A stretch of DNA of 61,307 nucleotides from Deltaproteobacteria bacterium (GTDB lineage: Bacteria > Bdellovibrionota > Bacteriovoracia > Bacteriovoracales > Bacteriovoracaceae). Both the position numbers and the translations under genes were made by a program. This document shows, one piece after another, positions 1 through 61,307 of the stretch; the first letter of the stretch is position 1, and each line of letters begins with the position of its first letter. Location: NCBI GenBank assembly GCA_006226755.1, contig SBGE01000081.1, positions 1-61,307 on the forward strand, written 5' to 3'. The notes beneath the pieces are model-generated. The model had not been told where the DNA came from, searched no databases, and saw only the letters and a list, made by a program, of their open reading frames with translations.

Positions 1-2
1 AT

Positions 3-896
3 GAGTTCTCCAGAGAACGTCTGGACAATTATAAAAATGAAAAAGGTGTCGAGTATCTATACTTCCACATCAAAGATCGAAAAAAATATATCAAGTTCAA
101 CGATCATTTAGTTAAAAAGGCCATCAAGTCGAACCAGATGGAAGGGCAACAAAAACTAAATATGTTGAAAAATGTTTCTGAAAAATTTATGGAAGAAGCC
201 TTCGTTGAAGGACTTAAGCCCGTCATCATAGAGCAAGGCCGCCAGATTTGTGAAAACGTTTACAACTTGATTGAAAATGAAGAGCCTCTTTATAAACTTT
301 TAAGAGAGTACCAAGACTTTGATCCTTCGGCCTTCTCTCATGCTTACCTCGTTACACTTTTCTCTTCTGCAATTATCAAGCAGTTTGAGTGGCAATCAAA
401 AACCATGATCGAGAATACAGCACTGGCCTGTATGTTTCATGATATTGGAAAAATGAAACTCCCAAAAGAAGTTTTGGAGCTTCGTCCTGAAGATATGACA
501 GAGGCCCAACTCGAAGAGTACAAGAAACATCCAGAGATGGGTCTTGAGATAGTTCAAGATAACAGAACTATTACAACAGCTGTTAAGCAGATTATTCACC
601 AGCACCATGAATATTTTGATGGGACTGGATATCCTAGTGGGCTCAAGGGGCAAAGTATTTTGACTCTGGCGAATATTGTTTCTCTCGCAGACCTCTTTAG
701 TCATATCATCGTTGAAAAAGAGCTCAAGCCGATTGAAGGTCTTAAATATATGCTGGGCAATCCAGAGATCGTTTCAAAATTCAACAGTATGATTTTTGAA
801 AAATTCATCAACGTCTTTGTTGATCCAGGTAAGATCAAAAAAGATCATGCTCTACCGAGTAAATCTCGAATGGTTCCTAGTAAAAAAGCTTCTTAA
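3..896 (+). CDS. HD-GYP domain protein (c-di-GMP phosphodiesterase family), 5'-truncated by the window edge
   Basis: The frame is open from nt 3, with no stop before the first Met at 138, so the N-terminus lies outside the window. HDIGK and HHEYFDGTGYP are the HD and GYP signatures. Confidence 0.8.
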   Translation, partial: EFSRERLDNYKNEKGVEYLYFHIKDRKKYIKFNDHLVKKAIKSNQMEGQQKLNMLKNVSEKFMEEAFVEGLKPVIIEQGRQICENVYNLIENEEPLYKLLREYQDFDPSAFSHAYLVTLFSSAIIKQFEWQSKTMIENTALACMFHDIGKMKLPKEVLELRPEDMTEAQLEEYKKHPEMGLEIVQDNRTITTAVKQIIHQHHEYFDGTGYPSGLKGQSILTLANIVSLADLFSHIIVEKELKPIEGLKYMLGNPEIVSKFNSMIFEKFINVFVDPGKIKKDHALPSKSRMVPSKKAS

Positions 897-1905
897 ATGG
901 AAGCGATTTGAAAGAACTATTTCTCTTTCCGTAATGTTTAAATGAATCTTTAGTGAAGACGTAGGGGTGACTTCTATTGCTTGCGCGAATGATGTAAATT
1001 TGCCCTTTATCTAGCTTGACGTCAGGAAGACTGTTTACAATTGTACTGATCTCATAAGTTACTTCTGTTCCATCTGCTGTCGTAACTTTTATGAAATAAA
1101 ATGGCGTTGTCAAAAGTTTGTCCAGAGTCTCGGACAGCTTATCTGTCAATCGGTCGAGAATTAGAGCACTTCTAATTTCGAGTAGCTCATTTAAATAAGA
1201 GTTAACCTCTTCCGGCTGGACAGGCTTTTCTGGTTTAATCATCCACTGATTCTTTTCTTTGCTTAGTGACAATTGCAAGCTAGAGCGTCCTCTGTAAAGT
1301 TCAAAAGAACTTACGCTTCCAGGATGCATGGTAAAGACTTTTGAATCAACAAAGTCTGAAAGTCCCAGACCTTCTAGGGAATTAGCAAGAGCATCAACGT
1401 GGTAGATGACTTCCTTAGATTCGGAGAAAATATAGGTTGAATTATCGATCGGGTTGACCAGACCAAAATGAACTTCTTCTTCAATGTCTCCAGAAGTTGA
1501 AGAACTCAATTTTATTTTCATTAATGGGTTATCTAAAGAAAAGTTAGATAGGTTGATCGGATCCTTCGGGAAGAGCTTTCTGATTTTAACTCCTTCCAAT
1601 GTTCGAGTCAGTTTTGTGACCAGTTCCTCTGATGCAGGCAGGAGCCTCGGTTCTGTCAGATCCCAGTGTCCATGTTCATTTTTGGCCAAAGAGAATTCCC
1701 CAAGCCTGTTTTCGATTTTGATTTTGTCGAATTTGACTATCTGGTCTTTGGTGAAAAGGAAGTGGTATTGCTCAAGCTCTTGATTAAGAGTCTTAGGAGC
1801 TTGAAAGAACTCAGAAATACCTGCGCTGAGGGCCAGTGCAAAGAGAAAAAAAATCATCAACCAATTGGAGAGAGTCGACTTTTTCGCCTGAATTCTTAGT
1901 CCCAT
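877..1905 (-). CDS. membrane-anchored periplasmic protein of unknown function
   Basis: 342-aa ORF with an N-terminal hydrophobic anchor (LMIFFLFALALSAGI). I found no motif I can name; it weakly resembles DUF4340-type anchored proteins. Its 3' end overlaps the convergent HD-GYP gene by 20 nt. Confidence 0.6.
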   Translation of the reverse strand: MGLRIQAKKSTLSNWLMIFFLFALALSAGISEFFQAPKTLNQELEQYHFLFTKDQIVKFDKIKIENRLGEFSLAKNEHGHWDLTEPRLLPASEELVTKLTRTLEGVKIRKLFPKDPINLSNFSLDNPLMKIKLSSSTSGDIEEEVHFGLVNPIDNSTYIFSESKEVIYHVDALANSLEGLGLSDFVDSKVFTMHPGSVSSFELYRGRSSLQLSLSKEKNQWMIKPEKPVQPEEVNSYLNELLEIRSALILDRLTDKLSETLDKLLTTPFYFIKVTTADGTEVTYEISTIVNSLPDVKLDKGQIYIIRASNRSHPYVFTKDSFKHYGKRNSSFKSLPFKKLFY

Positions 1906-1999
1906 TCATTCCTCGTGTTAGAAGAGTTCATTCTAGCTTGATAAATGAACTTCGTCACGCCATCATAAAGAGAAGAAATTTAAGTTGACTAGGTGGGTT

Positions 2000-2596
2000 A
2001 TGGATATCTTGCATTTAATTGAAGCTGGCGGTTTTATTATGTATCCGCTGATCCTCTGCTCTTTGGCAGTTTGGGCAGTCGCCATTCAAAAAATTTGGTT
2101 TTACGTACAATTCGATAAGCAATTTCGCAGTTTGAGTGAGAAAGCTGGAAGGCTAATTAAAGAACAAAAACTTCATGAGGCCAAAGGTCTTGCGCATTCG
2201 GCACACCCTTTAATTGGACTTCCTTATCTCGCACTTCTCGAAAAAGATGATGATAGAGAAGCTTGGGAAAATAGAGTGGCCAGAAGACTTTCTGAAACCC
2301 GCGAAGGTCTTAGAAGTTTTTTGTGGATTCTAGGAACAGTAGGTTCATCAGCACCTTTTGTTGGTTTATTCGGGACTGTTGTCGGTATTATCAAATCTTT
2401 TGATTCTATTGCTAAGGCCGGAAAAAGTGGTTTTGCCGTTGTGGCCGCAGGTTTATCTGAAGCATTGATTGCTACTGCCGCAGGTATTCTGGTGGCCGTC
2501 ATTGCTGTTGTTTTCTACAATTACTTTCAAACTAAAATTGCCAGTCTTCTTTTGGATTTCAAAAATCAACTAGAAGATCTCGGTGACAAACTTTAG
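2000..2596 (+). CDS. MotA/TolQ/ExbB-family proton channel
   Basis: The track ORF starts at TTG 1985. I prefer ATG 2000 because it is preceded by AGGTGGG (1991-1997). The conserved core GTVGSSAPFVGLFGTVVGII...SEALIATAAGILVAV and three TM segments fit the family. Confidence 0.85.
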   Translation: MDILHLIEAGGFIMYPLILCSLAVWAVAIQKIWFYVQFDKQFRSLSEKAGRLIKEQKLHEAKGLAHSAHPLIGLPYLALLEKDDDREAWENRVARRLSETREGLRSFLWILGTVGSSAPFVGLFGTVVGIIKSFDSIAKAGKSGFAVVAAGLSEALIATAAGILVAVIAVVFYNYFQTKIASLLLDFKNQLEDLGDKL

Positions 2597-2604
2597 GAAT
2601 TAGA

Positions 2605-3021
2605 GTGGCCTTTAAACTCGGAGACGGAGACAACGAAGAAATCATGGCGGAGATCAATATGACTCCGTTGATTGATATCATGTTGGTACTACTGATCATT
2701 TTTATGGTGACCTCATCGATTTCTTTGGAAAGCGGATTGGATGTTGATCTGCCTGATTCAGTTTCTAAAGGACAATCAAAAGAGGGAAGCGCAGTTGTTG
2801 TTTCACTTCTTTCCGATGGGCGTATTGCAGTTCAAGGAACTGTTATTGAAAAAGAAAATCTCGGGAATCGAATCTCTGAAGCGCTAGCAACGGAAAAAAC
2901 TGAGCTTGTAATTCTTGAAGGAGATCAAGCCTCTCGATTGGGAATGGCGGTTGAAATCATGGATATCGCCAAGGCCGCTGGAGCAGTCAAGTTTGCGATT
3001 GCTACCGAAGTTCAGGAATAA
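2605..3021 (+). CDS. ExbD/TolR-family protein
   Basis: GTG start 8 nt after the upstream stop. The N-terminal TM carries the NMTPLIDIMLVLLIIFMV signature. It is paired with the ExbB-like gene. Confidence 0.8.
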   Translation: MAFKLGDGDNEEIMAEINMTPLIDIMLVLLIIFMVTSSISLESGLDVDLPDSVSKGQSKEGSAVVVSLLSDGRIAVQGTVIEKENLGNRISEALATEKTELVILEGDQASRLGMAVEIMDIAKAAGAVKFAIATEVQE

Positions 3022-3092
3022 AAAAACGATTTTTTTACTCAATTTATAATCTATTGAAACGTCGTTTCTCTAACAATTTTTTTTGCAAAATT

Positions 3093-3122
3093 TTGACATT
3101 TGTCGCTCTCAAAATTTATTAA
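3093..3122 (+). promoter_or_regulatory. sigma70-like promoter candidate (TTGACA-N18-TATTAA)
   Basis: TTGACA at 3093-3098 and TATTAA at 3117-3122 lie in the AT-rich spacer upstream of the small ORF at 3213. This is pattern matching only. Confidence 0.3.
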
Positions 3123-3212
3123 AATATATCTATAGCTGAGCTCTAGTAGGTTCTAATATTGTTTAGACTGAAAGAGATTCTAAAAATACAACAATGAACC
3201 GGAGGTGATGGG

Positions 3213-3407
3213 ATGATTTGTTTTATCTGTCCTCCCTTGATAGCTGGAGGACTATTGGCATTGTTCATTTTTTTAGAATTCACAATCTCGACATTCATGA
3301 AGTCAGTAGATCCGCCAGATCTTTCTCGAGAGCAGGTCTCTGCTGCTAAAGTTTATCATTTGAACAATGGCTTTACTGATCATTTTCACTATAAAGAAAC
3401 TGGCTGA
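3213..3407 (+). CDS. small membrane protein (64 aa), unknown function
   Basis: GGAGGTG (3200-3206) lies 6 nt before the ATG. The N-terminus is hydrophobic (ICFICPPLIAGGLLALFIFL) and a hairpin follows the stop. Confidence 0.4.
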   Translation: MICFICPPLIAGGLLALFIFLEFTISTFMKSVDPPDLSREQVSAAKVYHLNNGFTDHFHYKETG

Positions 3408-3412
3408 AACGC

Positions 3413-3430
3413 ACTCCCCGAAAGGGGAGT
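3413..3430. terminator. hairpin between convergent genes (ACTCCCC-GAAA-GGGGAGT)
   Basis: Perfect 7-bp GC-rich stem with a GAAA loop between the stop at 3407 (+) and the stop at 3437 (-). The U-tracts are weak. Confidence 0.35.
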
Positions 3431-3436
3431 CGGATT

Positions 3437-4204
3437 CTATGGAAACATCTGATCGATTATGTCTTCACATTTTTTGCTCTCGTTGGTAGTGATAAACTGA
3501 GCACCTTTTAAGAGATATTTTATGATTTTGTCTGAAGTGTCTTTGGTATATACACCGACAATTTTCCCACGCTTAATTAGTCTTTTAACTTTGCTCTTGT
3601 GTATGTATTTGGCATCTATACCATCAATTTCTTTCAATGATCCAAAGTAACCATATTTTTTTAGGAGAATAGTTTTTGTCTTTGAAAAGTAGTCGTCCGT
3701 TTTTTGTTTTGCTGTGACTTTGGCGAGAATCTTTTCATCAAAAGAAATGATAAATATCTTTTCTGGTCTATCAGAATAGTATTTTTTGATGAGTTTAAAA
3801 TCGTCCTCTGTCACAGTATCTTTTAATTCGATGAAAAGTCTGGATTCACCTTTAGACAATTCTTGTAGGGCCTCATCGAAAGTAGGAACAACTTCATCAT
3901 TGACCAACCTACAAAGTGCTCGAATTTCTTTTGAGTGAATTTCATGGACTTCTTTTTTGATTGGGCAATCTTTCCCTTTAATGTCTCGGTCGAGTTTCTT
4001 GTCATGGTAGATGACGGTTTTGCCATCTTTCGTGTGATGAAGATCAAACTCTATCGCTTCAGCTCCAGACCTAGAAGCCGCAGTTAGGGCCGCAAGAGAG
4101 TTTTCCAATTGACCATAACCTAGCGCTCTATGGGCCACACAAAATGGTCGCGAAAACACCTGAGTTGAAAAGAGTAGGGTGGTAAATACCAACAAGTTCT
4201 TCAT
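3437..4204 (-). CDS. glycerophosphodiester phosphodiesterase (GDPD family), secreted
   Basis: Signal peptide, then HRALGY..ENSLAALTAA..GAEAIEFDLHHTKDGKTVIYHD, which matches the GDPD catalytic core. Confidence 0.85.
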   Translation of the reverse strand: MKNLLVFTTLLFSTQVFSRPFCVAHRALGYGQLENSLAALTAASRSGAEAIEFDLHHTKDGKTVIYHDKKLDRDIKGKDCPIKKEVHEIHSKEIRALCRLVNDEVVPTFDEALQELSKGESRLFIELKDTVTEDDFKLIKKYYSDRPEKIFIISFDEKILAKVTAKQKTDDYFSKTKTILLKKYGYFGSLKEIDGIDAKYIHKSKVKRLIKRGKIVGVYTKDTSDKIIKYLLKGAQFITTNESKKCEDIIDQMFP

Positions 4205-4289
4205 GCATTCGTTGTAGCAGAATCAACAAAATATGCGAGAGACACAGTAAGATTTACCGGGAGTGGTTCTAGATAAGTGATTGAAAATC

Positions 4290-5099
4290 CTACAGATCGA
4301 AGTCGTCCAGTTCATCGAAATCGTCATCATCAGCTTCTTGGGCCTTGTTCATTTTTGGAACAGGTTTAGAGGCCTGAACATCTGGTTCAATTGAAGTGAC
4401 AAAATTTCTAAGAAGGGTCCGCTCTCCCTCTTTTAGAAAAGTGAATTTAACAGCAATTCTATAGGGGAGTTTCTTGTCAGAGATGATTCGACTTCTCATA
4501 TTGTATTCACGGCAATAATAAACATCAGCATTGACTGTGAATCTTTTTGGAACAACAAAATCAATCACAATACTTTGGCCAGGTAAAAACTTGTGATTAG
4601 AAAAGATATACATGTGGTCCATATCAATTTCTGCCAAAATCGCAGTGGCAGGAATAAGTTTTTCGGCCTCTAATTTTGGTCGTCTTTGTATAACAACTCC
4701 ACTGTGTTTTACTTCAGCATCTGTTTGACCTTCGACCATTTCTTTTGCCGCTTCCGCAGCTTCGGCCTCCACTTCTTCTGTAGCATCCTCAGCTTCTCCC
4801 TCTTCAGAGGAATCGGCTCCACCTTCAATTACTTCAAGGGCAGCGGCCATGGCAGCTTCACTTTCATCAGCATGTCCACCAGCAGGGGCGGGAGCTTCTG
4901 CAGTTTCATCTTTCAGTGGACCTTTGCGTTTGTATTCTTGAACTAAATCGTCAACTGAAAGAGAGTCGTCTTCTTCTCCCGATTGCTTTCTTGCAATCAA
5001 GCGAGCTTTTACAATGGCTTCGATCTCATCCCTAAGATGCCAAATTCTAAGAGGAATTCTCTTAATAAGAACGGGATCGTTTGAGTTTCCGTGGATCAT
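4290..5099 (-). CDS. PilZ-like domain protein with an acidic low-complexity linker and acidic C-terminal tail
   Basis: The C-terminal beta-rich segment (IFSNHKFLPGQSIVIDFVVP...YRIAVKFTFL) resembles a PilZ barrel, but the canonical RxxxR / DxSxxG motifs are not clearly intact. The middle is a long E/A-rich region and the protein ends in DDDDFDELDDFDL. Confidence 0.5.
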   Translation of the reverse strand: MIHGNSNDPVLIKRIPLRIWHLRDEIEAIVKARLIARKQSGEEDDSLSVDDLVQEYKRKGPLKDETAEAPAPAGGHADESEAAMAAALEVIEGGADSSEEGEAEDATEEVEAEAAEAAKEMVEGQTDAEVKHSGVVIQRRPKLEAEKLIPATAILAEIDMDHMYIFSNHKFLPGQSIVIDFVVPKRFTVNADVYYCREYNMRSRIISDKKLPYRIAVKFTFLKEGERTLLRNFVTSIEPDVQASKPVPKMNKAQEADDDDFDELDDFDL

Positions 5100-5328
5100 A
5101 CTCGGTTAATTCCTTTTAAACCTAGTAACTACAATCACTTATTCTAACATTTTCTCTCAAAAACGTGTAAGCAGGAAATTAGCTCTATAATGGAAGAATA
5201 TTCCTATAGGTGAGCACCGAGTCGTTCTCTTAGCCTAGATGGAATCTTCTTACGGAAGAAAGGCACAACATTCGAATCAAGTTTGTATTGAAGGAATCAA
5301 TAAACTTTTGCTCCAAGGAGGGAGTCAG

Positions 5329-7023
5329 ATGAGAAAAGGTCAATTGCTTAAAACAGCGGCCGTTGGATCCATGCTATTAGCAGGTGCAGCGTCGGCCTCA
5401 GTCAAAACAGTACCCGGTGAATTCATTGTTAAATTAAAAGACCAAAAGTCTTTTATGAAGTCACTTAAATCACTTGGAGTTGAGCATCTTAGAGATGTGA
5501 AAGTTTCTTTTGGGAATTACCACGTTGTTAAGTCACTCGGTCAGAAGTCTGAAAAGCAACTTCTTGAGTCTCTAAACAGTGATCCAAATGTTGAGTATGC
5601 AGAGCCTAACTTTGTTTACAGCATTGTTCAGCCAATCGAAGAAATGGATGCTGCTTCTTTAGTAGCTCCTGCTTTTGCAAAAATGGAATACAAATATACT
5701 CCTAATGATCCTCAATTTGGTCAACTATGGGGTCTTAAAAATACTGGTGACAATGAGCCAGGTGGATCAGCTGGTGTAGCTGGTGCAGATGTTAACGCAA
5801 TTAAAGCTTGGGATCTTACGACTGGATCTAAAAGTGTAACGATTGCAGTTATCGATACTGGTGTTGATTACAATCACTCCGATCTTAAAGACAATATGTG
5901 GACAAACACTGCCGAGCTTAACGGTCAACCTGGTGTTGATGACGACGGTAACGGATTTGTTGATGATGTTTACGGATATGACTTCGCCAATAACGACGGC
6001 GATCCTATCGACGGACACAGCCACGGAACACACTGTGCTGGTACAATCGGTGCCGTTCATAATAACGGACTTGGTGTTGCTGGTGTGATGAAAGATGTAA
6101 AGATTATGGCAATCAAATTCCTTACGGACTCAGGGTCAGGTACAACTGAAGCTGCGATTAAGGCCATTGATTACGCGACAAAAATGGATGTTGATTTGAT
6201 GTCAAACTCTTGGGGAGGGGGCGGACGCTCTCAAGCTCTTGAAGATGCCATTCAAAGAGCAGCTGATGCAGGAATCATCTTTACAGCTGCTGCTGGTAAC
6301 TCAAGTACCAACAACGATTCAAGACCACATTATCCATCAAACTATGATGTGAAAAACGTTGTTTCTGTTGCAGCTCTAACTGCTCAAAACGATCTAGCCT
6401 CTTTCTCATGCTATGGAAGAAGCACAGTTCATATTGCAGCTCCAGGGCATAGAATTCTTTCGACTGTAAAAGGTAACGATTACAAAGTTTACTCAGGAAC
6501 TTCAATGGCAACTCCACACGTATCTGGTGTTGTTGGTCTTCTTCTAGCTCAAGAAGGAAGAATGGATCTTGAAACTTTTAGAGACAGACTTCTTGCGACT
6601 TCTGTTCCAGTTGGAGCACTTAGAGGTAAAACTATCAATGGTGGTAGAATCGATGCTTACAATCTTCTAACAGACTCTCGTCCTGCTAGAAATGAACCGA
6701 AACCAGGTGATTGGCAAAAAGTAGATGTAACAAAGTGGGAATCTGCTCACCCTTATATCAACAACGCTTCTGAAACCAGAGAGTTCTCAGTTCCTGGAGC
6801 CAAGTTCATTAGACTAAGAGTGAAGAAGTATGAGCTAGAAAATAGCTATGACTATCTTCAGGTTGCTAATGGTTCAAGACAAACCGTTGAGAAAGTTTCT
6901 GGTGACGGTGTTGAGTATGCTTCTGACTATGTTGAAGGCGACACTTTGATTGTGACGTTCAAATCAGACAGATCCATCACCAAGTGGGGATTCTTGATCG
7001 AACAAGTTGAAGTTCAGTACTAA
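5329..7023 (+). CDS. secreted subtilisin-like serine protease (peptidase S8) with a C-terminal CUB-like domain
   Basis: I moved the start to ATG 5329, which follows GGAGGGAG and opens onto a signal peptide (MRKGQLLKTAAVGSMLLAGAASA). The Asp/His/Ser triad motifs are AVIDTGVD, HGTHCAGTIG and GTSMATPHVSG. Confidence 0.9.
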   Translation: MRKGQLLKTAAVGSMLLAGAASASVKTVPGEFIVKLKDQKSFMKSLKSLGVEHLRDVKVSFGNYHVVKSLGQKSEKQLLESLNSDPNVEYAEPNFVYSIVQPIEEMDAASLVAPAFAKMEYKYTPNDPQFGQLWGLKNTGDNEPGGSAGVAGADVNAIKAWDLTTGSKSVTIAVIDTGVDYNHSDLKDNMWTNTAELNGQPGVDDDGNGFVDDVYGYDFANNDGDPIDGHSHGTHCAGTIGAVHNNGLGVAGVMKDVKIMAIKFLTDSGSGTTEAAIKAIDYATKMDVDLMSNSWGGGGRSQALEDAIQRAADAGIIFTAAAGNSSTNNDSRPHYPSNYDVKNVVSVAALTAQNDLASFSCYGRSTVHIAAPGHRILSTVKGNDYKVYSGTSMATPHVSGVVGLLLAQEGRMDLETFRDRLLATSVPVGALRGKTINGGRIDAYNLLTDSRPARNEPKPGDWQKVDVTKWESAHPYINNASETREFSVPGAKFIRLRVKKYELENSYDYLQVANGSRQTVEKVSGDGVEYASDYVEGDTLIVTFKSDRSITKWGFLIEQVEVQY

Positions 7024-7062
7024 TTCGTAAATCTCATTAGACACTCATAAATCCAATAACTT

Positions 7063-7094
7063 AGGGCAGCTGAAAATGCTGCCCTTTGTGTTTC
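7063..7094 (+). terminator. rho-independent terminator
   Basis: AGGGCAGC-TGAAAAT-GCTGCCCT followed by TTGTGTTTC, 40 nt after the protease stop. Confidence 0.6.
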
Positions 7095-7202
7095 AAAAGC
7101 CTTAAATTGTCTTACATCAAGTACTTATTAGCATCCCCTGTCATAAAATAGAGTGGCTGTGGTAAAAGACCCAGTATGGGCCATCTAACGGAGATCTCAC
7201 GG

Positions 7203-8474
7203 ATGAAATTCCCTCTCGTTCAAATTCAAAAAGTTGTCTTTCTATTGTTCTTGCTGACGCTGAATTCATGTTTCGATCCTGAACTGGAGCACGGAGTTCC
7301 CGGACAATTTAGGGCCATGCTTAAAAATGATCCTGCTACTTCAATTGTTTTGGGATGGAATCGATTTCAATCTAAAAAAGATGATGACATGGTTTACTAC
7401 GATACGGTTGACCATGGAGATGATGCAGAAGCATATGCCTATAAAGCAGTACCTCAGTTCTATAGTGAGTATAAGGAAATTCCAAGTGCATTTGTAGAAC
7501 TTAGAAATCTTCAACCAGAAACCCGATATTACTTTATCGTCCAAAACTCTTTTGGACTCAGTAAGAGATATTATTTTGAAACTTTACCTGCTGATCGAGG
7601 GACACGACTTTCTATCGTTGCAGGTGGAGACTCAAGAAATAACCGCGAGCCAAGACGTGCCGCCAATCTTTTGGTGAGTAAGCTCAAGCCACACTTCGTT
7701 CTTTTCGGTGGAGACATGACTTCTAGAGGGACCGCGAAGCAGTGGTGGCAGTGGATGGATGACTGGCAACTCACAATCGGTGAGGATGGGAGAGTAACTC
7801 CTGTGGTGGCCACCAGAGGGAATCACGAAAAAGACAACGAAATTCTTCACAAGTTATTTTGGCTTCCTAAAACTAATTACTACTCACTGAGTGTTGCTGA
7901 TGGGCTGATCCGAATTTACACCCTAAATACAGAAGCATCTATTGGTGGAGATCAAACCAATTGGCTTAAAAGTGATCTTGAGCAATATGGGAAACATGCT
8001 AAATGGCTGATGGCCCAGTATCACAAGCCAATGCGTCCACACGTTAAAAGAAAAAAAGAAGGAGACAATCAGTACAAGTATTGGGCTCCACTTTTCTTTG
8101 ATTACGGAATGGATTTAGTTTTCGAATCTGATGCCCATACAGTGAAAACAACTTGGCCAGTGAGACCTTCGACCAGATACGATTCTGAAGAAGGATTTGT
8201 TCGAGACGACAGACTTGGAACAGTTTATGTAGGTGAAGGTTGTTGGGGAGCTCCGCTTCGTAAAAATGATGACAACAAAGTCTGGACCAGAGACAGTGGC
8301 TCATTCAATCAATTCAAATGGGTTTTTGTCGATGATCAAGATATCGAACTAAGAACAATCAAGGTCGATAACGCTGCTGAAGTAGGAAGTGTCGATGAAA
8401 ACGACAGATTTTCTCTTCCAGATAACTTGGAAGTATGGAATCCTGCAGGTGGTGAAGTCGTCATTATCGACTAA
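7203..8474 (+). CDS. calcineurin-like metallophosphoesterase (purple-acid-phosphatase-like), probable lipoprotein
   Basis: Motifs GGDSRNN, GGDMTSRG, ATRGNHE and ESDAHT are present. ATG 7203 gives a signal peptide ending LTLNSC. The track start at 7176 has no RBS. Confidence 0.8.
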   Translation: MKFPLVQIQKVVFLLFLLTLNSCFDPELEHGVPGQFRAMLKNDPATSIVLGWNRFQSKKDDDMVYYDTVDHGDDAEAYAYKAVPQFYSEYKEIPSAFVELRNLQPETRYYFIVQNSFGLSKRYYFETLPADRGTRLSIVAGGDSRNNREPRRAANLLVSKLKPHFVLFGGDMTSRGTAKQWWQWMDDWQLTIGEDGRVTPVVATRGNHEKDNEILHKLFWLPKTNYYSLSVADGLIRIYTLNTEASIGGDQTNWLKSDLEQYGKHAKWLMAQYHKPMRPHVKRKKEGDNQYKYWAPLFFDYGMDLVFESDAHTVKTTWPVRPSTRYDSEEGFVRDDRLGTVYVGEGCWGAPLRKNDDNKVWTRDSGSFNQFKWVFVDDQDIELRTIKVDNAAEVGSVDENDRFSLPDNLEVWNPAGGEVVIID

Positions 8475-9352
8475 TGGATTTTCATAAGAAACAATTCATA
8501 CTTATTCTGAAAATATCATGTGTGCTGCTATTCTTAGGTCGAGGATGGCAGCATTTTTTTTGGGACGCTCCTTTTCGAACGGTGTTGTGGAACGAGGAAT
8601 TGATTAAAGGTTTGGTTGAAGGACTGACCTCAATGAGCTGGAAGGAATATGTAACCAGCACTTCTGTAGACTCGTTCATCTCTGGTCTGACAAAGTCATT
8701 TGGTATTTTTTATTTTTTCTGTGCGGCCATTGTTCCCTTTATGACTGAAAATACCAAAAAGCTTGGGGCGATACTCATCGCAGGATCATCGGCCTTGGGT
8801 TTTCTTTATTTTTTGATGTTCATGGAAAAGTTTTTCTACGTAGGAATGCTGATCGAGCATGCTTTACAGTTTGGCGCTCCTTTGATTCTTTACGTTGCCC
8901 TTTACAGTCAAAATTTTTATAACCGTTATCAAAATGCGTTCAAAACGCTGATCTCATTGACCTTTGTCGGGCATGCTCTTTTTGCCATTGGTTTTCACCC
9001 GGTTCCAGGACATTTCATCGATATGATCATCAATGTATTCGGAATGAGTGAAAGTGCAGCCAGAGGCTTTCTGATAACTGCTGGTACTTTGGATATTATC
9101 TTTGCGATTCTTTTGTTTGTTCAAAAGACAGAGAGAGTGGCATTGATTTTTATGATATTTTGGGGGGCCGTAACTTCACTTGCTAGGATTGTAGCCCATC
9201 TTGATCATGAGCAGATGGCCTTGACTTCACATGAGTGGGTGCATGAAACAATTCTTAGAGCACCACACTTTCTTGTTCCATTGGCGATGTACTTGGTACT
9301 AGCGCAACAAAAAAAGGCCGGACAAGCCGGCCAATATATAACTTCTAATTGA
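8474..9352 (+). CDS. polytopic membrane protein, unknown function
   Basis: The start overlaps the upstream stop (TAATG). It has multiple hydrophobic segments and no recognisable motif. Confidence 0.65.
   Translation: MDFHKKQFILILKISCVLLFLGRGWQHFFWDAPFRTVLWNEELIKGLVEGLTSMSWKEYVTSTSVDSFISGLTKSFGIFYFFCAAIVPFMTENTKKLGAILIAGSSALGFLYFLMFMEKFFYVGMLIEHALQFGAPLILYVALYSQNFYNRYQNAFKTLISLTFVGHALFAIGFHPVPGHFIDMIINVFGMSESAARGFLITAGTLDIIFAILLFVQKTERVALIFMIFWGAVTSLARIVAHLDHEQMALTSHEWVHETILRAPHFLVPLAMYLVLAQQKKAGQAGQYITSN
9308..9332 (-). terminator. rho-independent terminator for rpmB, embedded in the 3' end of the convergent ORF
   Basis: On the minus strand, GGCCGG-CTTGT-CCGGCC is followed by T8. It lies 30 nt downstream of the rpmB stop. 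Confidence 0.6.
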
Positions 9353-9361
9353 ATTTATTGT

Positions 9362-9595
9362 TTATTGAAAAAGGTGCTTGTACTTTCTAACAAATTTGGA
9401 AAGTGACCCAACTTTGTCGAGAGTTCTAATAGCGCTGGTAGAAAGTCTTAGCTTAACAGTCTGTCCAGTTTCAGGATCAAAAATCTTCTTAGTCTGAAGG
9501 TTTACTTTCTGAGTCATTTTAGTCTTGTTATTGGCGTGAGAAACTTTGTTACCAACAAGTCTTCTCTTTCCTGTCAAATCACATACACGTGCCAT
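9362..9595 (-). CDS. rpmB: 50S ribosomal protein L28
   Basis: MARVCDLTGKRRLVGNKVSHANNKTK... is the canonical L28 N-terminus, and the length is 77 aa. Confidence 0.95.
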   Translation of the reverse strand: MARVCDLTGKRRLVGNKVSHANNKTKMTQKVNLQTKKIFDPETGQTVKLRLSTSAIRTLDKVGSLSKFVRKYKHLFQ

Positions 9596-9736
9596 ATCTA
9601 CTTCCTTCGTATCCGCTGTTCACTAGGTAATTAACCGATTTCAGGATCGTAATATAAAACCTTTGGCCTCATTGTGCAAGGGGCTTTGGAAACTTTCTGG
9701 AATTGTTGCCATGCATTAAGTGTGTGAAAGTTCACT

Positions 9737-10720
9737 ATGTTATGCCATAATCAAATCATGTTTGGAAAGCTTTGGGACAAACTCCTCGATACATCAGTCT
9801 TTTTTAGTTTTGATTCGACAGGATTCAAACGACATCAAAAGTACTTTGAATTTGATGATGAGACCTTGAATTTAAAGAATCAGCATCTCTTGGTTACCGG
9901 AGGGAGTAGTGGAATAGGCTTAGCTGCTGTTCGTGAATTCTATATCCGAGAGGCCTCTCAACTGATCATTTGCCGCGATAAAAAAAAGGCCACTGACAAT
10001 ATCTCAAAATTTTATAAAAGTTCTGACAAGGTTGAGATTGATCTAGTGACTGCTGATATGGCCGCTTATCACGAAGTCATTGAGGCCATGGAAAATCGAA
10101 AGCATTATCCGTTTAATGTCGTCGTTTTCAACGCAGGAGGAATGCCTTCTCAAAAATTGTTGAATGCATTTGGGTACGAGAATATATTCGCCAGCCAGGT
10201 CATAGGTCATTATGTTCTATTACGATGGTTGATCGATCGAAATCTTCTTGCTCCTGGATGTCGTATTATATGGGTATCAAGTGGAGGAATGTATCTCAAA
10301 AAACTTGAGCTTGATGATCTTAATTATGTTCAAAGCGAGTACGATAAAATTGGTGCCTATGCTAATGCTAAAAGGGCACAAGTCATTCTGAATGAAGAGC
10401 TTTCCAAAAAGTATTCTGAGAAGGGATGGACTTTCAGTTGTATGCATCCTGGTTGGGTGGATACTGAAGCAGTGAAAGAGGCCCTTCCAGATTTTCATAG
10501 AAAAACTCAGAAGCGATTAAGGAACTCTGATGAAGGAGCTGATACAATCGTTTGGCTGAGTACCGTTCAAAAAGAATTAAAAAGTGGAAAATTTTGGTTT
10601 GATCGAAAAATAAGAGGAATATACCCATTTTTCTGGACCAAGGAAAATAAAGAAGTGAGAGAAAAACTTTTAGATCTTTTGGAAACTCAATACCAAGCAG
10701 CGACGGCAACACTCCAATAA
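9737..10720 (+). CDS. short-chain dehydrogenase/reductase (SDR)
   Basis: VTGGSSGIGLA (TGxxxGxG) and YANAKRA (YxxxK) are present. An alternative start is ATG 9758. Confidence 0.85.
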   Translation: MLCHNQIMFGKLWDKLLDTSVFFSFDSTGFKRHQKYFEFDDETLNLKNQHLLVTGGSSGIGLAAVREFYIREASQLIICRDKKKATDNISKFYKSSDKVEIDLVTADMAAYHEVIEAMENRKHYPFNVVVFNAGGMPSQKLLNAFGYENIFASQVIGHYVLLRWLIDRNLLAPGCRIIWVSSGGMYLKKLELDDLNYVQSEYDKIGAYANAKRAQVILNEELSKKYSEKGWTFSCMHPGWVDTEAVKEALPDFHRKTQKRLRNSDEGADTIVWLSTVQKELKSGKFWFDRKIRGIYPFFWTKENKEVREKLLDLLETQYQAATATLQ

Positions 10721-10750
10721 AAAAACCGCCTTTTAGGCGGTCTCTTTATT
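10719..10750. terminator. bidirectional rho-independent terminator
   Basis: An A-run, then ACCGCC-TTTTA-GGCGGT, then a T-rich tail, placed between convergent stops at 10720 and 10746. Confidence 0.65.
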
Positions 10751-11198
10751 TCTTAACTGTCTTGATTTTTTCTTTGAAGGCTTGACGACGTTTGGTCATA
10801 CTTTCCTGGAACTCTTTTCTTTTCGCTTCAATCATGTCTTTGACTTTTTTACGAGAAGTTTTCATGGCCGTTTTGAATTCCTGTCTTTTCTTTTTTAATT
10901 TTTCTTGGACTTTCTTGTTTTCGTCTTTGTTTCCAAATTCGATGTCGTCTTCAATACCAGAAAGTTCTTTGAAAAACTTTTTAGCTCTTTCGTGATTTTC
11001 TTTAAGTGCTTTCAGTTGAAGTTGATACAATTCTTCTTGATGTTGCTCTCTAAGCTTCAAGTTCTCATCTCTAAAGCTTTTAAACTCTGAAGATAGTTTT
11101 TGTTTTACTTCTGGACTGATTGGACCATCTTTCTGGGCATAGGCATTACTGAATGTAAGCACAAAGGCCAGAGTCAGGATTGAAGTGAGTTTTGTCAT
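10746..11198 (-). CDS. secreted Lys/Glu-rich coiled-coil protein, unknown function
   Basis: Signal peptide (LTLAFVLTFSNAYA) followed by highly charged helical repeats. Confidence 0.65.
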   Translation of the reverse strand: MTKLTSILTLAFVLTFSNAYAQKDGPISPEVKQKLSSEFKSFRDENLKLREQHQEELYQLQLKALKENHERAKKFFKELSGIEDDIEFGNKDENKKVQEKLKKKRQEFKTAMKTSRKKVKDMIEAKRKEFQESMTKRRQAFKEKIKTVKK

Positions 11199-11318
11199 AT
11201 GTCCTCCAAAAATTGGGTTGTTTAGTGGATCCTGATTATTCTACGATCCTGACAAGAAGAAGTTTCACTTCCTTTGAGTTTGACTGAAAAAGCTCTTAAA
11301 ATCAAGATGTTAACAGAC

Positions 11319-11349
11319 TTGAAACTTTTCTTTGTATCAATCGTATAAT
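11319..11349 (+). promoter_or_regulatory. promoter candidate (TTGAAA-N19-TATAAT; also AAC-N16-CGT, ECF-like)
   Basis: TATAAT at 11344-11349 ends 6 nt before ATG 11356, which would imply a leaderless or very short-leader mRNA. This is pattern matching only. Confidence 0.3.
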
Positions 11350-11355
11350 GGAGTG

Positions 11356-11952
11356 ATGGAAAAACTACAGGCTTGGGCCCAAAGTTTATTTCAGGGAGCA
11401 GATTTGACCAAGGTTAGGGATGACTTATTGCTAGAGATGATTGTTTCTGGCAAGAGCGAGGCCTTTGAAATTCTTTATGATAGACACAACGATTTGTTGT
11501 ATCGCTTTCTTTTTAGAATTCTTCTTAATGAAGAAGTTTGCTTGGAAGTTCTCCAGGAAACATGGTTCAAGGTCTATAAAAATACCGAGAAATTTGACGG
11601 AAAAGCTTCTTTTAAAACCTGGCTTTACACAATTGGAAAAAATACCGCTTTTGATCGTTTGAAAAAGAAATCGGATTTACTTTTTGATGAACCTACGACC
11701 ATTGAAACATTTTCAGATGAAGAAGAAGGAATGCTTGAAAATATGGTTCGAGCAGCAACTCGCGAAAAAGTATGGAGTGCTCTTGAACAATTAGCACCTG
11801 ATCAAAAAACAGTTCTCGCCATGTGGATGGAAGAAGTTTCATTAGAAGAAATGGCGCAAGTCATGGAGAGGACACCTCAAGCGATCAAGAATCTGATCCA
11901 TCGATCAAAGAAAAAACTCAAACTTCTCTTGGAAGGAGATGGGCATGAATGA
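11356..11952 (+). CDS. ECF-type RNA polymerase sigma factor (sigma-70 family)
   Basis: Region 2 (LLYRFLFRIL..VLQETWFKVYKN..FKTWLYTIGKNTAFD) and region 4 (LEEMAQVMERTPQAIKNLIHRSKKKL) are present. The track start TTG 11332 is less likely than ATG 11356. Confidence 0.85.
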   Translation: MEKLQAWAQSLFQGADLTKVRDDLLLEMIVSGKSEAFEILYDRHNDLLYRFLFRILLNEEVCLEVLQETWFKVYKNTEKFDGKASFKTWLYTIGKNTAFDRLKKKSDLLFDEPTTIETFSDEEEGMLENMVRAATREKVWSALEQLAPDQKTVLAMWMEEVSLEEMAQVMERTPQAIKNLIHRSKKKLKLLLEGDGHE

Positions 11953-12265
11953 TGAAATTAAAAAAATCCTCAGAGATAAAACCCATGTTGAGCTTAAGTC
12001 GGCTGATAAACAAGCTGTGCTTGAAAATATCATTGGTCAGCAACTCCAGAGCAAACCAAAGTTTTTTCAAAATATTTTTTTACCAGCTGGCTTGGTTGCC
12101 AGCTTCTTAGTCACTTTGATCTTTTTTCAATCTCCGCCGCCGGTCGATGAGCTGGCGTTGATGGACGAGCAGATCAAAACATATTTTGAAATGGAAAGGG
12201 CTCTCGATGAAATTTCAAGTGAAGCTGTGGTTTACACTGATTATCAGTACGACTTGGAAGAGTAA
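11945..12265 (+). CDS. putative anti-sigma factor (single-pass membrane protein)
   Basis: It overlaps the sigma gene stop. GGAAGGAG (11931-11938) lies 6 nt before ATG 11945. It has one central TM (IFLPAGLVASFLVTLIFF). The call rests on position and topology only. Confidence 0.55.
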   Translation: MNDEIKKILRDKTHVELKSADKQAVLENIIGQQLQSKPKFFQNIFLPAGLVASFLVTLIFFQSPPPVDELALMDEQIKTYFEMERALDEISSEAVVYTDYQYDLEE

Positions 12266-12724
12266 TCAAGTACACCAACCGGCACAAATAACTCTCTGAC
12301 CTTTAACAACGGCACCTACACGATGCTCAAATCCATCTTGCCCTGTCAGAAAAACAATTAATTTCCCTAAGGCCTGTGGTTTGATTTCTAAACATTTTTC
12401 TTCACCCTTCTTTCGAAAATAGAGGGAACCCCCTTCAACTTCAGAGGGAAACTCAGTTAAAGAAAGTGAGAAGGCAAGTTTTCTAGAGCCGTCATCATGC
12501 CAGATTCCTTCATCATCAGGAGCTTTTCTGATAGCGACAATATGCTCGATAGATTCAAACTCCTTATAGCTACTAAGGAAGTGAAAAAGGGCCCCTTCGG
12601 ATGAAACGAGTTGCCCCATTTGAGCATCAAGATCGTTCCAATTTTGACTTCTAAGAGAAAGAATGACGCTTGTCGGAAGAGTAAAATCTTGAATTTCAAA
12701 GCCATTTCTTAAAAACTCTTTCAT
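12266..12724 (-). CDS. 2OG-Fe(II) oxygenase-like protein
   Basis: An HxD...H...R arrangement (WHDDG ... FEHRV ... GQRV) sits in a beta-rich 152-aa protein. The call is motif-level only. Confidence 0.6.
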   Translation of the reverse strand: MKEFLRNGFEIQDFTLPTSVILSLRSQNWNDLDAQMGQLVSSEGALFHFLSSYKEFESIEHIVAIRKAPDDEGIWHDDGSRKLAFSLSLTEFPSEVEGGSLYFRKKGEEKCLEIKPQALGKLIVFLTGQDGFEHRVGAVVKGQRVICAGWCT

Positions 12725-12819
12725 CGCTCTCTCATATTAAGCAGTTAATTCAGCGCATTGTTGTAAGGTTCATTGCATCTAGATAGAATTCCCGCCAACT
12801 TTAGTAAGGAACTGAACAC

Positions 12820-15297
12820 ATGTCGAAAGTATTAATTGGTCTTGGCCTTTTGGCCAGTATCTTCACTCTCAATCTTCAAGCAATGGAGAAAGCGAAACCT
12901 GCCTCAACTTTGATACAGGCCTTTAAGTCGCAATGTCCATCTGTTGTCACCAGACATGTCCAAGGTTCAATCGCAAACATCGAAGGCCTGATGTATACCA
13001 TTCAAGCCTTGAAGGCCGATTCCAATTGTTCGGGAGCAAGTGAACTTGAATCTGTTCTTGTCAATTACAACCGAATTTACGGAGAGTATCAGGTCTATCT
13101 TCAGACTCGAGACAGCCAGGTTGAAGCAGAAAATAGAATCTCACGTTTTACACAAATTCTTGATCAAGGTGGAAATACTCCAGAGATTGAATACTTCATT
13201 AGAAATGAAATCTTCATGGCACAAGCAGATTTGATATCTATTAATACTGATTTGGATCGCTTTGATAATTTTGGAAATAACCGTGCAATGGCAGCTGCTC
13301 AACTTTTGACTGGGCTTGAAGGTTTTTTGGGAACTTGGCAAGACAACCCGGCTTGCTTTGAAAAGAAAAGCAGTTTGGTAGGTTCCCTTTTATCTAATGG
13401 ACTCCTTTCTGCAGCAGCTTTCACCAATCCTGGTACGTCTTTGGCATTGGCCGCAGGTGGAGTGATGATTCAATCATTGAATAAATTCATCCATGACTTC
13501 AAATACAACGATGCGATCGGAGATCTCGATGAAATCGAAATGCCAACGGCCATTCGTTGTATTTCTCAGGCCTTTACTGATCAGTATTGTGACGCCCAGG
13601 ATTCGTTGAATCTTATTGACGTTTATAGGAACAATTACGGAAGAGATGATAGTCGACTGAAAGGTGTTGAGCTTCTTTCAAAGCATATGGATCATCTTGG
13701 ACATTGGCTGCAGGAAGTTTACGCTGGTTCGGCCATTACTTCTGAAGGGGATTTGGTCAATAGAGAAAAACCAATTCTTCAAGCGGAACTACTTGAGAAG
13801 GTTATTCGTTATATTCAAACCTATGGAACTATCAGAAGCAGACTCTTCAGTGATATCTCAACTCCGAGAGAGAGAAGTGAAGCTGTTGCCATCGGTATCT
13901 CTAATCTTGTTTCAATAATGAGTTCACCGACATTGACTCCATCTTCAAGTATGGGACCTTTCGGACGAAGCTCTTCGGATGACTCAACAGAAAACCCTAT
14001 CTTTATTTCCAGAGATAAAACTTTACTTCCATATCAGTTATACGATCCAAATATGACCGACGTACCTCTTTGTTCACAAGGTGGTGGTGTTGAAAGAAAA
14101 TGTACCAGCCTGCAAGAGTACACCAGAGTAAAAGGTATTACCCTGACTCTTTCCGATTGGGCAGATGCTCTTCAAAATGCACTTAAAGTCGTTCAAGAAG
14201 TTCTCGAGCAAGTAAATATTGAGAGAGCAAGAACTGTATCTGTTGATTCTTTCAGCGTTTTGGTTCGTGCAAATAGCGATCTTAGAGGTGAAACCAATGC
14301 CATTAGTGCTTTGGTCAAGATTTCCCAAAATGCTGATAGAATTGCTGACTACCTTACAGAGTTGGGATGTAAAGATGATAATGGAAACTTGGTTCTAGAG
14401 AACTGTTATCGTGGAGATAATGGAGAACTTTATCCAGAGATTACTCATCCTTATTCTCCACAAATTACTAATACCAGAAAAACCAAAGAACTTAATGAAG
14501 TAGTCTTGAAAATGGTAAAAGAAGGGTTCAGACCACGTTCTATGCCAGATGACACTCTTCCTGAAGAGTGTGTTACAGCTGCTGACGATCGATTCAGCAC
14601 ATTTAATGCTGACCCCATTGAATTAAAAAGTTTTAAGATTACTTCATGTATCACCAAAGTATTGAAACTTGCTGAAAGAGGGAACGATGTTTTCTTTAGA
14701 AAGATAAGAGACATGGTCGGGTATGAACTTGAAGCCAGATTTTTGAGTGGAGAGTTTGAAGATGAAGTCGGGGACATGGTCTATGCTACGCGAGTAGACT
14801 TGGTTAATGCTCTCTTGGAGACCTATGGACAAGGAAATGGTCGAGTTTCATTGGGGGAAATCTATACTGGACTCGAAACCAGCATGAACTTGACCAGAGA
14901 AAGTTTGAAGGAGTTTATGAACTTCTTCAAAAAAGGCGTGGATAAATCTTTTGAACGCACATTGGCCCGAGGAGAAAAAGCTGATCTATGCTTTAGAATT
15001 CTTCCTGCTCTAGATGAAGAAGATCAAGATCTCATGGAAAATGTCTGGAACCAGTGTTCAAATGTTGAGATGAATTTTTACGCTGAAGGACCAAAACTTG
15101 TTTGGTCTGACTTTGTTGGGCGAAAAACCAGAACGACAATTTTCAGAAATAAGAAACACAAATATTACATCAAAACTGAAAAATCAGAACTTGATAGATA
15201 CTGCGCAATTAAAGATTACAATAGGAAGAACCTTTTGATTGAAGAGTATCGAAGAAGACAAAAAGAGTTCGAAGAAAAACGAAGCATGTTTGAATGA
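12820..15297 (+). CDS. large secreted protein (825 aa), unknown function
   Basis: AAGGA RBS, a signal peptide (LIGLGLLASIFTLNLQA) and scattered Cys residues. No recognisable domain. Confidence 0.7.
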   Translation: MSKVLIGLGLLASIFTLNLQAMEKAKPASTLIQAFKSQCPSVVTRHVQGSIANIEGLMYTIQALKADSNCSGASELESVLVNYNRIYGEYQVYLQTRDSQVEAENRISRFTQILDQGGNTPEIEYFIRNEIFMAQADLISINTDLDRFDNFGNNRAMAAAQLLTGLEGFLGTWQDNPACFEKKSSLVGSLLSNGLLSAAAFTNPGTSLALAAGGVMIQSLNKFIHDFKYNDAIGDLDEIEMPTAIRCISQAFTDQYCDAQDSLNLIDVYRNNYGRDDSRLKGVELLSKHMDHLGHWLQEVYAGSAITSEGDLVNREKPILQAELLEKVIRYIQTYGTIRSRLFSDISTPRERSEAVAIGISNLVSIMSSPTLTPSSSMGPFGRSSSDDSTENPIFISRDKTLLPYQLYDPNMTDVPLCSQGGGVERKCTSLQEYTRVKGITLTLSDWADALQNALKVVQEVLEQVNIERARTVSVDSFSVLVRANSDLRGETNAISALVKISQNADRIADYLTELGCKDDNGNLVLENCYRGDNGELYPEITHPYSPQITNTRKTKELNEVVLKMVKEGFRPRSMPDDTLPEECVTAADDRFSTFNADPIELKSFKITSCITKVLKLAERGNDVFFRKIRDMVGYELEARFLSGEFEDEVGDMVYATRVDLVNALLETYGQGNGRVSLGEIYTGLETSMNLTRESLKEFMNFFKKGVDKSFERTLARGEKADLCFRILPALDEEDQDLMENVWNQCSNVEMNFYAEGPKLVWSDFVGRKTRTTIFRNKKHKYYIKTEKSELDRYCAIKDYNRKNLLIEEYRRRQKEFEEKRSMFE

Positions 15298-16232
15298 AAT
15301 CAAAGAATGTTTTTAAATTGGCAGCACTTTTTGGAGGTGTTGCCTTTTTTATTCTTCTCATCCGTTTTGGACTAAGAGAAGATTCAGAGACATCTTCCAA
15401 GGCAAGGCCAGAAGCTCAAACAATTGTCCTCCCCAAAAAAGAACCAACACCGAAAGATCCGAAGTCGAATGTAACATCCATTCGGAATTCCATAACCAAA
15501 CGTAAGCAAATTGATTCTTCCGCCGAAGAGTTTCTTGAAAAATATAAGCGCTTTCGAGCTTTTACGCCTCTTCTCACTCAAGAAGATAAAAAATGTGCTG
15601 AACAGCTAGAACAAATTATTCCTGGTGAAGATTTTATCGATAGTGCTGATGATATGTATAAAGATTACGGATCAATTATTGAAAAGATCCAAGTCATCAG
15701 TTCATCCCTTTATCGTCCTATTGCTATCAAGGCCTATCAAGCAGCTGAAGAGATTGCCTTTATGCGGGAGTTTGAGAACAGTGATGTCGATGTCATGGAG
15801 TTCTATAGCACCTTGGCCAATATCAATACATGTCGAGACCCTAAAGTTCTCAATTATATGATTACAGCAATGGAGGCCGCCAATAAATTTAACTGGCCTG
15901 CCGAGGCACGAAAAAAACTCATCTCGAATGTCCTTACGGCCATTTATCATGACCTGAATTCAATGCCGACAGCACTTAATCTAAGTTTTTCTATGCATGC
16001 ACTTAATAGTATGTTGGAGCTGGGCTTTGTTAGTGATACCTATCGGAGTGAGGTTGAATATCTTGTCAGTGAAGTAATGGAGCATCAAGTAACTGTCATG
16101 GAAAGACTTGAACCTGGTGGTGACAGACGAAAATCCATACAAGAGTTATTGTTCGATTTTGAGGTGAGAAAGGGAGCCGCAGGTAGATTGAATGATATTT
16201 TATCTAAAATCCAACTAGAAAATGAAAATTAA
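15294..16232 (+). CDS. membrane-anchored protein (312 aa), unknown function
   Basis: 4-nt ATGA overlap with the upstream ORF, and an N-terminal anchor (AALFGGVAFFILLI). Confidence 0.65.
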   Translation: MKSKNVFKLAALFGGVAFFILLIRFGLREDSETSSKARPEAQTIVLPKKEPTPKDPKSNVTSIRNSITKRKQIDSSAEEFLEKYKRFRAFTPLLTQEDKKCAEQLEQIIPGEDFIDSADDMYKDYGSIIEKIQVISSSLYRPIAIKAYQAAEEIAFMREFENSDVDVMEFYSTLANINTCRDPKVLNYMITAMEAANKFNWPAEARKKLISNVLTAIYHDLNSMPTALNLSFSMHALNSMLELGFVSDTYRSEVEYLVSEVMEHQVTVMERLEPGGDRRKSIQELLFDFEVRKGAAGRLNDILSKIQLENEN

Positions 16233-17251
16233 TTTTCCATGCATTGATAAACAGCTTCATTTTTGAAGCCTTTTTCCAAACACATCTTTTGAATCTTTCC
16301 AAGAATATGTTTTCTGAGTGAGCCAGGATACCTCACTTTTCCATCTTCGGGTTTGATAAATTCTCCCACCAAAAGATCACTTTCAGGATAGTTGAGCTGC
16401 ACTTGTCTGTAGACTTCTTTGGTAAACCTAACGACACCAATTGAAACATATTCGAAATAGTCAGCTGGTATTTTTTCTGTCAGCTCGTCGAGTAACTGGG
16501 CGTACTCTGAAAATAGGTTTTCAGAATGAATGATTGGGTCAAGATGAAGTCCGATAGGGTGACCAAGTTTATATAGCTTTTCCATCGCTCTGATTCGAGT
16601 TGATGTCGGTGGACAACCTCGATCAGTCTTTTCTGCTCTTTCTTGAGGAGAGAGACTAAAAGTTGTGATGACATTAGGGAGAGGGGCCATCTTTTCAATT
16701 TCGCGAGTATTAGCAGACTTGGTTCGAAATTCCAGTTTCGCCTCTGGATGATCCTTAAAAAAATCAAAATAGAAAGGAATCTCTCCTGTAAAATGGCTCA
16801 GGGCCAAAGAGTCGGAGAATTCTCCTGCGTGAAACCAGATCGTTTTTTCAGCGTTATTATCAATCAATTGCTTCATTTCTTTTGCAATGTCTTCATGATT
16901 GATGAAGAAGACCATGTCGGGGCTGTTGAAGTATCCTTGAAGATAACAGTATTCACATTCATAAATACAGTTGTAGGCATGAATAAAATAGTAGTGTGGC
17001 TCTCCACCAAGTCCATATGCATCAGGAGCTTGTTTAACCGTTCTACCTTTTTTGGAACCAATGAAAAGATTCAGATTGTCTCTTTTTTGAAGGTAAGGCT
17101 TTTTCACTCTTCCAAAGTAATCTTCAATTTGGTCTATCAGAAAAGGCTCTTTTCTGAGTTTGGACAAAATGTGTAGCGTTCGGGGATGATGTCTGATTTC
17201 TTTTTCGACAAATACTTTTTCAAACATCGAGTTCTCCATCAAGAATCGCAC
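16229..17251 (-). CDS. radical SAM protein, spore-photoproduct-lyase (SplB)-like
   Basis: The CxxxCxxC cluster motif is CIYECEYCYLQGY. Size and layout fit SplB-type DNA lyases. The family assignment was not verified by search. Confidence 0.7.
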   Translation of the reverse strand: MRFLMENSMFEKVFVEKEIRHHPRTLHILSKLRKEPFLIDQIEDYFGRVKKPYLQKRDNLNLFIGSKKGRTVKQAPDAYGLGGEPHYYFIHAYNCIYECEYCYLQGYFNSPDMVFFINHEDIAKEMKQLIDNNAEKTIWFHAGEFSDSLALSHFTGEIPFYFDFFKDHPEAKLEFRTKSANTREIEKMAPLPNVITTFSLSPQERAEKTDRGCPPTSTRIRAMEKLYKLGHPIGLHLDPIIHSENLFSEYAQLLDELTEKIPADYFEYVSIGVVRFTKEVYRQVQLNYPESDLLVGEFIKPEDGKVRYPGSLRKHILGKIQKMCLEKGFKNEAVYQCMEN

Positions 17252-18257
17252 TCATTTGATCAAAATCAAATTTTTGAAGCTGATCAATCGCTTTTGCCAT
17301 TTCATTTTTAGATGAAAACGTTCCTTTTATATGAAGTTGAACTTTTTCGAGGTTCGGATCAAATGTCGGGTTGAGTCCTGCTGCCTTGAGACCAGGAGTC
17401 AGCCTGGAAAGTCTTTTTTCCAGAGTCACTCTATAGGGGTTCAAGAGAGCGTTGAGTTCATTCAACAGTTCTGCCGCTTTTTCTTTTGGACGTGTTTCCT
17501 TTGACAGAATGGAATCAAAATCGATCAATGACTCCAATGAATCTCCTGGAAATTTGATAAAAACTTGTGAGAGTTTTTTTTCTAGGGCCATCATCATGCT
17601 GGAGGTAAAATGAAATTTTTCATAGTGCGGAAGTTCATCTAAAACCAACTTGCTCTTATCATTTGAAGAGTGAAGAGCGTTCCAAGCATCAAATAAATGA
17701 GAGGAGAAAAGATCAGCTTGTTCTTTTACAACCTGACAAATTTCATTTTGCTCTTGAGAAGGAATATCGCTTATTAGCTTCAATGAAGTCACTGGGATTT
17801 TTTCATCTTTAACAGCTCTGCAAATGGCCCACAATTCTCTATCGACGAGACTGGCAAAGGGGAGAAGTTTCTCCGCAGTTTGCTTGTCGAGAACTCTTCT
17901 TGTTGAACTCAGGCAATCAGCTTTCTTAAATGGAGTGATTCTTTCTTGCATAGAAAAGGAATGAAACTGCGCTTTTTCTTCCAGTTCTAGATAGACAGTT
18001 CTAATCTGAATGATTTCATTCTTGGCCAGATTTTCATCCAATGAACCTGCAACACCAAGATTGACGATTTCATTGATGTCAGGATGAGTGGCAATGACCT
18101 TGGATACGGCATTCATGGTTTCAAACAGGCCTTCTCCAGTGATTAGGAGTAGTCCTCGATTGAAACGGTAGAGAGTATTACCTTGAACTTGTGTCAGGTC
18201 CAATTGATCCAGAAAAGCTCTGGCCTCTCCTCTGTGGGCAAAGGTCAAAAGTTGCAT
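17220..18257 (-). CDS. nucleoside phosphorylase/nucleosidase-fold (PNP_UDP-like) protein with a helical C-terminal extension
   Basis: The N-terminus (MQLLTFAHRGEARAF...LLITGEGLFETMNAVS...VNLGVAGSL) resembles Pfs/futalosine-hydrolase-type folds, but the similarity is weak. It overlaps the downstream radical SAM ORF by up to 32 nt. Confidence 0.5.
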   Translation of the reverse strand: MQLLTFAHRGEARAFLDQLDLTQVQGNTLYRFNRGLLLITGEGLFETMNAVSKVIATHPDINEIVNLGVAGSLDENLAKNEIIQIRTVYLELEEKAQFHSFSMQERITPFKKADCLSSTRRVLDKQTAEKLLPFASLVDRELWAICRAVKDEKIPVTSLKLISDIPSQEQNEICQVVKEQADLFSSHLFDAWNALHSSNDKSKLVLDELPHYEKFHFTSSMMMALEKKLSQVFIKFPGDSLESLIDFDSILSKETRPKEKAAELLNELNALLNPYRVTLEKRLSRLTPGLKAAGLNPTFDPNLEKVQLHIKGTFSSKNEMAKAIDQLQKFDFDQMSAILDGELDV

Positions 18258-18331
18258 AAATGGAAATTACCGAATGCGTTATGACAAGTCAATTGACCCG
18301 TGAGAATACAGAGACCGAAAGGAGCTCTATT

Positions 18332-19282
18332 ATGGGGAAATTATTAGAAAACCTTGGATCTTTACCTCTCGGATTTGGTGGTGCCGCCATCAGTGGAGAA
18401 GGCGGAGGTTATGGCTTTGGAAAAATATCTGAAGACCATGCAATCGGACTTTTGAAAGAGGCAAAAGATAGAGGTGTGAAGCTATTTGATACTGCTCCGA
18501 TATATGGATTCGGAATGAGTGAGCAACGGATAGGTAAGGCCTTTCAAAAAAACCGTGATGAAGTTTTTATTGTTTCGAAGTCAGGTGTAACATGGCATGA
18601 AAATAAACGGGTAGACATGACAAATGACCCCCTGGTTACCCAAAAAATGCTTGAACAAAGTTTAAGAGACCTTCAAACAGACTATATCGATCTTTATATG
18701 ATTCATTGGCCTGATGAAAGAGTTGATATCAGACGTCCAATGGAAGTTCTCTCTAAAGCAAAGGATCAGGGGAAAATTAAACACATTGGTCTATGCAATA
18801 CTTTTGAAGAAGATCTCGACAAGGCGATGGAAGTAGATCGGATTGAGGCCATTCAATGTCAAATGAATCTTTTTGAGCCAGAAGTTGTAGAGAGGCTTTT
18901 TCCCTATTTGAACAAACATGAAATCAGTTTTATGAGTTGGGGAACTTTGGATAAAGGAATTCTAACCAAACGAGTTGATGAAAAAAGGACTTTCGATAAA
19001 GATGATTGTCGTTCGTGGGCACCTTGGTGGAAACAAATGGACAATAAACCGAAATTTGAAAAACTTAAGAAGATCTGGCCTCTCATTGAAGAACACGGTC
19101 ATTCTCCTGTTGAGCTGGCGATTGGTTTTAATCTTTCTCACCCAGAGTGTTCTATGGTTCTTTGTGGTGCTAGAAATGAAGAGCAATTAGATGGTGTTTT
19201 GAACGCCATGGCAAATCTTCCAAAACCTGCTCTGATTGAAGAGGTCCTTGAGATCGTAAATGAGGACACATCTAAAAAATGA
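18332..19282 (+). CDS. aldo/keto reductase
   Basis: AAAGGAG lies 8 nt before ATG 18332. Motifs LFDTAPIYGFGMSEQRIGKAF and IDLYMIHWPD are present. Confidence 0.85.
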   Translation: MGKLLENLGSLPLGFGGAAISGEGGGYGFGKISEDHAIGLLKEAKDRGVKLFDTAPIYGFGMSEQRIGKAFQKNRDEVFIVSKSGVTWHENKRVDMTNDPLVTQKMLEQSLRDLQTDYIDLYMIHWPDERVDIRRPMEVLSKAKDQGKIKHIGLCNTFEEDLDKAMEVDRIEAIQCQMNLFEPEVVERLFPYLNKHEISFMSWGTLDKGILTKRVDEKRTFDKDDCRSWAPWWKQMDNKPKFEKLKKIWPLIEEHGHSPVELAIGFNLSHPECSMVLCGARNEEQLDGVLNAMANLPKPALIEEVLEIVNEDTSKK

Positions 19283-20121
19283 AAATTACGGTAGTCATAC
19301 CTACATATAACCGAGCTTATGTTCTGGAGAGAGCAATCAATTCTGTTTTGAATCAAAGTTATGCTCCTCATGAAGTCATTGTTGTCGATGATGGTTCAAC
19401 TGACGACACTCAAGATGTTTTGAATCAATATAAGAATATTCCTTACATGAAAGTGATCACTACTGAAAATCGAGGTGTTTCTGCCGCAAGAAATACTGCA
19501 ATAAAAGCTGCAAGTGGCGATTGGATTGCTCTTTTAGATAGTGATGATGAATGGCTCTCTCATAAACTGGAAACTCAGGTCGAATTTTTGAAAGAGAATG
19601 AGCATTTACCATTAGTTCATGGAGAAGAAATCTGGATTCGTAATGGGAAAAGAGTTAATCAAAAGAAGATTCATCAAAAACACGGAGGAAGTATTTTTCA
19701 ACGTTGTTTGCCGCTGTGTTTGATTTCACCTTCTGCTTCATTGATCAGAAAAGATGTCCTCGAGGAACTTGGGAATTTTGATGAGGAATTTGAAGTCTGT
19801 GAAGATTACGACTTATGGCTCAAACTAACCAGCTTGTATGATGTGGGTTATATCGAAGAACCCATCATCACCAAGTATGGGGGACACGAAGATCAGCTTT
19901 CAAGGAAGTTCAAAGCAATGGATTTTTGGAGGTTGAAATCTTTGATGAGAATTCTTGAGATTCGAAATCTATCCAACGTTGATAGGAAGGCAGTGCTGGA
20001 AGAAGTCATCAAGAAGGGTGAAATCCTAAAAATGGGTTATATGAAACACAAAAATATGGAAAATTATGCTGTCGTAGATGCCTGGGTTGGTTTTGCAAAA
20101 AGTGTGCTTTCAAGTTTGTGA
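19279..20121 (+). CDS. family 2 glycosyltransferase
   Basis: ATGA overlap with the AKR gene. VVIPTYNRAYVLERAINSVLNQSY..VIVVDDGSTDDT and the DSDD motif are present. Confidence 0.85.
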   Translation: MKITVVIPTYNRAYVLERAINSVLNQSYAPHEVIVVDDGSTDDTQDVLNQYKNIPYMKVITTENRGVSAARNTAIKAASGDWIALLDSDDEWLSHKLETQVEFLKENEHLPLVHGEEIWIRNGKRVNQKKIHQKHGGSIFQRCLPLCLISPSASLIRKDVLEELGNFDEEFEVCEDYDLWLKLTSLYDVGYIEEPIITKYGGHEDQLSRKFKAMDFWRLKSLMRILEIRNLSNVDRKAVLEEVIKKGEILKMGYMKHKNMENYAVVDAWVGFAKSVLSSL

Positions 20122-21258
20122 CTAATTAAACCACATCGGTTTGTCTTCTACTTTCCTGATCGATTTGACTTCACCTAGTTTTAGCTCTTCTGTCTTTCGA
20201 AAGAAAATCTCAAGTGATCTCTCCCAAGGAGAGTTTTCTAGTTTTCCATCAAGAAATGAAATCAAGTGAGGGAGTAGCTGTTGACAAAAATCATCACTGG
20301 ATTCCCTTGGAAGCAGTGAAGGCAGATGATCAATTGCCGTAATCTCGAGGAGTTCATCCTCTCTTAGAATACTGACCGGTTTATCCATAGTTGTTCCCTC
20401 TGAATAAATAGGCAAAGGGTTACATGGACCAGTTGGATCACAACTTATATCACTGATGGCCGTGAGGTTTCTCTCTTCCTCATCAATGATTTCATCTGTA
20501 AGCCATGGGGTAACCTTGTCTTTCATCAAGGCCGTATTTATTAAAAGATCAAATTCAAGGATTTCCTTAATGGCCCCTCTACCTTTGGTATCTTTAGATC
20601 CCCATAGAGTGGCGTTGATGTCGAGACTTTCCAAAAGTTTTTGAGCACCAATTCCACAGCGGCCGTTTGCCCCAATGATTAGAACAGATGGTTTTCTTCC
20701 AACTTTATCAAGACGTCGAGACATTTCCTCGGCCATCGTCACACTATTTTCGTAAGGGGTTAGAGGTGCTTCGTCATTAAGACTTTCATTCAATTGTGAA
20801 GCGGCCCACATAGCGACGCCTAGAGCAGCTCCAGTGTATCCCGCCCAAACTCCAAAGGCAGCGATTCTTCTTTTGTTTTCATCAACTAGGTATTCAAGGT
20901 CATAAAGCAGGCCTCCACCTCTCGCAAAACGAGTAAGTGTTTCTTTGCTTCCTACTTGTCCTTTGTAGCAGTGAGCGAAATGGATATGCCTGTGAATCAA
21001 AGGAAAAGAATTGTTTTCCAATTCTTTGAGGCCGATGATAATGGCACTTTCTGGTGCTTGAGTAATCCAAGAATTCATCGGAGCTATAATTGCTCCAACT
21101 TCCTTGTACTCATTTATGGGATAAATCCTGGTAGGTGATTCTTCCACCACCACATCATGGCCAGCATCTAGAATGGCCTTTACTCCTAATGGAGTCAGTG
21201 CCGTTCGTTCTTCGAATGGTTTGGTTTCGTGGCGTAGCCACAGGGTAGATTTCCGCAT
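20122..21258 (-). CDS. saccharopine dehydrogenase (NAD+, L-lysine-forming; Lys1-type)
   Basis: The N-terminus LWLRHETKPFEERTALTP closely parallels fungal Lys1. A Rossmann GANGRCG motif is present. Confidence 0.85.
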   Translation of the reverse strand: MRKSTLWLRHETKPFEERTALTPLGVKAILDAGHDVVVEESPTRIYPINEYKEVGAIIAPMNSWITQAPESAIIIGLKELENNSFPLIHRHIHFAHCYKGQVGSKETLTRFARGGGLLYDLEYLVDENKRRIAAFGVWAGYTGAALGVAMWAASQLNESLNDEAPLTPYENSVTMAEEMSRRLDKVGRKPSVLIIGANGRCGIGAQKLLESLDINATLWGSKDTKGRGAIKEILEFDLLINTALMKDKVTPWLTDEIIDEEERNLTAISDISCDPTGPCNPLPIYSEGTTMDKPVSILREDELLEITAIDHLPSLLPRESSDDFCQQLLPHLISFLDGKLENSPWERSLEIFFRKTEELKLGEVKSIRKVEDKPMWFN

Positions 21259-21411
21259 GTGGAAATCACCTTAACGCAAATAGTCTTATAAGTGAAGGGA
21301 AGCGGTAATATTTCTGCACATAAGTATGTATTTAAGTAATTAAAACTATATGAAATTAGGTTGGATCTGCTTACTAAGGAATAATAATTCTCATTAATTT
21401 GAAAAAAAGAT

Positions 21412-21452
21412 AAAAAAAAAGGTAGCTCCGGGGGAAAGAGCTACCCTTTTTT
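21412..21452. terminator. strong bidirectional rho-independent terminator
   Basis: A9, then GGTAGCTC-CGGGGGAAA-GAGCTACC, then C and T6. Confidence 0.65.
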
Positions 21453-21670
21453 CGAGGTGATAGGGGGGGAAAGAACCTATTCAACTACATCTACTTCAGC
21501 TTCAACATCAACTTTAACAACTACAACTTTCGCTTCAGTAAGAACTTCAATTTCAACTTTAACTTTTCGCTTCTGCTACAACTTCAACTGTGTACAACTT
21601 CTGCAGGTAACGATTCACATGAGCTTTAACTTTCGCTTCAACATCTGCTCTAGCGCCCTATGCTTTCTAC
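21453..21670 (-). ncRNA. ORF-less repeat-rich transcription unit (candidate sRNA or decayed/frameshifted small gene)
   Basis: It is bounded by a sigma54-like promoter and the terminator. It contains three copies of GAAGCGAAA(A)GTT and shows codon-like periodicity, but I found no intact start codon plus frame. Confidence 0.3.
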
Positions 21671-21680
21671 TATTTAATAA

Positions 21681-21697
21681 TGCACAGCATGTGCCAA
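21681..21697 (-). promoter_or_regulatory. sigma54-type -24/-12 promoter candidate
   Basis: The minus strand reads TTGGCACATGCTGTGCA. GG and GC are spaced exactly as in the TGGCAC-N5-TTGC consensus. Confidence 0.4.
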
Positions 21698-21794
21698 TTT
21701 GAAATGAGCTTAACTCTCTGAAATTATGTTGATCTAGCTGTCTAGGGCCTTGACATTGACTACAAAATAGACAATTTTCGGGGTCTTTGGAGGA

Positions 21795-22778
21795 GTGATG
21801 ATCCTATTTCATCCAGAACTTTCTCCCCGTTGGGGCGAATATGGCATATTGATTCCGCTTCGAGATGATCGCAGCAAACGAGTTTATGAACACTTGCGAA
21901 CCCTTGGTAAAAAGGGATTGATCGAGTTGGATAGAAACGGACTCAAGCTTCTGAACAAGTCTGATCTTGAACGTGCTCATAGCTCTGATTTTGTCGAGAA
22001 ATTGTACGGTGATCAATTAGAGTCGGAGATTCTGGAGTGCTTTGAATTAATCGATTCAAAAGGGAAGTATCATCGCTATAACCCGGCCCTGGCCAAAAGG
22101 GACTGGAAAGACTTTTTCCAAAGTATTCTCCATCACGCCTCGGCCAGTAAGTTTTCCATGGAAAAAGCCTTGGAAGACAAAGGTTTCACGTTTTTCTTGG
22201 GCGGAGGAATGCACCACGCTCGTTCAGATAAAGGCAGTGGCTTTTGCCTTATCAATGATATCGTAATCGGGCTTCGCGCCCTACAGGCAGAGAATAAAAT
22301 TAAATCGGCCTGGGTTATTGATACTGATGCTCACAAAGGTGACGGGACTGCCGAAATTACTTGTAAAGATCCAAGTATTAAAACTTTGTCTATTCATATG
22401 AAGAAAGGGTGGCCATTAGATCACCCGGAGCTTAATCATCCCTCTAAGATTCCAAGCGATGTTGATATTGAAATGGATGTTGATGAAGAGGAGTTCTATC
22501 TTGAAAGGTTGAGACAAGGACTCAATCACCTATGGACTCTTTCTCTGGATAAACCGGATTTTGTTGTCGTTAATGCCGGTGTTGATCCTTACGAACTAGA
22601 TGAGCTTCCCAGTACCAAGCTATTGAAACTTTCTAAAGAACAAATGCTTGAGAGAGATCTTTTGGTTTATCGTTTTTTCAAAGAAAGAAACATCCCCCAG
22701 TGTTGGCTTATGTCCGGTGGTTATGGACAATACAGCTGGGAGATTTATTCTCAGTTTCTCGAATCAATTCTAGAGTAG
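21795..22778 (+). CDS. histone-deacetylase-family (arginase/deacetylase superfamily) amidohydrolase
   Basis: GGGMHHARSDKGSGFCLINDIVIG and DTDAHKGDGT motifs are present, with GGAGGA upstream of the start. Confidence 0.85.
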   Translation: MMILFHPELSPRWGEYGILIPLRDDRSKRVYEHLRTLGKKGLIELDRNGLKLLNKSDLERAHSSDFVEKLYGDQLESEILECFELIDSKGKYHRYNPALAKRDWKDFFQSILHHASASKFSMEKALEDKGFTFFLGGGMHHARSDKGSGFCLINDIVIGLRALQAENKIKSAWVIDTDAHKGDGTAEITCKDPSIKTLSIHMKKGWPLDHPELNHPSKIPSDVDIEMDVDEEEFYLERLRQGLNHLWTLSLDKPDFVVVNAGVDPYELDELPSTKLLKLSKEQMLERDLLVYRFFKERNIPQCWLMSGGYGQYSWEIYSQFLESILE

Positions 22779-24137
22779 GACTTCGTGAGGAAGAACTCTC
22801 TTTAATGGTCTGAAATAGGTTTTGGGAGAGTACTTCAAAAGATCTGAAACCTTTTGCATGTAAATACAAGCGTACTTTTCTACTTGATCGGCAAAGCGAC
22901 TTTCCTCTTGTCCTGCTCTCATCATTTCTCCCCAGGTCGGGTTGAAATGGCTTCGGTATTTTACCAGCAACTCCGAAATGCTGCTGTTTACTTTTTCAAT
23001 CTCAGCAAAAAGCTTGTTGATTTCTTGTTTACTAACTTCCTCGTTTTCTTCTTTCTTTTTGAGATCAAGTTCATTGAGCTTGGTTTCAAGATCTTCTTTA
23101 TGATTCATAAGCTCATTAATTTCATTTTGAATAGGAGTGGATTTGATAATGGAATCGACCTCTTCAGTCAGAGGATCGAGCACCATTCCAGTTCTCCAGT
23201 TAAAAGTCTTTTTAATCGAGACCACATCACCATAAATATGGTCACCCAAATAAAGAATTTCATCTCCTTCAAGACCTAGATCTTTTTGAAGTTTACCTGC
23301 GTGTCCTCCTTGGTAGATACCGGATGTGACAGGGCCTTCATGGTTTGACATCAATCCGGTTTCCGGATCAACGGCCAGAAATCTGTTTCGATTGGTGAAG
23401 AAGCCAGGCTTTCCTGAGAGCGTAATAGTAATGTCAAACAAGTCCTTCCAGGATTTATGCTCCTTCAAAAAAGGAGTGATTGTGTAGTCGAGAAGGAGTT
23501 GTGAGTATGAAAAGTCTGAGTTGGTAATGACCATCAGTTTTTTTCCATACTTTTTGTAACGTTCAAATAGGTTGGCAATCTCAGGGTCCTGAATAATATA
23601 TTTTGAGATGTTATTTTTTACTTCTGCCTTGAGGGTTCCGTCAGCATGGGCAAGGTCGAGAACCTCTTTTATATCTTCAGCAAGTGTATCATATGAAGGA
23701 AGATCTACTCCTTGGTCTTTGAGGTCAACCAGTTGACCAAACAGGACTCCGTTTGAAATGGAAAAGGATGTATCCAAACTCTGTATGTTCACATCATTCA
23801 AATCGATCACGCGATTTGAATAAATTTTTTGTTGGGTCTGATAGTCCATTAGTTTGGTACCATGGGTGGCAGACTTCACTTTACCAAATCGAGATACTTT
23901 AAGAATGTTTCCACGTTTCCGATCAATAACCAGTCCTTGAATCACTAAATTAAAATCAAATTTCAATTTCTTGATGTCTTTCGGATAACTTTTCTCGGTT
24001 ATCAGTTTTTCGATGACAGAAGTGTAGGTGAAGGATTCAAAGGCTTCTGAATTATAGCGAACGATAGTGTAATCCATGTCAAAGCCAATGGCCTTGATAC
24101 GTTTCATATTCAGTGTTCTATTTATGTAGATTCCCAT
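22770..24137 (-). CDS. HAD-IG cytosolic purine 5'-nucleotidase (cN-II-like) with a C-terminal coiled coil
   Basis: IYINRTLNMKRIKAIGFDMDYTIVRY matches the cN-II N-terminal HAD motif I region. Confidence 0.85.
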   Translation of the reverse strand: MGIYINRTLNMKRIKAIGFDMDYTIVRYNSEAFESFTYTSVIEKLITEKSYPKDIKKLKFDFNLVIQGLVIDRKRGNILKVSRFGKVKSATHGTKLMDYQTQQKIYSNRVIDLNDVNIQSLDTSFSISNGVLFGQLVDLKDQGVDLPSYDTLAEDIKEVLDLAHADGTLKAEVKNNISKYIIQDPEIANLFERYKKYGKKLMVITNSDFSYSQLLLDYTITPFLKEHKSWKDLFDITITLSGKPGFFTNRNRFLAVDPETGLMSNHEGPVTSGIYQGGHAGKLQKDLGLEGDEILYLGDHIYGDVVSIKKTFNWRTGMVLDPLTEEVDSIIKSTPIQNEINELMNHKEDLETKLNELDLKKKEENEEVSKQEINKLFAEIEKVNSSISELLVKYRSHFNPTWGEMMRAGQEESRFADQVEKYACIYMQKVSDLLKYSPKTYFRPLKRVLPHEVLL

Positions 24138-24268
24138 TGGTTTCTCTTTTGTGCATTGTGTTTTATTTCAATATTCTACCTTAATCCTGCTTCGAAACCC
24201 CGTCAACTTGACTGGCTAGATTGCTGTTTTACTAGTAAAATTTTCAGGTCTACTGATTAGGAGTAACC

Positions 24269-25060
24269 ATGAGCATCAAATTTCTACCATTGCTAACTAT
24301 TATATCTCTTTTCTTTGCCCACCCTGCTTTGTCCAAAGAGACGCCAGAACAAAAGGGTCTTCGAATTGCCAAGATGACTAGAGATATGAATGAAGGCTTT
24401 AAGGGTGAAACAGCAGAAATGGAGATGACTCTTATCGATGCCTACAATGCCAAAACGGTCAGAGAGATGACGAGTAAAGTTATGGAAGATGATAAGGAAG
24501 GGGATAAGTCTTTAATGGTCTTCTTGAACCCTAAGGATGTGAAAGGGACAAAAATGCTGACTCATTCTCATAAGAATGATGACGATGACCAATGGTTGTT
24601 TCTTCCATCGCTTAGAAGGGTGAAAAGGATTTCTTCGAGAAACAAATCAAGTTCTTTCATGGGAAGCGAGTTTTCTTATGAGGATCTGGGGTCCCAAGAA
24701 ATTGAAAAATATAATTACAAATGGATCAAAGACGGCAAAACCAAAAGCGGTGAAAAACTTTGGATTCTCGAAAGAGTTCCAAAGAAGAAGTCTGGTTATA
24801 GCAAAATGGTGATGTACGTTTCACAAACCAAGAACAACCCGGTCAAAATTGATTATTTTGATAGAAAGGGAGAACTACTAAAGACTGCGACATTTTCTGA
24901 TTACAAAGTTTACAAGATCGGAAACAAGAACATTTACCGCGCTCATAAGATACACATGAAAAATATTCAAACCAAGAAACAATCTATCTTCTCATGGAAG
25001 AACAGAAAGCTTGGGGTTGATCATAAGGACCGTGACTTCGATACAAGGTCACTTAAATAA
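24269..25060 (+). CDS. LolA-like outer-membrane lipoprotein-sorting family protein
   Basis: Signal peptide, plus QWLFLPSLRRVKRISSRNKSSSFMGSEFSYEDL, which is typical of this family. Confidence 0.7.
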   Translation: MSIKFLPLLTIISLFFAHPALSKETPEQKGLRIAKMTRDMNEGFKGETAEMEMTLIDAYNAKTVREMTSKVMEDDKEGDKSLMVFLNPKDVKGTKMLTHSHKNDDDDQWLFLPSLRRVKRISSRNKSSSFMGSEFSYEDLGSQEIEKYNYKWIKDGKTKSGEKLWILERVPKKKSGYSKMVMYVSQTKNNPVKIDYFDRKGELLKTATFSDYKVYKIGNKNIYRAHKIHMKNIQTKKQSIFSWKNRKLGVDHKDRDFDTRSLK

Positions 25061-26370
25061 TGCAGAAGTTCTTCTTCTCCTTTCTATTACTTCTCTCTGG
25101 AGCTGCACTTGCTCAGGATGAATATTCCGGACAAGGTCAGGTTTCGTTGGAGTTTAGGCAGTTCGAAAAAGATCAGAGTGAACTAACTGAAGATACCAAT
25201 ATTTCAATTTTTTCAAGAATCGAACAACGCTATAAAAGTGATCCATTTGAACATGTCTTCAGAGGATATGCTAGGGTCGACAAGAAAGATCAGAATCGTT
25301 CTTTTGTTGCCTTGGAAGATGCTTACTTCTCAGCTTTTTTAGCAGAAGAATATAAGATTTTAGCGGGCTACAAGCTCTTTAATTGGACGGCCACAGAGGC
25401 ATTCCATCCGGCCGATGTCATAAACTCGAGAAATTTCGACAGTAACCTTGAGAATCTTGAGAAGAAAGGCGAGCTGACGATTGAGTTTGAAGTACCTTTT
25501 TTCAATGGAGCAATGGCCTTTTATTATTTTCCACGTTTTGAAGAACCAGAGTATCCAGGGGAGAGATCAAGGCTTAGTAGTGTAACTTTGCAAAGGTCAG
25601 TTGTCGTTGATGGAACGGATTACACGACAAATGAGTATTGGACCAACCAATATGGTTTCCGTCTTACTCAAGTCATAATGGATGCCGATATAAGCCTTCA
25701 CTACTTGAATCATATTGATAGAAACATGCCTCTGGTAGGGACGACCAATTACACAACGATTCTAGGAAGTCTGACACCACTGACCTCTCAGGTAACTCCT
25801 TATTACTATCGAAAAACTCAGGTTGGTGGAACCTATCAGCAGGTTTTTGGAGATCTTATTCTCAAATTAGAATTTGCCCATCGTACTTTCGAGCAGGATA
25901 CCAAAGTATTAACTGCTAAAAGTGCTGTTCTTAAATCTCAAGGAGCTGGGGCCTATGAGACTAAGTTCATTGAGAATCATACTGAAGCCGCTTTTGGACT
26001 TGAGTATGTGATGTCTTTACCAGGTGGAATTGATGGAAACTTCTTCCTTGAAGGAAATGGGATTTTTGGAGTAGACGAGGTTGAAAGGCAAGAGCGTTCG
26101 ACTTTTCAAAGAGACATTATGGTGGGATTCAGATTGGCCTTCAACGATGTGATGGGAAGTGAAATCTATACAACTTTGATTACCGATATAGAAAGAGATT
26201 CAGAATATCTTATTAACTTCAAGTACTCTCGAAGGCTAAGTGATAATTGGAAATTTGATGGGGGGATTCGCATCATTGAGGCTCCTCAAAAAAATCCAGC
26301 GATCAAAGAGGGGCTTGAGGTTCTTGATGGCGACAGTTATATCTTTACCAACCTTACTAGATATTTTTAA
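25060..26370 (+). CDS. outer-membrane beta-barrel protein, unknown function
   Basis: TAATG coupling to the upstream gene, a signal peptide, alternating beta patterns and a C-terminal ...LTRYF. Confidence 0.65.
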   Translation: MQKFFFSFLLLLSGAALAQDEYSGQGQVSLEFRQFEKDQSELTEDTNISIFSRIEQRYKSDPFEHVFRGYARVDKKDQNRSFVALEDAYFSAFLAEEYKILAGYKLFNWTATEAFHPADVINSRNFDSNLENLEKKGELTIEFEVPFFNGAMAFYYFPRFEEPEYPGERSRLSSVTLQRSVVVDGTDYTTNEYWTNQYGFRLTQVIMDADISLHYLNHIDRNMPLVGTTNYTTILGSLTPLTSQVTPYYYRKTQVGGTYQQVFGDLILKLEFAHRTFEQDTKVLTAKSAVLKSQGAGAYETKFIENHTEAAFGLEYVMSLPGGIDGNFFLEGNGIFGVDEVERQERSTFQRDIMVGFRLAFNDVMGSEIYTTLITDIERDSEYLINFKYSRRLSDNWKFDGGIRIIEAPQKNPAIKEGLEVLDGDSYIFTNLTRYF

Positions 26371-26876
26371 TGGCCTCTGGAAAGTTTCATGACAAAGTTA
26401 ACTTGGGGACTGGTGCAATTTTAACAGGTCTTCTCATCGGACTCGAAAGAAGTTTTCCCGTCGTGATCAGTTTTGTTATCGGTTGGTTATTTGCCACACT
26501 CATTTTTTCTCCTGATACAGATGTGATGCCAAAGAAAAGATCGGGAGTTCTTCAGTTTTTTCTTTATCCTTACTCAATACTTTTCAAGCATCGTGGACTT
26601 AGTCATATGATTCTGGTTGGTACTATTCTTCGCATTGTTTATGGCCTGATCGTTTTTAGTATTATGCTTTTTGTCCTCAATGGAATGGGCCATATCAGTT
26701 TTGGAGCTTCACATTTTTTCAGTGGAGTTTTTGATTTTCTTAAGGCCTTCGATTATCACCTGATTCAGTATAAAATTTTTGTTTGGCTTTTCATTGGGAT
26801 GGTTGGAGCTGATCTATGCCACATTTTTTTCGATAAGATCACGAGTTTTTTAAAAAAAATTTTACGTTTCCCCTAA
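26370..26876 (+). CDS. small polytopic membrane protein, putative metal-binding (DUF2227/YdjM-like)
   Basis: TAATG coupling to the upstream gene. The SPDTD...HRGLSH motif is embedded in TM helices. Confidence 0.55.
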   Translation: MASGKFHDKVNLGTGAILTGLLIGLERSFPVVISFVIGWLFATLIFSPDTDVMPKKRSGVLQFFLYPYSILFKHRGLSHMILVGTILRIVYGLIVFSIMLFVLNGMGHISFGASHFFSGVFDFLKAFDYHLIQYKIFVWLFIGMVGADLCHIFFDKITSFLKKILRFP

Positions 26877-26983
26877 AAAAGTTTTATCTAGATCAAAGCC
26901 CATTAAATGTTTAGAGCAAATGCGAACTCCTAACTACGTTAAAAATTATTGATAAATAGTTGTTATTTCTATTTGTTTAGGTG

Positions 26984-27030
26984 TTTCGGGTATATTCAGT
27001 ACCTGATGTTTACCTGCTATCTACCCGAAA
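26984..27030. promoter_or_regulatory. inverted repeat TTTCGGGTA-N29-TACCCGAAA upstream of the XRE gene
   Basis: Perfect 9-bp arms read directly from the sequence. The same core recurs at 28397-28450. Confidence 0.35.
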
Positions 27031-27099
27031 AAAAAGTACCTCAAGGAAGCCTTAAGCCTTATACTGATCAAGGTTATAGCGAATATTGGGAGGCAACTC

Positions 27100-27402
27100 A
27101 TGAGACACTTTGGAAATATTGCTCAGCTTATTAAAACATCAAGACTAAACCACCCAAAAAAGTACAGTCAGACAGAACTGTCGGCTCAGCTTGGTTATAA
27201 GAACGGGCAATTTATCTCAAACATAGAAAGAGGACTTTGTTCTGTTCCAGTGAAGTCATTATCGCAACTAACAAAGACTTTGGATATTGATCCTGAGACT
27301 TTGAAATCAGCTTTATTGAAAGACATGGAAAAGACATTGGATAATTATCTTAAGATGGATCCAGCAACAGCTGCTTCTGCTCCAGATTCCGCTTTCATGT
27401 AA
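27100..27402 (+). CDS. XRE-family helix-turn-helix transcriptional regulator
   Basis: GGGAGG RBS. YSQTELSAQLGYKNGQFISNIERG is an HTH_XRE core. Confidence 0.8.
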   Translation: MRHFGNIAQLIKTSRLNHPKKYSQTELSAQLGYKNGQFISNIERGLCSVPVKSLSQLTKTLDIDPETLKSALLKDMEKTLDNYLKMDPATAASAPDSAFM

Positions 27403-27410
27403 AAATGACT

Positions 27411-28373
27411 TTAGACCTCAAGGTTATTTAAGTAGACCTTGAGGTTGACGGCTTTTCCAGTCAAATCCAATTTCTTCCTGATATTTTTCTTATGAGTTTC
27501 AACTGTTGCAAATGAAAGACCCAGCATTTCAGCAATTTCTTTTCCTTGATAACCTGATTTGATCATTTGACAGACTTTTACTTCTGTTGGGCTTAAGTTC
27601 ATGTTGAATTTGGCGAGTCTTTTATAAAAACTTGAGTTGATATTGGTGATACTCACTTCAAGTTGTTGAATAAGCTCAGGGCAATGACCCTTAGAGCTTT
27701 TCATCTCTGAAATGATGGGAATGATATTTTTTTCTATATTGTTAGCAATATTCTCTTTACTTTGATTTTTCTCATCTTCAAATCGAGTGAGAATGTTCTT
27801 TAAGGCAATGTTTGCTTCTTCAAGCTCTTTTCTTTTTGTGATGAGCTCTTCTTTTGTCTCTTTGATTTCTCCCAGAATATAGGCCTGACTTAGTAAATCA
27901 CTTAGAGTTCCTGCAAAACTAATCTCATTAACGGCCCATTTCCGTTGTTGACCAACATGTTCTAGACAAAGTACACCAAGTGTTTTTTTTCCTTCACGAA
28001 TCCCGTTATCGAGCATAGAAGATATCCCAATTTTATCGAGGTAGTCTTCTGCAAGTTCTCTTGTATCTTTATTCGTTAAGGCATTGTTGGCAATGATAGA
28101 TCGCTTTGCTTGAACGGCCTGCATGTAGTTAGGGTAATCAGAAGTTTTAATTGAAACGTTCTTAAGGTATTTAGCACTATCAATCAAAACGATACTGTTG
28201 AGACTTTTTGCTCCTTCATCGAAAATCCAAACACCGGCCCTTTTCACTTCCATAATCTCACAGGCCTTCTTAACCACTTGTTTGGAAAACTTTACGAATT
28301 CTCCATTTATAAAGGATTCACTTTTGGTCAGTTCTACAATGGCATCGTATTCTTTTTGAAGTTTGTTTTTCAT
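27411..28373 (-). CDS. GAF-domain / LuxR-type HTH transcriptional regulator
   Basis: The C-terminal LSPTEVKVCQMIKSGYQGKEIAEMLGLSFATVETHKKNIRKKL is a LuxR/GerE HTH. The N-terminal ~170 aa look GAF-like, and a coiled-coil linker joins the two. Confidence 0.8.
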   Translation of the reverse strand: MKNKLQKEYDAIVELTKSESFINGEFVKFSKQVVKKACEIMEVKRAGVWIFDEGAKSLNSIVLIDSAKYLKNVSIKTSDYPNYMQAVQAKRSIIANNALTNKDTRELAEDYLDKIGISSMLDNGIREGKKTLGVLCLEHVGQQRKWAVNEISFAGTLSDLLSQAYILGEIKETKEELITKRKELEEANIALKNILTRFEDEKNQSKENIANNIEKNIIPIISEMKSSKGHCPELIQQLEVSITNINSSFYKRLAKFNMNLSPTEVKVCQMIKSGYQGKEIAEMLGLSFATVETHKKNIRKKLDLTGKAVNLKVYLNNLEV

Positions 28374-28396
28374 GGGCCTATCTTACCGTCTCTTTT

Positions 28397-28450
28397 ATCG
28401 GGTATCAACACCATGTGATTTCATATGTTTACACATCTCTCTTACCCGAT
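28397..28450. promoter_or_regulatory. inverted repeat ATCGGGTA-N38-TACCCGAT in the divergent promoter region
   Basis: Perfect 8-bp arms sharing the TCGGGTA/TACCCGA core with the repeat at 26984-27030. Confidence 0.35.
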
Positions 28451-28488
28451 CCTATAGATTTGCTATAATAAGAACCTAGGAGTCTTTG

Positions 28489-28917
28489 ATGAAAAAGTTT
28501 TTTATTTGGATTTTGTTCATACCCTTTATCGCTGCTTCTGCAGGTGTGGGCGATTGGAAAATTGTGGGTGAAGAAGGTGATTTTTGGCTTCAAAGCACGA
28601 CTGATTCAAAGACAAAAAATCTAATCACCAAAAGAACAGGAGAGAGCAAAGTCATTTCAACTAAAGATGTGGGCGAGGACCATGAAATCATTGTCTACTA
28701 TACGGGGATGGCCGGGACCTTTAAGCTCGTAGATATTTATTACGCTCAAATTTTTAATAAAAAGACAAAAAAATTTTTAGGGGATTATCCTTGGGAGTAC
28801 AAATCTCAAAATAATCCTGATGAAAAACTTCCTCAACCTAAATGGGAAATCGGTACGAAGTCGATTTCCATTTCAGATGAGCAAACAACAATTCAAAAAG
28901 TTATACAGCTTAATTGA
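28489..28917 (+). CDS. secreted protein, unknown function
   Basis: AGGAG lies 6 nt before ATG 28489. Signal peptide (FFIWILFIPFIAASAG). Confidence 0.6.
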   Translation: MKKFFIWILFIPFIAASAGVGDWKIVGEEGDFWLQSTTDSKTKNLITKRTGESKVISTKDVGEDHEIIVYYTGMAGTFKLVDIYYAQIFNKKTKKFLGDYPWEYKSQNNPDEKLPQPKWEIGTKSISISDEQTTIQKVIQLN

Positions 28918-29431
28918 AACATTTCCAGGATCTGGTTTTTTGAAACCAACCTGAAAGGCGTTGAGTGAGATTGAAGGTTTCAATCTCATCATCATTTGTA
29001 ATCTTAAAGTCCATAGTGATTTTTGATGACTTCCCGTCTATGGGGCGAGCCTTGTATTCCAAGTTCATAGTGTATTCATCGATGTTGAATTTATCGAATG
29101 ATCTTGCATCTACTGGTTTGAAAGTGACGTCAGGTGCATTTCCTCTAAGATCCGCATCGAAAGTCAAAGTTTGATCAAATGTTCTACCGTATTGCAAAGA
29201 TCTAATTCTGAAATCGATTTTGATTCTCTCTTCTGTGCAACTGATGAGATTGTGAGTAAGAGTTATTTTATCAGTACATGCCGTGACACTTTCAGGATCT
29301 GGCTTGGCCAAAACATCGATGATTCTTTTGTGCAAATTTGGAAGGATCTCGATATGCTCGCAATCAACTTCGGCCTTTGCTCCAAGAGAAAAAAGAAAAA
29401 GAATTAACAAGAATGACTTCAATGTCTTCAT
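28910..29431 (-). CDS. secreted protein, unknown function
   Basis: I moved the start to MKTLKSFLLILFLFSLGAKA (signal peptide). The 3' end overlaps the convergent ORF by 8 nt. Confidence 0.6.
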   Translation of the reverse strand: MKTLKSFLLILFLFSLGAKAEVDCEHIEILPNLHKRIIDVLAKPDPESVTACTDKITLTHNLISCTEERIKIDFRIRSLQYGRTFDQTLTFDADLRGNAPDVTFKPVDARSFDKFNIDEYTMNLEYKARPIDGKSSKITMDFKITNDDEIETFNLTQRLSGWFQKTRSWKCFN

Positions 29432-29677
29432 GAGTGCCCCCCACAGCATCATATGAACGATGCCTACATTTTAACGGCCAATAAGGTGAAGTCATAATCA
29501 AACTTTGAAACTATTCAAAAAATCTTTCACTAAGAGTTGCATTGGTTGAGTGAGAAACTTCGGTAATGGGAGATTATGGTACCGTGGGAGTAATACTTGT
29601 CAGAGAACCTTGTAGAGATTGAGTTGTATGATTAGTGAAGAATATCTTCCTGTTTTTGTCAGGCTTGTGAATTCTAA

Positions 29678-30145
29678 TTACTTAATCAACTCAGAATAAA
29701 CGAATTCATTCTTTCTTGAAAATTTTGAGATAAAACAATCAGGGATGTAGCTGTCCCCTGGGGTATCACAGAAGAAGTTGATTCTCATTGAAGTCACTTG
29801 CTTCAAATCTTTTGAGCATTTGAGATTTCTCACAAAGAACTTTTTGATTTTATATTCACGTTTGGTATAGCGCTTGAGATCCATTTCCTGTTTGTCATGA
29901 CATTTGATAGCTTCCATTTTTTCAATATCAGCAGTAACAATGGCTCCGGTCCGATCGAGAATCAAATCTTTTCTTTCCTTCATTTGCTTTTGTGTGAGTT
30001 TGTCTCGGTTGGAAAATGAGAACTCTTTGCAGCTTGATACTTTCAAGATCAATTTATCACAAGGGATGTGAGCGACCCAAGAAGCGAATTTTGCGTGAAC
30101 TGGAGTAATAGAAAAGAAAATTAGAAAGGTAAATAGTGTTTTCAT
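29678..30145 (-). CDS. secreted Cys-containing protein, unknown function
   Basis: I moved the start to MKTLFTFLIFFSITPVHA (signal peptide). Confidence 0.55.
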   Translation of the reverse strand: MKTLFTFLIFFSITPVHAKFASWVAHIPCDKLILKVSSCKEFSFSNRDKLTQKQMKERKDLILDRTGAIVTADIEKMEAIKCHDKQEMDLKRYTKREYKIKKFFVRNLKCSKDLKQVTSMRINFFCDTPGDSYIPDCFISKFSRKNEFVYSELIK

Positions 30146-30203
30146 TGGGCCATCCTTTGAAACAGGATGACCCAAGTTTTGAATTAGAGCAATATTCGCT
30201 GAA

Positions 30204-31010
30204 TTATTGAACTTTTCTGATCAATCTTACCCCGTGTGAATAGTCGTAATAGCCTGGATCGCCCACATGGGCAGCACTCGGGGAATTTTGCCAAAAGGTT
30301 CCGTCTCCTTTGGCGAAACCATAGATTCGACCGTCATTGGTATACCACTTGAAATGACCATCAATGAGTTTTTTATCTCCGGCCTTTGATCTTTCTCTCA
30401 TCCGAGAGTCATTCATCATTTCATTCATACTTTTTAACTGGCTGGCCTCTCCGTTATTAGGTGTTCGAGTAATTGCCTTGTATTGATTACCATCTGAAGC
30501 GGCAGCACGACCGATGGTCTTGGCCTGTCCTGCATCAGGGAGTTGCCATCCCCAGGCCTGGGCGATTCTTTTGGCCTCTGGGAAAGTCAGTGGAACATAG
30601 GTGCCATCAGGAAGTTTGACGTTATCATTCATTACTTCATACTTAGTGCCATCTGGCATTGTCATTTTAGTGGTGCTCATTTTATTTGGACCGGCAGCAA
30701 TAATCTTTTCGATAAGAGCTTTTCTTTGGGCCTGACTTGTAATGGTGTACTTTCCATTATTCTTTGGATCATCTTGTTGAGCAGCTTGTTCTTCTTGGTA
30801 ATGGCATTCGCCTTTTATGGCCGAACCCGGATTACTGATTTCATCAGCTAACTGATTTCCGTAAGGAAGATTTTTAAAGTCATCAGTAAGTCTTACCAAC
30901 GCTTGATCAGCTTCAGACATAGGGTAGTCAGGATCGAGTTTTTTTTCTTCGCAAGAATGGAAAAAGGGAATAAGGATCAAGACCAAAACAACGTTTAACA
31001 TCCGCTTCAT
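30204..31010 (-). CDS. secreted/lipoprotein-like protein, unknown function
   Basis: I moved the start to MKRMLNVVLVLILIPFFHSC. No confident domain; the GWQLPD segment is vaguely DUF1566-like. Confidence 0.6.
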   Translation of the reverse strand: MKRMLNVVLVLILIPFFHSCEEKKLDPDYPMSEADQALVRLTDDFKNLPYGNQLADEISNPGSAIKGECHYQEEQAAQQDDPKNNGKYTITSQAQRKALIEKIIAAGPNKMSTTKMTMPDGTKYEVMNDNVKLPDGTYVPLTFPEAKRIAQAWGWQLPDAGQAKTIGRAAASDGNQYKAITRTPNNGEASQLKSMNEMMNDSRMRERSKAGDKKLIDGHFKWYTNDGRIYGFAKGDGTFWQNSPSAAHVGDPGYYDYSHGVRLIRKVQ

Positions 31011-31276
31011 ACAACACCAACTATCGCACACAATTTTCGGTTCCCCTCATTTTAAGTGGGCCGCTTGTGAGAACCTAGTATCTTAAGGTTTGGAGCCCTA
31101 ACTAACTGATTATTTGTATTTTAGATGAGCTCAACTGTGCCTATAAAAGATGCTGTTTCAGATTTGGAACGCGCCGCATTTCTTAACTTATTGATTCTTG
31201 ATGGGAGCTTTATAAGAAAGTTGGCCTGTCTTTAGCACCTAGCCGGATCGACAAATTAATTTTTAAGGAGAATAAA

Positions 31277-31621
31277 ATGAAAAACGTAGTTGGCGTAATC
31301 TTGTTAATGTTTGCACTTGTGAGTTGTAAAGGAAGTGGCGGAGGATCAGGAGATGATTCTCAAAATGCTTTTTATAATCAGTATCAAAGTGGGGCCTGTG
31401 GACTCGAAGTTGTTTCGGACTACAACAGTGCGATTATGAAATGTAAATACATGTTCGATCGAGATGATATATCAGAATGTCAGTCAAAACTTTTGCTTTT
31501 CAAAAGTAATTATCCGGGAATCAACTGTACTGCTCAAAAAGGCTATGGACTAGATGAAGAGATCTTCACCATCAATGAAGCACATCTTGATGAACTGATT
31601 GAAGAAGTTTCCAATCTTTAA
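31277..31621 (+). CDS. small lipoprotein, unknown function
   Basis: AAGGAG RBS and a canonical lipobox (LMFALVSC). Confidence 0.6.
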   Translation: MKNVVGVILLMFALVSCKGSGGGSGDDSQNAFYNQYQSGACGLEVVSDYNSAIMKCKYMFDRDDISECQSKLLLFKSNYPGINCTAQKGYGLDEEIFTINEAHLDELIEEVSNL

Positions 31622-31653
31622 GAGATATTAATTTTTTTGTGATTTTTAATTAA

Positions 31654-31729
31654 TGGTGGACCGTACTGGGATCGAACCAGCGACCTCTTCGCTGCCAGCG
31701 AAGCGCTCTCCCAACTGAGCTAACGGCCC
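31654..31729 (-). tRNA. tRNA-Ala (anticodon GGC), CCA encoded
   Basis: The reverse complement folds as a cloverleaf. The acceptor is GGGCCGT/ACGGTCC with the G3:U70 Ala identity pair, the anticodon loop is CTGGCAG and the T-loop is TTCGATC. Length is 76 nt. Confidence 0.95.
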
Positions 31730-31905
31730 TCGATTTTGGAAGTCACAATTTAATTTCAAAGAGTTGAAAAGGCAAGGCTTTTGATGGGGCTTGACTCGTT
31801 GGGCAATATTTTCCGCTCAGGTATTAAATCATCAAAAGGTCAGTATTGATCGGCTTTCCCGTCGATAAGAATGGCACTTGATTTTAAAACTGAAAGGAGA
31901 ATTTT

Positions 31906-32157
31906 ATGTCAGGATGGATCGCCCAAGTACAGGTGAAGTGGAACAAAGATGCACCAGTAGATAAAAACTGGGAATGGTTGAAAGAGTGGAATGAAGTGAA
32001 ATGGGCCGGATCAACAATGGGTGATTGGGATATGACCCTTTGGGTAGATGTAAAAACTCCAGAAGAGTTAGAGAATTTCGTACACAACAAACTCAGAGCT
32101 AAAAACTGGGTTTGGGATACTAAGTCTACGTGGACCAAGGAAGTGTGGGCGGCTTAG
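31906..32157 (+). CDS. stand-alone Lrp/AsnC-type (RAM) ligand-binding-domain-like protein, extremely Trp-rich
   Basis: AAAGGAG RBS. The pattern GDWDMTLWVDVKTPEELENFVHNKLR matches the RAM-domain core. Two terminators follow the stop. Confidence 0.7.
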   Translation: MSGWIAQVQVKWNKDAPVDKNWEWLKEWNEVKWAGSTMGDWDMTLWVDVKTPEELENFVHNKLRAKNWVWDTKSTWTKEVWAA

Positions 32158-32166
32158 TATTGAAAT

Positions 32167-32222
32167 AGGGGGTCTGAGTACGCCAAGGTCGGCATGGAAA
32201 CTGACCCCCTCTTTTCTTTTTT
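32167..32222 (+). terminator. hairpin terminator (AGGGGGTC...GACCCCCT + T-rich tail)
   Basis: An 8-bp GC-rich stem with a long loop, followed by CTTTTCTTTTTT. Confidence 0.5.
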
Positions 32223-32228
32223 CCGTGT

Positions 32229-32262
32229 AAAAAAAGGGGCTTCAATCGAAGCCCTTTTTTAT
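32229..32262. terminator. bidirectional rho-independent terminator
   Basis: A7, then GGGCTTC-AATC-GAAGCCC, then T6, placed between the convergent Trp-rich ORF and slyD. Confidence 0.7.
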
Positions 32263-32274
32263 TTTGAAAATGTT

Positions 32275-32760
32275 TTAATCGTGGTGATGTCCGCCTGGTC
32301 CGTGAACGTGACCGTGAGCGATTTCTTCATCTGAAGCAGCTCGGACTTCAACAACTTCTACGTCAAAGTTCAAAGTTACGCCTGCAAGTGGATGGTTACC
32401 ATCAACAGTAACTGTATCGTCAGTAAGAGCTGTAATTGCAAGTAGCATTGGACCGGCTTCAGTACCAACTTGAAACTGCATTCCTACTTGAAGAGTATCT
32501 GGTTCTTGAAATTGATTTCTTGGAACTTCTTGAACGAGCTCAGCATTGACTTCGCCGTAAGCATCAGCTGGAGCGATAGTTGCTGTTAGCTTGTCGCCAG
32601 TTGTTTTCCCTTCGAGTTGATCTTCAAGCCCTGGGATGATGTTTTGGTGACCCTGAAGGTACACCAATGGCTCTTGCCCTTGTGAGCTGTCCAGTTGGTT
32701 TCCGTCGTTGTCCGTCAGGGTGTAGTGGATTGAGACCACCATGTCTTTTTCGATTTTCAT
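32275..32760 (-). CDS. slyD: FKBP-type peptidyl-prolyl cis-trans isomerase SlyD with a His-rich tail
   Basis: MKIEKDMVVSIHYTLTDNDGN...YLQGHQNIIPGLEDQLEGK parallels E. coli SlyD. The C-terminus is HGHVHGPGGHHHD. I trimmed the start from the track's 32943 to ATG 32760, which has an AAGGA RBS. Confidence 0.9.
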   Translation of the reverse strand: MKIEKDMVVSIHYTLTDNDGNQLDSSQGQEPLVYLQGHQNIIPGLEDQLEGKTTGDKLTATIAPADAYGEVNAELVQEVPRNQFQEPDTLQVGMQFQVGTEAGPMLLAITALTDDTVTVDGNHPLAGVTLNFDVEVVEVRAASDEEIAHGHVHGPGGHHHD

Positions 32761-32908
32761 AAAAGGATCCTTGTCTTGGTGCGCCATAATGCGCCATAAA
32801 TCGATTATACCATACCAAAAAGTGGGGGTATTTACAGGATTAATTTTGGCATTTTCGGGAAAAGCAGGCTTTAATACTTGAGCAAATCGTTTCAAAGGAT
32901 GAACTAAG

Positions 32909-33505
32909 ATGACAAAACTAATGCTGGTAATGGCGTTTATCATAAGCCTTTCCTGTAGTTCAACTCAGAGCAAAACAACAGAGAACAAATCCACACAAAG
33001 TAGAGGACATTACGTGACACCTCCAAATCCCGCGACTAGTGATGTGAATTTTTATAGCCGAAGTAAGCCTTACGGCGAGTTTTCAAACTTTGCGCTCTTT
33101 CCCATTATGATTGAAGGAAAGAGATGGCCAACAAGTGAGCATTATTACCAGGCCATGAAATTCAAAGATAAGAAACTTCAAGAGTTGGTAAGGACTACTG
33201 AAGATCCAGCGGCGGCTGCTAAAATTGGAAGAACAAGAGGACCAGTTCGTAAAGATTGGCACAAAGTGAAAGAGAGATTCATGTGGCCAGCACTTGTGGC
33301 GAAATACACCCAGCACGACCGTTTACAAAAACTTCTTCTTTCAACAGGAACTCAGAAGATAATCGAACACACCAAGAACGATGATTATTGGGGAGACGGA
33401 GGCGACGGTACTGGTAAGAATATCCTCGGTCTGATGTTGATGGGCCTTCGAGACCAAATTCGTGAAGATAATGGGGCCTCTCCAGATTCCTACATCTGGA
33501 AGTAG
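32909..33505 (+). CDS. NADAR (YbiA/DUF1768) family protein with an N-terminal signal peptide
   Basis: FSNFALFPI...WPTSEHYYQAMKF and DDYWGDGGDGTGKNILGLMLMGLR are NADAR signatures. The N-terminus is MTKLMLVMAFIISLSCSS. Confidence 0.85.
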   Translation: MTKLMLVMAFIISLSCSSTQSKTTENKSTQSRGHYVTPPNPATSDVNFYSRSKPYGEFSNFALFPIMIEGKRWPTSEHYYQAMKFKDKKLQELVRTTEDPAAAAKIGRTRGPVRKDWHKVKERFMWPALVAKYTQHDRLQKLLLSTGTQKIIEHTKNDDYWGDGGDGTGKNILGLMLMGLRDQIREDNGASPDSYIWK

Positions 33506-33557
33506 TCAAACTGTCTAGTCAGTTATTTTGCGTCATTAAAACAAACAAAAAATTGTG

Positions 33558-33596
33558 ACTCCATCCTTTCCAAGGGTGGAGTGGTGTTTTATCCTT
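33558..33596 (+). terminator. hairpin terminator after the NADAR gene
   Basis: ACTCCATCC-TTTCCAA-GGGTGGAGT (one G-U pair) followed by a T-rich tail. Confidence 0.5.
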
Positions 33597-33626
33597 TTAT
33601 AGATTTAAAATTGCGAAGGAGTGCAC

Positions 33627-34631
33627 ATGGGTTTGTTTGATGCTTTTAAAAAGCAGTTTATTGATGTCATTGAATGGACGGAAGAAGAAGACGGAGTTCT
33701 TTCTTATCGCTTCCCAATGATTGACCAAGAGATTCAAAACGGTGGGCAATTAACTGTTCGTGAAAGTCAACTTGCCATGTTTGTGAACGAAGGAGAGATT
33801 GCAGATATCTTCGAACCTGGGCTTCACACTCTTAATACTCAAAACCTTCCGATTCTTACCAATCTCATGCATTGGGATAAGGCGTTTAAATCTCCTTTTA
33901 AGTCGGATGTTTATTTCTTCTCTACTCGTGATCAAATTGATCAAAGATGGGGAACACCAAATCCAATTACCATCAGAGACAAAGACTACGGTCATATCAG
34001 ACTTCGTGCACATGGAACTTTCTCTTATTCCATTAATGATCCAAAAGCTTTTTATAAGCAGATCAGTGGAACCAGAGAGAAGTACACTGTTGAAGAGCTT
34101 GATGGACAATTGATTTCATCAATCCTAACAGGGATGTCGAGCTTCTTCGGAAACAGTGGGATTCCATTTCTTGATATGGCCGCGAATCAAACTGAGTTTT
34201 CCAACAAGCTTAAAGAAGCGTTGACTTCTGAATTCACGAAATATGGATTGGACCTCAAAACTTTTTATGTTCAAAACCTTTCTCTTCCAGAAGAGCTTCA
34301 AGAGTACCTCGACAAGGCATCCAAAATGCGAATGGTTGGAGATCTTGGAAAGTATACTCAATTTGAAACTGCTGACTCCATCAAAACTGCTGCCGGTAAC
34401 GAAGGCGGAGCTGCTGGGATGGGCGCGGGGCTAGGTGCTGGAATTGCCATTGGTAATCAGATGGCCGGTCAAATGTTGGGTGGCGGATCTGGTGGAAACC
34501 AAGCTGCAGCACAGAGTGAAGAAGAAGTTCTCGCAACCATCGAAAAACTTCATGGAATGAAAGAGAAGGGAATCCTTACTGAAGAGGAATTCAACGCAAA
34601 GAAAGCAGAACTTTTAAAAAAATTGACCTGA
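33627..34631 (+). CDS. SPFH/Band-7-like protein (YdjI-type, virion-core-protein-like) with a Gly-rich linker and C-terminal SHOCT domain
   Basis: AAGGAG lies 6 nt before ATG 33627. MGLFDAFKKQFIDVIEW...LTVRESQLAMFVNEGEI is typical of this family. The C-terminal EEVLATIEKLHGMKEKGILTEEEFNAKKAELL is SHOCT-like. Confidence 0.85.
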   Translation: MGLFDAFKKQFIDVIEWTEEEDGVLSYRFPMIDQEIQNGGQLTVRESQLAMFVNEGEIADIFEPGLHTLNTQNLPILTNLMHWDKAFKSPFKSDVYFFSTRDQIDQRWGTPNPITIRDKDYGHIRLRAHGTFSYSINDPKAFYKQISGTREKYTVEELDGQLISSILTGMSSFFGNSGIPFLDMAANQTEFSNKLKEALTSEFTKYGLDLKTFYVQNLSLPEELQEYLDKASKMRMVGDLGKYTQFETADSIKTAAGNEGGAAGMGAGLGAGIAIGNQMAGQMLGGGSGGNQAAAQSEEEVLATIEKLHGMKEKGILTEEEFNAKKAELLKKLT

Positions 34632-34632
34632 T

Positions 34633-35274
34633 ATGACCAAAATCAACTGCCCATCCTGCGGGGGAGAGATACCATTTCGGTCGTCGACTTCGGTCTTTGC
34701 CGTCTGCCCTTATTGTAAATCAACTGTTGTTCGCCATGATCTCGATCTAGAACTGATCGGGAAAATGGCGGATCTCCCTGATGATATGAGTCCCATTCAA
34801 CTCATGATGTCCGGACGTTTTAATAAGAAAACATTTTTTGTCGCTGGTCGGATCATCGTTAAATATGAAGATGGTTTTTGGAATGAATGGTACCTAAATT
34901 TTGATGACGGAAGTTCCGGTTGGCTTGCTGAAGCAGGTGGTGATCTAGCCATCAATTTTCCCGTGGCCAGTGGTCTAAAGATTTCTGATAAATCTTATGT
35001 TCAAACTGGGGCAAAACATCAGCTTGATGGAAAAAACTTTTATGTCACAGATGTTAAGAAAATGGTTTGTGTCGGAAGTGAAGGGGAACTTCCTTTTCGC
35101 GGAATTGAAGGGAGACAGTCTCTCAATGTAGATCTTTCTGATCGTTCTGGTGGATTTGCTTCAATCGAATTCAATGACGACGATGGTGTACAGGCCTATG
35201 TCGGTCAGTATGTTGAATTTAAAGACCTCAAACCGAAAGGCTTTAGAGTTTTTCAGGGATGGGGTAAACCATGA
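34633..35274 (+). CDS. Zn-ribbon + DUF4178 domain protein
   Basis: Starts 1 nt after the upstream stop. It has a CPSC...CPYC ribbon, and FWNEWYLNFDDGSSGWLAEAGG is the DUF4178 core. Confidence 0.75.
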   Translation: MTKINCPSCGGEIPFRSSTSVFAVCPYCKSTVVRHDLDLELIGKMADLPDDMSPIQLMMSGRFNKKTFFVAGRIIVKYEDGFWNEWYLNFDDGSSGWLAEAGGDLAINFPVASGLKISDKSYVQTGAKHQLDGKNFYVTDVKKMVCVGSEGELPFRGIEGRQSLNVDLSDRSGGFASIEFNDDDGVQAYVGQYVEFKDLKPKGFRVFQGWGKP

Positions 35275-36587
35275 GTAATCGAATCAGTAGAAAAGAAAAA
35301 CAGATTCGCCCTGTCGTTAAAAGCTTCAATTGTCCTAATTGTGGAGCCACTTTAAATATTACTGCAGTTGGGCGAACCATATCTGTCGTTTGTAAAAGTT
35401 GTCGAGCCACTTTGGATGCTACTGATCCAAACTTCGCGATATTAGAAAAAAATGCAAAGATGAAAACTGTAACACCTGCAATTCCTGTTGGGAGTCGTGG
35501 AACTCTTGGTGGAAAGATGTGGGAGTGCATTGGATTCATGCAAAGAGGTGATAGCTACGGTTATCGCTGGCATGAATACCTTCTCTACAACCCTTATCAT
35601 GGCTATCGATGGCTTTTTGAGTTTGATGGTCATTGGACTTGGTTTAAAAGATCATACGACTTACCAGATCTCTCTGGAACCGATGTTAAATATAAAGGAA
35701 ATACTTATAAGCTCTTCACCAAAGGAACGTCTGAAGTTTTTTACGTGGAAGGTGAATTTTATTGGAGAGTGAAGGCCGGAGATAAATCCAAAGTAAAGGA
35801 TTTTGTTTCTGCTCCCTATACGATCTCTTTTGAAGCCAGCGAAGGTGAAGAAGTTTGGACACATGGACAATACTTGGAACCTGATCGGATAAAGAAAGCT
35901 TTCAATTTGAAAGACAATTTTTTTCCAGAACCGGTAGGGATTGCTCCAAACCAGCCTTCTCCACATAAATTAGAAGCTAAGACAGCTTTGAAATACTTTT
36001 TCTTTTCTGCAGTTTTCATGATTGTTGTTCATGTCTTTAGAACAGCTACTGCCATCAATAAAGAAGTCTTTCGTTTTAGCGGTGTGAGGACATTGGCACC
36101 AAGATACAGTGATAATAAAACTTTGGATGAGAAAGTTGAGAATACTCCAACATTTCTTATCGAAAAGAAACGATCCAACCTTCAACTCAAGGCCATGGCC
36201 AATGTCAATAATTCATGGATTTGGATAGATCCACTTCTCGTGAATGAAGAAACCGGTAAGGGAATACCTATGCCGGTTGAAGTTTCCTACTATCATGGCT
36301 ACTCCGGTGGTGAGAGTTGGAGCGAGGGTGGACATAATAAATCTAAAATTATTCAAAATGTTCCACCAGGGCGATACTACCTAAGTATCAAAACTCAGAT
36401 TGGTGGCCAAAGCTTAAGAGATGTTAATTACTCATTGATATTGATTCAAGATGTACCTGTACTTTCTAATTTGATCATCTCTTTGATCTTGTTAGGTATT
36501 TTCCCTATTTTCAAGCTTATGAGAAGACAGAGCTTTGAAGTACAGCGCTGGTCTACCAGTGACTACTCACCTTATTCGGAGGACTAA
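35271..36587 (+). CDS. Zn-ribbon + DUF4178 domain membrane protein
   Basis: ATGA overlap with the upstream ORF. It has a CPNC...CKSC ribbon, the YRWHEYLLYNPYHGYRWLFEFDG motif, and two C-terminal TM segments. Confidence 0.75.
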   Translation: MSNRISRKEKQIRPVVKSFNCPNCGATLNITAVGRTISVVCKSCRATLDATDPNFAILEKNAKMKTVTPAIPVGSRGTLGGKMWECIGFMQRGDSYGYRWHEYLLYNPYHGYRWLFEFDGHWTWFKRSYDLPDLSGTDVKYKGNTYKLFTKGTSEVFYVEGEFYWRVKAGDKSKVKDFVSAPYTISFEASEGEEVWTHGQYLEPDRIKKAFNLKDNFFPEPVGIAPNQPSPHKLEAKTALKYFFFSAVFMIVVHVFRTATAINKEVFRFSGVRTLAPRYSDNKTLDEKVENTPTFLIEKKRSNLQLKAMANVNNSWIWIDPLLVNEETGKGIPMPVEVSYYHGYSGGESWSEGGHNKSKIIQNVPPGRYYLSIKTQIGGQSLRDVNYSLILIQDVPVLSNLIISLILLGIFPIFKLMRRQSFEVQRWSTSDYSPYSED

Positions 36588-36719
36588 ATGTACAAGTATA
36601 TTTGCATTGGAATTTGTGCTGTCTATACCTATCTTGCTTTTACTGGGAGAAGTTACTTCAGTCCAAGTCCTACACGCTCATGGGCCAAAAAAGGTGAGCG
36701 GGCCATTTTTCACAAATAA
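36588..36719 (+). CDS. unannotated 43-aa single-TM micro-protein
   Basis: The ATG directly abuts the upstream TAA, and GGAGG (36578-36582) lies 5 nt upstream. It translates to MYKYICIGICAVYTYLAFTGRSYFSPSPTRSWAKKGERAIFHK. It is below the ORF-track length cut-off. Confidence 0.4.
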   Translation: MYKYICIGICAVYTYLAFTGRSYFSPSPTRSWAKKGERAIFHK

Positions 36720-36738
36720 AAACTACGGAGGAAAAAAT

Positions 36739-36957
36739 ATGGAAAACATCATCAACATTCAACATTTTGCTGCCGCTATTATCTACACACTTCTAGGAAC
36801 AGTTGCTTTCGCGATTGCTTTCAAAGTTCTCGACGTTCTTACGCCAAGAGATATGTGGCATGAAATTCTTGAAGAACATAATAATGCACTCGCAATCGTG
36901 ATTGGTGCACTTGCTATTGGCATGAGCATTATTATCGCTGCTGCGATCAAGGGGTAA
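36739..36957 (+). CDS. DUF350 (YjfL-like) small membrane protein
   Basis: ACGGAGG RBS before ATG 36739. It has two TM helices (AAAIIYTLLGTVAFAIAF and ALAIVIGALAIGMSIIIAAAI). I rejected the track's longer 36535 start. Confidence 0.7.
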   Translation: MENIINIQHFAAAIIYTLLGTVAFAIAFKVLDVLTPRDMWHEILEEHNNALAIVIGALAIGMSIIIAAAIKG

Positions 36958-36963
36958 GTCTAA

Positions 36964-38457
36964 GTGGAATTCATCTTACTCTTTTCTGTCGCTGTCATTG
37001 CCACTTGTGGGCTCGTTTACGAGTTGGTAGCAGGAGCATTGGCAAGCTATCTTTTAGGTGATTCCATCACACAATTTTCTCTGATTATAGGGATCTATCT
37101 TTTTTCTATGGGAATTGGTTCGTGGTTTTCAAAATACATCACAAAAAATGTGATGATGAAATTTATTCAAATTGAGTTTATTGTAGGCTTGGTCGGCGGA
37201 CTCTCTGCTACAGTTCTTTTCTTTTCATTCGAGTTTATCAGCCATTTCAGACTTTTACTTTTCTCATTCGTTACCATGACCGGAATATTGGTAGGGCTCG
37301 AAATACCGCTCTTGATGAGAATTTTAAAGGATCGGTATGAGTTTAGTGATTTGGTTTCTAAAGTTTTTACAGTCGATTATATTGGTGCCTTGTTTGCTTC
37401 CATTCTTTTTCCTTTAGTTTTGGCGCCCTATTTAGGACTAGTGAGAACTTCACTGCTCTTTGGAATTTTTAATGTTGCTGTTGGCTTGTGGACATTGAGT
37501 CTGATTAAAGAAGAGATGCCATGGCGTAATGCTCTGAGAGGGACGGGGATTGGAGCTGCTCTTGTCCTTGTTATCACTTTTGCATTCTCAAACAAGCTGA
37601 CTCAATTTGCGGAGACTTTGAACTATAAAGATCAGATTGTTTTTACTGATAAATCACCTTATCAAAAAATTGTTTTGACTCAAGGCGATCATGATCTGAG
37701 ACTCTTTCTGAATGGAAATTTGCAATTCAGTAGTGTCGATGAATATCGTTATCATGAAGCACTCGTTCATCCCGCTATGGCCTTACAAAATAATCCTAAA
37801 AAGATTTTAGTCCTGGGTGGAGGAGATGGATTGGCCGTTCGAGAGATACTTAAGTTTCCAAGTGTTGAGAGCGTGACACTCGTTGACCTAGATCCTTTGA
37901 TGACAAAAATTTTTTCTACCAATGATAGATTGGTTAAGCTCAATGAGCGGGCATTAAAGAATGAGAAGGTAAAAGTAGTCAATGCAGATGCTTTTGTATG
38001 GCTTCGAGAAACTAAGGACGTTTTTGATGTTGTCATCATCGATTTTCCCGATCCAAGCAACTACTCTCTTGGGAAACTTTATACTACTCGCTTTTTTACA
38101 CTTCTTGGCAAGGTAATGAAAGATGAGACGAAAGCAGTTATTCAATCGACATCTCCGCTCTATGCCAGAAAATCTTTCTGGTGTGTCGGTAACACTTTGA
38201 AACATGTCGGATTCAAAATAAATCCATTTCACGTCTATGTCCCTTCATTTGGAGAGTGGGGGTATTTTCTTTTTTCTAAGAGTCATATGGATCTCGATTT
38301 TAAACCACTTCAAAATGCCAAGTTTCTCACTAAAGCTGTGTGGGACTCGATGTTTGTTTTCCCTCCTGATATGGAATACACCGAAACTGAAGTGAATCGT
38401 CTTAATAACCAAATTCTTGTGCGATATTTTGAAGATGAGTGGTCACGATATAACTGA
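36964..38457 (+). CDS. membrane-fused spermidine/spermine-synthase-like aminopropyltransferase
   Basis: The N-terminal ~200 aa are polytopic. The C-terminal domain carries ILVLGGGDGLAVREIL, VDLDP and VIIDFPDPS motifs. Confidence 0.85.
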   Translation: MEFILLFSVAVIATCGLVYELVAGALASYLLGDSITQFSLIIGIYLFSMGIGSWFSKYITKNVMMKFIQIEFIVGLVGGLSATVLFFSFEFISHFRLLLFSFVTMTGILVGLEIPLLMRILKDRYEFSDLVSKVFTVDYIGALFASILFPLVLAPYLGLVRTSLLFGIFNVAVGLWTLSLIKEEMPWRNALRGTGIGAALVLVITFAFSNKLTQFAETLNYKDQIVFTDKSPYQKIVLTQGDHDLRLFLNGNLQFSSVDEYRYHEALVHPAMALQNNPKKILVLGGGDGLAVREILKFPSVESVTLVDLDPLMTKIFSTNDRLVKLNERALKNEKVKVVNADAFVWLRETKDVFDVVIIDFPDPSNYSLGKLYTTRFFTLLGKVMKDETKAVIQSTSPLYARKSFWCVGNTLKHVGFKINPFHVYVPSFGEWGYFLFSKSHMDLDFKPLQNAKFLTKAVWDSMFVFPPDMEYTETEVNRLNNQILVRYFEDEWSRYN

Positions 38458-40075
38458 TGAAAATCTAGAAAGTCTCTCTCTTGAGACTGATCGGCGTAGC
38501 TTTATCAAGCTTGCCTTGGGAGCTCTTGCTCTCGGAGCAGCTTCCTATACTGGAATAAGATCATTTCTTAAACCATCTCAAATTCCCGGCCTGGTTGAAG
38601 GAGCTTCTTTTAAAAGAGGTCACACTCTTTTAACAGGTGGTTTTAAGATACCAGGAAAAAAGATGTCCTCTAAAGTTGTGATTATAGGCGCAGGGATGGC
38701 CGGACTCCATGCTGGTTGGTGGCTAAAGAGAAATGGTTTTGAAGACTTTGTTATTTTAGAACTAGAAGATGAAGTTGGTGGTAAATCCCGTTATAAAACC
38801 AATAAATCCTCCGAGTCTCCTCTTGGAGCTCATTATCTTCCTCTTCCTAATAAAGAGGCGTTTCATACAATAGAGCTTCTTAAAGAAATGGGAGTGTTAA
38901 CTCAAGAGTCAGCTAATGGAAATGTCTTTAAGGAAGATTATTTAAGTTTTGCTCCTCGTGAGCGTTTGTTTATCCACGGACGCTGGCAAGAAGGTATCGT
39001 TCCCAATAATGGAATAGGAACTGCGCAAAAAAAACAAATAGAAAAATTCTTTTCCATTATGGAAAAATATAAATGGTCCAAAGGTAAAGATGGAAAGTTT
39101 GCTTTTTCTATTCCAATGGATCTTTCCAGTCGAGATTCTAAATTTCTTTCACTAGATAAGATAACGATGAAAGATTGGATGAAGGCCGAAGGGCTCTCTA
39201 ATGAATATCTCGATTGGTATGTGAATTATTGTACTCTGGATGACTTCGGAACTCCTTTTGATCAGACTTCTGCATGGGCCGGTATTCATTATTTCGCTGG
39301 AAGACGAGGCAAAAATAAAGATTCTGATGAAGATATGGTTTTAACATGGCCTGAAGGGAATGGACGTATCGTCAAGCATTTAAGATCCAAGCTCGAAGGT
39401 CACATACAAACTGGTAAAATAGTTAAGAAAATTAAATCATCAAAAAATCAGGTGTTCGTCTTAGTCGATGATCAAACCACTAAAACAGTAGAGGAGTGGA
39501 GCGCAGAGAGAATTATTTATTCAGCTCCTCGTTTTATTGCAAAATATGTGATTGGAGAGGAAGTTGTTCCTTCGAATCTTGATTATTCACCATGGATGGT
39601 AAGTAATATTGTCGTAAAAAAACCTGGTGATGATCCAAAATTTTACTGGGATAACGTCAACTATCACGGACGTTCTATCGGTTATATCAATGCCAATCAT
39701 ATGAATCTCAAATCTCATGAAGATGAATATGTGTTGACCATGTACTGGCCCCTCGTTTCAGATAGTCCTTTGACTGAAAGAAGAAAAGCGCTAAGTCGAA
39801 CGCATGCTGATTGGTCAAAAATGGTGATGGAAGAAATGGAAACCATGCATCCCGGGATCAGCGAAGATGTTGTTAAGCTCGATATTTGGCTGTGGGGACA
39901 TGCCATGGTTCGGCCAATTCCTGGTTATATTTGGGGTGGAGAAAGAGAAGAGAAGCTCAAGAGTAAAGATTCGAAAATCCTTTTTGCTCATTCTGATATG
40001 TCGGGAATGAGTTTATGTGAAGAAGCTGGTTATTGGGGTGTTAAAGCTGCTGAGGAAATACTCAAAAAGTCATGA
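38435..40075 (+). CDS. Tat-signal FAD-dependent amine-oxidase-like oxidoreductase
   Basis: Twin-arginine signal DRRSFIKLALGALALGAAS and a dinucleotide fold VVIIGAGMAGLHAGWWL. The start is either 38435 or 38417, and both overlap the upstream gene. Confidence 0.8.
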   Translation: MSGHDITDENLESLSLETDRRSFIKLALGALALGAASYTGIRSFLKPSQIPGLVEGASFKRGHTLLTGGFKIPGKKMSSKVVIIGAGMAGLHAGWWLKRNGFEDFVILELEDEVGGKSRYKTNKSSESPLGAHYLPLPNKEAFHTIELLKEMGVLTQESANGNVFKEDYLSFAPRERLFIHGRWQEGIVPNNGIGTAQKKQIEKFFSIMEKYKWSKGKDGKFAFSIPMDLSSRDSKFLSLDKITMKDWMKAEGLSNEYLDWYVNYCTLDDFGTPFDQTSAWAGIHYFAGRRGKNKDSDEDMVLTWPEGNGRIVKHLRSKLEGHIQTGKIVKKIKSSKNQVFVLVDDQTTKTVEEWSAERIIYSAPRFIAKYVIGEEVVPSNLDYSPWMVSNIVVKKPGDDPKFYWDNVNYHGRSIGYINANHMNLKSHEDEYVLTMYWPLVSDSPLTERRKALSRTHADWSKMVMEEMETMHPGISEDVVKLDIWLWGHAMVRPIPGYIWGGEREEKLKSKDSKILFAHSDMSGMSLCEEAGYWGVKAAEEILKKS

Positions 40076-41142
40076 GAAGTTCATCCAATTTATTTATTTC
40101 AAATCCCGTGGTTGAATCCCTGTTTATTTTATTTCCACCTTTTCTTTCTGTGATTTTAGCATTTGTGTTCTATAAGTTTACAAACTATAGGGAAATGACA
40201 CCTCTTTTTTGGCTCTTCATTGTTTTATTGGTGGATGTCGCTCATGTCTGGACGACAATCTTTCGTACCTATTTGAACAAATCTTTTTTGAAGCAAAGAA
40301 GTGATCTTCTTCTTTACGTTCCTGTTGGCTGTTTTATCATTGGCGTTCTTTTATACACTGCTGGCAAAATGGTTTTTTGGCGAGTAATGGCCTATGTCGC
40401 CCTTTTTCATTTTATTCGACAGCAGTATGGTGTTTTCATGTTGTATGCTAGAAAGACTGAAATGAGTGTCTGGCAACAACGAATTGGCAAACTTTGTATT
40501 TATTTATCAACCATAGCTCCTGTGGTTCATTGGCATTTCAGTTTACCTAAGAAATTTAGCTGGTTTATGGAGGGTGACTTTTTTGTTTTGCCCAATAATC
40601 AAATTATTCCATTGATCGTCTGGGGGATCACAGCCATTTCTTTTTTGTTGTATCTCTACATGGAGTTCAAGTCTTGCGTTTTTAATTGGGCGAAGCATTT
40701 GGTTCTTTTTGGGACTCTTCTTTCTTGGGGTGTCGGAATTGTCGTCTTGAATAATGATATCAGTTTTACACTGACCAATGTCCTGACTCATGGGATTCCA
40801 TATTTTGCCCTTGTTTGGATGTCGAGTTGTCAGGGTAATGATCAAATAAAGGATAAGACATTTGGAATCATGCAGGTTTTTACCAAGTCTCGTTTGGTAG
40901 GTGTGTTCTTTATGATAGCTCTAGTTGTTTTTTTGGGTTTTTTCGAAGAGCTCTTTTGGGATGTTTTTGTCTGGCATGAGCATCAGTCAGTTTTTTCTTG
41001 GATTTATAATGGTGTCGTTCATTCTGACCATGCCATGCTGGCCCTTCTCGTTCCTCTTTTTAGTGTCCCTCAGGTCACCCATTATGTCCTCGATGGTTTT
41101 ATATGGAAGGGGAAGCAGAGCTTTGATGGGCTTCGATTTTAA
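40072..41142 (+). CDS. polytopic membrane protein, unknown function
   Basis: ATGA overlap with the oxidase gene. About 9 hydrophobic segments and several conserved-looking His/Trp residues. Confidence 0.65.
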   Translation: MRSSSNLFISNPVVESLFILFPPFLSVILAFVFYKFTNYREMTPLFWLFIVLLVDVAHVWTTIFRTYLNKSFLKQRSDLLLYVPVGCFIIGVLLYTAGKMVFWRVMAYVALFHFIRQQYGVFMLYARKTEMSVWQQRIGKLCIYLSTIAPVVHWHFSLPKKFSWFMEGDFFVLPNNQIIPLIVWGITAISFLLYLYMEFKSCVFNWAKHLVLFGTLLSWGVGIVVLNNDISFTLTNVLTHGIPYFALVWMSSCQGNDQIKDKTFGIMQVFTKSRLVGVFFMIALVVFLGFFEELFWDVFVWHEHQSVFSWIYNGVVHSDHAMLALLVPLFSVPQVTHYVLDGFIWKGKQSFDGLRF

Positions 41143-43013
41143 GCACTCGGAAAAGATAAACTGATTTTGGTCCCACTATCTTCGTACTTGTCTTTTGATT
41201 TACTTTCAATTCTAATATTACCATTCATCGCCTTAACAAATGTCTTCATAATTAAAATTCCGTATCCTGTACCTTTTTCTCCAAGAGTGCCAAGTCTTGA
41301 TTTGATAGCACCTCGATTTTCTAACATTTCGAGATCTGATTCATTCATTCCTTGCCCATAGTCTTGAATGGTCAGAACTGTGTTTGCTCCTTCAATCTCA
41401 AAAGAAATTGTAATTTTTGAGTTTGGATCACTGAATTTAACGGCATTAGATAGAATATTTGAAATCACTTGATTAGTCAGGAGATTCTTTTCAGCTTTGA
41501 TCTTAGGTAATTTGTCAGGACATTCGACAGCGATATTCTTTTCGTCCAAGCGTTTTTGATAAATGAAAAGACTATCATCAATTACTTCTTTTAAATAAAC
41601 GGTTTCAATTCTTCCACTAATATCTTCAATAGAAATGGATTCTTGATCTTTAACTGTTTCAATAATGTTTAATATCATATCAACGGCTCGATTGATCTTC
41701 TCTGATGTGATCTCAATTTGTTCAGCCGTCATTCCATTTTTCTTGAGTCGCTTTGAATAATTTAAGATAAGGCTGAGAGGATTGACGATGTCGTGGAGAA
41801 GAACTCTGGCCAAAGTTTGATATTTTTCTTTCCCAACCGCATCTAGTTGAGCCCTTTCTTTTTCTTTATCTAGAATCGTGATTTGGTAGGCTAAACCAAG
41901 TGAAATGACCAACATTTCAATCATATTTCCCCAGAGAAGCGAAGTCTGAGTAATCATATTATGTGGAAAAACTTTATAATACATTCCAAACCACACACCT
42001 GCACCTATAAAGATTCCAGTCCAAGAGGCCATGTAAAAATAAGCGAGAGGTTCTTTGTCTAATGAGGATTTTATTCCCATAGAGAGCATCGAAAGTAGTG
42101 TTAAACCGATGAATAGATCTACAGTATTTCCCATTCCTGCGCCAACAATAGGCTTTAAAAACGGAAACAGAACAAAATGCAAAAGCATGCCAGTGCAGAC
42201 AAAATAATAAAACTTTTTGAATTTTGGATAACGAATATTCCACTTGAGAAAGCGATTGGTGAAAACTAGCGCTAAGAATCCTGCTCCAGATGATGTCATC
42301 AATAAATAGTCTGAGGGATTAAAGGGTAAAAAAGAGAATATGTGGTCTAAGGCTCCTTGCATGTTAAGAGCGAGTAACCCCATTGATCCGATGAAAGCAG
42401 AGTAGTAAAGATAAACCTTCTTACGAGTATAGAGACCTAAAAAGAGATTATAGATAAGTAGAGCAAGAAGGGCTCCACTATAGATGTGAACAATTTTTTC
42501 AACGATAAGATCTCTTTTCTCTAGCTCATCTTTTGATGTAAGCAATACTCTCGTATCAAAGCGATGATGGCTATGTCTTCTTATGTAAAAATGCTGACTT
42601 GAGTTTGGTGGAATTTCTACTTCCATTGCTGGGTAATGTGACTGGATGGCCCTCTCTTCCCAATTGATGGCACTTCCTGTTCTCGCTAATTCATTTCCAT
42701 CTTGATCATAAAAGAGAACTTCTCCTGCCATTGTATGCTGAAGTTTGAGAATCTTTTTAACTGGAGTGGAGGAAGTGTTATCTAGTTTTAACTTGAGCCA
42801 GATGAAATCATTTGTGTAGTTATATTTAATTTCTTCTGAATCTACTTCTTTAAACATTTTTTCAGAAGGTCTGGTTTCTTGACCAATGGCCATTAAAACT
42901 TTGGCTGTTATATTCTTAGATTTTTTTGTTATAGCAGATACATCAATTCCAAAAGCTTCTGGACTCATCAAGATAAATGCTTGAATCGACAAAATAAAAA
43001 TCATTTTGATCAT
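41139..43013 (-). CDS. sensor histidine kinase with 7TMR-DISM-type periplasmic and 7TM input modules
   Basis: Signal peptide, an extracellular domain and seven TMs. H-box LLHDIVNPLS, N-box SNILSNAVKFS, G-boxes QDYGQGM and GTGYGI. No response regulator is adjacent. Confidence 0.85.
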   Translation of the reverse strand: MIKMIFILSIQAFILMSPEAFGIDVSAITKKSKNITAKVLMAIGQETRPSEKMFKEVDSEEIKYNYTNDFIWLKLKLDNTSSTPVKKILKLQHTMAGEVLFYDQDGNELARTGSAINWEERAIQSHYPAMEVEIPPNSSQHFYIRRHSHHRFDTRVLLTSKDELEKRDLIVEKIVHIYSGALLALLIYNLFLGLYTRKKVYLYYSAFIGSMGLLALNMQGALDHIFSFLPFNPSDYLLMTSSGAGFLALVFTNRFLKWNIRYPKFKKFYYFVCTGMLLHFVLFPFLKPIVGAGMGNTVDLFIGLTLLSMLSMGIKSSLDKEPLAYFYMASWTGIFIGAGVWFGMYYKVFPHNMITQTSLLWGNMIEMLVISLGLAYQITILDKEKERAQLDAVGKEKYQTLARVLLHDIVNPLSLILNYSKRLKKNGMTAEQIEITSEKINRAVDMILNIIETVKDQESISIEDISGRIETVYLKEVIDDSLFIYQKRLDEKNIAVECPDKLPKIKAEKNLLTNQVISNILSNAVKFSDPNSKITISFEIEGANTVLTIQDYGQGMNESDLEMLENRGAIKSRLGTLGEKGTGYGILIMKTFVKAMNGNIRIESKSKDKYEDSGTKISLSFPSA

Positions 43014-43063
43014 GCAAGTTTATCGACATATCTAAAAGCTAATTGAATGATTTTATTGAATTA

Positions 43064-43489
43064 TTAGAAGTTTTGGTTTTCCATCTTAAGAATTTTTGGA
43101 CCAAAACGGTCAGAGAATTGAATTGCAACATCAGCTGCACCTTGGCTTGTGGCCTTGATATCGATGTGCATATCAAAAAGCGTTCTTTCTGCAAAAAGCT
43201 TGATCATCCCATTTCTAAATGACCAAGTTCCAAATCCATCTCCAAGATTGGCGAGGTTGTAATACCACTTTCCGTCCTGATAGAGGGCGATCTCAATCGG
43301 GTAGTCGTTGTTGATGATACTTTTATCAAGGGTTAAATTTGGTCTGTCTGGTGTCTGTTTTTGATTAATATACTGATTAAAGTCTTCGTTTTTAGTTGTA
43401 AAAAAGACCACGTCACTCTTTTCTGACTTCTCAGGAATACAAGATATTCCAATGAGACATAGGAAAATTATGTAAAGTGTTTTATTCAT
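43064..43489 (-). CDS. small lipoprotein-like protein, unknown function
   Basis: Signal peptide MNKTLYIIFLCLIGISC. Confidence 0.6.
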   Translation of the reverse strand: MNKTLYIIFLCLIGISCIPEKSEKSDVVFFTTKNEDFNQYINQKQTPDRPNLTLDKSIINNDYPIEIALYQDGKWYYNLANLGDGFGTWSFRNGMIKLFAERTLFDMHIDIKATSQGAADVAIQFSDRFGPKILKMENQNF

Positions 43490-43581
43490 ATCAGGACCTC
43501 AGATAGAATTATTTCATCTTTGGTTCAAAATGAGTAGTGCAAATAAGCCGAGCGTTGCACTCGGATAAAAATGGAGCATAC

Positions 43582-44070
43582 ATGAAAAAATTTACAGCAA
43601 TTCTTATCTCTACCTTTTTCTTGGCCTCTACTGCAATGGCCGCACCTAAAAAAGGAGTTTCTGTTTCGGTTGAGCTTTCTCCAGCAGGAAGTTTTGAAAT
43701 AACTGGAAAGGTTAAAGGATCAGTTAAGAAAACGGGTGCAGGATATGAGGCCAAGAAACTTTCTTTTGCTGTTAAAAAACTAAAGACGGGAATGGATTTA
43801 AGAGACAAACATACCAAAGAGAAACTTGAGTATAAAAAGCATTCGGATGTGGTTGTTACAGATGCCAAAGGAAGTGGCGGCAAAGGATCGGCGATGATTT
43901 CTGTCCGTGGTGTGAGCAAAAAGATTTCATTTGATTTCAAAGAGTCCGGAAAATACATCGTCGCTAAATTTAAACTAAACCTGAAAGATTTTGGATTCTC
44001 TGGGATTAATTATATGGGTGTTGGTGTGAAAGATTCTGTTGAAGTCTCAGCAGTAGTTCCAGTTAAATAA
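43582..44070 (+). CDS. YceI-like periplasmic (polyisoprenoid-binding family) protein
   Basis: I moved the start to MKKFTAILISTFFLASTAMA. The TGMDLRDKH motif and beta-rich repeats are typical of YceI. Confidence 0.75.
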   Translation: MKKFTAILISTFFLASTAMAAPKKGVSVSVELSPAGSFEITGKVKGSVKKTGAGYEAKKLSFAVKKLKTGMDLRDKHTKEKLEYKKHSDVVVTDAKGSGGKGSAMISVRGVSKKISFDFKESGKYIVAKFKLNLKDFGFSGINYMGVGVKDSVEVSAVVPVK

Positions 44071-45123
44071 TCAGAACTCATAAATTGTGGCAAGGTTGAA
44101 TACGGAAGATTTATTTCCGAAAACCTTGCCAAGTTTAGCTGCGAGAGACACATACTTCATTCTCCATTTGGTCTGAATTGAAATGCCCGCTCTTATAGAA
44201 GAATTTTCATCGACAGTATAGGCTGAGTTTGGCGGATCCCAGTCTCCTGAACGCTTCATAATTGGAATCTGAAAACCAGCTGAAACATTGTCTGCTAGAC
44301 CTTTCCAATAGACCCCAGGGCCACCATAAAATCCTGTCACTGCAACATTATTTTGCTTGTGGGTTACACTTGGAACGATACTACTTACTGTCGATTTTCC
44401 CATGATGTAACAAGCATCAAAGAAAAACTCGAAACTGACATTTTCCCACTTCCTTCCAAGTCCAGAACAGCTACCACTTGAAGTGTTGAGCAAGCGAACT
44501 TTATTGTTGTTGGAGGTCTGAACAAGGTTCACATGATCCTGCCAGCTGATATAGCTGAGGAAAACATAGAAACTTCCTTCATATTGGAGGGAGTGATAAT
44601 AATCCTTTCTCTCTGTGATTCTGTCTCTGAGAGTTTCAAGGGCCTCTGAATCTTCAGACAAGGCCTTGGCCACTTTGAGATAGGCAAATGATTTTCTTCG
44701 AAGTTTATCACGTTCTTTCTGTTCAGTGGCCTCATGAGTTTCGAGATACTTCTTGGAATAAAGTTGAGCCAGTTTGTAGTAAACAACTGAAAGCTGACTC
44801 CCATCTGGAACGATTGGCTTTTCACCATACTGATAAAGTGCTTGAACAACATTTCGATTTTGTCTTCCATACTTTGTTTTTAGAAGTTCTTCGAGGACTT
44901 CAATTGCTTCATCAATTTCACCCTGACCTTCTAGGGCACTTACTTGAAGAAAACGTGCACGTTCATTTTTCTTAAGACCGTCTTCATTCTCTTCGTAGAC
45001 ATCAAGAGCTGCTTCATACTGGGCCTTTAAAAGAAATGTTTCCATTTCTTGAATTGGACCGGCCCAAGTCAGACTTGGGAACAGAAGAAAAGTGAATAGG
45101 ATAAGACTCTGTATTAAAACCAT
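44071..45123 (-). CDS. TPR-like N-domain + beta-barrel outer-membrane protein
   Basis: The signal peptide is MVLIQSLILFTFLLFPSLTWA. The N-terminal half is helical and repeat-like, the C-terminal half is beta-rich, and the protein ends ...ATIYEF. Confidence 0.65.
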   Translation of the reverse strand: MVLIQSLILFTFLLFPSLTWAGPIQEMETFLLKAQYEAALDVYEENEDGLKKNERARFLQVSALEGQGEIDEAIEVLEELLKTKYGRQNRNVVQALYQYGEKPIVPDGSQLSVVYYKLAQLYSKKYLETHEATEQKERDKLRRKSFAYLKVAKALSEDSEALETLRDRITERKDYYHSLQYEGSFYVFLSYISWQDHVNLVQTSNNNKVRLLNTSSGSCSGLGRKWENVSFEFFFDACYIMGKSTVSSIVPSVTHKQNNVAVTGFYGGPGVYWKGLADNVSAGFQIPIMKRSGDWDPPNSAYTVDENSSIRAGISIQTKWRMKYVSLAAKLGKVFGNKSSVFNLATIYEF

Positions 45124-46265
45124 GTATGAATTTGCATCAGTAGATCCCAAGTGTCTTTTGTTGACGACTCATCACTGAAGTTCCTTGTGTTATAAATTTC
45201 AAACCTTGCTTCCCATCTTTGGAGTGGGAAAATTTGTATGCCAGGACCGAACCTTAAGCGGTACTCACCAGTTTGTTCTTTCATATATTCAATTGAGTTG
45301 AGCAAATAAAAACCTCTAGAGGCGCGAATATAGTTTTGACCGAGACCATAGACAGTTTTCGTTTCATCAGTCGAATCGAGTACCGCCGTTTTTACATTTT
45401 GCCCCATTTCTAGAAGCACTGATGACCCCTTTCCAACGGTACCCATGTAGTGAATAGCAGCTGCATAATTTTTTAGGAATTCACTTTGTGAATTCAGATA
45501 GGAGACACCTAAACTCGATTTATGGGAGACAATATAATCGATTTTCGTGGAAAAACCTTTTTGTCTTATGTCAGCGTCCTGAACCATATTTCCAACAAAA
45601 TAACCGGCACCAATTTCAACTGTTGGATTGGCATAATGAAGTTGAAGTCCGTGAGACTGATCATTTTGTGAGAGGTTGTTAATTGATCGACTGTAAGCGC
45701 TATGTTCCGCAATTCTGATTCCAAAAACTTTATCCATCAAGCCAGCGTATATCCCAAGACTTGGTATTGGACGATAACCCATGTAGTGTTCGCGAGAGCG
45801 GTACTTGTCCACTTCCTCAGTTGAGTTGGCTAGAGATTGAGGTTCAGGTGCATAACCAATAGTTCCCGAAACAAAAAACTTATTACCTTCTCCGAACTTT
45901 AGAACTAGATTTGCATCGGCTTGCATGTTGATCATCTCAGTATCTTCTGAATCTTGTCCAAGAGATCGCTTCATAACCATGCCTCGATAATCAAAACTTG
46001 GTCTGAACCAGGTTTGTTGTGGCTTGGTTCCAAAGAAGCCAGAGTTATTGGCAATGTTTTCTTCAGATTCTTTGTCGTAATAAAACCATTTGGCAGAAAC
46101 GGCCGTGGCCGAAAGGGCGCGACCATAATCATTCAAAGGACCATTACCAAAAGGATTGTAGTGGCATGTGGCACACGAAGTATAACCAAAACCCACAAAA
46201 TGGGGATAGGCCCAAGCTGAGCTTGAAAAAATCGAGATGAATAGGAGAACAGTAAGTTTTTTCAT
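45114..46265 (-). CDS. outer-membrane beta-barrel protein with an N-terminal CxxCH motif
   Basis: Signal peptide, then YPHFVGFGYTSCATCHYNPFGNG (CATCH encoded at 46161-46175). Alternating beta strands follow, and the C-terminus is ...IHTWF. Confidence 0.7.
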   Translation of the reverse strand: MKKLTVLLFISIFSSSAWAYPHFVGFGYTSCATCHYNPFGNGPLNDYGRALSATAVSAKWFYYDKESEENIANNSGFFGTKPQQTWFRPSFDYRGMVMKRSLGQDSEDTEMINMQADANLVLKFGEGNKFFVSGTIGYAPEPQSLANSTEEVDKYRSREHYMGYRPIPSLGIYAGLMDKVFGIRIAEHSAYSRSINNLSQNDQSHGLQLHYANPTVEIGAGYFVGNMVQDADIRQKGFSTKIDYIVSHKSSLGVSYLNSQSEFLKNYAAAIHYMGTVGKGSSVLLEMGQNVKTAVLDSTDETKTVYGLGQNYIRASRGFYLLNSIEYMKEQTGEYRLRFGPGIQIFPLQRWEARFEIYNTRNFSDESSTKDTWDLLMQIHTWF

Positions 46266-46628
46266 CTAGAGATTTGTTATCCAATCGTTTAGGTAATTAA
46301 TTTCAGTCTGACCGAGTTGGCTTCCTCCTTGTGGCATGTTCCCACCGTAATTGATGAGTTTGATAATTAGGGGAGAGCCGGCAAAATCATTGGCCTTAAC
46401 CAATCCTGAGTTAACCCAGGCCTGACTGGTTGTATAGTTCGAATAAATATTGTGGTATCCGGTGTGACAACTGATGCAATTTGTTTGGATAACATTGAAT
46501 GCCTTTCCAAAGGGAGTCGTGTTGTCAATTCCGGTGTTTCCATAACGTTGGCGATCAAAGGAGTTGCTGTTGTAGTCCTGACCACATGATGAAAGAAGAA
46601 AAAGAACTATCAAGGAGATGTATTTCAT
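46266..46628 (-). CDS. monoheme c-type cytochrome lipoprotein
   Basis: Lipobox FLLSSC, CISCH encoded at 46464-46478, and a distal GGNMPQGG that could supply the Met ligand. Confidence 0.75.
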   Translation of the reverse strand: MKYISLIVLFLLSSCGQDYNSNSFDRQRYGNTGIDNTTPFGKAFNVIQTNCISCHTGYHNIYSNYTTSQAWVNSGLVKANDFAGSPLIIKLINYGGNMPQGGSQLGQTEINYLNDWITNL

Positions 46629-47119
46629 TTGGGTAAAATCTCCTGTTTTAAAACTTTTATTGTGAGTTCAATATTGTCTTCAACACTCACTCCCATAAAG
46701 CTGGCCGGCTGAAGTTTAAACTGACTAGGGATCAGAGTGAATTTAGCCAAGTAATGAGTTTTGTCACTGGTAACCTGAAAAGAAAGTTTTTTTGAAACTC
46801 CATTAATAGTCAGATTACCAGATCCTTTGAAGTTTTTGATGATGACATCTTTGATAAAAATTCGAGGGTGTTTATTGGCGTTCAGGTATTTATGAAGGTG
46901 TTCATCGCGAAGTTGAATACCGGTTTCAAGCGAAGTCGTTCGAACACTGAGTTTTTTGGAGTTAATCGTGCCTTTGTCTTTAAGAAGGACAAAGTCTCCA
47001 TACAATTTATCACTATTGATCTCAAAGCTTCCAACAGGTAGAAGTCGACCGAGGATGTGAACCTCGTGGGCCATGGACCCAAATGAGATTAGGAAAAAAA
47101 GTATTAATTTCAAATGCAT
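46625..47119 (-). CDS. YceI-like periplasmic protein
   Basis: Signal peptide, an ETGIQLRDEH motif, and a 4-nt overlap with the cytochrome gene. Confidence 0.7.
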   Translation of the reverse strand: MHLKLILFFLISFGSMAHEVHILGRLLPVGSFEINSDKLYGDFVLLKDKGTINSKKLSVRTTSLETGIQLRDEHLHKYLNANKHPRIFIKDVIIKNFKGSGNLTINGVSKKLSFQVTSDKTHYLAKFTLIPSQFKLQPASFMGVSVEDNIELTIKVLKQEILPK

Positions 47120-47142
47120 CGGTTAAATGATGTCCCATATCA

Positions 47143-47168
47143 TACAGTGTGGCAACTTTAACACTGTA
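47143..47168. promoter_or_regulatory. inverted repeat TACAGTGT-N10-ACACTGTA in a divergent promoter region
   Basis: Perfect 8-bp arms between the YceI operon start (47119) and the lipoprotein gene (47208). Confidence 0.3.
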
Positions 47169-47207
47169 AGCCATTACACCCTTTTATGAGGAAGGCAATA
47201 TCACAAC

Positions 47208-47603
47208 ATGAAAGCACTATTGATAATGATCTGCGTTGTTCTGTCTTCTTGTTCTTATACGACTAAGAAACAAGTTGATTATAATAAATCCCACCGTGAG
47301 TTTCTCTCTCTGGTAGAGGCCAAGAAAAAATCTCTTTCAAAATCTGACTACCGAAATTTTCTTCAAACAGCTCTACAAAATAAAGAAGACGTTGAAGATA
47401 ATCTCGAAGGACAGATGGATAATCTCAAGAGAAGGACCACTCACAATGAAGTGATGGAAACTTCTAGCAATCAAGAGGCCCATCTTTTCAATGCCAATAC
47501 AGGAGCAATAGAAATGAAAAGGCTTGATGATCGTATCAAGCTGGTTAAAAGAGAGATTTTCTTTCTTCGATCTCAACTGAGCAGCCTGGAGGAGAAGAAG
47601 TGA
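47208..47603 (+). CDS. lipoprotein with a coiled-coil region, unknown function
   Basis: Lipobox VVLSSC. Confidence 0.6.
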   Translation: MKALLIMICVVLSSCSYTTKKQVDYNKSHREFLSLVEAKKKSLSKSDYRNFLQTALQNKEDVEDNLEGQMDNLKRRTTHNEVMETSSNQEAHLFNANTGAIEMKRLDDRIKLVKREIFFLRSQLSSLEEKK

Positions 47604-48520
47604 GAAGACCAGCGAGTCTCGAACTTCACATGAAGCCGACCCCAATTCAAAAACTTGGTGAAAACCTTTTTATCAAGCGCGATGATCGAACAGGTTTTCT
47701 TCTCGGTGGGAATAAAATCAGAAAACTCGAATATCTTCTTAAGGAAGCTGTTGATAAAGGCTTCAAGCGAGTCATGACTTGCGGGGGAATTCAATCCAAC
47801 CATGCCAGGGCCACGGCCTTTGCTGCAAGAGAGTTAGGGCTCGATGTCGCACTTTTACTCAGAGGTGAGCTTACTGATAGGCGTCAAGGAAACCTCTTTC
47901 TCAACTCCTTGATTGGTGCTGATATTCGAACGATCACTTCAGAAGAATGGGTGGGCAAAGAGGCCATCATGGAAAAATGGGCTTCTGAACTGGGCTCGAC
48001 CTATATTATCCCTGAGGGCGGTAGTAATGCACTTGGCTCATGGGGATATGTTTCCGCTCTAGAAGAGATTCAAAAGCAAGGAAACTTTGATCATATATTC
48101 CATGCCACAGGAAGTGGTGGAACCGCGAGTGGACTTTTGGCGGGTCGTGCTGTCACTGGAATGAATTGTTCACTTCACACCATTAATGTTTGCGATGATG
48201 AAGAGTATTTTAAAAAAAGAATCTTTGGCATTCTTGATGATTTTGAACGTCAGTTCGACATAAAAGTCTCGACGGAGAACTTTCATATACACGATGGATT
48301 TGTTGGTGAGGGATATGCCCTGGCCTCAGATCAGCTTTATGAACAGATAAAGTCTTTTTGTGGAGATACGGGGATTCTGCTGGATCCGGTTTATACCGGA
48401 AAGGCCTTTTTCGGTATGCAGGAAGTCATTAAACGGGAAAATCTTCAAGGAAAAATCCTTTTTCTCCATACAGGTGGGGCCTTTGCCAATTTTGCGAATG
48501 TTGAGCGTTATAGGTTTTAG
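47600..48520 (+). CDS. PLP-dependent ACC deaminase / D-cysteine desulfhydrase family protein
   Basis: GGNKIRKLEYLLKEAVDKGFKRVMTCGGIQSNHARATA contains the PLP-Lys region. An alternative start is ATG 47630. Confidence 0.85.
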   Translation: MRRPASLELHMKPTPIQKLGENLFIKRDDRTGFLLGGNKIRKLEYLLKEAVDKGFKRVMTCGGIQSNHARATAFAARELGLDVALLLRGELTDRRQGNLFLNSLIGADIRTITSEEWVGKEAIMEKWASELGSTYIIPEGGSNALGSWGYVSALEEIQKQGNFDHIFHATGSGGTASGLLAGRAVTGMNCSLHTINVCDDEEYFKKRIFGILDDFERQFDIKVSTENFHIHDGFVGEGYALASDQLYEQIKSFCGDTGILLDPVYTGKAFFGMQEVIKRENLQGKILFLHTGGAFANFANVERYRF

Positions 48521-48587
48521 TCAACTCTTCCGATATTGATAAAAAGTCACACAGAAAGTAAAATACTAGAATATTAGCGAGGTATAT

Positions 48588-48725
48588 ATGACTGATTGGC
48601 AAATTTTTATAGGCTTGTCTGCGGTAGTGGTTTGGGCATCTCTTCCTATTTCACTTATCATCTCTTGTGCCAACTTTGATCACGATGTGGTCAGACCTGG
48701 TGAAAAGGCCGGCGAGCACCACTAG
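48588..48725 (+). CDS. possible 45-aa membrane micro-protein
   Basis: ATG preceded by GCGAGG. It translates to MTDWQIFIGLSAVVVWASLPISLIISCANFDHDVVRPGEKAGEHH. It is below the track cut-off and weakly supported. Confidence 0.3.
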   Translation: MTDWQIFIGLSAVVVWASLPISLIISCANFDHDVVRPGEKAGEHH

Positions 48726-48741
48726 GAAACAGGACCCTTAC

Positions 48742-51159
48742 TCATGGAGTGAGGGTCAACGTTCCTTTCTTCTGAGCTTTGACAATTTTTAAATCCAATA
48801 ATTGCTCTCTGTATTTTCCATCGAGAAACATTCTTACTTGATCGTCGTAATGTGGACTGAAAGGCCTACCTGAATTTCCAGTAGGAAGTATTCCAAGTGA
48901 AACTGAAGCATCTTTAAAATCGATTAACCTTCTTGTCGATGGTCCAAGTGTGACATGAAAATCGTCTTTGTATCTTTTTGACGACATATTATCGACTTGA
49001 AAATATCCACCACCAGATTCAAAGGGACCAATATTGAAAATAGAATCGAGTGGTTTTTTCTTTCCGAATGGATGAGCAAATTCAATGGTATGTAGACGTC
49101 CCCAATTCCAGCTACTGACATTGCTTCCATACTGATCACTCAAAGATTTAAGTGTTTTATCAAAAGCAGTGGCAATAATTTGTTCTCTGGTTTCTTTCTC
49201 ACTGGTTTTGTTATTGTCCCACCAAGGAGAATTGGCATTCTTGATGAATGTTTTAAAAAAGTGCCAGCCGTCCGCCACGCTATTCAATGCCTTGTAACGA
49301 TCTTCACCGAGTTCATCCAACATTGCTTCTTTCATGATTTGTTTGGTCCAAGTGTAATATAGCGAAGGGGCCACATCTGAGATTCCACTTTTACCATCCC
49401 AGGTTTTGAGAATCTCTACAGCTTTTTGTTTTTGTGATGAACCACCAGATTTGAGACTGCCAAGAAGAATGGAAAGGTGCTCATCGGCCGTCACAACGAA
49501 TTGATCATTTTGAACGGCCTTCAAATCTTCAAGGTCCCATTTTTCTTTGGTAGCGAGGAGATCAGTGATTCTCTCGAACCTTTCACTTGGTTGCCAGTAA
49601 CCGGAGAGTGGATGTTTACTTTTAAATTCTGGGTAATAATTTGTTGTGACAATGACTCCCGACTTTGGATTATAGAGATGTGGGTTCTCATCAATTGTCA
49701 GATAGCGAAGGTACTCATGTTTTCCAGACCAACCTTCAAGGATTGTTTCCCCTGTAACACCAGCAGGACGTAGGGGAATCTTAGACAGTACGTGCCAGGC
49801 GATATTTCCTCTTTTATCCACCCAGGAAACATTGAGTCCCGGTGTCGCTGCCAGTTTGATCGCTTCTTTCATATCTTTAAGATCTTGAGAATGAGCTAGC
49901 TTATAGAATGCTGTGGCCACGTCATTTTCAGGATGATGATAAGACCACTTAATTGCAAGGTGTTTATCTTTTTTGCCGTATTCAGTTCCATCAATTAAAG
50001 GACCATGAGGAGTTGTCACCACTTCGATGACAACATCTTCTTTTCCTTTTACTTTTACAATTTCTTTTTCAATTTTAAGAGGAACCCATTTGCCTCGATA
50101 CATCACCTGTTTTTTATCCCAATCTATTTTCTCTTGATAAATATCGAGATCGTCCATCTCGGCCATGGTGACGGCCCAACCGCGGTTCATATCGTGACCC
50201 ATTGCTGGGAATGGTACCAGTGGTAGATAGTGGCCATAGATTTCATAACCTGGATATTTGATATGAGCTTCATACCAAACGGAAGGATTCGAAAAAGCTA
50301 CGTGGGGATCGTTGGCCAATAATGCATGACCTGATTTGGAACGAGTTGGTCCGAGTACCCAGGAGTTAGATCCGTGAAAAAGTCCGAAGTTTTGTTCGAA
50401 CTCAGTGAGAAATTCAGTTAGATCCTTGAACCAGGCCTCTTGGGTAGGTCTGGCAATTGCCTTATTGAGAGGTTTTGAATTGGAAGCATAACTTTCTGTG
50501 ATTAAGTTTCTATCTTTTGTGTGTTTAACCAAGACCTGATCCACCATCTCTTTTGGAAAATCTGCATACAGTTCTGAAAAGAGTGAGTCGGCAATAATCC
50601 CTTCTGCAAAGCTTAGTGCCATGTAACCAGAAATTGCCATCCCTTCTGCAAGTTCAAATTTCTTGGGTGTAAAGCCAAGTAGGACAAACTCAGGAGGAAG
50701 AGGTTGGGTTTTGACAAAATGATCAACACCTTCATAGAAGGCCTTCATCAAATTGATCATATGAGGATCCATATTCTGAAGGTTCTTCGCTAGGAATTCA
50801 TCCATGGTTTTTCGAAGTTTCAATTTTCTAAGAAGAATGTCCCATTTTGTAGCGGCCTCTCCAAGAACTTCTGAAAGTGAACCATTTGCAATTCTTCTAA
50901 GAAGTTCCATGTGAAAAAGCCTATCTCCAGCTGTGACAAAACCAAAGGCCCGCATGGCATCCATTTCACTTTTAGCTTCAATGTGAGGAATTCCATATTT
51001 ATCTCTGTGTACTTCAACCGGAAGTTCCAGTCCTGGAAGATTCAAGCTCCCATGAGTTTTAGGAAGTCTGGCCTTAAAGGCTATTTGAGTAGGAAGAATG
51101 AGAGCGGCGAGAACAGCAAAAAAGATACCCATGATAATTCCAGTTTTTTTTATTTTCAT
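48742..51159 (-). CDS. penicillin-acylase-family Ntn hydrolase (possible acyl-homoserine-lactone acylase)
   Basis: Signal peptide, the beta-subunit nucleophile region HGSNSWVLGP, an 805-aa length and the LLANDPH motif. Confidence 0.9.
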   Translation of the reverse strand: MKIKKTGIIMGIFFAVLAALILPTQIAFKARLPKTHGSLNLPGLELPVEVHRDKYGIPHIEAKSEMDAMRAFGFVTAGDRLFHMELLRRIANGSLSEVLGEAATKWDILLRKLKLRKTMDEFLAKNLQNMDPHMINLMKAFYEGVDHFVKTQPLPPEFVLLGFTPKKFELAEGMAISGYMALSFAEGIIADSLFSELYADFPKEMVDQVLVKHTKDRNLITESYASNSKPLNKAIARPTQEAWFKDLTEFLTEFEQNFGLFHGSNSWVLGPTRSKSGHALLANDPHVAFSNPSVWYEAHIKYPGYEIYGHYLPLVPFPAMGHDMNRGWAVTMAEMDDLDIYQEKIDWDKKQVMYRGKWVPLKIEKEIVKVKGKEDVVIEVVTTPHGPLIDGTEYGKKDKHLAIKWSYHHPENDVATAFYKLAHSQDLKDMKEAIKLAATPGLNVSWVDKRGNIAWHVLSKIPLRPAGVTGETILEGWSGKHEYLRYLTIDENPHLYNPKSGVIVTTNYYPEFKSKHPLSGYWQPSERFERITDLLATKEKWDLEDLKAVQNDQFVVTADEHLSILLGSLKSGGSSQKQKAVEILKTWDGKSGISDVAPSLYYTWTKQIMKEAMLDELGEDRYKALNSVADGWHFFKTFIKNANSPWWDNNKTSEKETREQIIATAFDKTLKSLSDQYGSNVSSWNWGRLHTIEFAHPFGKKKPLDSIFNIGPFESGGGYFQVDNMSSKRYKDDFHVTLGPSTRRLIDFKDASVSLGILPTGNSGRPFSPHYDDQVRMFLDGKYREQLLDLKIVKAQKKGTLTLTP

Positions 51160-51309
51160 AATCCGAAAAATTATGACACGAGCGAAGGGATAATTAAATT
51201 CATGATTCTGATAAGTTAATCTGAGTCTAAGTGTCTTGAAATGGCGTGTAATAAAGAATGAAACCTTTTTAAATCCAATTCGTATAAACTAAGCGAAAAG
51301 GAGATTGGG

Positions 51310-52821
51310 ATGAAGTATCCGATCATATTACTCTGCTTGGTGTTGATGCAGTCCGCGCTTGGAATGAGTACTGAGGAGGCGAGACACCTCCAAAGGCGAA
51401 CTGGGTTTCATGTAGATTCAAAGCTGACTAAGAAATTTGAATCAATGACCAGAGAACAGGCAGTCGATTTTCTTATGAGTCGAACCAGAACAACTCCCTT
51501 AACTCCCCAACCTAAATGGATTGAGCATTTTGAGTACATCTATGATGCCGCCATTAGAATGAAAAAAGGGCAGGGACAAAAAGCAGATATAAAAAAAATC
51601 AAACAGCGGACAGAGCAAATCATCGCTTTGTTTCCAAATATTCCAAAACCTCTGGTTTCAAAACTTAGAACAGCGATGGATGATGAAAAAAAGATTCGTC
51701 GAGTTTTGAATATGATTTCCAATCGGCTTCTTTCAAAGTCTCTTCAGGCCTGGTGGTTGGAAGAAATGCATAAGACAGAAAGTCCCCTGACTGAAAGAAT
51801 GACTCTCTTTTGGCACAATCATTTCGCCACAAGTTTCAAAAAAGTGAAAGTTCTTCCTTGGATGTATAGTCAGAACCTTCTTTTAAGAAGACATGCCTTT
51901 GGAAGTTTTAAAGATCTTCTTAGAGATGTCTCTAAAGATGCCGCCATGCTTTTTTATCTGGATAGCAATAAAAACGTCAAAGGTGCACCAAATGAGAATT
52001 TTGCCAGAGAAGTGATGGAACTCTTCACACTAGGGGAAGGAAACTATTCAGAAAAAGATATCAAGGAAGCGGCAAGAGCGTTTACAGGATGGAATGTTGA
52101 TCGACTGACTGGAGATTACGTTTTTAGACACAAGCAACATGATGAAGGCAACAAAACAATTCTAGGACAAACCGGAAAGTTCTATGGAGATGATGTTTTG
52201 AACATCATTCTCCAAAATAAAAAGACAGCTGAATTCATCACGAAGAAAATCTGGAAAGAATTCGTCTCTCCCGAACTTAATGAAGCAAAAATCAACGCTA
52301 TTGCCACTACATTTTTTGAAAGTGGTTATGAAATTAAAACACTTATGAGAGAAGTTTTTATTAGTGATGAGTTTTATAAATCAAGTGGGCAACTGATCAA
52401 ATCTCCTGTCGATCTTCTTGTTGGCACGATCAAAGAATTTGATATCGAGCCAGTTAATTATCTGCCTTATGCGATGATGGCTGGGAGACTTGGGATGGAG
52501 CTCTTTGATCCACCGAATGTCAAAGGATGGCCTGGTGGTGAGAAGTGGATCAACACTTCAACACTTCTCATTCGAAAAGATCTCATGACTAGACTCTTTA
52601 GGGTCGGGGAGAAAAAAGAGAAGGCCAATATGATGAATCCTATGCAGGCCATGGCCTCTATGTCGACATTGGATATGAAAGCAGTGATGAAAGATCGGAC
52701 ACGCTCTCAAATGTTGGAAGAAGTTCTGGTCTTGAAACCCGTTTCCGAAATTGAAGATAAGAAAAAAGATATCGCGTGGGCAAGACAAATCGTTCTCGAT
52801 CCTGTCTATCAATTGAGGTGA
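51310..52821 (+). CDS. DUF1800 family protein
   Basis: AAGGAG RBS, a signal peptide and the LTERMTLFWHNHFATS motif. Confidence 0.85.
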   Translation: MKYPIILLCLVLMQSALGMSTEEARHLQRRTGFHVDSKLTKKFESMTREQAVDFLMSRTRTTPLTPQPKWIEHFEYIYDAAIRMKKGQGQKADIKKIKQRTEQIIALFPNIPKPLVSKLRTAMDDEKKIRRVLNMISNRLLSKSLQAWWLEEMHKTESPLTERMTLFWHNHFATSFKKVKVLPWMYSQNLLLRRHAFGSFKDLLRDVSKDAAMLFYLDSNKNVKGAPNENFAREVMELFTLGEGNYSEKDIKEAARAFTGWNVDRLTGDYVFRHKQHDEGNKTILGQTGKFYGDDVLNIILQNKKTAEFITKKIWKEFVSPELNEAKINAIATTFFESGYEIKTLMREVFISDEFYKSSGQLIKSPVDLLVGTIKEFDIEPVNYLPYAMMAGRLGMELFDPPNVKGWPGGEKWINTSTLLIRKDLMTRLFRVGEKKEKANMMNPMQAMASMSTLDMKAVMKDRTRSQMLEEVLVLKPVSEIEDKKKDIAWARQIVLDPVYQLR

Positions 52822-52835
52822 GTGTGGAGACAAAT

Positions 52836-53999
52836 ATGAAAAGAAGAGATTTCCTTAAAACAACACTCTCATTGTCAGCCCTTTGTATGCTTCCTTTTCC
52901 GGTGATGGCCTTGGCGAAAGAAAAGAAAATCCTAATCTTGATTGAACTCAAAGGGGGGAATGATGGACTCAATACTTTGATTCCTTTTTCTGATCCTCTC
53001 TATACCAAACTGCGGCCCTCGATTGGAATCAAAGAATCAGAAGTTTTGAAACTAAACTCTAAACTTGGTTTTCATCCTTCCCTGAAATTTCTTCATCAAT
53101 CCTTTAAAAGTAATCAATTGGCGATTCTTCAAGGAGTTGGCTACGCTAATCCGAACCTGTCGCATTTCAGGTCTATCGATATCTGGGAAACGGCAACGGA
53201 GAGTGAGGAATACTCGGATCAAGGTTGGCTTCAACAACTTTCATCGAAAATTGGTGATGGCAAAGAACTAGTGAAGGGAATCATAGTCGGAGACAATGCC
53301 TTTGGACCGTTTCGAGGAGCGACTTCAGAAGTTCTGGTAATGGATAACCCAAAAAGATTTTTAAGAAAAAATGCCAAACTCAATCTTTATGAAAATAAGC
53401 AAGTCCTCCCAAGTTTGAAACATATCCTCGACGTGGAAAATAGTCTTTCTAAAACCATAGAAGAACTTCGAACTAAGACTGAGAAAGTTGAGCTTCCTGA
53501 AATGAATGATCTTCCACAAGATCAAGTTGCTGGGATGATCAAAGCTTTGCTTTCTGTTTTAGCAGCGGGACATCACGTTCCTGTTTTTAAAATTTCAATT
53601 GGAGGATTTGATACTCATACAGAACAACTCAATCAACATGCCAGACTCTTGAGCGTTCTTGATCAAACCTTTCAATCCTTAGAGAAAGGGCTGAAGCAGA
53701 TTGGTGTTTGGAAAGAATCCACTCTATTGACCTATAGTGAGTTCGGTCGAAGACCTGCTGAGAATGGCTCACGAGGGACAGATCATGGTACGGCCAATGT
53801 GCATTTTGCGATGGGAGGAACTGTTAGAGGAGGTCTCTATGGTAAGCAGCCGTCTCTTTCAAATTTAGATGGGGAAGGGAATATGAAGTTCACCACTGAT
53901 TTTAAATCTATTTATTCTGAAGTTTGTCAGAAGATTTTCAAAATCAGTGATGCTGAAATTGTCAAAAAGAACAAAAAGCTTCCGGGTTTTCTCACTTAG
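52836..53999 (+). CDS. DUF1501 family protein (sulfatase-like fold) with a Tat signal
   Basis: I moved the start to MKRRDFLKTTLSLSAL. GGFDTH and GRRPAENGSRGTDHG motifs are present. Confidence 0.85.
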   Translation: MKRRDFLKTTLSLSALCMLPFPVMALAKEKKILILIELKGGNDGLNTLIPFSDPLYTKLRPSIGIKESEVLKLNSKLGFHPSLKFLHQSFKSNQLAILQGVGYANPNLSHFRSIDIWETATESEEYSDQGWLQQLSSKIGDGKELVKGIIVGDNAFGPFRGATSEVLVMDNPKRFLRKNAKLNLYENKQVLPSLKHILDVENSLSKTIEELRTKTEKVELPEMNDLPQDQVAGMIKALLSVLAAGHHVPVFKISIGGFDTHTEQLNQHARLLSVLDQTFQSLEKGLKQIGVWKESTLLTYSEFGRRPAENGSRGTDHGTANVHFAMGGTVRGGLYGKQPSLSNLDGEGNMKFTTDFKSIYSEVCQKIFKISDAEIVKKNKKLPGFLT

Positions 54000-54001
54000 T
54001 C

Positions 54002-54385
54002 TTATCTTCTTACGTAGACAAAGTCGCAGTAATCATAAGTTGAGGAGTCTCCACGACATAAGCTCATTGTATGAGATGTTGATTGTCGCATGTAAGTTGG
54101 ATCGTCCCAGACTTCGTAGCTGACACTTTCAAGTCCCCATGGATTTTTACAAGTACCAATTAAATGTGGATATGCCTCAATGTACTCTCTTGTGAAATTA
54201 TCTGCCAAGTAAGCATTATTGCAATCATAGTCTTGATACTTTTCTCCATTGTATGAAACTTGTGCAATAAACATCGCAGTCATTCCGTTTGTTCGGATAC
54301 ATTGATATTGTACAGCTCCATAGCAATATTTTGCAGATGCTTGAGAGATATTAAATAAGACAAAGAGAGTAATTAAAATTTTCAT
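54002..54385 (-). CDS. small secreted 6-Cys protein, unknown function
   Basis: Signal peptide MKILITLFVLFNISQASA and six Cys in the mature part. Confidence 0.55.
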   Translation of the reverse strand: MKILITLFVLFNISQASAKYCYGAVQYQCIRTNGMTAMFIAQVSYNGEKYQDYDCNNAYLADNFTREYIEAYPHLIGTCKNPWGLESVSYEVWDDPTYMRQSTSHTMSLCRGDSSTYDYCDFVYVRR

Positions 54386-54393
54386 TTTTTAGC

Positions 54394-55215
54394 CTACCAT
54401 TTTTTACAAAGAGTTTCGAATTCAGAAACTAGTCGTTCATACTCAGCTTGTTTTGCTCCTCTAAAAAACAAAGGCAAATGAGAGTAGGTACCGCCTCCTA
54501 GAAGAGAAATTTTGACTCCTTCACTTTCAACATAATTTATCTGACCAGAGTGTCTATTGGAGTTGATACGTTTTGTGAAATCTATGTCAGCAATGATGAC
54601 ACGTTTACCGTCAAAACCACCTGGTGCATATTGCAGTGAACGAATTTGCATTTTGCACGTATCTGGATAGGTATAGACGCTTCTTTCTTCCTCAGGATGA
54701 TAGTAGTCGTGATCTAGAAGGTTGTATAAAATAGATATGGCGATTGGTTTTCTTTTAGCATACAAAGCTGCATAGGCATAATCGACAGTAACTCTAGTAA
54801 CTTTTGAATCTCTGATCTTGAAATAGACTTGAACTTTTTCACCAGAGACTCTAACTTCACCTGTCTCTTCATTCTCTGCATAGTCTCCGTATTTTCTTTT
54901 CAGTTGAAACTTTCGAAGATCAAAGTCTTCAGTAAAACTTGGAAAATTAAGCGCCCTGCCTTGAAAATCAAGAAAGCTTAGTTTTTTAGCAACAAATGTA
55001 TCAGCCGTACATTCAGCATAAGAGATCCCACCCTGAAAGGTTAGTCTGATTGTATCGCCATTAACTTGATCATCTTCAAGTTGCCAAAGATCGATAAGTT
55101 TATCACAACTAATTTGACCACTGAGTCCTGCATATTTTTGATCAATAAGACTGGCAGATGAAGCAGATGTTGAATAAACAAAAAGACTGAGTAATAAGAC
55201 AAAGGTTTGTTTCAT
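54394..55215 (-). CDS. secreted protein, unknown function
   Basis: Signal peptide MKQTFVLLLSLFVYSTSASSAS. Confidence 0.6.
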   Translation of the reverse strand: MKQTFVLLLSLFVYSTSASSASLIDQKYAGLSGQISCDKLIDLWQLEDDQVNGDTIRLTFQGGISYAECTADTFVAKKLSFLDFQGRALNFPSFTEDFDLRKFQLKRKYGDYAENEETGEVRVSGEKVQVYFKIRDSKVTRVTVDYAYAALYAKRKPIAISILYNLLDHDYYHPEEERSVYTYPDTCKMQIRSLQYAPGGFDGKRVIIADIDFTKRINSNRHSGQINYVESEGVKISLLGGGTYSHLPLFFRGAKQAEYERLVSEFETLCKKW

Positions 55216-55320
55216 TATATCTCCAAGCTGAATAAAAAATATTTGCGGAAAATACTAATGAAGACACTTTATGTCAATTTATGGAGAGACTTTTACCTTC
55301 GAGATTTTAGATACTTAACC

Positions 55321-56079
55321 TTAAAAAAGCGGAAGTCCCTTGATTGGCTTCCAAGTTAAAAGAGAGATTACTGAAAGGACATTGGAGTCGGTGCGGGTTT
55401 TGAAAACACCTGGACCGGCCAAGATCTCCCAACCTTCTTTGAATCTATACTGATTGAAATAGTACTGCATGTTCGATTCTTGCTTGGTGTTTCGCATTTC
55501 ATTGAACTGACCAAGATATCCCATCATCCATTTTTCACTTAACTTATAACCAGCGATAAAAGTCTTTTGAAAAAGAGTGTCGCTTCCTGGACTTGAAATC
55601 AATGAAGAGAGTTCGTCAGCATATTGTCTGCCTGGGTGATGCTCATCGAGTTCTGAACGATTCCATTTAAAATCGGCCATAAATAGGATTGGACCTCCAC
55701 CTAGAGCAAGCCTTGCTCCGTAATAATCTCTTTTGACTTTGGTATCGCAAACAATCGCCACACAATCAAAAGTTGGAAGTTTATCGTAATCCCTTTCGGT
55801 ATAAGACTTTCCTGCATAGAGATTAAGAATAGAAATGGGGTTGATGTCGATCTGTGCTTGGGCCATGTGAACGACGAATGCTGTTTGAGCGGTAACAGAT
55901 GGTCTTACATAACCATAAAGGACTTTATCATCTTTTTTCCACACAGGGAGAGAGTATCCCCCTGTGGCATTGATAAAAAAAGCGGTCGGATAACTTCGTG
56001 CGAGTTGTGTAGCTTTTAGATCCCACTCAGCTCTGAGTGAGAGGGGTAGAAGCGCTATCAACAGAATCAGTACTTTCAT
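55321..56079 (-). CDS. outer-membrane beta-barrel-like protein
   Basis: GAAGGGA RBS, the signal peptide MKVLILLIALLPLSLRA, and a C-terminal ...GLPLF. Confidence 0.65.
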   Translation of the reverse strand: MKVLILLIALLPLSLRAEWDLKATQLARSYPTAFFINATGGYSLPVWKKDDKVLYGYVRPSVTAQTAFVVHMAQAQIDINPISILNLYAGKSYTERDYDKLPTFDCVAIVCDTKVKRDYYGARLALGGGPILFMADFKWNRSELDEHHPGRQYADELSSLISSPGSDTLFQKTFIAGYKLSEKWMMGYLGQFNEMRNTKQESNMQYYFNQYRFKEGWEILAGPGVFKTRTDSNVLSVISLLTWKPIKGLPLF

Positions 56080-56794
56080 AAGTCATCCCTTCATAATTGA
56101 ACTGGCTGTAAAACTTGAAGGCAAAGGCCAATGAGACCGCACTCAAGATATGCCAAGTGGCGTGACCTTGGAAGAAGTGGTTGTGAGGATTACACATGGT
56201 TCTCGTCACATCCAAAACTGAGAAAGTCGCGGCCGATACGATAAAAAAGATACTGCTATAAAAGTACTTGTACTGTGTTCCCTTTTCAAGCTTTCTAAGT
56301 CTAAGTTCCGAGAAAATAAGAAAGAGAGCTTGTACAAGAACAATACTTTGGATCGGAATGTATTTCAGATAGAAAAGGATCACGAGTCCACCAAACAGGG
56401 CATTAAAAGCAAAATAGAACGGCCAAATCCCTTTTTGAGTAATTTTCCCCATGCGTCGAAGGTTCAGAGCAATAAAAAGTCCAATCATCAGGAACATTCC
56501 AAGAAAATCGAACCACTGTGTAAAGAAGTTATAGGAAGCGTGATAGATGAAACTGAAAAGTCCCATTAAAAAGAAGGCCGGAACAAAGCTTTTGAGAGTC
56601 TTGTCTTCCATGTTTCTTGTTTGTCTCCAAACCCATATGGTTAGTGCTAGATATACAAGATTCGACCATGTATTGGCCGGTTCAGTGATCACAGAACACA
56701 TACTGGCTTCACACCACTTCACATTAGGTGGCGCGATTTTAGAAATTTCATACCACGGGCAGTGGGGAGCTAACATGGGAACATTGTAATTCAT
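56027..56794 (-). CDS. alkaline-ceramidase (ACER/YPC1)-like 7-TM hydrolase
   Basis: WCEASMCSVITEPANTWSNLVYL parallels the ACER N-terminal motif, and GHATWHILSAVS parallels the C-terminal His motif. Seven hydrophobic segments. Confidence 0.8.
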   Translation of the reverse strand: MNYNVPMLAPHCPWYEISKIAPPNVKWCEASMCSVITEPANTWSNLVYLALTIWVWRQTRNMEDKTLKSFVPAFFLMGLFSFIYHASYNFFTQWFDFLGMFLMIGLFIALNLRRMGKITQKGIWPFYFAFNALFGGLVILFYLKYIPIQSIVLVQALFLIFSELRLRKLEKGTQYKYFYSSIFFIVSAATFSVLDVTRTMCNPHNHFFQGHATWHILSAVSLAFAFKFYSQFNYEGMTYESTDSVDSASTPLTQS

Positions 56795-57486
56795 AGTGAC
56801 CTCGAGTTTCTTTCTACAGCTTTGGTTATTGTTTTAAGTGCTTGAGTGGTTCCTGCACTCATATTTTCAAATACATTTTCTTCAACAAAATCTCTGACGA
56901 GAAACCAATGTGAAGTTTTGGATTCATAGCGATATTCTACTTTCGTTTTCTTGTCTGAAAGTTTGATTAAACGGTAAGTGCCTTTTATAAAATCAAAAGC
57001 TGAGCTCACGCGAGTGGGGTCTTTCAAAACCTTGTTGATTATTTTTGGATTGACCATTTCATGAGAGATGATCATTTCATTGTCAGAAGTCTTTTTCTTG
57101 ATGACATCATAGTGAGCAAAAGAGCCGCGGTTATAAACGTTTCTCCATACCAAATAGGAAGGAGTGAGGTCATCCGTTTTGAGAATATCTTTATTGAATT
57201 CTTGAATTTTGACTGCTTCAACTAGATTCTTGTTGAAGTAGAGACACTTGTCTTCCCACTTCATCATCTTGCGTTTAGAGCGATACTCGTTGTTGCATTT
57301 CTCATCGAAATTTTCGATTCCCTTGGCCACTGATTCAAGATCGGCTTCATAAGTCATTTCTACTTCTGCAGTAAAAACTTTGGTTTCTCCCTCCCAATAA
57401 GAAGAGAGGCGGACATCTCCAATGGTCCTCTTTGTTTGGGCAAAACAATTGAAGGAGATCATTGTAAAAAGAACAAAGATTTTCAT
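56791..57486 (-). CDS. secreted protein, unknown function (possibly a lipid-binding fold)
   Basis: Signal peptide MKIFVLFTMISFNCFAQ and 4-nt overlaps with both neighbours. No motif I can name. Confidence 0.6.
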   Translation of the reverse strand: MKIFVLFTMISFNCFAQTKRTIGDVRLSSYWEGETKVFTAEVEMTYEADLESVAKGIENFDEKCNNEYRSKRKMMKWEDKCLYFNKNLVEAVKIQEFNKDILKTDDLTPSYLVWRNVYNRGSFAHYDVIKKKTSDNEMIISHEMVNPKIINKVLKDPTRVSSAFDFIKGTYRLIKLSDKKTKVEYRYESKTSHWFLVRDFVEENVFENMSAGTTQALKTITKAVERNSRSL

Positions 57487-58961
57487 TGTTGATATCCGTC
57501 CTCTCCTTTAGGAGTGAAAAGGTTGTCGAGAGCGTCTTTGACAAGAGTTTCACGATCCTTATCATCAGTGATAGCGGCCATCATCCCGTACATCGGGGCC
57601 ATCTTCTCGGGACGAGAGTCGCCAGCACCAATATTTTTACCTTCTTTTTGAACAAGTTTACTGACCATGTTTTTTGGAAGTGTTTTAAGCATTCCCTTGG
57701 CCATAGATGTTTTTATTCCTGAAATTTTACTTCCAAGACCTCTGGCCTCGGCCACAGCTCTACGAAGATCTTCAAAAAACTCATCAATTGATCCAGCGTG
57801 TGCAGCAGTAATGGTGAGGTGAAGACCATTTGGAAATTGTTGCATGTCCATGTGCCAACCACGTTTGGCCATGGAATCACCAACTTGAAAGACATCAATT
57901 TCATCAGAAACCAGACACAGAACTGACATGTCTGGATCACCAGCTATTTGAATGCCTTGGATGTCTTCAATGCGCTTAATGAATTCAGCAGTCGTATCAC
58001 GAATTCCTCCGATCAGTTTCATATATCCTTCTTCACCGAGATAATTCATGATCGCCCAAGCCGCAGCGATAGCTCCCCCCGGCCTCGTTCCAAGAACTGC
58101 AGGGGAACCGTACATTCCACCTGGCCAATCAGTTGTGACATAAAACTGATGACGTCTGAGCTCTTTATTTTTGTAAAGAACAACGGAGGCGCCCTTGGCG
58201 GCATAGCCATATTTATGGAGATCAACTGAAATTGAGGTCACACCGTCAACGGCGAAATCAAAACCTGGAAGTTTACTACCTAGTTTTCGATAAAAAGGAA
58301 GTACGATTCCGCCAACACAAGCATCAACGTGCATTAAAATTCCATTTTGTTTGGCCAGACTTGCAATCTCTTCAATCGGATCAATGACTCCTTGAGGATA
58401 AGATGGAGCAGAACCAACTAGAAGGATCGTATTTTTGTTCACGGCTTCTCTCATCGCTTGAACGTCCGCGCGATAATCACCCCGTGTTGGGATAGTAATA
58501 ATCTTCACTCCGAAATAGTGACCAGCTTTATTAAAAGCAGGGTGAGCTGTAATTGGCATGATAAGTTCAGGCTCGGTTATCTCTGGCTTGTTAACTTTTG
58601 CCCATTCTCTTGCCGTTTTAATGGCCATCAAAATGGATTCAGTTCCACCACTGGTCATTGTACCGGCGGCAATATCTCCAGATGGCTGGTTTTCACCATT
58701 CAGTAGTTTTGATGTCATTGCAACAACTTCATTTTCAAACTTTTTTAGGCTTGGAAAAGCTGAAGGATTGAGTCCGTTCTCTGAAAAGAACATACAGTAG
58801 GCATCTTTGATGACATTAGAGATTTCTTCGCCTCCATGAAAGACCAGACTGAAGGCCTTTCCTTCTTTCCATTTGATGTCGTTCTTTCTGACTTCTTCCA
58901 TCTTGGAAAAAAGGGTATCCCTGGACATTCCTCTTGTCGGGAGTTCTTTGGTCTTGTTCAT
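57483..58961 (-). CDS. PLP-dependent sphingosine-1-phosphate-lyase-like enzyme (group II decarboxylase fold)
   Basis: TSISVDLHKYGYAAKGASVVLYKNKELRRHQFYV closely parallels the eukaryotic S1P-lyase PLP-Lys region (SISADTHKYGFAPKG...). Confidence 0.85.
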   Translation of the reverse strand: MNKTKELPTRGMSRDTLFSKMEEVRKNDIKWKEGKAFSLVFHGGEEISNVIKDAYCMFFSENGLNPSAFPSLKKFENEVVAMTSKLLNGENQPSGDIAAGTMTSGGTESILMAIKTAREWAKVNKPEITEPELIMPITAHPAFNKAGHYFGVKIITIPTRGDYRADVQAMREAVNKNTILLVGSAPSYPQGVIDPIEEIASLAKQNGILMHVDACVGGIVLPFYRKLGSKLPGFDFAVDGVTSISVDLHKYGYAAKGASVVLYKNKELRRHQFYVTTDWPGGMYGSPAVLGTRPGGAIAAAWAIMNYLGEEGYMKLIGGIRDTTAEFIKRIEDIQGIQIAGDPDMSVLCLVSDEIDVFQVGDSMAKRGWHMDMQQFPNGLHLTITAAHAGSIDEFFEDLRRAVAEARGLGSKISGIKTSMAKGMLKTLPKNMVSKLVQKEGKNIGAGDSRPEKMAPMYGMMAAITDDKDRETLVKDALDNLFTPKGEDGYQQ

Positions 58962-61240
58962 TTGGCTCCTCCAATTCTCATAGCACTGACTGGATTTTGT
59001 TCACTCATATCTGGCAAATCATCTTCGTTGATATTTCCATAATCTGGAAATTCATCACCTGATGGTTTCGGGGCAAACATTTTAAGTACGGCCGCTACAG
59101 TATTTCTATCGCAATATATATCTTTCTTCTTTCCAAATACGTGAAAGAGAATCAATTGTACGGCTGACGGATGCTGTTTCTTTTTGATGACATAAAGAAA
59201 AACAGATTTAAGAAGTTTGCTGGTCGGTTTGAGGTTGGCTTCTTCTGCCAGAATATTTTTTAAAACTTCAAATGTTTCATCAAGCTCTTTCCGATCGATA
59301 ATGTGATCATTGTTTTTATCATAGCGAAGGAATAGACCTTCTCCGTTGGACATACTCGTCAACATTCTTGAAAGATCTGTTTTTGTAACAGGAACTTGTG
59401 GATCTGGATTGATTCGCGCCATCTTCTCAGCATCTTCAAGAAACTTTTGAGAGACAGACCAATCAGCATTTTTAAAATAATGATAGAAATTTGGAAAATA
59501 AGCATCCTTCTTCATATCAAAGAAGAGAGTTGGAAAAAAGTTTTCCCTATAACAAGTCACTTCAAAATTAAAAAGATCATCGGTTTGGCAGTATTTTCTA
59601 AGTTCCTCAAATATCTCTCGACCAATGGTATTGGCACCAATGATGGTTGGTAGGTAGGAAACGATTTCATCCATTTGGAGAAGGTTATCTCCATTGGAGA
59701 GATGTTGAAAAAGATCTGAACCGAGCATTAATTCTCTGACAAGACGATCGAGATCATCAGGCCACATATCAAATTCTTCAAGTGCACCTTTATAACCAAT
59801 GATCACTTTTCTGATGTTTTCCTTATCGATTGACCAGCGGCCATCAGCAGTTCGATGTGTTCGATAAGTTTGGAACAATTTGTTGCCTCCATAGCGGAGA
59901 ATCGCTTGGAGAATGTATCCCCATCTTGTTCTTCGATACTGATGACTGAACAGAATCAGGTTGTTATCCTCGGGAAAAGTTCGATATTTTTTGGTGACAA
60001 ACATGAAGTCTTCCCAAAGTTCGATCAATCTTGGAGTTGGGATAATGTCTAGTTCCGGAGAATCTGGAAAGGTGAGAGATTCGATGACTTTGTCACGTTC
60101 AAGTTCATCTTCATGATAATCCCAGGCAAAGGTAAAAAAGAAAAGAGATTCAAGAGCTCCAGCTCCCATTTGAAGCATCACCTGAGTATCTTCAAGAGTA
60201 TAGTAATTTGAGTCACCGCCAATGATGTCTTTTTTGAAAAGTTTGAGGCTGTCTCCAACATTTTTCCAATTGTAATCTGGAAGAAATCTTTGAAGAAGGT
60301 CCAGAAGTTCTTCATTATCGACAATGACTTCAGTCTTGTGTCCTTCCATCAACATATTCTCCAGATCGTGAATATTTGTCAGAAGATACTTATAAAATTT
60401 CCAATCTAATTCAAAGTGATGTCGTTTGACTTCAGTGAAATCAAACCAGGACTTGACGATGGTTGGGGCCTTGGCAATCAATTGCTCGATCTCAACTGCT
60501 CCGATAACGTTTCTGTCTCCCCCTAGAAAGAGTCTTTTGAGAAATAACATGCTTTTAATGAGATCGATATTGAATCGATCATCGGGAATTCCTGCTGTGA
60601 CTTTGATTCTTTGTAGAAAGCTTATGACATCAAGGTATTGACCATTGTCCGGGCGTTCTTTGATGATGTTGCTTATCTTTATAGAGAGTTCATTCAAGTT
60701 TGACAGTAGTACATCTCGATAGTTCCAATACCCATTTTCTTTAATTTGAAGAAGAACCTTTTTCAATTGATGACCATGTTGATTAACGGCCCGGATTAGA
60801 TCCATAAATGGTTTGATGTTATTGACATGAAGGGAATCTGGTTGGTCACGAAGAACGAGCGCGTTGACTTCAAAAATTAGCCCCAAAAAATCTGTAATGA
60901 GTTGTGGCTCTATATTCATAAAGCGCAGGATAAAAGTTTGGAGCTCTTCCTGTTTGATAATTTCCTGATTTTGTCGTCGAACAAATTTGGCAAACTTATC
61001 TAGGTTCCCTTCAAGGCAATTGATCTCTTTTGAAACATCGCGATCAAGAATTTGTTTGAGCGCATCAGTGTCTACTGGACAGACGCTCTCCATGTTTTCG
61101 ATATCGATGTATTCGCTATCAGGACTTTGGTCATCAATAAGGCCACATCCTTGGCACAGAATTCCCAACATCAAAACGAAAAGGAGACAGAGTCCCTTCA
61201 ATAATTGAGATTTGAGTTGAGTGAGTTGAATCATCTTCAT
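58958..61240 (-). CDS. large (760 aa) exported protein with an EF-hand-like Ca-binding loop, unknown function
   Basis: The N-terminus LLKGLCLLFVLMLGILCQGC is signal/lipobox-like. The loop DKNNDHIIDRKE is encoded at 59285-59320. The frame stays open upstream to the window edge, but the signal peptide favours the 61240 start. Confidence 0.7.
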   Translation of the reverse strand: MKMIQLTQLKSQLLKGLCLLFVLMLGILCQGCGLIDDQSPDSEYIDIENMESVCPVDTDALKQILDRDVSKEINCLEGNLDKFAKFVRRQNQEIIKQEELQTFILRFMNIEPQLITDFLGLIFEVNALVLRDQPDSLHVNNIKPFMDLIRAVNQHGHQLKKVLLQIKENGYWNYRDVLLSNLNELSIKISNIIKERPDNGQYLDVISFLQRIKVTAGIPDDRFNIDLIKSMLFLKRLFLGGDRNVIGAVEIEQLIAKAPTIVKSWFDFTEVKRHHFELDWKFYKYLLTNIHDLENMLMEGHKTEVIVDNEELLDLLQRFLPDYNWKNVGDSLKLFKKDIIGGDSNYYTLEDTQVMLQMGAGALESLFFFTFAWDYHEDELERDKVIESLTFPDSPELDIIPTPRLIELWEDFMFVTKKYRTFPEDNNLILFSHQYRRTRWGYILQAILRYGGNKLFQTYRTHRTADGRWSIDKENIRKVIIGYKGALEEFDMWPDDLDRLVRELMLGSDLFQHLSNGDNLLQMDEIVSYLPTIIGANTIGREIFEELRKYCQTDDLFNFEVTCYRENFFPTLFFDMKKDAYFPNFYHYFKNADWSVSQKFLEDAEKMARINPDPQVPVTKTDLSRMLTSMSNGEGLFLRYDKNNDHIIDRKELDETFEVLKNILAEEANLKPTSKLLKSVFLYVIKKKQHPSAVQLILFHVFGKKKDIYCDRNTVAAVLKMFAPKPSGDEFPDYGNINEDDLPDMSEQNPVSAMRIGGAK

Positions 61241-61307
61241 GATGAGTTTTTCTCCGTTCGAGTCTTTCGGGATTGCTGTACGCGCAAAGTCTCTGACGTA
61301 CAGTATT

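Follow-up and report, generated by a model that had tools for sequence, protein, structure and literature searches.

A spermidine-synthase-like enzyme that carries seven transmembrane (TM) helices and is encoded together with SPFH, DUF4178 and DUF350 proteins raises the question of what is modified, and on which side of the membrane. We addressed this question for an operon in a 61,307-nucleotide stretch of DNA (the window).

Layout of the operon and its genes

Positions 33627-41142 hold eight co-directional, tightly packed open reading frames on the + strand (g1 to g8), with junctions of +1, -4, 0, +19, +6, -23 and -4 nt in this order, ATGA overlaps between g2 and g3 (35271) and between g7 and g8 (40072), and SD-like sequences ahead of g1, g4 and g5. 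The packed frames, the junction range and both overlaps had been described in an earlier note on this DNA and were all recovered; the same is true for the domains it had named (SPFH, SHOCT, DUF4178, DUF350, Spermine_synth and Amino_oxidase), which were found by Pfam and NCBIfam profile searches. A hairpin with an 11-bp stem (5 GC pairs) and a T-run lies upstream (33558..33582, + strand, tail GGTGTTTTAT); it is terminator-like and would end the transcript of the upstream NADAR gene and set the 5' boundary of the operon.

The eight genes form a single operon and belong to an envelope system that is modular and widespread. This system has as its core a membrane protein with a DUF4178 domain, a micropeptide that ends in lysine, a DUF350 protein and a 7TM-fused aminopropyltransferase of the dcSAM type, with a Tat-exported amine-oxidase-like flavoprotein as usual companion. 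Three modules are optional: an AdoMet decarboxylase (AdoMetDC), the pair of an SPFH-SHOCT protein and a short DUF4178 protein, and g8 with its 10 helices; the locus in the window is the SPFH-led version, with g8 and without AdoMetDC. Occurrence of the individual genes was counted in 83 loci found through g8.

The first gene, g1 (33627..34631, + strand; AAGGAG 3 nt 5' of the ATG), encodes an SPFH protein (Band_7_1, 2.7e-76) that contains a hydrophobic, Gly-rich stretch, carries SHOCT at its C-terminus (6.8e-8) and is predicted to be an inner-leaflet scaffold. In 14 of the 83 loci a homologue of g1 comes first in the cluster, 13 of these being among 80 loci retrieved through g8. The next two genes encode Zn-ribbon DUF4178 proteins: g2 (34633..35274, + strand; DUF4178 2.4e-10; 23/83 loci) is short, has the motifs CPSCGG...CPYCKS and no TM helix and is predicted to be cytoplasmic, while g3 (35271..36587, + strand; DUF4178 4e-22; 73/83 loci) has an N-terminal CxxC...CxxC and two TM peaks (about residues 242-253 and 404-413) on either side of a domain of ~140 amino acids that is predicted to be periplasmic. 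The micropeptide gene g4 is described below. g5 (36739..36957, + strand; 71/83 loci) encodes a small YjfL-family membrane protein of 72 amino acids (DUF350, 6.3e-11) with two TM helices; its start is most likely the ATG at 36739, with GGAGGA 7 nt 5' of it.

The synthase gene g6 (36964..38457, + strand; 77/83 loci) encodes a 7TM domain (residues 1-207; seven helices in an AF2 model with pLDDT 85) followed by an aminopropyltransferase domain (about residues 220-497), with matches to NF002956 (661 bits, cut-off 472) and Spermine_synth (1.1e-39). The motifs GGGDG, VDLDP and DFPDPS are all intact, GGGDG, D308/D310 and D360/D363 are invariant among homologues, and the TM domain has invariant acidic residues of its own (E20, D33, E71, E113 and D138). 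The nearest solved structures to the catalytic domain are aminopropyltransferases, thermospermine synthase included. g7 (38435..40075, + strand, most likely starting at the ATG at 38435) encodes an amine-oxidase-superfamily flavoprotein (Amino_oxidase 5.4e-11; NAD_binding_8 1.7e-8) with the twin-arginine motif DRRSFIK and is predicted to be periplasmic; of 76 homologues, 51 have the RRx-hydrophobic motif, and an R[KQNS]xF variant takes its place in most others. Profile comparison relates g7 to MAO, L-amino-acid oxidase, polyamine oxidase, SpdH and LSD1, mainly through the FAD-binding part, outside of which the assignment is weak. The C-terminal half has a weak match to the pyrrole-forming oxidase PigB (5.8e-11, far below the NCBIfam cut-off).

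The last gene, g8 (40072..41142, + strand), encodes a membrane protein with 10 helices in the AF2 model (pLDDT 85.8, pTM 0.84), one more than the roughly nine of the earlier note. The family has 4690 homologues with many invariant positions (H58, R65, H113, RQQYG116-120, H155, D169, H240, E292-E293, H337 and D341); searches found no Pfam or NCBIfam family, no sequence match in the PDB and no fold match in the PDB (best E 0.29, TM about 0.2). g8 is an accessory partner almost confined to loci adjoining g7, which is found in 78 of the 83 g8 loci.

The K+R content of the g6 loops is 2.2, 4.1 and 3.2 for loops 2-3, 4-5 and 6-7 and 0.2, 0.07 and 0.95 for the others. With seven TM helices and this strong positive-inside bias, the catalytic domain is predicted to lie outside the cytoplasm, on the side of g7, and this contradicts the earlier placement of synthase and oxidase on opposite sides of the membrane. 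Three independent lines converge on the periplasm: the helices and K+R bias of g6, the charge of the micropeptide (N-terminal side more positive than the tail) and the Tat motif of g7. For the Bacteriovoracaceae the peptide orientation is ambiguous, because there the tail itself is rich in K/R.

Conservation of the cluster and its lysine-tailed micropeptide

The gene order is kept across at least eight phyla: Bacteriovorax stolpii (L084) has the same seven-gene order, the order is also present in dozens of genomes from other phyla, and cluster variants are found in Novosphingobium, Gemmatirosa, Tritonibacter, Ralstonia and Burkholderia. The arrangement is far beyond chance, and the conservation on which the earlier note had staked its reading is seen in many phyla. 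A g1 homologue also heads the clusters of B. stolpii and Novosphingobium, and lies inside, not at the head of, those of Gemmatirosa, Ralstonia and Burkholderia; g8 is not in the Novosphingobium, Gemmatirosa, Ralstonia and Burkholderia clusters. AdoMetDC is clustered in 61 of the 83 loci; there is no AdoMetDC gene within the 61 kb window, and none in the clusters of the Bdellovibrionota relatives L001, L004, L029 and L082 and of B. stolpii. Neither PspA nor AdoMet_dc had a Pfam match in 50 other ORFs of the window with 110 or more amino acids, and phmmer searches with E. coli PspA and YjfJ found no match in the window, which bears out the earlier claim that a PspA gene is missing here.

The micropeptide gene g4 (36588..36719, + strand) starts with an ATG immediately after the g3 stop, with GGAGGA 3 nt 5', and encodes 43 amino acids, MYKYICIGICAVYTYLAFTGRSYFSPSPTRSWAKKGERAIFHK, with one N-terminal TM helix and a tail that ends in His-Lys. 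It matched no Pfam or NCBIfam family, and the only annotation is 'hypothetical protein'. All 80 related loci that have both a DUF4178 gene and a synthase gene encode a one-helix, Lys-terminated peptide adjoining the DUF4178 gene, and 77 of these 80 peptides end in His-Lys. Among these, an HK-ending peptide is encoded 5' of SpeE in 74 of 75 loci (the remaining one ends in GGK), and the peptides of five further plasmid loci end in SHK, HGK, RVK, GHK and SHK; the background of HK-ending frames is 0.4%. Only the last two residues are conserved among homologues; helix and tail vary and have low-complexity sequences. For g4, synonymous and nonsynonymous codon differences stand at 18:5 and 17:10, nucleotide differences at the three codon positions are 6/0/20, and the His codons are CAT (42) and CAC (31). 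The codon differences and the His codon usage indicate selection at the protein level, and on these sequence comparisons the micro-ORF is a genuine conserved gene and the most conserved oddity of the system. The tails of the Ralstonia and Burkholderia peptides are Gly/Ser-rich, 25-45 residues long and look like tethers. No lysine-tailed peptide was seen in a variant from Ensifer that consists of AdoMetDC, a large DUF350 protein, an unknown protein and SpeE.

Related systems

Operons of this kind are already known from comparative genomics, and the PspA-less SPFH variant is not new: PspA-free band-7/SHOCT polyamine operons were described by Ravi, Anantharaman, Aravind and Gennaro (mSystems 2024, PMC11237479), with a band-7 + 2TM + SHOCT protein replacing the PspA dyad and AdoMet decarboxylase and polyamine oxidase alongside. 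The same work describes operons of CesT/Tir-PspA with 7TM-spermine-synthase, DUF350 and DUF4178, and raises both 'aminopropylation of other substrates' and monitoring of polyamine concentration; all of this is prediction. The operon in the window shares with these the band-7 protein with Gly-rich membrane segment and SHOCT, DUF4178, DUF350, the aminopropyltransferase-7TM fusion, the 'polyamine oxidase', the missing PspA dyad and the proposed membrane-linked polyamine/aminopropyl chemistry, but lacks the AdoMet decarboxylase that they list. The searched text of Ravi et al. mentions neither a lysine-terminated micropeptide nor the g8 family and gives no topology for the synthase. The novelty claimed in the earlier note is weakened by this work; our literature search found no experimental work on PspA-free band-7/SHOCT polyamine operons.

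g6 has the same architecture as NHMT/AN4663, a histidine methyltransferase of fungi that acts on N-termini (Batth et al., Nat Commun 2023, PMC10349129): a 7-TM domain (~215 aa in NHMT) comes first and a Rossmann domain of the spermidine-synthase-like type second. NHMT requires its TM domain and modifies the His that becomes terminal in secreted proteins once their signal peptide has been cleaved, which places the reaction on the non-cytosolic side. However, the TM domains of the two proteins have no detectable homology (hmmsearch about 0 bits), and hhalign reaches 21% probability for the Rossmann part only. The acidic residue of GxG(D/E)G is the determinant of dcSAM use (PMC10349129); NHMT has Ile at this position and takes a methyl group from SAM, whereas g6, with GGGDG retained, should use dcSAM as donor and transfer aminopropyl.

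The E. coli operons yjfIJKLMC and tolC-ygiBC are likewise DUF350-containing envelope operons, and the parallel with yjfIJKLMC drawn earlier agrees with RefSeq (YjfJ, PspA family; YjfL, DUF350). YjfC and YgiC are reported to be peptide-spermidine ligases (Pederick et al., Biochemistry 2023; PMC11762307), which join a polyamine-like chain to a peptide end. They are ATP-grasp enzymes that link ready-made spermidine to a carboxylate by amide ligation, in contrast to the aminopropyl transfer to an amine proposed for g6. The DUF1190 lipoproteins encoded nearby resemble g4 in having an anchor, a flexible G/S-rich tail and a fixed end (Gly-Gly). SpeE, AdoMetDC and amine oxidase are all missing from the yjf operon, which does encode a PspA homologue (YjfJ); the operon in the window has no ATP-grasp gene. 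Polyamine-like chains are also built on lysine epsilon-amines in eukaryotes, in hypusine (eIF5A; deoxyhypusine synthase with spermidine as aminobutyl donor) and in the long-chain polyamines of silaffins, but no bacterial membrane micropeptide is involved there.

Possible substrates of the 7TM enzyme

Our preferred reading, put forward tentatively, is that the 7TM enzyme aminopropylates the terminal lysine of the micropeptide and that the flavoprotein oxidises or removes this modification. The peptide would insert N-in/C-out and present its flexible tail with the terminal His-Lys at the periplasmic face, where the catalytic domain of g6 would transfer aminopropyl from dcSAM to the lysine epsilon-amine. 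In chemical terms, the Lys side chain corresponds to the aminobutyl end of putrescine. The reaction would yield a spermidine-like cation tethered to the membrane. Supplying or positioning the cationic donor might fall to the acid-rich 7TM domain. The new secondary amine could then be oxidised by g7, either with loss of the mark, as in the reactions of LSD1 and polyamine oxidases, or with formation of an aldehyde. On the cytoplasmic side, SPFH-SHOCT and both DUF4178 proteins would have an organising or regulatory role in the complex; that g8 is a membrane redox or transport partner of g7 is conjecture.

Lysine aminopropylation is supported by the conservation of the cluster, the Lys-terminated peptide and the protein-level selection on it, the topology of g6, g4 and g7, the intact GGGDG and the linkage to AdoMetDC. 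By analogy, NHMT, YjfC/YgiC and the suggestion of Ravi et al. may count as precedents, as may the lysine-directed LSD1 within the superfamily of g7. Several points speak against it: the need for dcSAM export, the AdoMetDC-free clusters of Bdellovibrionota, the Ensifer variant without peptide, the ambiguous peptide orientation in Bacteriovoracaceae, the weak g7 assignment past the FAD-binding part, and the fact that a conserved end does not make a small membrane protein a substrate, as such proteins can also be structural subunits. Concerning the first point, we know of no export of dcSAM in bacteria, which a periplasmic dcSAM-dependent reaction would require.

Less probably, and in line with the model of the earlier note, the product of the enzyme at the membrane is a free tri- or tetra-amine, which the flavoprotein breaks down, so that local polyamine levels are tuned and the envelope is stabilised, with SPFH, DUF4178, DUF350 and micropeptide in structural or regulatory roles. 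The catalytic domain, above the NCBIfam cut-off as polyamine aminopropyltransferase and closest to thermospermine and broad-specificity synthases, is consistent with this, as are the g7 matches to polyamine oxidases and the periplasmic spermidine dehydrogenase SpdH and the proposal of polyamine-concentration monitoring (PMC11237479); it does not account for a dedicated peptide that invariably ends in Lys, nor for the predicted extracytoplasmic catalytic domain. Of the output suggested in the earlier note, a membrane-associated polyamine/aminopropyl module is reasonable, and a polyamine-lipid product has no specific support.

We consider it just as doubtful that the micropeptide is a structural or regulatory subunit of a 7TM-SpeE/DUF350 complex, comparable to KdpF, CydX or AcrZ, and that the aminopropyl group goes to some other molecule of the envelope (the amine of a lipid head group, of peptidoglycan or of LPS, or a protein in the periplasm). 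Single-helix micro-proteins often serve as subunits, the peptide gene always adjoins genes of membrane components, and the acid-rich 7TM domain could bind lipid or another cation; yet conservation confined to the last two residues fits a modification site and would be unusual in a packing subunit, and the tails in Ralstonia and Burkholderia are tether-like. Improbable is a RiPP-like pathway, in which the C-terminal His-Lys of a precursor is aminopropylated, oxidised and cleaved off as a small metabolite or cofactor that can diffuse, by analogy with mycofactocin or PQQ: a variable peptide body with an invariant C-terminal dipeptide, the adjoining transferase and flavin oxidase and the weak PigB match would fit, but no conserved protease or peptidase was found in the cluster, a TM-anchored precursor is atypical for RiPPs, and the company of SPFH, DUF4178 and DUF350 indicates a function that resides in the membrane.

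The micro-ORF merits more than the footnote-like treatment it was given earlier. If lysine aminopropylation is true, an overlooked peptide of 43 residues may be the substrate of a spermidine-synthase-like enzyme.

Operon layout and conservation of gene order

Eight ORFs (g1 to g8) lie head to tail at 33627-41142 on the forward strand of the window, with junctions of, in order, +1, -4, 0, +19, +6, -23 and -4 nt; both -4 overlaps are ATGA. ORF coordinates, junctions and the two ATGA overlaps bear out the tight co-directional packing claimed in an earlier note on this DNA, and profile searches with Pfam and NCBIfam recovered every domain that was named there. The SPFH protein g1 has a Band_7_1 (2.7e-76) and a SHOCT domain (6.8e-8) with a Gly-rich hydrophobic stretch in between, the short and the long Zn-ribbon proteins g2 and g3 have DUF4178 (2.4e-10 and 4e-22, respectively) and g5 is a DUF350 protein (6.3e-11; all Pfam): DUF350 and DUF4178 genes are thus found together in the operon with Pfam scores above the gathering score. 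Neither the 43-residue micropeptide g4 nor the membrane protein g8 matched any Pfam or NCBIfam model. The closest relatives are Bacteriovoracaceae.

Between the NADAR gene and the operon lies a terminator-like hairpin (33558-33582), which closes off that upstream gene, and AAGGAG or GGAGGA motifs are present upstream of g1, g4 and g5. A scan for promoter-like sites did no better than chance (15 sites versus 19±4.4 in shuffled sequence). At the other end, a histidine kinase gene (41139-43013, reverse strand; 7TMR-DISMED2, 7TMR-DISM_7TM and HATPase_c) is convergent with the operon and overlaps the stop of g8 by 4 nt, leaving no room for a terminator; the kinase gene does not adjoin the operon in two relatives, a Bdellovibrionota locus (L001) and Bacteriovorax stolpii (L084). 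Just downstream of the operon, two YceI-like genes (43537-44070, forward; 46625-47119, reverse) flank a block of genes with no Pfam match, and the same YceI genes are present in L001.

A PspA gene is absent from the window, as the earlier note had stated: PF04012 (PspA/IM30) has no match among 58 window proteins, the Pfam models for PspA and AdoMet_dc have none in the 50 additional window ORFs that reach 110 aa or more, and phmmer searches with E. coli PspA and YjfJ (E<=1) found nothing in the window or in 91 related loci (L001-L089, L092, L093).

To assess gene order, 80 loci from different species were fetched from the GTDB genome set via g8 (at least 586 matches), and the six-frame ORFs of 83 loci were searched with the window proteins. 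The flavoprotein g7 was found in 78 of the 83 loci and the synthase g6 in 77, followed by the long DUF4178 protein (73), DUF350 (71), AdoMet decarboxylase (61), the short DUF4178 protein (23) and the SPFH protein (14); missing components are in most cases explained by contig ends, and the frequency of g8 itself is biased because the loci were retrieved through it. Two layouts dominate among these g8-retrieved loci. Bacteroidota have AdoMet decarboxylase - DUF4178 - DUF350 - SpeE - oxidase - g8 (for example Chitinophaga filiformis, by Pfam labels), while Bdellovibrionota, Melainabacteria, Thiobacillus and Gallionellales have SPFH - DUF4178 - DUF4178 - DUF350 - SpeE - oxidase - g8, and the order in B. 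stolpii is identical to that of the window. In the SPFH-led layout the AdoMet decarboxylase gene often directly follows g8, but not in Bdellovibrionota. A profile built from 60 cluster AdoMet decarboxylases had no match at E<=10 anywhere in the 61 kb of the window, and there was no AdoMet_dc Pfam match either: unlike 61 of the 83 related loci, the window and its Bdellovibrionota relatives have no clustered AdoMet decarboxylase.

Clusters without g8 came from plasmid or chromid records located via g6 or g3. Novosphingobium p1 has SPFH - DUF4178 - DUF4178 - 48-aa ORF - DUF350 - SpeE - FAD oxidoreductase - speD, and g8 is also absent from the clusters of Gemmatirosa, Tritonibacter (which lacks the oxidase too) and Burkholderia cenocepacia. 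In Ralstonia solanacearum the g8-less cluster is split, with DUF350 - SPFH - DUF4178 - 61-aa ORF - speD in one place and SpeE - oxidase about 10 kb away. Thus, g8 is an accessory component that hardly ever occurs apart from the oxidase. The system is split or divergent in pathogens, namely on the megaplasmid of the plant pathogen R. solanacearum (L092, L085) and in the human pathogen B. cenocepacia (L093). Conservation of the neighbourhood had been proposed in the earlier note as one of the tests on which its reading could fail; gene order is strongly conserved, with variants in the plasmid and chromid records.

Further genes of the window are listed here for completeness. A histone-deacetylase-family protein (21795-22778, forward; the family includes acetylpolyamine amidohydrolases) and an AlaDh_PNT_N-domain protein (20122-21258, reverse), both about 11-13 kb upstream of the operon, might relate to polyamine metabolism. 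A ceramidase-family membrane protein is encoded near a PLP-dependent decarboxylase in a co-directional gene run (56027-56794 and 57483-58961, both reverse), with a 231-aa ORF without Pfam match between them; Bacteriovorax is known for sphingolipids. A radical-SAM protein (16229-17251, reverse) is similar to spore photoproduct lyase (3e-24 for SPL); the lineage is a non-sporulating one.

Predicted topology of the synthase and the flavoprotein

The synthase g6 matches NF002956/PRK03612 over residues 2-496 with 661 bits (cut-off 472; NCBIfam) and Spermine_synth with 1.1e-39 (Pfam). GGGDG and DFPDP, the latter with the D-x-x-D-P catalytic pair, do not vary among 36 homologues that share 58-92% identity; the acidic residue of GxG(D/E)G selects dcSAM (PMC10349129), whose source is AdoMet decarboxylase. 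The nearest solved structures to the catalytic domain are aminopropyltransferases, including thermospermine synthase; the transmembrane part is covered by no solved structure. In an AF2 model (pLDDT 85), seven transmembrane helices (2-207) and a short helix precede the catalytic domain. Five acidic residues of the transmembrane domain are invariant (E20, D33, E71, E113, D138) and would suit a cationic ligand.

The loops between these helices differ in charge: over 75 homologues, the mean number of K+R is 0.2, 0.07 and 0.95 in loops 1-2, 3-4 and 5-6, and 2.2, 4.1 and 3.2 in loops 2-3, 4-5 and 6-7. The positive-inside rule therefore predicts a cytoplasmic N-terminus, cytoplasmic loops 2-3, 4-5 and 6-7, and a catalytic domain on the outside. 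Micropeptides of the g4 family have 3.5 positive charges in the stretch before their helix, which is 14 residues long on average, with 4.0 K+R and 3.1 D+E in the 30 residues of the tail; this distribution favours an N-in/C-out orientation, although the tail of the Bacteriovoracaceae peptides is basic too.

The N-terminus of g7 has a twin-arginine motif (S/T-R-R-x-F-L-K type; DRRSFIK) and a hydrophobic region, TDRRSFIKLALGALALGAAS, and Tat export is predicted. The motif is retained in 51 of 76 homologues, most others having R[KQNS]xF variants, and in Bacteroidota a lipobox-like Cys often follows it. The Amino_oxidase match (PF01593) has 42.9 bits against a cut-off of 19.8 (5.4e-11), and G85, G87 and G90 of the FAD-binding GxGxxG are invariant. 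Searched against the PDB, the g7 profile does not discriminate between MAO, L-amino-acid oxidase, fatty-acid isomerase, the periplasmic spermidine dehydrogenase SpdH, PAO and LSD1; these matches are confident over the FAD-binding region only and g7 is assigned at superfamily level. The earlier description of g7 as a twin-arginine flavin amine-oxidase-like enzyme thus stands, but the profile does not single out a polyamine as its substrate.

Taken together, three independent predictions, for g6, g4 and g7, put all three on one face of the membrane, the periplasmic one: the transferase domain, the lysine tail of the peptide, and the flavoprotein. This predicted arrangement does not support the earlier proposal that synthase and oxidase act on opposite sides.

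For g8 there are 4690 database relatives; its ten helices carry invariant His, Arg, Gln, Asp and Glu residues. By sequence, g8 had no PDB match at E<=10. A nucleotide-sugar transporter or UbiA-like fold was considered and rejected, as the best Foldseek match in the PDB (E 0.29, TM about 0.2) is not meaningful; a heme-binding or transporter role is conjecture.

A micropeptide family with a terminal lysine

When small ORFs were listed for each locus, a positional homologue of g4 was found nearly everywhere between the DUF4178 gene and the synthase gene. With phmmer alone, the micro-ORF was found in three Bacteriovoracaceae loci only; the family emerged from position and C-terminal motif combined, and public annotation has these ORFs, where called at all, as 'hypothetical protein'. 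The peptides are 43-95 residues long and consist of a short basic N-terminus, one hydrophobic helix, frequently a T/S-G-W/R-x-F motif, a variable low-complexity tail and an end that stays the same. In 75 loci the sequence reaches 700 nt or more 5' of the synthase: 73 of these contain a frame of 30 aa or longer that closes with His-Lys-stop, a further one (L040) has a His-Lys peptide located by hand, and the last, from a planctomycete, has a peptide ending in ...HHHQGGK. Frames with a His-Lys end have a background frequency of 0.4% in this DNA, a figure that counts the true cases as well. The peptides of five plasmid-derived loci end in ...GPSHK, ...RFRHGK, ...NSNRVK, ...FSGGHK and ...SYGSHK, those of R. 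solanacearum and B. cenocepacia having very Gly/Ser-rich tails. In total, the terminal lysine is present in 80/80 loci and His-Lys in 77/80, in a survey that left out PspA-linked versions (Shewanella type), the Mycobacterium tuberculosis Rv2597-2601 type and two Alteromonas plasmid matches. The Ensifer variant (L087) has no convincing peptide.

When g4 of the window is compared with two relatives, synonymous to nonsynonymous codon differences come to 18:5 and 17:10; by codon position, the nucleotide differences are 6/0/20. Judged by these sequence comparisons, selection on g4 acts at the protein level. A nucleotide-level cause of the His-Lys end, such as a ribosome binding site or a regulatory element, was rejected: the penultimate His is encoded by CAT in 42 cases and by CAC in 31, all three stop codons are used, and the SD sequence of g5 lies further downstream.

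Plasmid p2 of Tritonibacter mobilis (L088) carries the sole variant found without the flavoprotein, and its peptide (...NSNRVK) has kept the lysine and lost the histidine. This hints, from one or possibly two records, that the penultimate His may matter for the oxidase step.

Known systems, possible mechanism and significance

Ravi, Anantharaman, Aravind and Gennaro (mSystems 2024, PMC11237479) described CesT/Tir-PspA operons with a 7TM-fused spermine/spermidine-synthase-like domain, DUF350, a lipoprotein and DUF4178, and also PspA operons with an ATP-grasp ligase (E. coli yjf type). With their PspA-free band-7/SHOCT polyamine operon, the window shares band-7 and SHOCT, DUF350, DUF4178, the 7TM synthase-like enzyme and an oxidase (in the window at superfamily level), but it lacks the AdoMet decarboxylase. 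The 'PspA-less' operon of the earlier note therefore belongs to a class that comparative genomics had recognised before, and the interpretation given there, a membrane-integrity module for local synthesis or turnover of a polyamine or polyamine-lipid, is partly supported and partly anticipated. Ravi et al. mention neither a small protein nor a lysine; theirs is the only paper on DUF4178 in the searchable literature, where we found no experimental study of such operons, in agreement with the earlier note. By the same literature, three things are new: the Lys-terminated micropeptide, the g8 family and, as a prediction, the extracytoplasmic position of the transferase domain.

Two other systems are relevant. 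The fungal NHMT/AN4663, ER-resident and dependent on its transmembrane domain, has the same architecture as g6, seven transmembrane helices and a spermidine-synthase-like domain. Its target is the N-terminal His of secreted LPMOs, which it methylates once the signal peptide has been cleaved off and not before (PMC10349129). At the GxGxG position, where g6 has Asp (GGGDG), NHMT has a non-acidic residue, and its methyl donor is SAM. Homology between the two was rejected (blastp E 0.17, hmmsearch about 0 bits, hhalign alignment of the Rossmann part only with 21% probability; the NHMT query was rebuilt from an OCR copy of the supplement with 13 repaired blocks), and, as no homology is detectable in the transmembrane part, NHMT is an analogue and not a relative of g6.

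The second system comprises the E. coli ATP-grasp enzymes YjfC and YgiC, from the DUF350/PspA-type operon to which the earlier note referred; they carry the RefSeq product name peptide-spermidine ligase, and their physiological substrate is given as unknown in PMC11762307. These systems differ from the window in having an ATP-grasp ligase: no ATP-grasp ligase of the glutathionylspermidine-synthetase family was matched by Pfam in the operon or in other window proteins. By analogy, two operon families with DUF350 and PspA/SPFH scaffolds may both place a polyamine-like chain on the end of a polypeptide. Directly upstream of the E. coli ligase genes, yjfM (L091:7388-8026) and ygiB (L094:1745-2416) encode DUF1190 lipoproteins with a G/S/R-rich tail closed by Gly-Gly (...ARGHWGG, ...SRSMGG); given the formal parallel to His-Lys peptides with anchor and flexible tail, YjfM and YgiB may be the natural substrates of the ligases.

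Putrescine and the lysine side chain have a terminal aminobutyl amine in common. The 7TM enzyme g6 could aminopropylate the terminal lysine of the tethered g4 peptide, which would become a membrane-anchored spermidine-like cation; g7 would then oxidise the new secondary amine and either erase the mark or turn it into an aldehyde. On the inner side, the SPFH-SHOCT and DUF4178 proteins would serve to organise the complex. The two experimentally grounded precedents, NHMT and YjfC/YgiC, make this mechanism less exotic. That the lysine of g4 is the aminopropyl acceptor is quite possible, if short of probable. Its weak points are the need for dcSAM outside the cytoplasm, the absence of a clustered AdoMet decarboxylase from the window and other Bdellovibrionota, and the peptide-less Ensifer variant. 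That the enzymes instead serve free polyamines we consider unlikely, and we are just as sceptical that the conserved micropeptide is a subunit, with another molecule accepting the aminopropyl group. A RiPP-like product released from the peptide is very improbable. The full form of the lysine-acceptor reading, in which a 7TM spermidine-synthase homologue on the extracytoplasmic side aminopropylates the C-terminal lysine of a dedicated, membrane-anchored micropeptide of many phyla and an amine-oxidase-like flavoprotein reverses or processes the mark, is offered tentatively.

Orphan AdoMet decarboxylase/spermidine-synthase-like genes are found in R. solanacearum and B. cenocepacia and also in M. 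tuberculosis. They are common in bacteria, and the question of their substrate has stood since 2019, when Li et al. (Biochem J, as cited in PMC11237479) put forward a 'polyamine-independent role' for AdoMet decarboxylase gene clusters. A Lys-terminated micropeptide encoded within the cluster is a concrete substrate candidate, and there are culturable, genetically tractable species in which to test it. Should the peptide idea fail, there is still a well-conserved operon, so far described by prediction only. If it is true, the missing non-polyamine substrate of the orphan clusters would be identified, and dcSAM export across the inner membrane would be implied. A further use of dcSAM, on the outer side of that membrane, would be added. 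The modification would be a new post-translational one, a 'tethered polyamine' based on a ribosomal peptide and made by the first protein-directed aminopropyltransferase, and four 'unknown' families (DUF4178, DUF350, the His-Lys peptide and g8) would gain a function in the envelope-stress context common to PspA and SPFH systems.

Follow-up and report, generated by a model that had tools for sequence, protein, structure and literature searches.

Described systems closest to the locus

In the eukaryotic pathway, ceramide is deacylated by alkaline ceramidases (ACER1-3/Ypc1), sphingosine kinase acts next, and the sphingosine-1-phosphate (S1P) lyase SGPL1/Dpl1 cleaves the long-chain base. Legionella and Burkholderia turn S1P lyases against host cells. 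Bacterial members of the lyase family with solved structures include StSPL of Symbiobacterium (PDB 3mad), Bpss2021 of Burkholderia pseudomallei (5k1r) and LpSpl of Legionella (4w8i). Pseudomonas aeruginosa is described as answering exogenous sphingolipid through a regulator-controlled system, SphR/CerN/sphBCD, one component of which is a ceramidase (PMC5150637, PMC11398299), and growth of Pseudomonas putida on fatty esters requires the DUF1302/DUF1329 genes PP_0765/PP_0766 (bioRxiv 10.1101/2020.07.04.188060).

The five genes analyzed here (O1-O5), carried by a predatory-type bacterium, appear to form a bacterial route, not described before and without a kinase, for the uptake and breakdown of ceramide-like lipids. 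They share with the eukaryotic pathway both enzyme families, including the ACER catalytic Ser/His/Asp/His/His with its Cys pair and the lyase PLP ligands with the PLP-Lys motif, and the logic of deacylation followed by long-chain base cleavage. Unlike that pathway, they include no kinase, are physically coupled in an operon, and come with dedicated exported proteins of probable lipid-handling function, a putative TetR repressor and an anion transporter. A ceramidase within a bacterial, regulator-controlled sphingolipid response is shared with P. aeruginosa, but CerN is a secreted neutral ceramidase and not a 7-TM ACER-type protein; that system is not known to have an SPL-family lyase and handles the long-chain base by a different route.

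Gene order and probable control of the five-gene core

The window, i.e., the whole 61,307-nt stretch of DNA analyzed, carries seven minus-strand ORFs in series: O1 (58958-61240, 760 aa), O2 (57483-58961, 492 aa), O3 (56791-57486, 231 aa), O4 (56027-56794, 255 aa), O5 (55321-56079, 252 aa), ORF6 (54394-55215, 273 aa) and ORF7 (54002-54385, 127 aa). Each of the three 4-nt overlaps (58958-58961, 57483-57486 and 56791-56794) is an ATGA stop/start junction, O4 and O5 overlap by 53 nt (56027-56079), and gaps of 105 nt (55216-55320) and 8 nt (54386-54393) follow O5 and ORF6, respectively. This layout agrees with that of the first-pass annotation, which had taken all seven genes as one unit; the conserved unit is instead a five-gene operon, O1-O5 (55321-61240, minus strand), with O1 as its first gene and O5 as its last. 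ORF6 and ORF7 lie outside it, because 167 related loci contain no homologue of either, their GC3 (0.25-0.30) differs from that of the core genes (0.36-0.46), and the 105-nt gap that precedes them contains a sigma-70-like promoter match.

O1-O5 recur with unchanged order and with junctions that overlap in at least 18 other Bacteriovoracia-type loci (ceramidase identity 44-92%), and recurrence in so many loci, down to 44% identity, argues that the arrangement is more than chance. A divergent pair of TetR and DUF819 genes always accompanies the block in these loci. The 67-nt 5' leader of the operon (61241-61307, minus strand) aligns with the sequence just upstream of the O1 start in one related locus (L008), where its counterpart is preceded by ...TTGTAAAATATTATAAT. 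As judged from this alignment, the window probably ends inside the -10 box of the O1-O5 operon, which would place the promoter, the TetR operator and the divergent TetR-DUF819 genes beyond it. The gene set given by the first-pass annotation lacked the regulator, the transporter and the palindromic operator, as they lie just past the window end. A TGAA-N6-TTCA palindrome is found upstream, between TetR and O1, in 14 of 14 orthologous loci (background 0.06 per 300 nt), and the operon is probably repressed by the TetR regulator. SphR of P. aeruginosa, by comparison, is an AraC-type regulator, not a TetR-type one.

The ceramidase-type and lyase-type enzymes

O4 encodes a 7-TM, Zn-dependent amidase of the alkaline-ceramidase (ACER/CREST) type. 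The Pfam Ceramidase model (PF05875) matched at 61.1 bits (cut-off 32.5), and ACER3 (6g7o, E = 2.3e-8) was the sole significant PDB match of the family profile, in line with the ACER-like motifs noted before. HlyIII gave no match at E<=0.1, and O4 groups with the alkaline ceramidases. Residues W27-C28-E29, E38-P-A-N-T-W-S-N45, S81, H85, D96, C201, H211 and H215 are invariant in the family and align to the WCE, SxxxH, D, C196 and HxxxH features of ACER3 (PMC6303388, PMC9436119), the Zn-site residues being conserved. Lys and Arg average 11.5 in loops 1, 3 and 5 versus 3.6 elsewhere, a pattern seen in 33 of 33 members. By the positive-inside rule, which gives the same answer for all 33 sequences, the catalytic face of O4, with the conserved Cys on that side, is predicted to be periplasmic at the inner membrane, unlike the cytoplasmic face of ACER3 (PMC6303388). 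Bacterial ACER-type proteins have no known enzyme activity, and the CREST papers assign the bacterial groups no function.

O2 encodes a PLP enzyme that by sequence belongs to the S1P-lyase family and has a variant head-group pocket; read by eye, its N-terminal sequence has no signal peptide and no TM helix, consistent with a cytoplasmic protein that lacks the membrane anchor of the eukaryotic lyase. In phmmer searches of the PDB, StSPL was the best match (397 bits), and human SGPL1 (367), yeast Dpl1 (342) and the Burkholderia enzyme (314) all scored above the decarboxylases MfnA (147) and GAD (~70). With the nearest decarboxylase 250 bits below proven S1P lyases, a Glu/Tyr decarboxylase assignment was rejected. 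The S1P-lyase-like call of the first-pass annotation therefore stands, and alignment with human SGPL1 bore out the close resemblance of the PLP-Lys regions.

The PLP site is the same as that of StSPL, with all ligands conserved (K250, H249, D213, H140, G106/T107 and T292), and K256 (StSPL K317) and N62 (N126) are retained as well. However, the alignments indicate that two substrate-phosphate ligands kept in StSPL are replaced, Tyr105 by Phe41 and His129 by Asn65 (StSPL active-site residues from PMC10243590), so "S1P lyase" is insecure as a substrate assignment. The His is replaced by Asn, Ser or Gly throughout a large environmental SPL-like clade. Bacteriovoracia-type lyases have Phe in place of the Tyr, a residue that the majority of the wider clade keeps. 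Membership in this clade leaves the substrate of O2 unfixed, since a nearby ceramidase is missing for most of them and the genes around them are diverse (ADH, TPP enzyme, SDR, TauE). Unlike the Legionella and Burkholderia enzymes, O2 sits in what appears to be an uptake/catabolic operon. Host targeting of their kind is unlikely, because O2 lacks an export signal and the system centers on components for uptake.

Exported partners

O1 encodes an exported, mostly alpha-helical lipoprotein, with the lipobox Cys32 kept in all orthologues, four more conserved Cys (54, 75, 551 and 563), and one conserved EF-hand loop (residues 641-652). The EF-hand that had been proposed in this 760-aa protein is partly upheld, as 13 of 13 orthologues have the canonical loop (D-x-[DN]-x-[DNS]-...-E) but the Pfam EF-hand_6 match reaches 18.8 bits, under the cut-off of 25. 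AF2 gave a weak model (pLDDT 61.7, pTM 0.45), to which Foldseek found no match at E<0.7. In at least 18 loci, an O1 homologue occupies this place in the gene order.

O3 has a signal peptide, invariant Cys64 and Cys81, and a modeled START-like (helix-grip) lipid-binding fold (AF2 pLDDT 75.6, pTM 0.76). The top Foldseek matches were lipid-loaded START domains, i.e., ACOT11 with myristate (E = 6e-7), StAR, a Xanthomonas START protein, STARD10, and CERT in its ceramide-bound structure (2e3s), at probability 1.0 with TM-scores of 0.4-0.6 and sequence identities of 8-16%. Sequence methods gave no Pfam match, START included, and no PDB match, and residues 62-87, a loop of low model confidence, hold the conserved Cys pair. 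Unlike StAR, STARD10 and CERT, O3 is exported to the periplasm, and the model suggests that it is a probable periplasmic lipid carrier.

O5 belongs to a large uncharacterized family; exhaustive phmmer recovered 438 representative clusters, and nearly all among the matches listed were of ~250 aa. Besides a signal peptide, O5 has GLPLF at its C-terminus and an invariant Cys106/Cys111, and its mature part comprises ~12-13 amphipathic strands with no hydrophobic helix. The beta-type hydrophobic moment exceeded the alpha-type in 66% of windows, versus 33-42% for O1, O3 and O4. The profile found no PDB or Pfam relative. The support for the first-pass label "beta-barrel" consists of the signal peptide, the C-terminus and the strong dyad periodicity, and O5 is probably a small outer-membrane beta-barrel.

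Recurrence of the ceramidase-lyase linkage

Bacteriovoracia form the main clade of the five-gene system, and ceramidase and lyase genes are also linked in three other architectures, the four lineages having GC contents of 39-53%. We consider these independent recurrences. The gammaproteobacterial loci (TetR-DUF819-SPL <> CER-DUF1302-DUF1329) have these six genes alone in common, with differing flanks; the other two are L090 (TauE-CER, TetR, O1-like, SPL, O5-like) and L133 (TauE <> CER-SPL). The window locus, in which the first-pass annotation saw no sphingosine kinase, contains no lipid kinase, nor is there one in any related ceramidase-lyase architecture. A small-anion-type transporter (DUF819 or TauE/SafE) always adjoins the system. 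Of the recurring pairs, that of the lyase-like gene and DUF819 or TauE is the tightest, and its flank often lacks a ceramidase; ~60 ceramidase-domain genes of other bacteria have no lyase nearby.

In Gammaproteobacteria, the DUF1302/DUF1329 pair takes the place of O1, O3 and O5, to which it has no sequence relation, and the analogy is positional and functional only. Since P. putida needs these genes for fatty-ester growth, the analogy supports a lipid-uptake role for O1, O3 and O5.

Proposed route and alternatives

We consider it rather probable that O1-O5 form a TetR-controlled, envelope-spanning route that captures and dismantles a ceramide-like lipid, i.e., an N-acylated long-chain amino-alcohol. 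The lipid would cross or leave the outer membrane via the O5 barrel, possibly assisted by O1 as a Ca2+-binding lipoprotein, and be ferried through the periplasm by O3. On the periplasmic side of the inner membrane, O4 would then strip off the N-acyl chain, and the freed long-chain base would reach the cytoplasm, where O2 would cut its C2-C3 bond to yield a fatty aldehyde and a small polar amine. The base would either gain the anionic C1 group needed by the lyase or already bear it, and the adjacent transporter (DUF819 here; TauE/SafE in other lineages) may move a charged intermediate or product. The lipoprotein, the probable outer-membrane barrel and the exported carrier with its START-like fold agree with the uptake and degradation role put forward in the first-pass annotation, and by analogy so does the independent gammaproteobacterial version. 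Against the route count the two missing phosphate ligands of the lyase together with the lack of a linked kinase, the ceramidase-domain genes that have no lyase nearby, and the DUF819/TauE relatives, which carry small anions, a long-chain base not being an obvious fit.

A variant that we regard as unlikely is that the amidase deacylates a ceramide analogue with a preexisting anionic C1 group, the lyase then cleaving the base directly. The analogue could be ceramide-1-phosphate, from which S1P would form directly, or an N-acyl-capnine sulfonolipid from Bacteroidota prey, from which capnine would form, and DUF819/TauE would move the charged base or the small anionic product (phosphoethanolamine or taurine, formed along with an aldehyde). 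The name TauE, derived from sulfonate/sulfite transport (PMC12671195), points this way, but TSUP/TauE is very broad with mostly uncharacterized members, NCBIfam cut-offs do not identify the TPP enzyme near related lyases as Xsc, and we found neither a linked sulfonate-specific enzyme nor capnine cleavage in the literature. The lack of a kinase from all four architectures, the ever-present adjacent transporter and the clade-wide loss of the pocket His, joined in Bacteriovoracia-type lyases by Tyr to Phe, are consistent with this variant, although the pocket changes are read from alignments.

Bacteriovorax stolpii reportedly makes sphingophosphonolipids, and the exported proteins could instead shuttle endogenous lipid between membranes for turnover or remodeling, with no foreign import. 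The O4 catalytic face, predicted to lie at the cell's own inner membrane on the periplasmic leaflet, and the predominance of Bacteriovoracia agree with this, and a START-like carrier and an outer-membrane protein could serve either direction. We nevertheless think it improbable, as inducible loci for catabolism or detoxification are usually built in this way, with TetR-type repression and a degradative lyase, Gammaproteobacteria pair the same enzymes with genes tied to external fatty-ester use, and no SPT-type aminotransferase for sphingolipid synthesis was found in the 47 window ORFs scanned or among the Pfam-annotated genes of related loci.

A non-sphingoid substrate is very unlikely. Here, modeled on precursor/product transporter-decarboxylase pairs, the ACER-like amidase, acting at the periplasmic face, would deacylate an N-acyl amino-acid lipid, DUF819/TauE would import the freed polar amino compound, and the PLP enzyme would decarboxylate or cleave it. 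The tight lyase-transporter pairing and the altered phosphate pocket could be read in this way, and DUF819 shares the CPA/AT clan with the Asp:Ala exchanger, GltS and CitS (PMC8396727). Against it stand the bit-score gap between S1P lyases and decarboxylases and the retention of K256 and N62 in O2. We know of no decarboxylase inside the SPL clade, and the repeated pairing of the lyase-like enzyme with an ACER-type enzyme mirrors the two eukaryotic enzymes of sphingolipid catabolism.

A conserved five-gene core and its downstream flank

The seven minus-strand ORFs described in the first-pass annotation were all found at its coordinates, and its account of the junctions was correct: three 4-nt overlaps (all three being ATGA stop/start junctions), one 53-nt overlap, and gaps of 105 nt and 8 nt. 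Its proposal that the seven form one unit held for five of them. Genomic context was fetched for ceramidase homologues, 185,579 species genomes were scanned with the ceramidase alignment, and gene content was profiled by a tblastn census of 87 loci. O1 to O5 (55321-61240) were present with their order kept in 17 loci labelled Bacteriovoracaceae, Halobacteriovorax, Bdellovibrionales and Oligoflexia, and Sulfitobacter for one, with ceramidase identities from 92% to 44%. An extra complete copy was detected in a metagenome locus (L088). O6 (54394-55215; 273 aa) and O7 (54002-54385; 127 aa with six Cys), which together span 54002-55215 on the minus strand and both have a signal peptide, matched no Pfam family and lacked a homologue in all 167 related loci.

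GC3 was lower in O6 and O7 (0.25-0.30) than in the core (0.36-0.46), and the 105-nt gap preceding them contains a promoter-like site. In the closely related locus L009, a penicillin-amidase-family gene starts 57 nt after O5, whereas the window has O6, O7 and a DUF1800/DUF1501 pair between the two. O6 and O7 thus look like a recent local insertion downstream of the operon. The DUF1800/DUF1501 pair (51310-53999, plus strand) runs convergently towards the end of the operon region, and a weakly similar pair is found close to an unlinked ceramidase-domain gene in a Myxococcales MAG.

The penicillin-amidase/Ntn-hydrolase family gene itself (805 aa; 48742-51159, minus strand, the same strand as the operon) lies downstream, with counterparts in L008 (the closest relative; 12203-14617) and L009 (11531-13918). 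This family includes N-acyl-homoserine-lactone acylases. The gene was missing from more distant cluster loci, and we dropped it as a system member and treated it as local synteny because its linkage is limited to the three closest relatives; it could be a lineage-specific additional N-acyl amidase or mere local synteny.

An ACER-type protein predicted to face the periplasm

O4 (56027-56794, minus strand; 255 aa) matched the Pfam Ceramidase model PF05875 with 61.1 bits (cut-off 32.5) and had no HlyIII match at E ≤ 0.1. With a 33-sequence family profile, the alkaline ceramidase ACER3 (PDB 6g7o) was the sole significant PDB match (E = 2.3e-8); the next matches were SID1-family proteins (E ≥ 0.07), and no adiponectin receptor was among the PDB matches listed. 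The ceramidase-like assignment made for this 7-TM protein is therefore retained, grouping with hemolysin-III/PAQR proteins not being seen.

The catalytic set of the CREST superfamily, as given in PMC9436119, comprises three His, one Asp and one Ser in the motifs SxxxH, D and HxxxH. S81, H85, D96, H211 and H215 were invariant in the 33 family members, as were W27-C28-E29, E38-PANTWSN45 and C201, and these invariant residues align with the WCE, SxxxH, Asp, Cys196 and HxxxH of ACER3 (motifs from PMC6303388 and PMC9436119). ACER3 has an N-terminal Ca2+ site, D19-W-C-E-x-N24 plus A-E-F, and a C21-C196 disulfide (PMC6303388). In the O4 family this Ca2+ site is retained only in part: W27, C28, E29, E38 and C201 are conserved, the D19 position is K, N or D, and the N24 position is variable.

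Seven segments of O4 align with the TM segments of ACER3, in which the N-terminus and active site are reported to be cytoplasmic (PMC6303388). The mean Lys+Arg count was 11.5 in loops 1, 3 and 5 versus 3.6 in the N-terminus and loops 2, 4 and 6, a bias seen in 33/33 sequences, and the conserved Cys of the family are in the N-terminus and loop 6. Given this charge distribution (positive-inside rule) and the Cys positions, the N-terminus and catalytic residues of O4 are predicted to be periplasmic, so the orientation of ACER3 would not be matched. Bacterial ACER relatives were "hypothetical groups" in a 2011 CREST study, in which gene-neighbourhood analysis gave no functional lead, and a 2026 CREST review does not mention bacteria. 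No enzyme assay of any bacterial ACER-type member was found in the searched literature.

A lyase-family enzyme with a variant head-group pocket

Among solved structures, O2 (57483-58961, minus strand; 492 aa) scored highest against the Symbiobacterium S1P lyase StSPL (397 bits), human SGPL1 (367), yeast Dpl1 (342) and the Burkholderia lyase (314), versus 147 bits for the group II decarboxylase MfnA and about 70 for glutamate decarboxylases; the NCBIfam MfnA model gave 267, under its cut-off of 299. These scores favour the S1P lyases, as the first-pass annotation had proposed, and grouping with glutamate/tyrosine decarboxylases was not seen.

We mapped the StSPL ligand list (PMC10243590) on alignments to O2. 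The StSPL PLP ligands, i.e., the Schiff-base Lys K311, H310, D274, H201, G168/T169 and S353' (PMC10243590), correspond to K250, H249, D213, H140, G106/T107 and T292 of O2, the last being a conservative swap for Ser, and they were invariant across an alignment of 13 ceramidase-linked lyases. The substrate phosphate/head-group ligands of StSPL are Y105, N126, H129 and K317 (PMC10243590). Two of these were kept in O2 (N62 for N126 and K256 for K317) and two were replaced (Phe41 for Tyr105 and Asn65 for His129), so the full phosphate-ligand set is not present. In StSPL the two replaced residues both touch the phosphate of the substrate; Tyr and His are retained at both positions in human SGPL1, yeast Dpl1, the 8cmx enzyme and StSPL. 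Asn65 was invariant in 13/13 aligned ceramidase-linked lyases and Phe41 nearly so, the gammaproteobacterial one having Tyr. "S1P lyase" is, for O2, a placement in a family and not a substrate assignment.

Inspection of the sequence by eye revealed no signal peptide or membrane anchor at the O2 N-terminus. A reading of O2 as a Legionella-like host effector was rejected because it has no export signal and its gene context is of an uptake/catabolic kind. In the Bacteriovoracia-type lyases, a conserved MAPMYGMM motif is preceded by a Lys-rich insertion some 40 residues long (SGIKTSMAKGMLKTLPKNMVSKLVQKEGKNIG...; O2 residues about 408-450) that neither StSPL nor the gammaproteobacterial lyase has. 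This insertion may serve as an amphipathic tether to the membrane, substituting for the anchor that eukaryotic lyases have at the N-terminus.

The lyase alignment was used to seed a metagenome scan, which recovered 80 relatives (L088-L167) with 40-58% identity. Of the 76 loci readable at the His129 position, 75 had Asn, Ser or Gly there, and Arg replaced Lys317 in the Gly members and some Ser members. Most genes of this clade had no ceramidase in the available flank; recurrent neighbours were Zn-ADH, a TPP enzyme, SDR, TauE/SafE and DUF819. His129 to Asn was thus ruled out as a signature of ceramidase linkage, the variant pocket being a property of a large environmental clade, mostly ceramidase-unlinked, and not specific to the operon. 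The substrate of the clade is probably not S1P. A large group of "S1P-lyase-like" enzymes therefore has a head-group pocket unlike those of the human, yeast, 8cmx and StSPL lyases compared, and automatic annotation of its members is probably too specific. The TPP neighbour was considered as Xsc (sulfoacetaldehyde acetyltransferase), which would have backed a link to sulfonates, and was discarded: it scored far below the Xsc cut-offs and was equally acetolactate-synthase-like.

Exported partners of the two enzymes

O1 (58958-61240, minus strand) encodes a 760-aa exported lipoprotein whose lipobox Cys is conserved in all orthologues, along with four more conserved Cys. A canonical EF-hand loop of 12 residues, DKNNDHIIDRKE, lies at residues 641-652, and its ligand positions (1, 3, 5 and 12) are conserved in 13/13 orthologues. 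The family-model score (Pfam EF-hand_6, 18.8 bits) was below the cut-off of 25, and no paired second EF-hand was identified in O1. The AlphaFold model of O1, from a 7-sequence alignment, was weak and gave no fold match, and its faint matches to EF-hand proteins were not significant and were not used.

The product of O3 (56791-57486, minus strand; 231 aa) has a signal peptide, and sequence-profile searches returned neither a Pfam nor a PDB match. Its AF2 model (pTM 0.76) predicts a helix-grip fold, in which an antiparallel sheet packs against a long helix at the C-terminus. This model had 152 PDB matches at E ≤ 0.001, START domains first and other helix-grip (Bet v 1-type) proteins below; the best were lipid-bound START domains, including CERT with ceramide.

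O5 (55321-56079, minus strand; 252 aa) starts with a signal peptide and ends in GLPLF; it shows strong dyad periodicity of the beta type, lacks a hydrophobic helix and is likely an outer-membrane barrel. The family comprises 438 representative clusters, for which sequence-profile searches gave neither Pfam nor PDB relatives. A distant O5-family gene (23-30% identity) is located about 1.7 kb upstream of a ceramidase-domain gene in Bacteriovoracaceae/Bdellovibrio loci without a lyase (L053, L070, L072-L074 and L087), and O5-type proteins and ACER-type amidases may thus be partners outside the lyase system as well.

A divergent regulator and transporter upstream in related loci

The window ends 67 nt upstream of O1, and the region beyond was inferred from the close relatives L008 and L009. 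These last 67 nt align to the L008 leader, directly after a TATAAT box there. TetR-family and DUF819 genes are divergent from and upstream of O1 in every Bacteriovoracia-type locus with sufficient upstream flank. A TGAA-N6-TTCA palindrome was present in the TetR/O1 divergent promoter region, beyond the window, in 14/14 loci (L008 4176-4189, and equivalent positions in the 13 others; background 0.06 per 300 nt), and a second, half-overlapping palindrome often trails the first, e.g., TTGAAAAGATTTTCAACTTAGTTGAA. The conserved TGAA-N6-TTCA palindrome is a plausible TetR operator. The gammaproteobacterial loci have in its place a perfect 16-bp palindrome, TTCTACATATGTAGAA, which is probably the TetR operator there. 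The inverted repeat CTGTACG...CGTACAG within the last 67 nt was rejected as an operator, as it is not conserved in L008 and the conserved palindrome is further upstream, outside the window.

DUF819 is a secondary transporter of the CPA/AT superfamily, modelled on CitS and related to GltS and the Asp:Ala exchanger (PMC8396727). The commonest neighbour of the lyase clade was DUF819 or a TauE/SafE (TSUP) protein replacing it. Both transporter families have links to small anions, which points to movement of some charged intermediate or product across the inner membrane.

Other ceramidase-lyase architectures

In three gammaproteobacterial loci, TetR-DUF819-lyase is divergent from ceramidase-DUF1302-DUF1329, and in gammaproteobacterial loci with differing flanks only these six genes were common. 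Growth of P. putida on fatty esters needs DUF1302/DUF1329 genes (bioRxiv 10.1101/2020.07.04.188060), and thus an unrelated envelope lipid-handling pair occupies the place of O1, O3 and O5. Two further arrangements were TauE-ceramidase, TetR, an O1-like gene, lyase and an O5-like gene (L090; GC 50%), and TauE divergent from ceramidase-lyase (L133; GC 53%). The ceramidases of all these architectures retained the catalytic residues, and no kinase was found in any of the four. About 60 further loci with a ceramidase-domain gene, from Myxococcota, Lysobacteraceae and other groups, had no lyase nearby, indicating that the linkage is a recurrent specialisation and not a property of the whole family.

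A proposed envelope-spanning route and its alternatives

We consider, with moderate confidence, that the operon is an inducible envelope-spanning route for the breakdown of ceramide-like lipids. The lipid would be taken up at the outer membrane via O5 and O1, ferried through the periplasm by O3, and N-deacylated by O4 at the periplasmic face of the inner membrane; O2 would then cleave the long-chain base in the cytoplasm, with TetR control and the anion transporter rounding off the system. The family assignments, fold, residues, predicted compartments and linkage were observed here; the direction of flow, the substrate and the supply of the C1 anion are inferred.

Readings that differ on these points were each given a low probability. 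The first-pass annotation saw no sphingosine kinase, and indeed neither a DAGK-type or other lipid kinase nor an SPT-type aminotransferase was found in the 47 window ORFs scanned (14 ORFs of at least 120 aa, several nested in larger ones, and all shorter ORFs were left out). A kinase-free route on a base already bearing its C1 anion, e.g., from ceramide-1-phosphate or a sulfonolipid, appears unlikely, and we give as little weight to remodelling of the cell's own sphingolipids. Quite unlikely is that the SPL-family O2 is not an S1P lyase and acts directly, without a kinase, on the deacylated base of another ceramide-like lipid, one already bearing an anionic C1 group. Capnine is the most interesting candidate for this base: it would come from sulfonolipids of Bacteroidota prey and yield a fatty aldehyde and taurine, and the sulfonate would be dealt with by DUF819 or TauE. 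ACER-type and SPL-type enzymes would both gain a new class of substrate, and predation, membrane lipids and the organosulfur cycle would be connected in a new way. A route for a non-sphingoid N-acyl amino-acid lipid is very unlikely.

Returning to the breakdown of ceramide-like lipids, both enzymes are from families that act in eukaryotic sphingolipid catabolism. Unlike that pathway, the system in the window has no kinase, the amidase orientation is predicted to be inverted and the lyase pocket is variant, and it adds dedicated envelope proteins and a regulatory/transport module. The protein families of the Pseudomonas CerN/Sph system are unrelated to those found here, and a search for literature combining S1P lyase with predatory bacteria found nothing. 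The locus gives bacterial ACER-type proteins a concrete, testable context, in which the amidase repeatedly occurs together with a lyase of the SPL family, a lipid carrier, proteins of the envelope, an anion transporter and a repressor that has a recognisable putative operator. If the route operates as proposed, bacteria would have built their catabolism of ceramide-like lipids from the two enzyme families that eukaryotes use, in a version that has no linked kinase and a periplasm-facing amidase, and predatory and marine bacteria could consume or detoxify sphingolipid-type lipids of prey and detritus.

Further gene clusters in the window

Elsewhere in the window, at 24269-26370 (plus strand), a gene for a LolA_like/DUF1329-like lipoprotein (263 aa) precedes one for a 436-aa protein without a Pfam match; the two may form another envelope pair for lipid handling, similar in kind to the pair that stands in for O1, O3 and O5 in the gammaproteobacterial loci. 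A same-strand run at 33621-41142 (plus strand) encodes an SPFH/Band-7 protein with SHOCT, two DUF4178 proteins, a small ORF (36535-36957), a spermine/spermidine-synthase-domain protein, a flavin amine oxidase and a 356-aa protein, and may be a polyamine-related membrane cluster.
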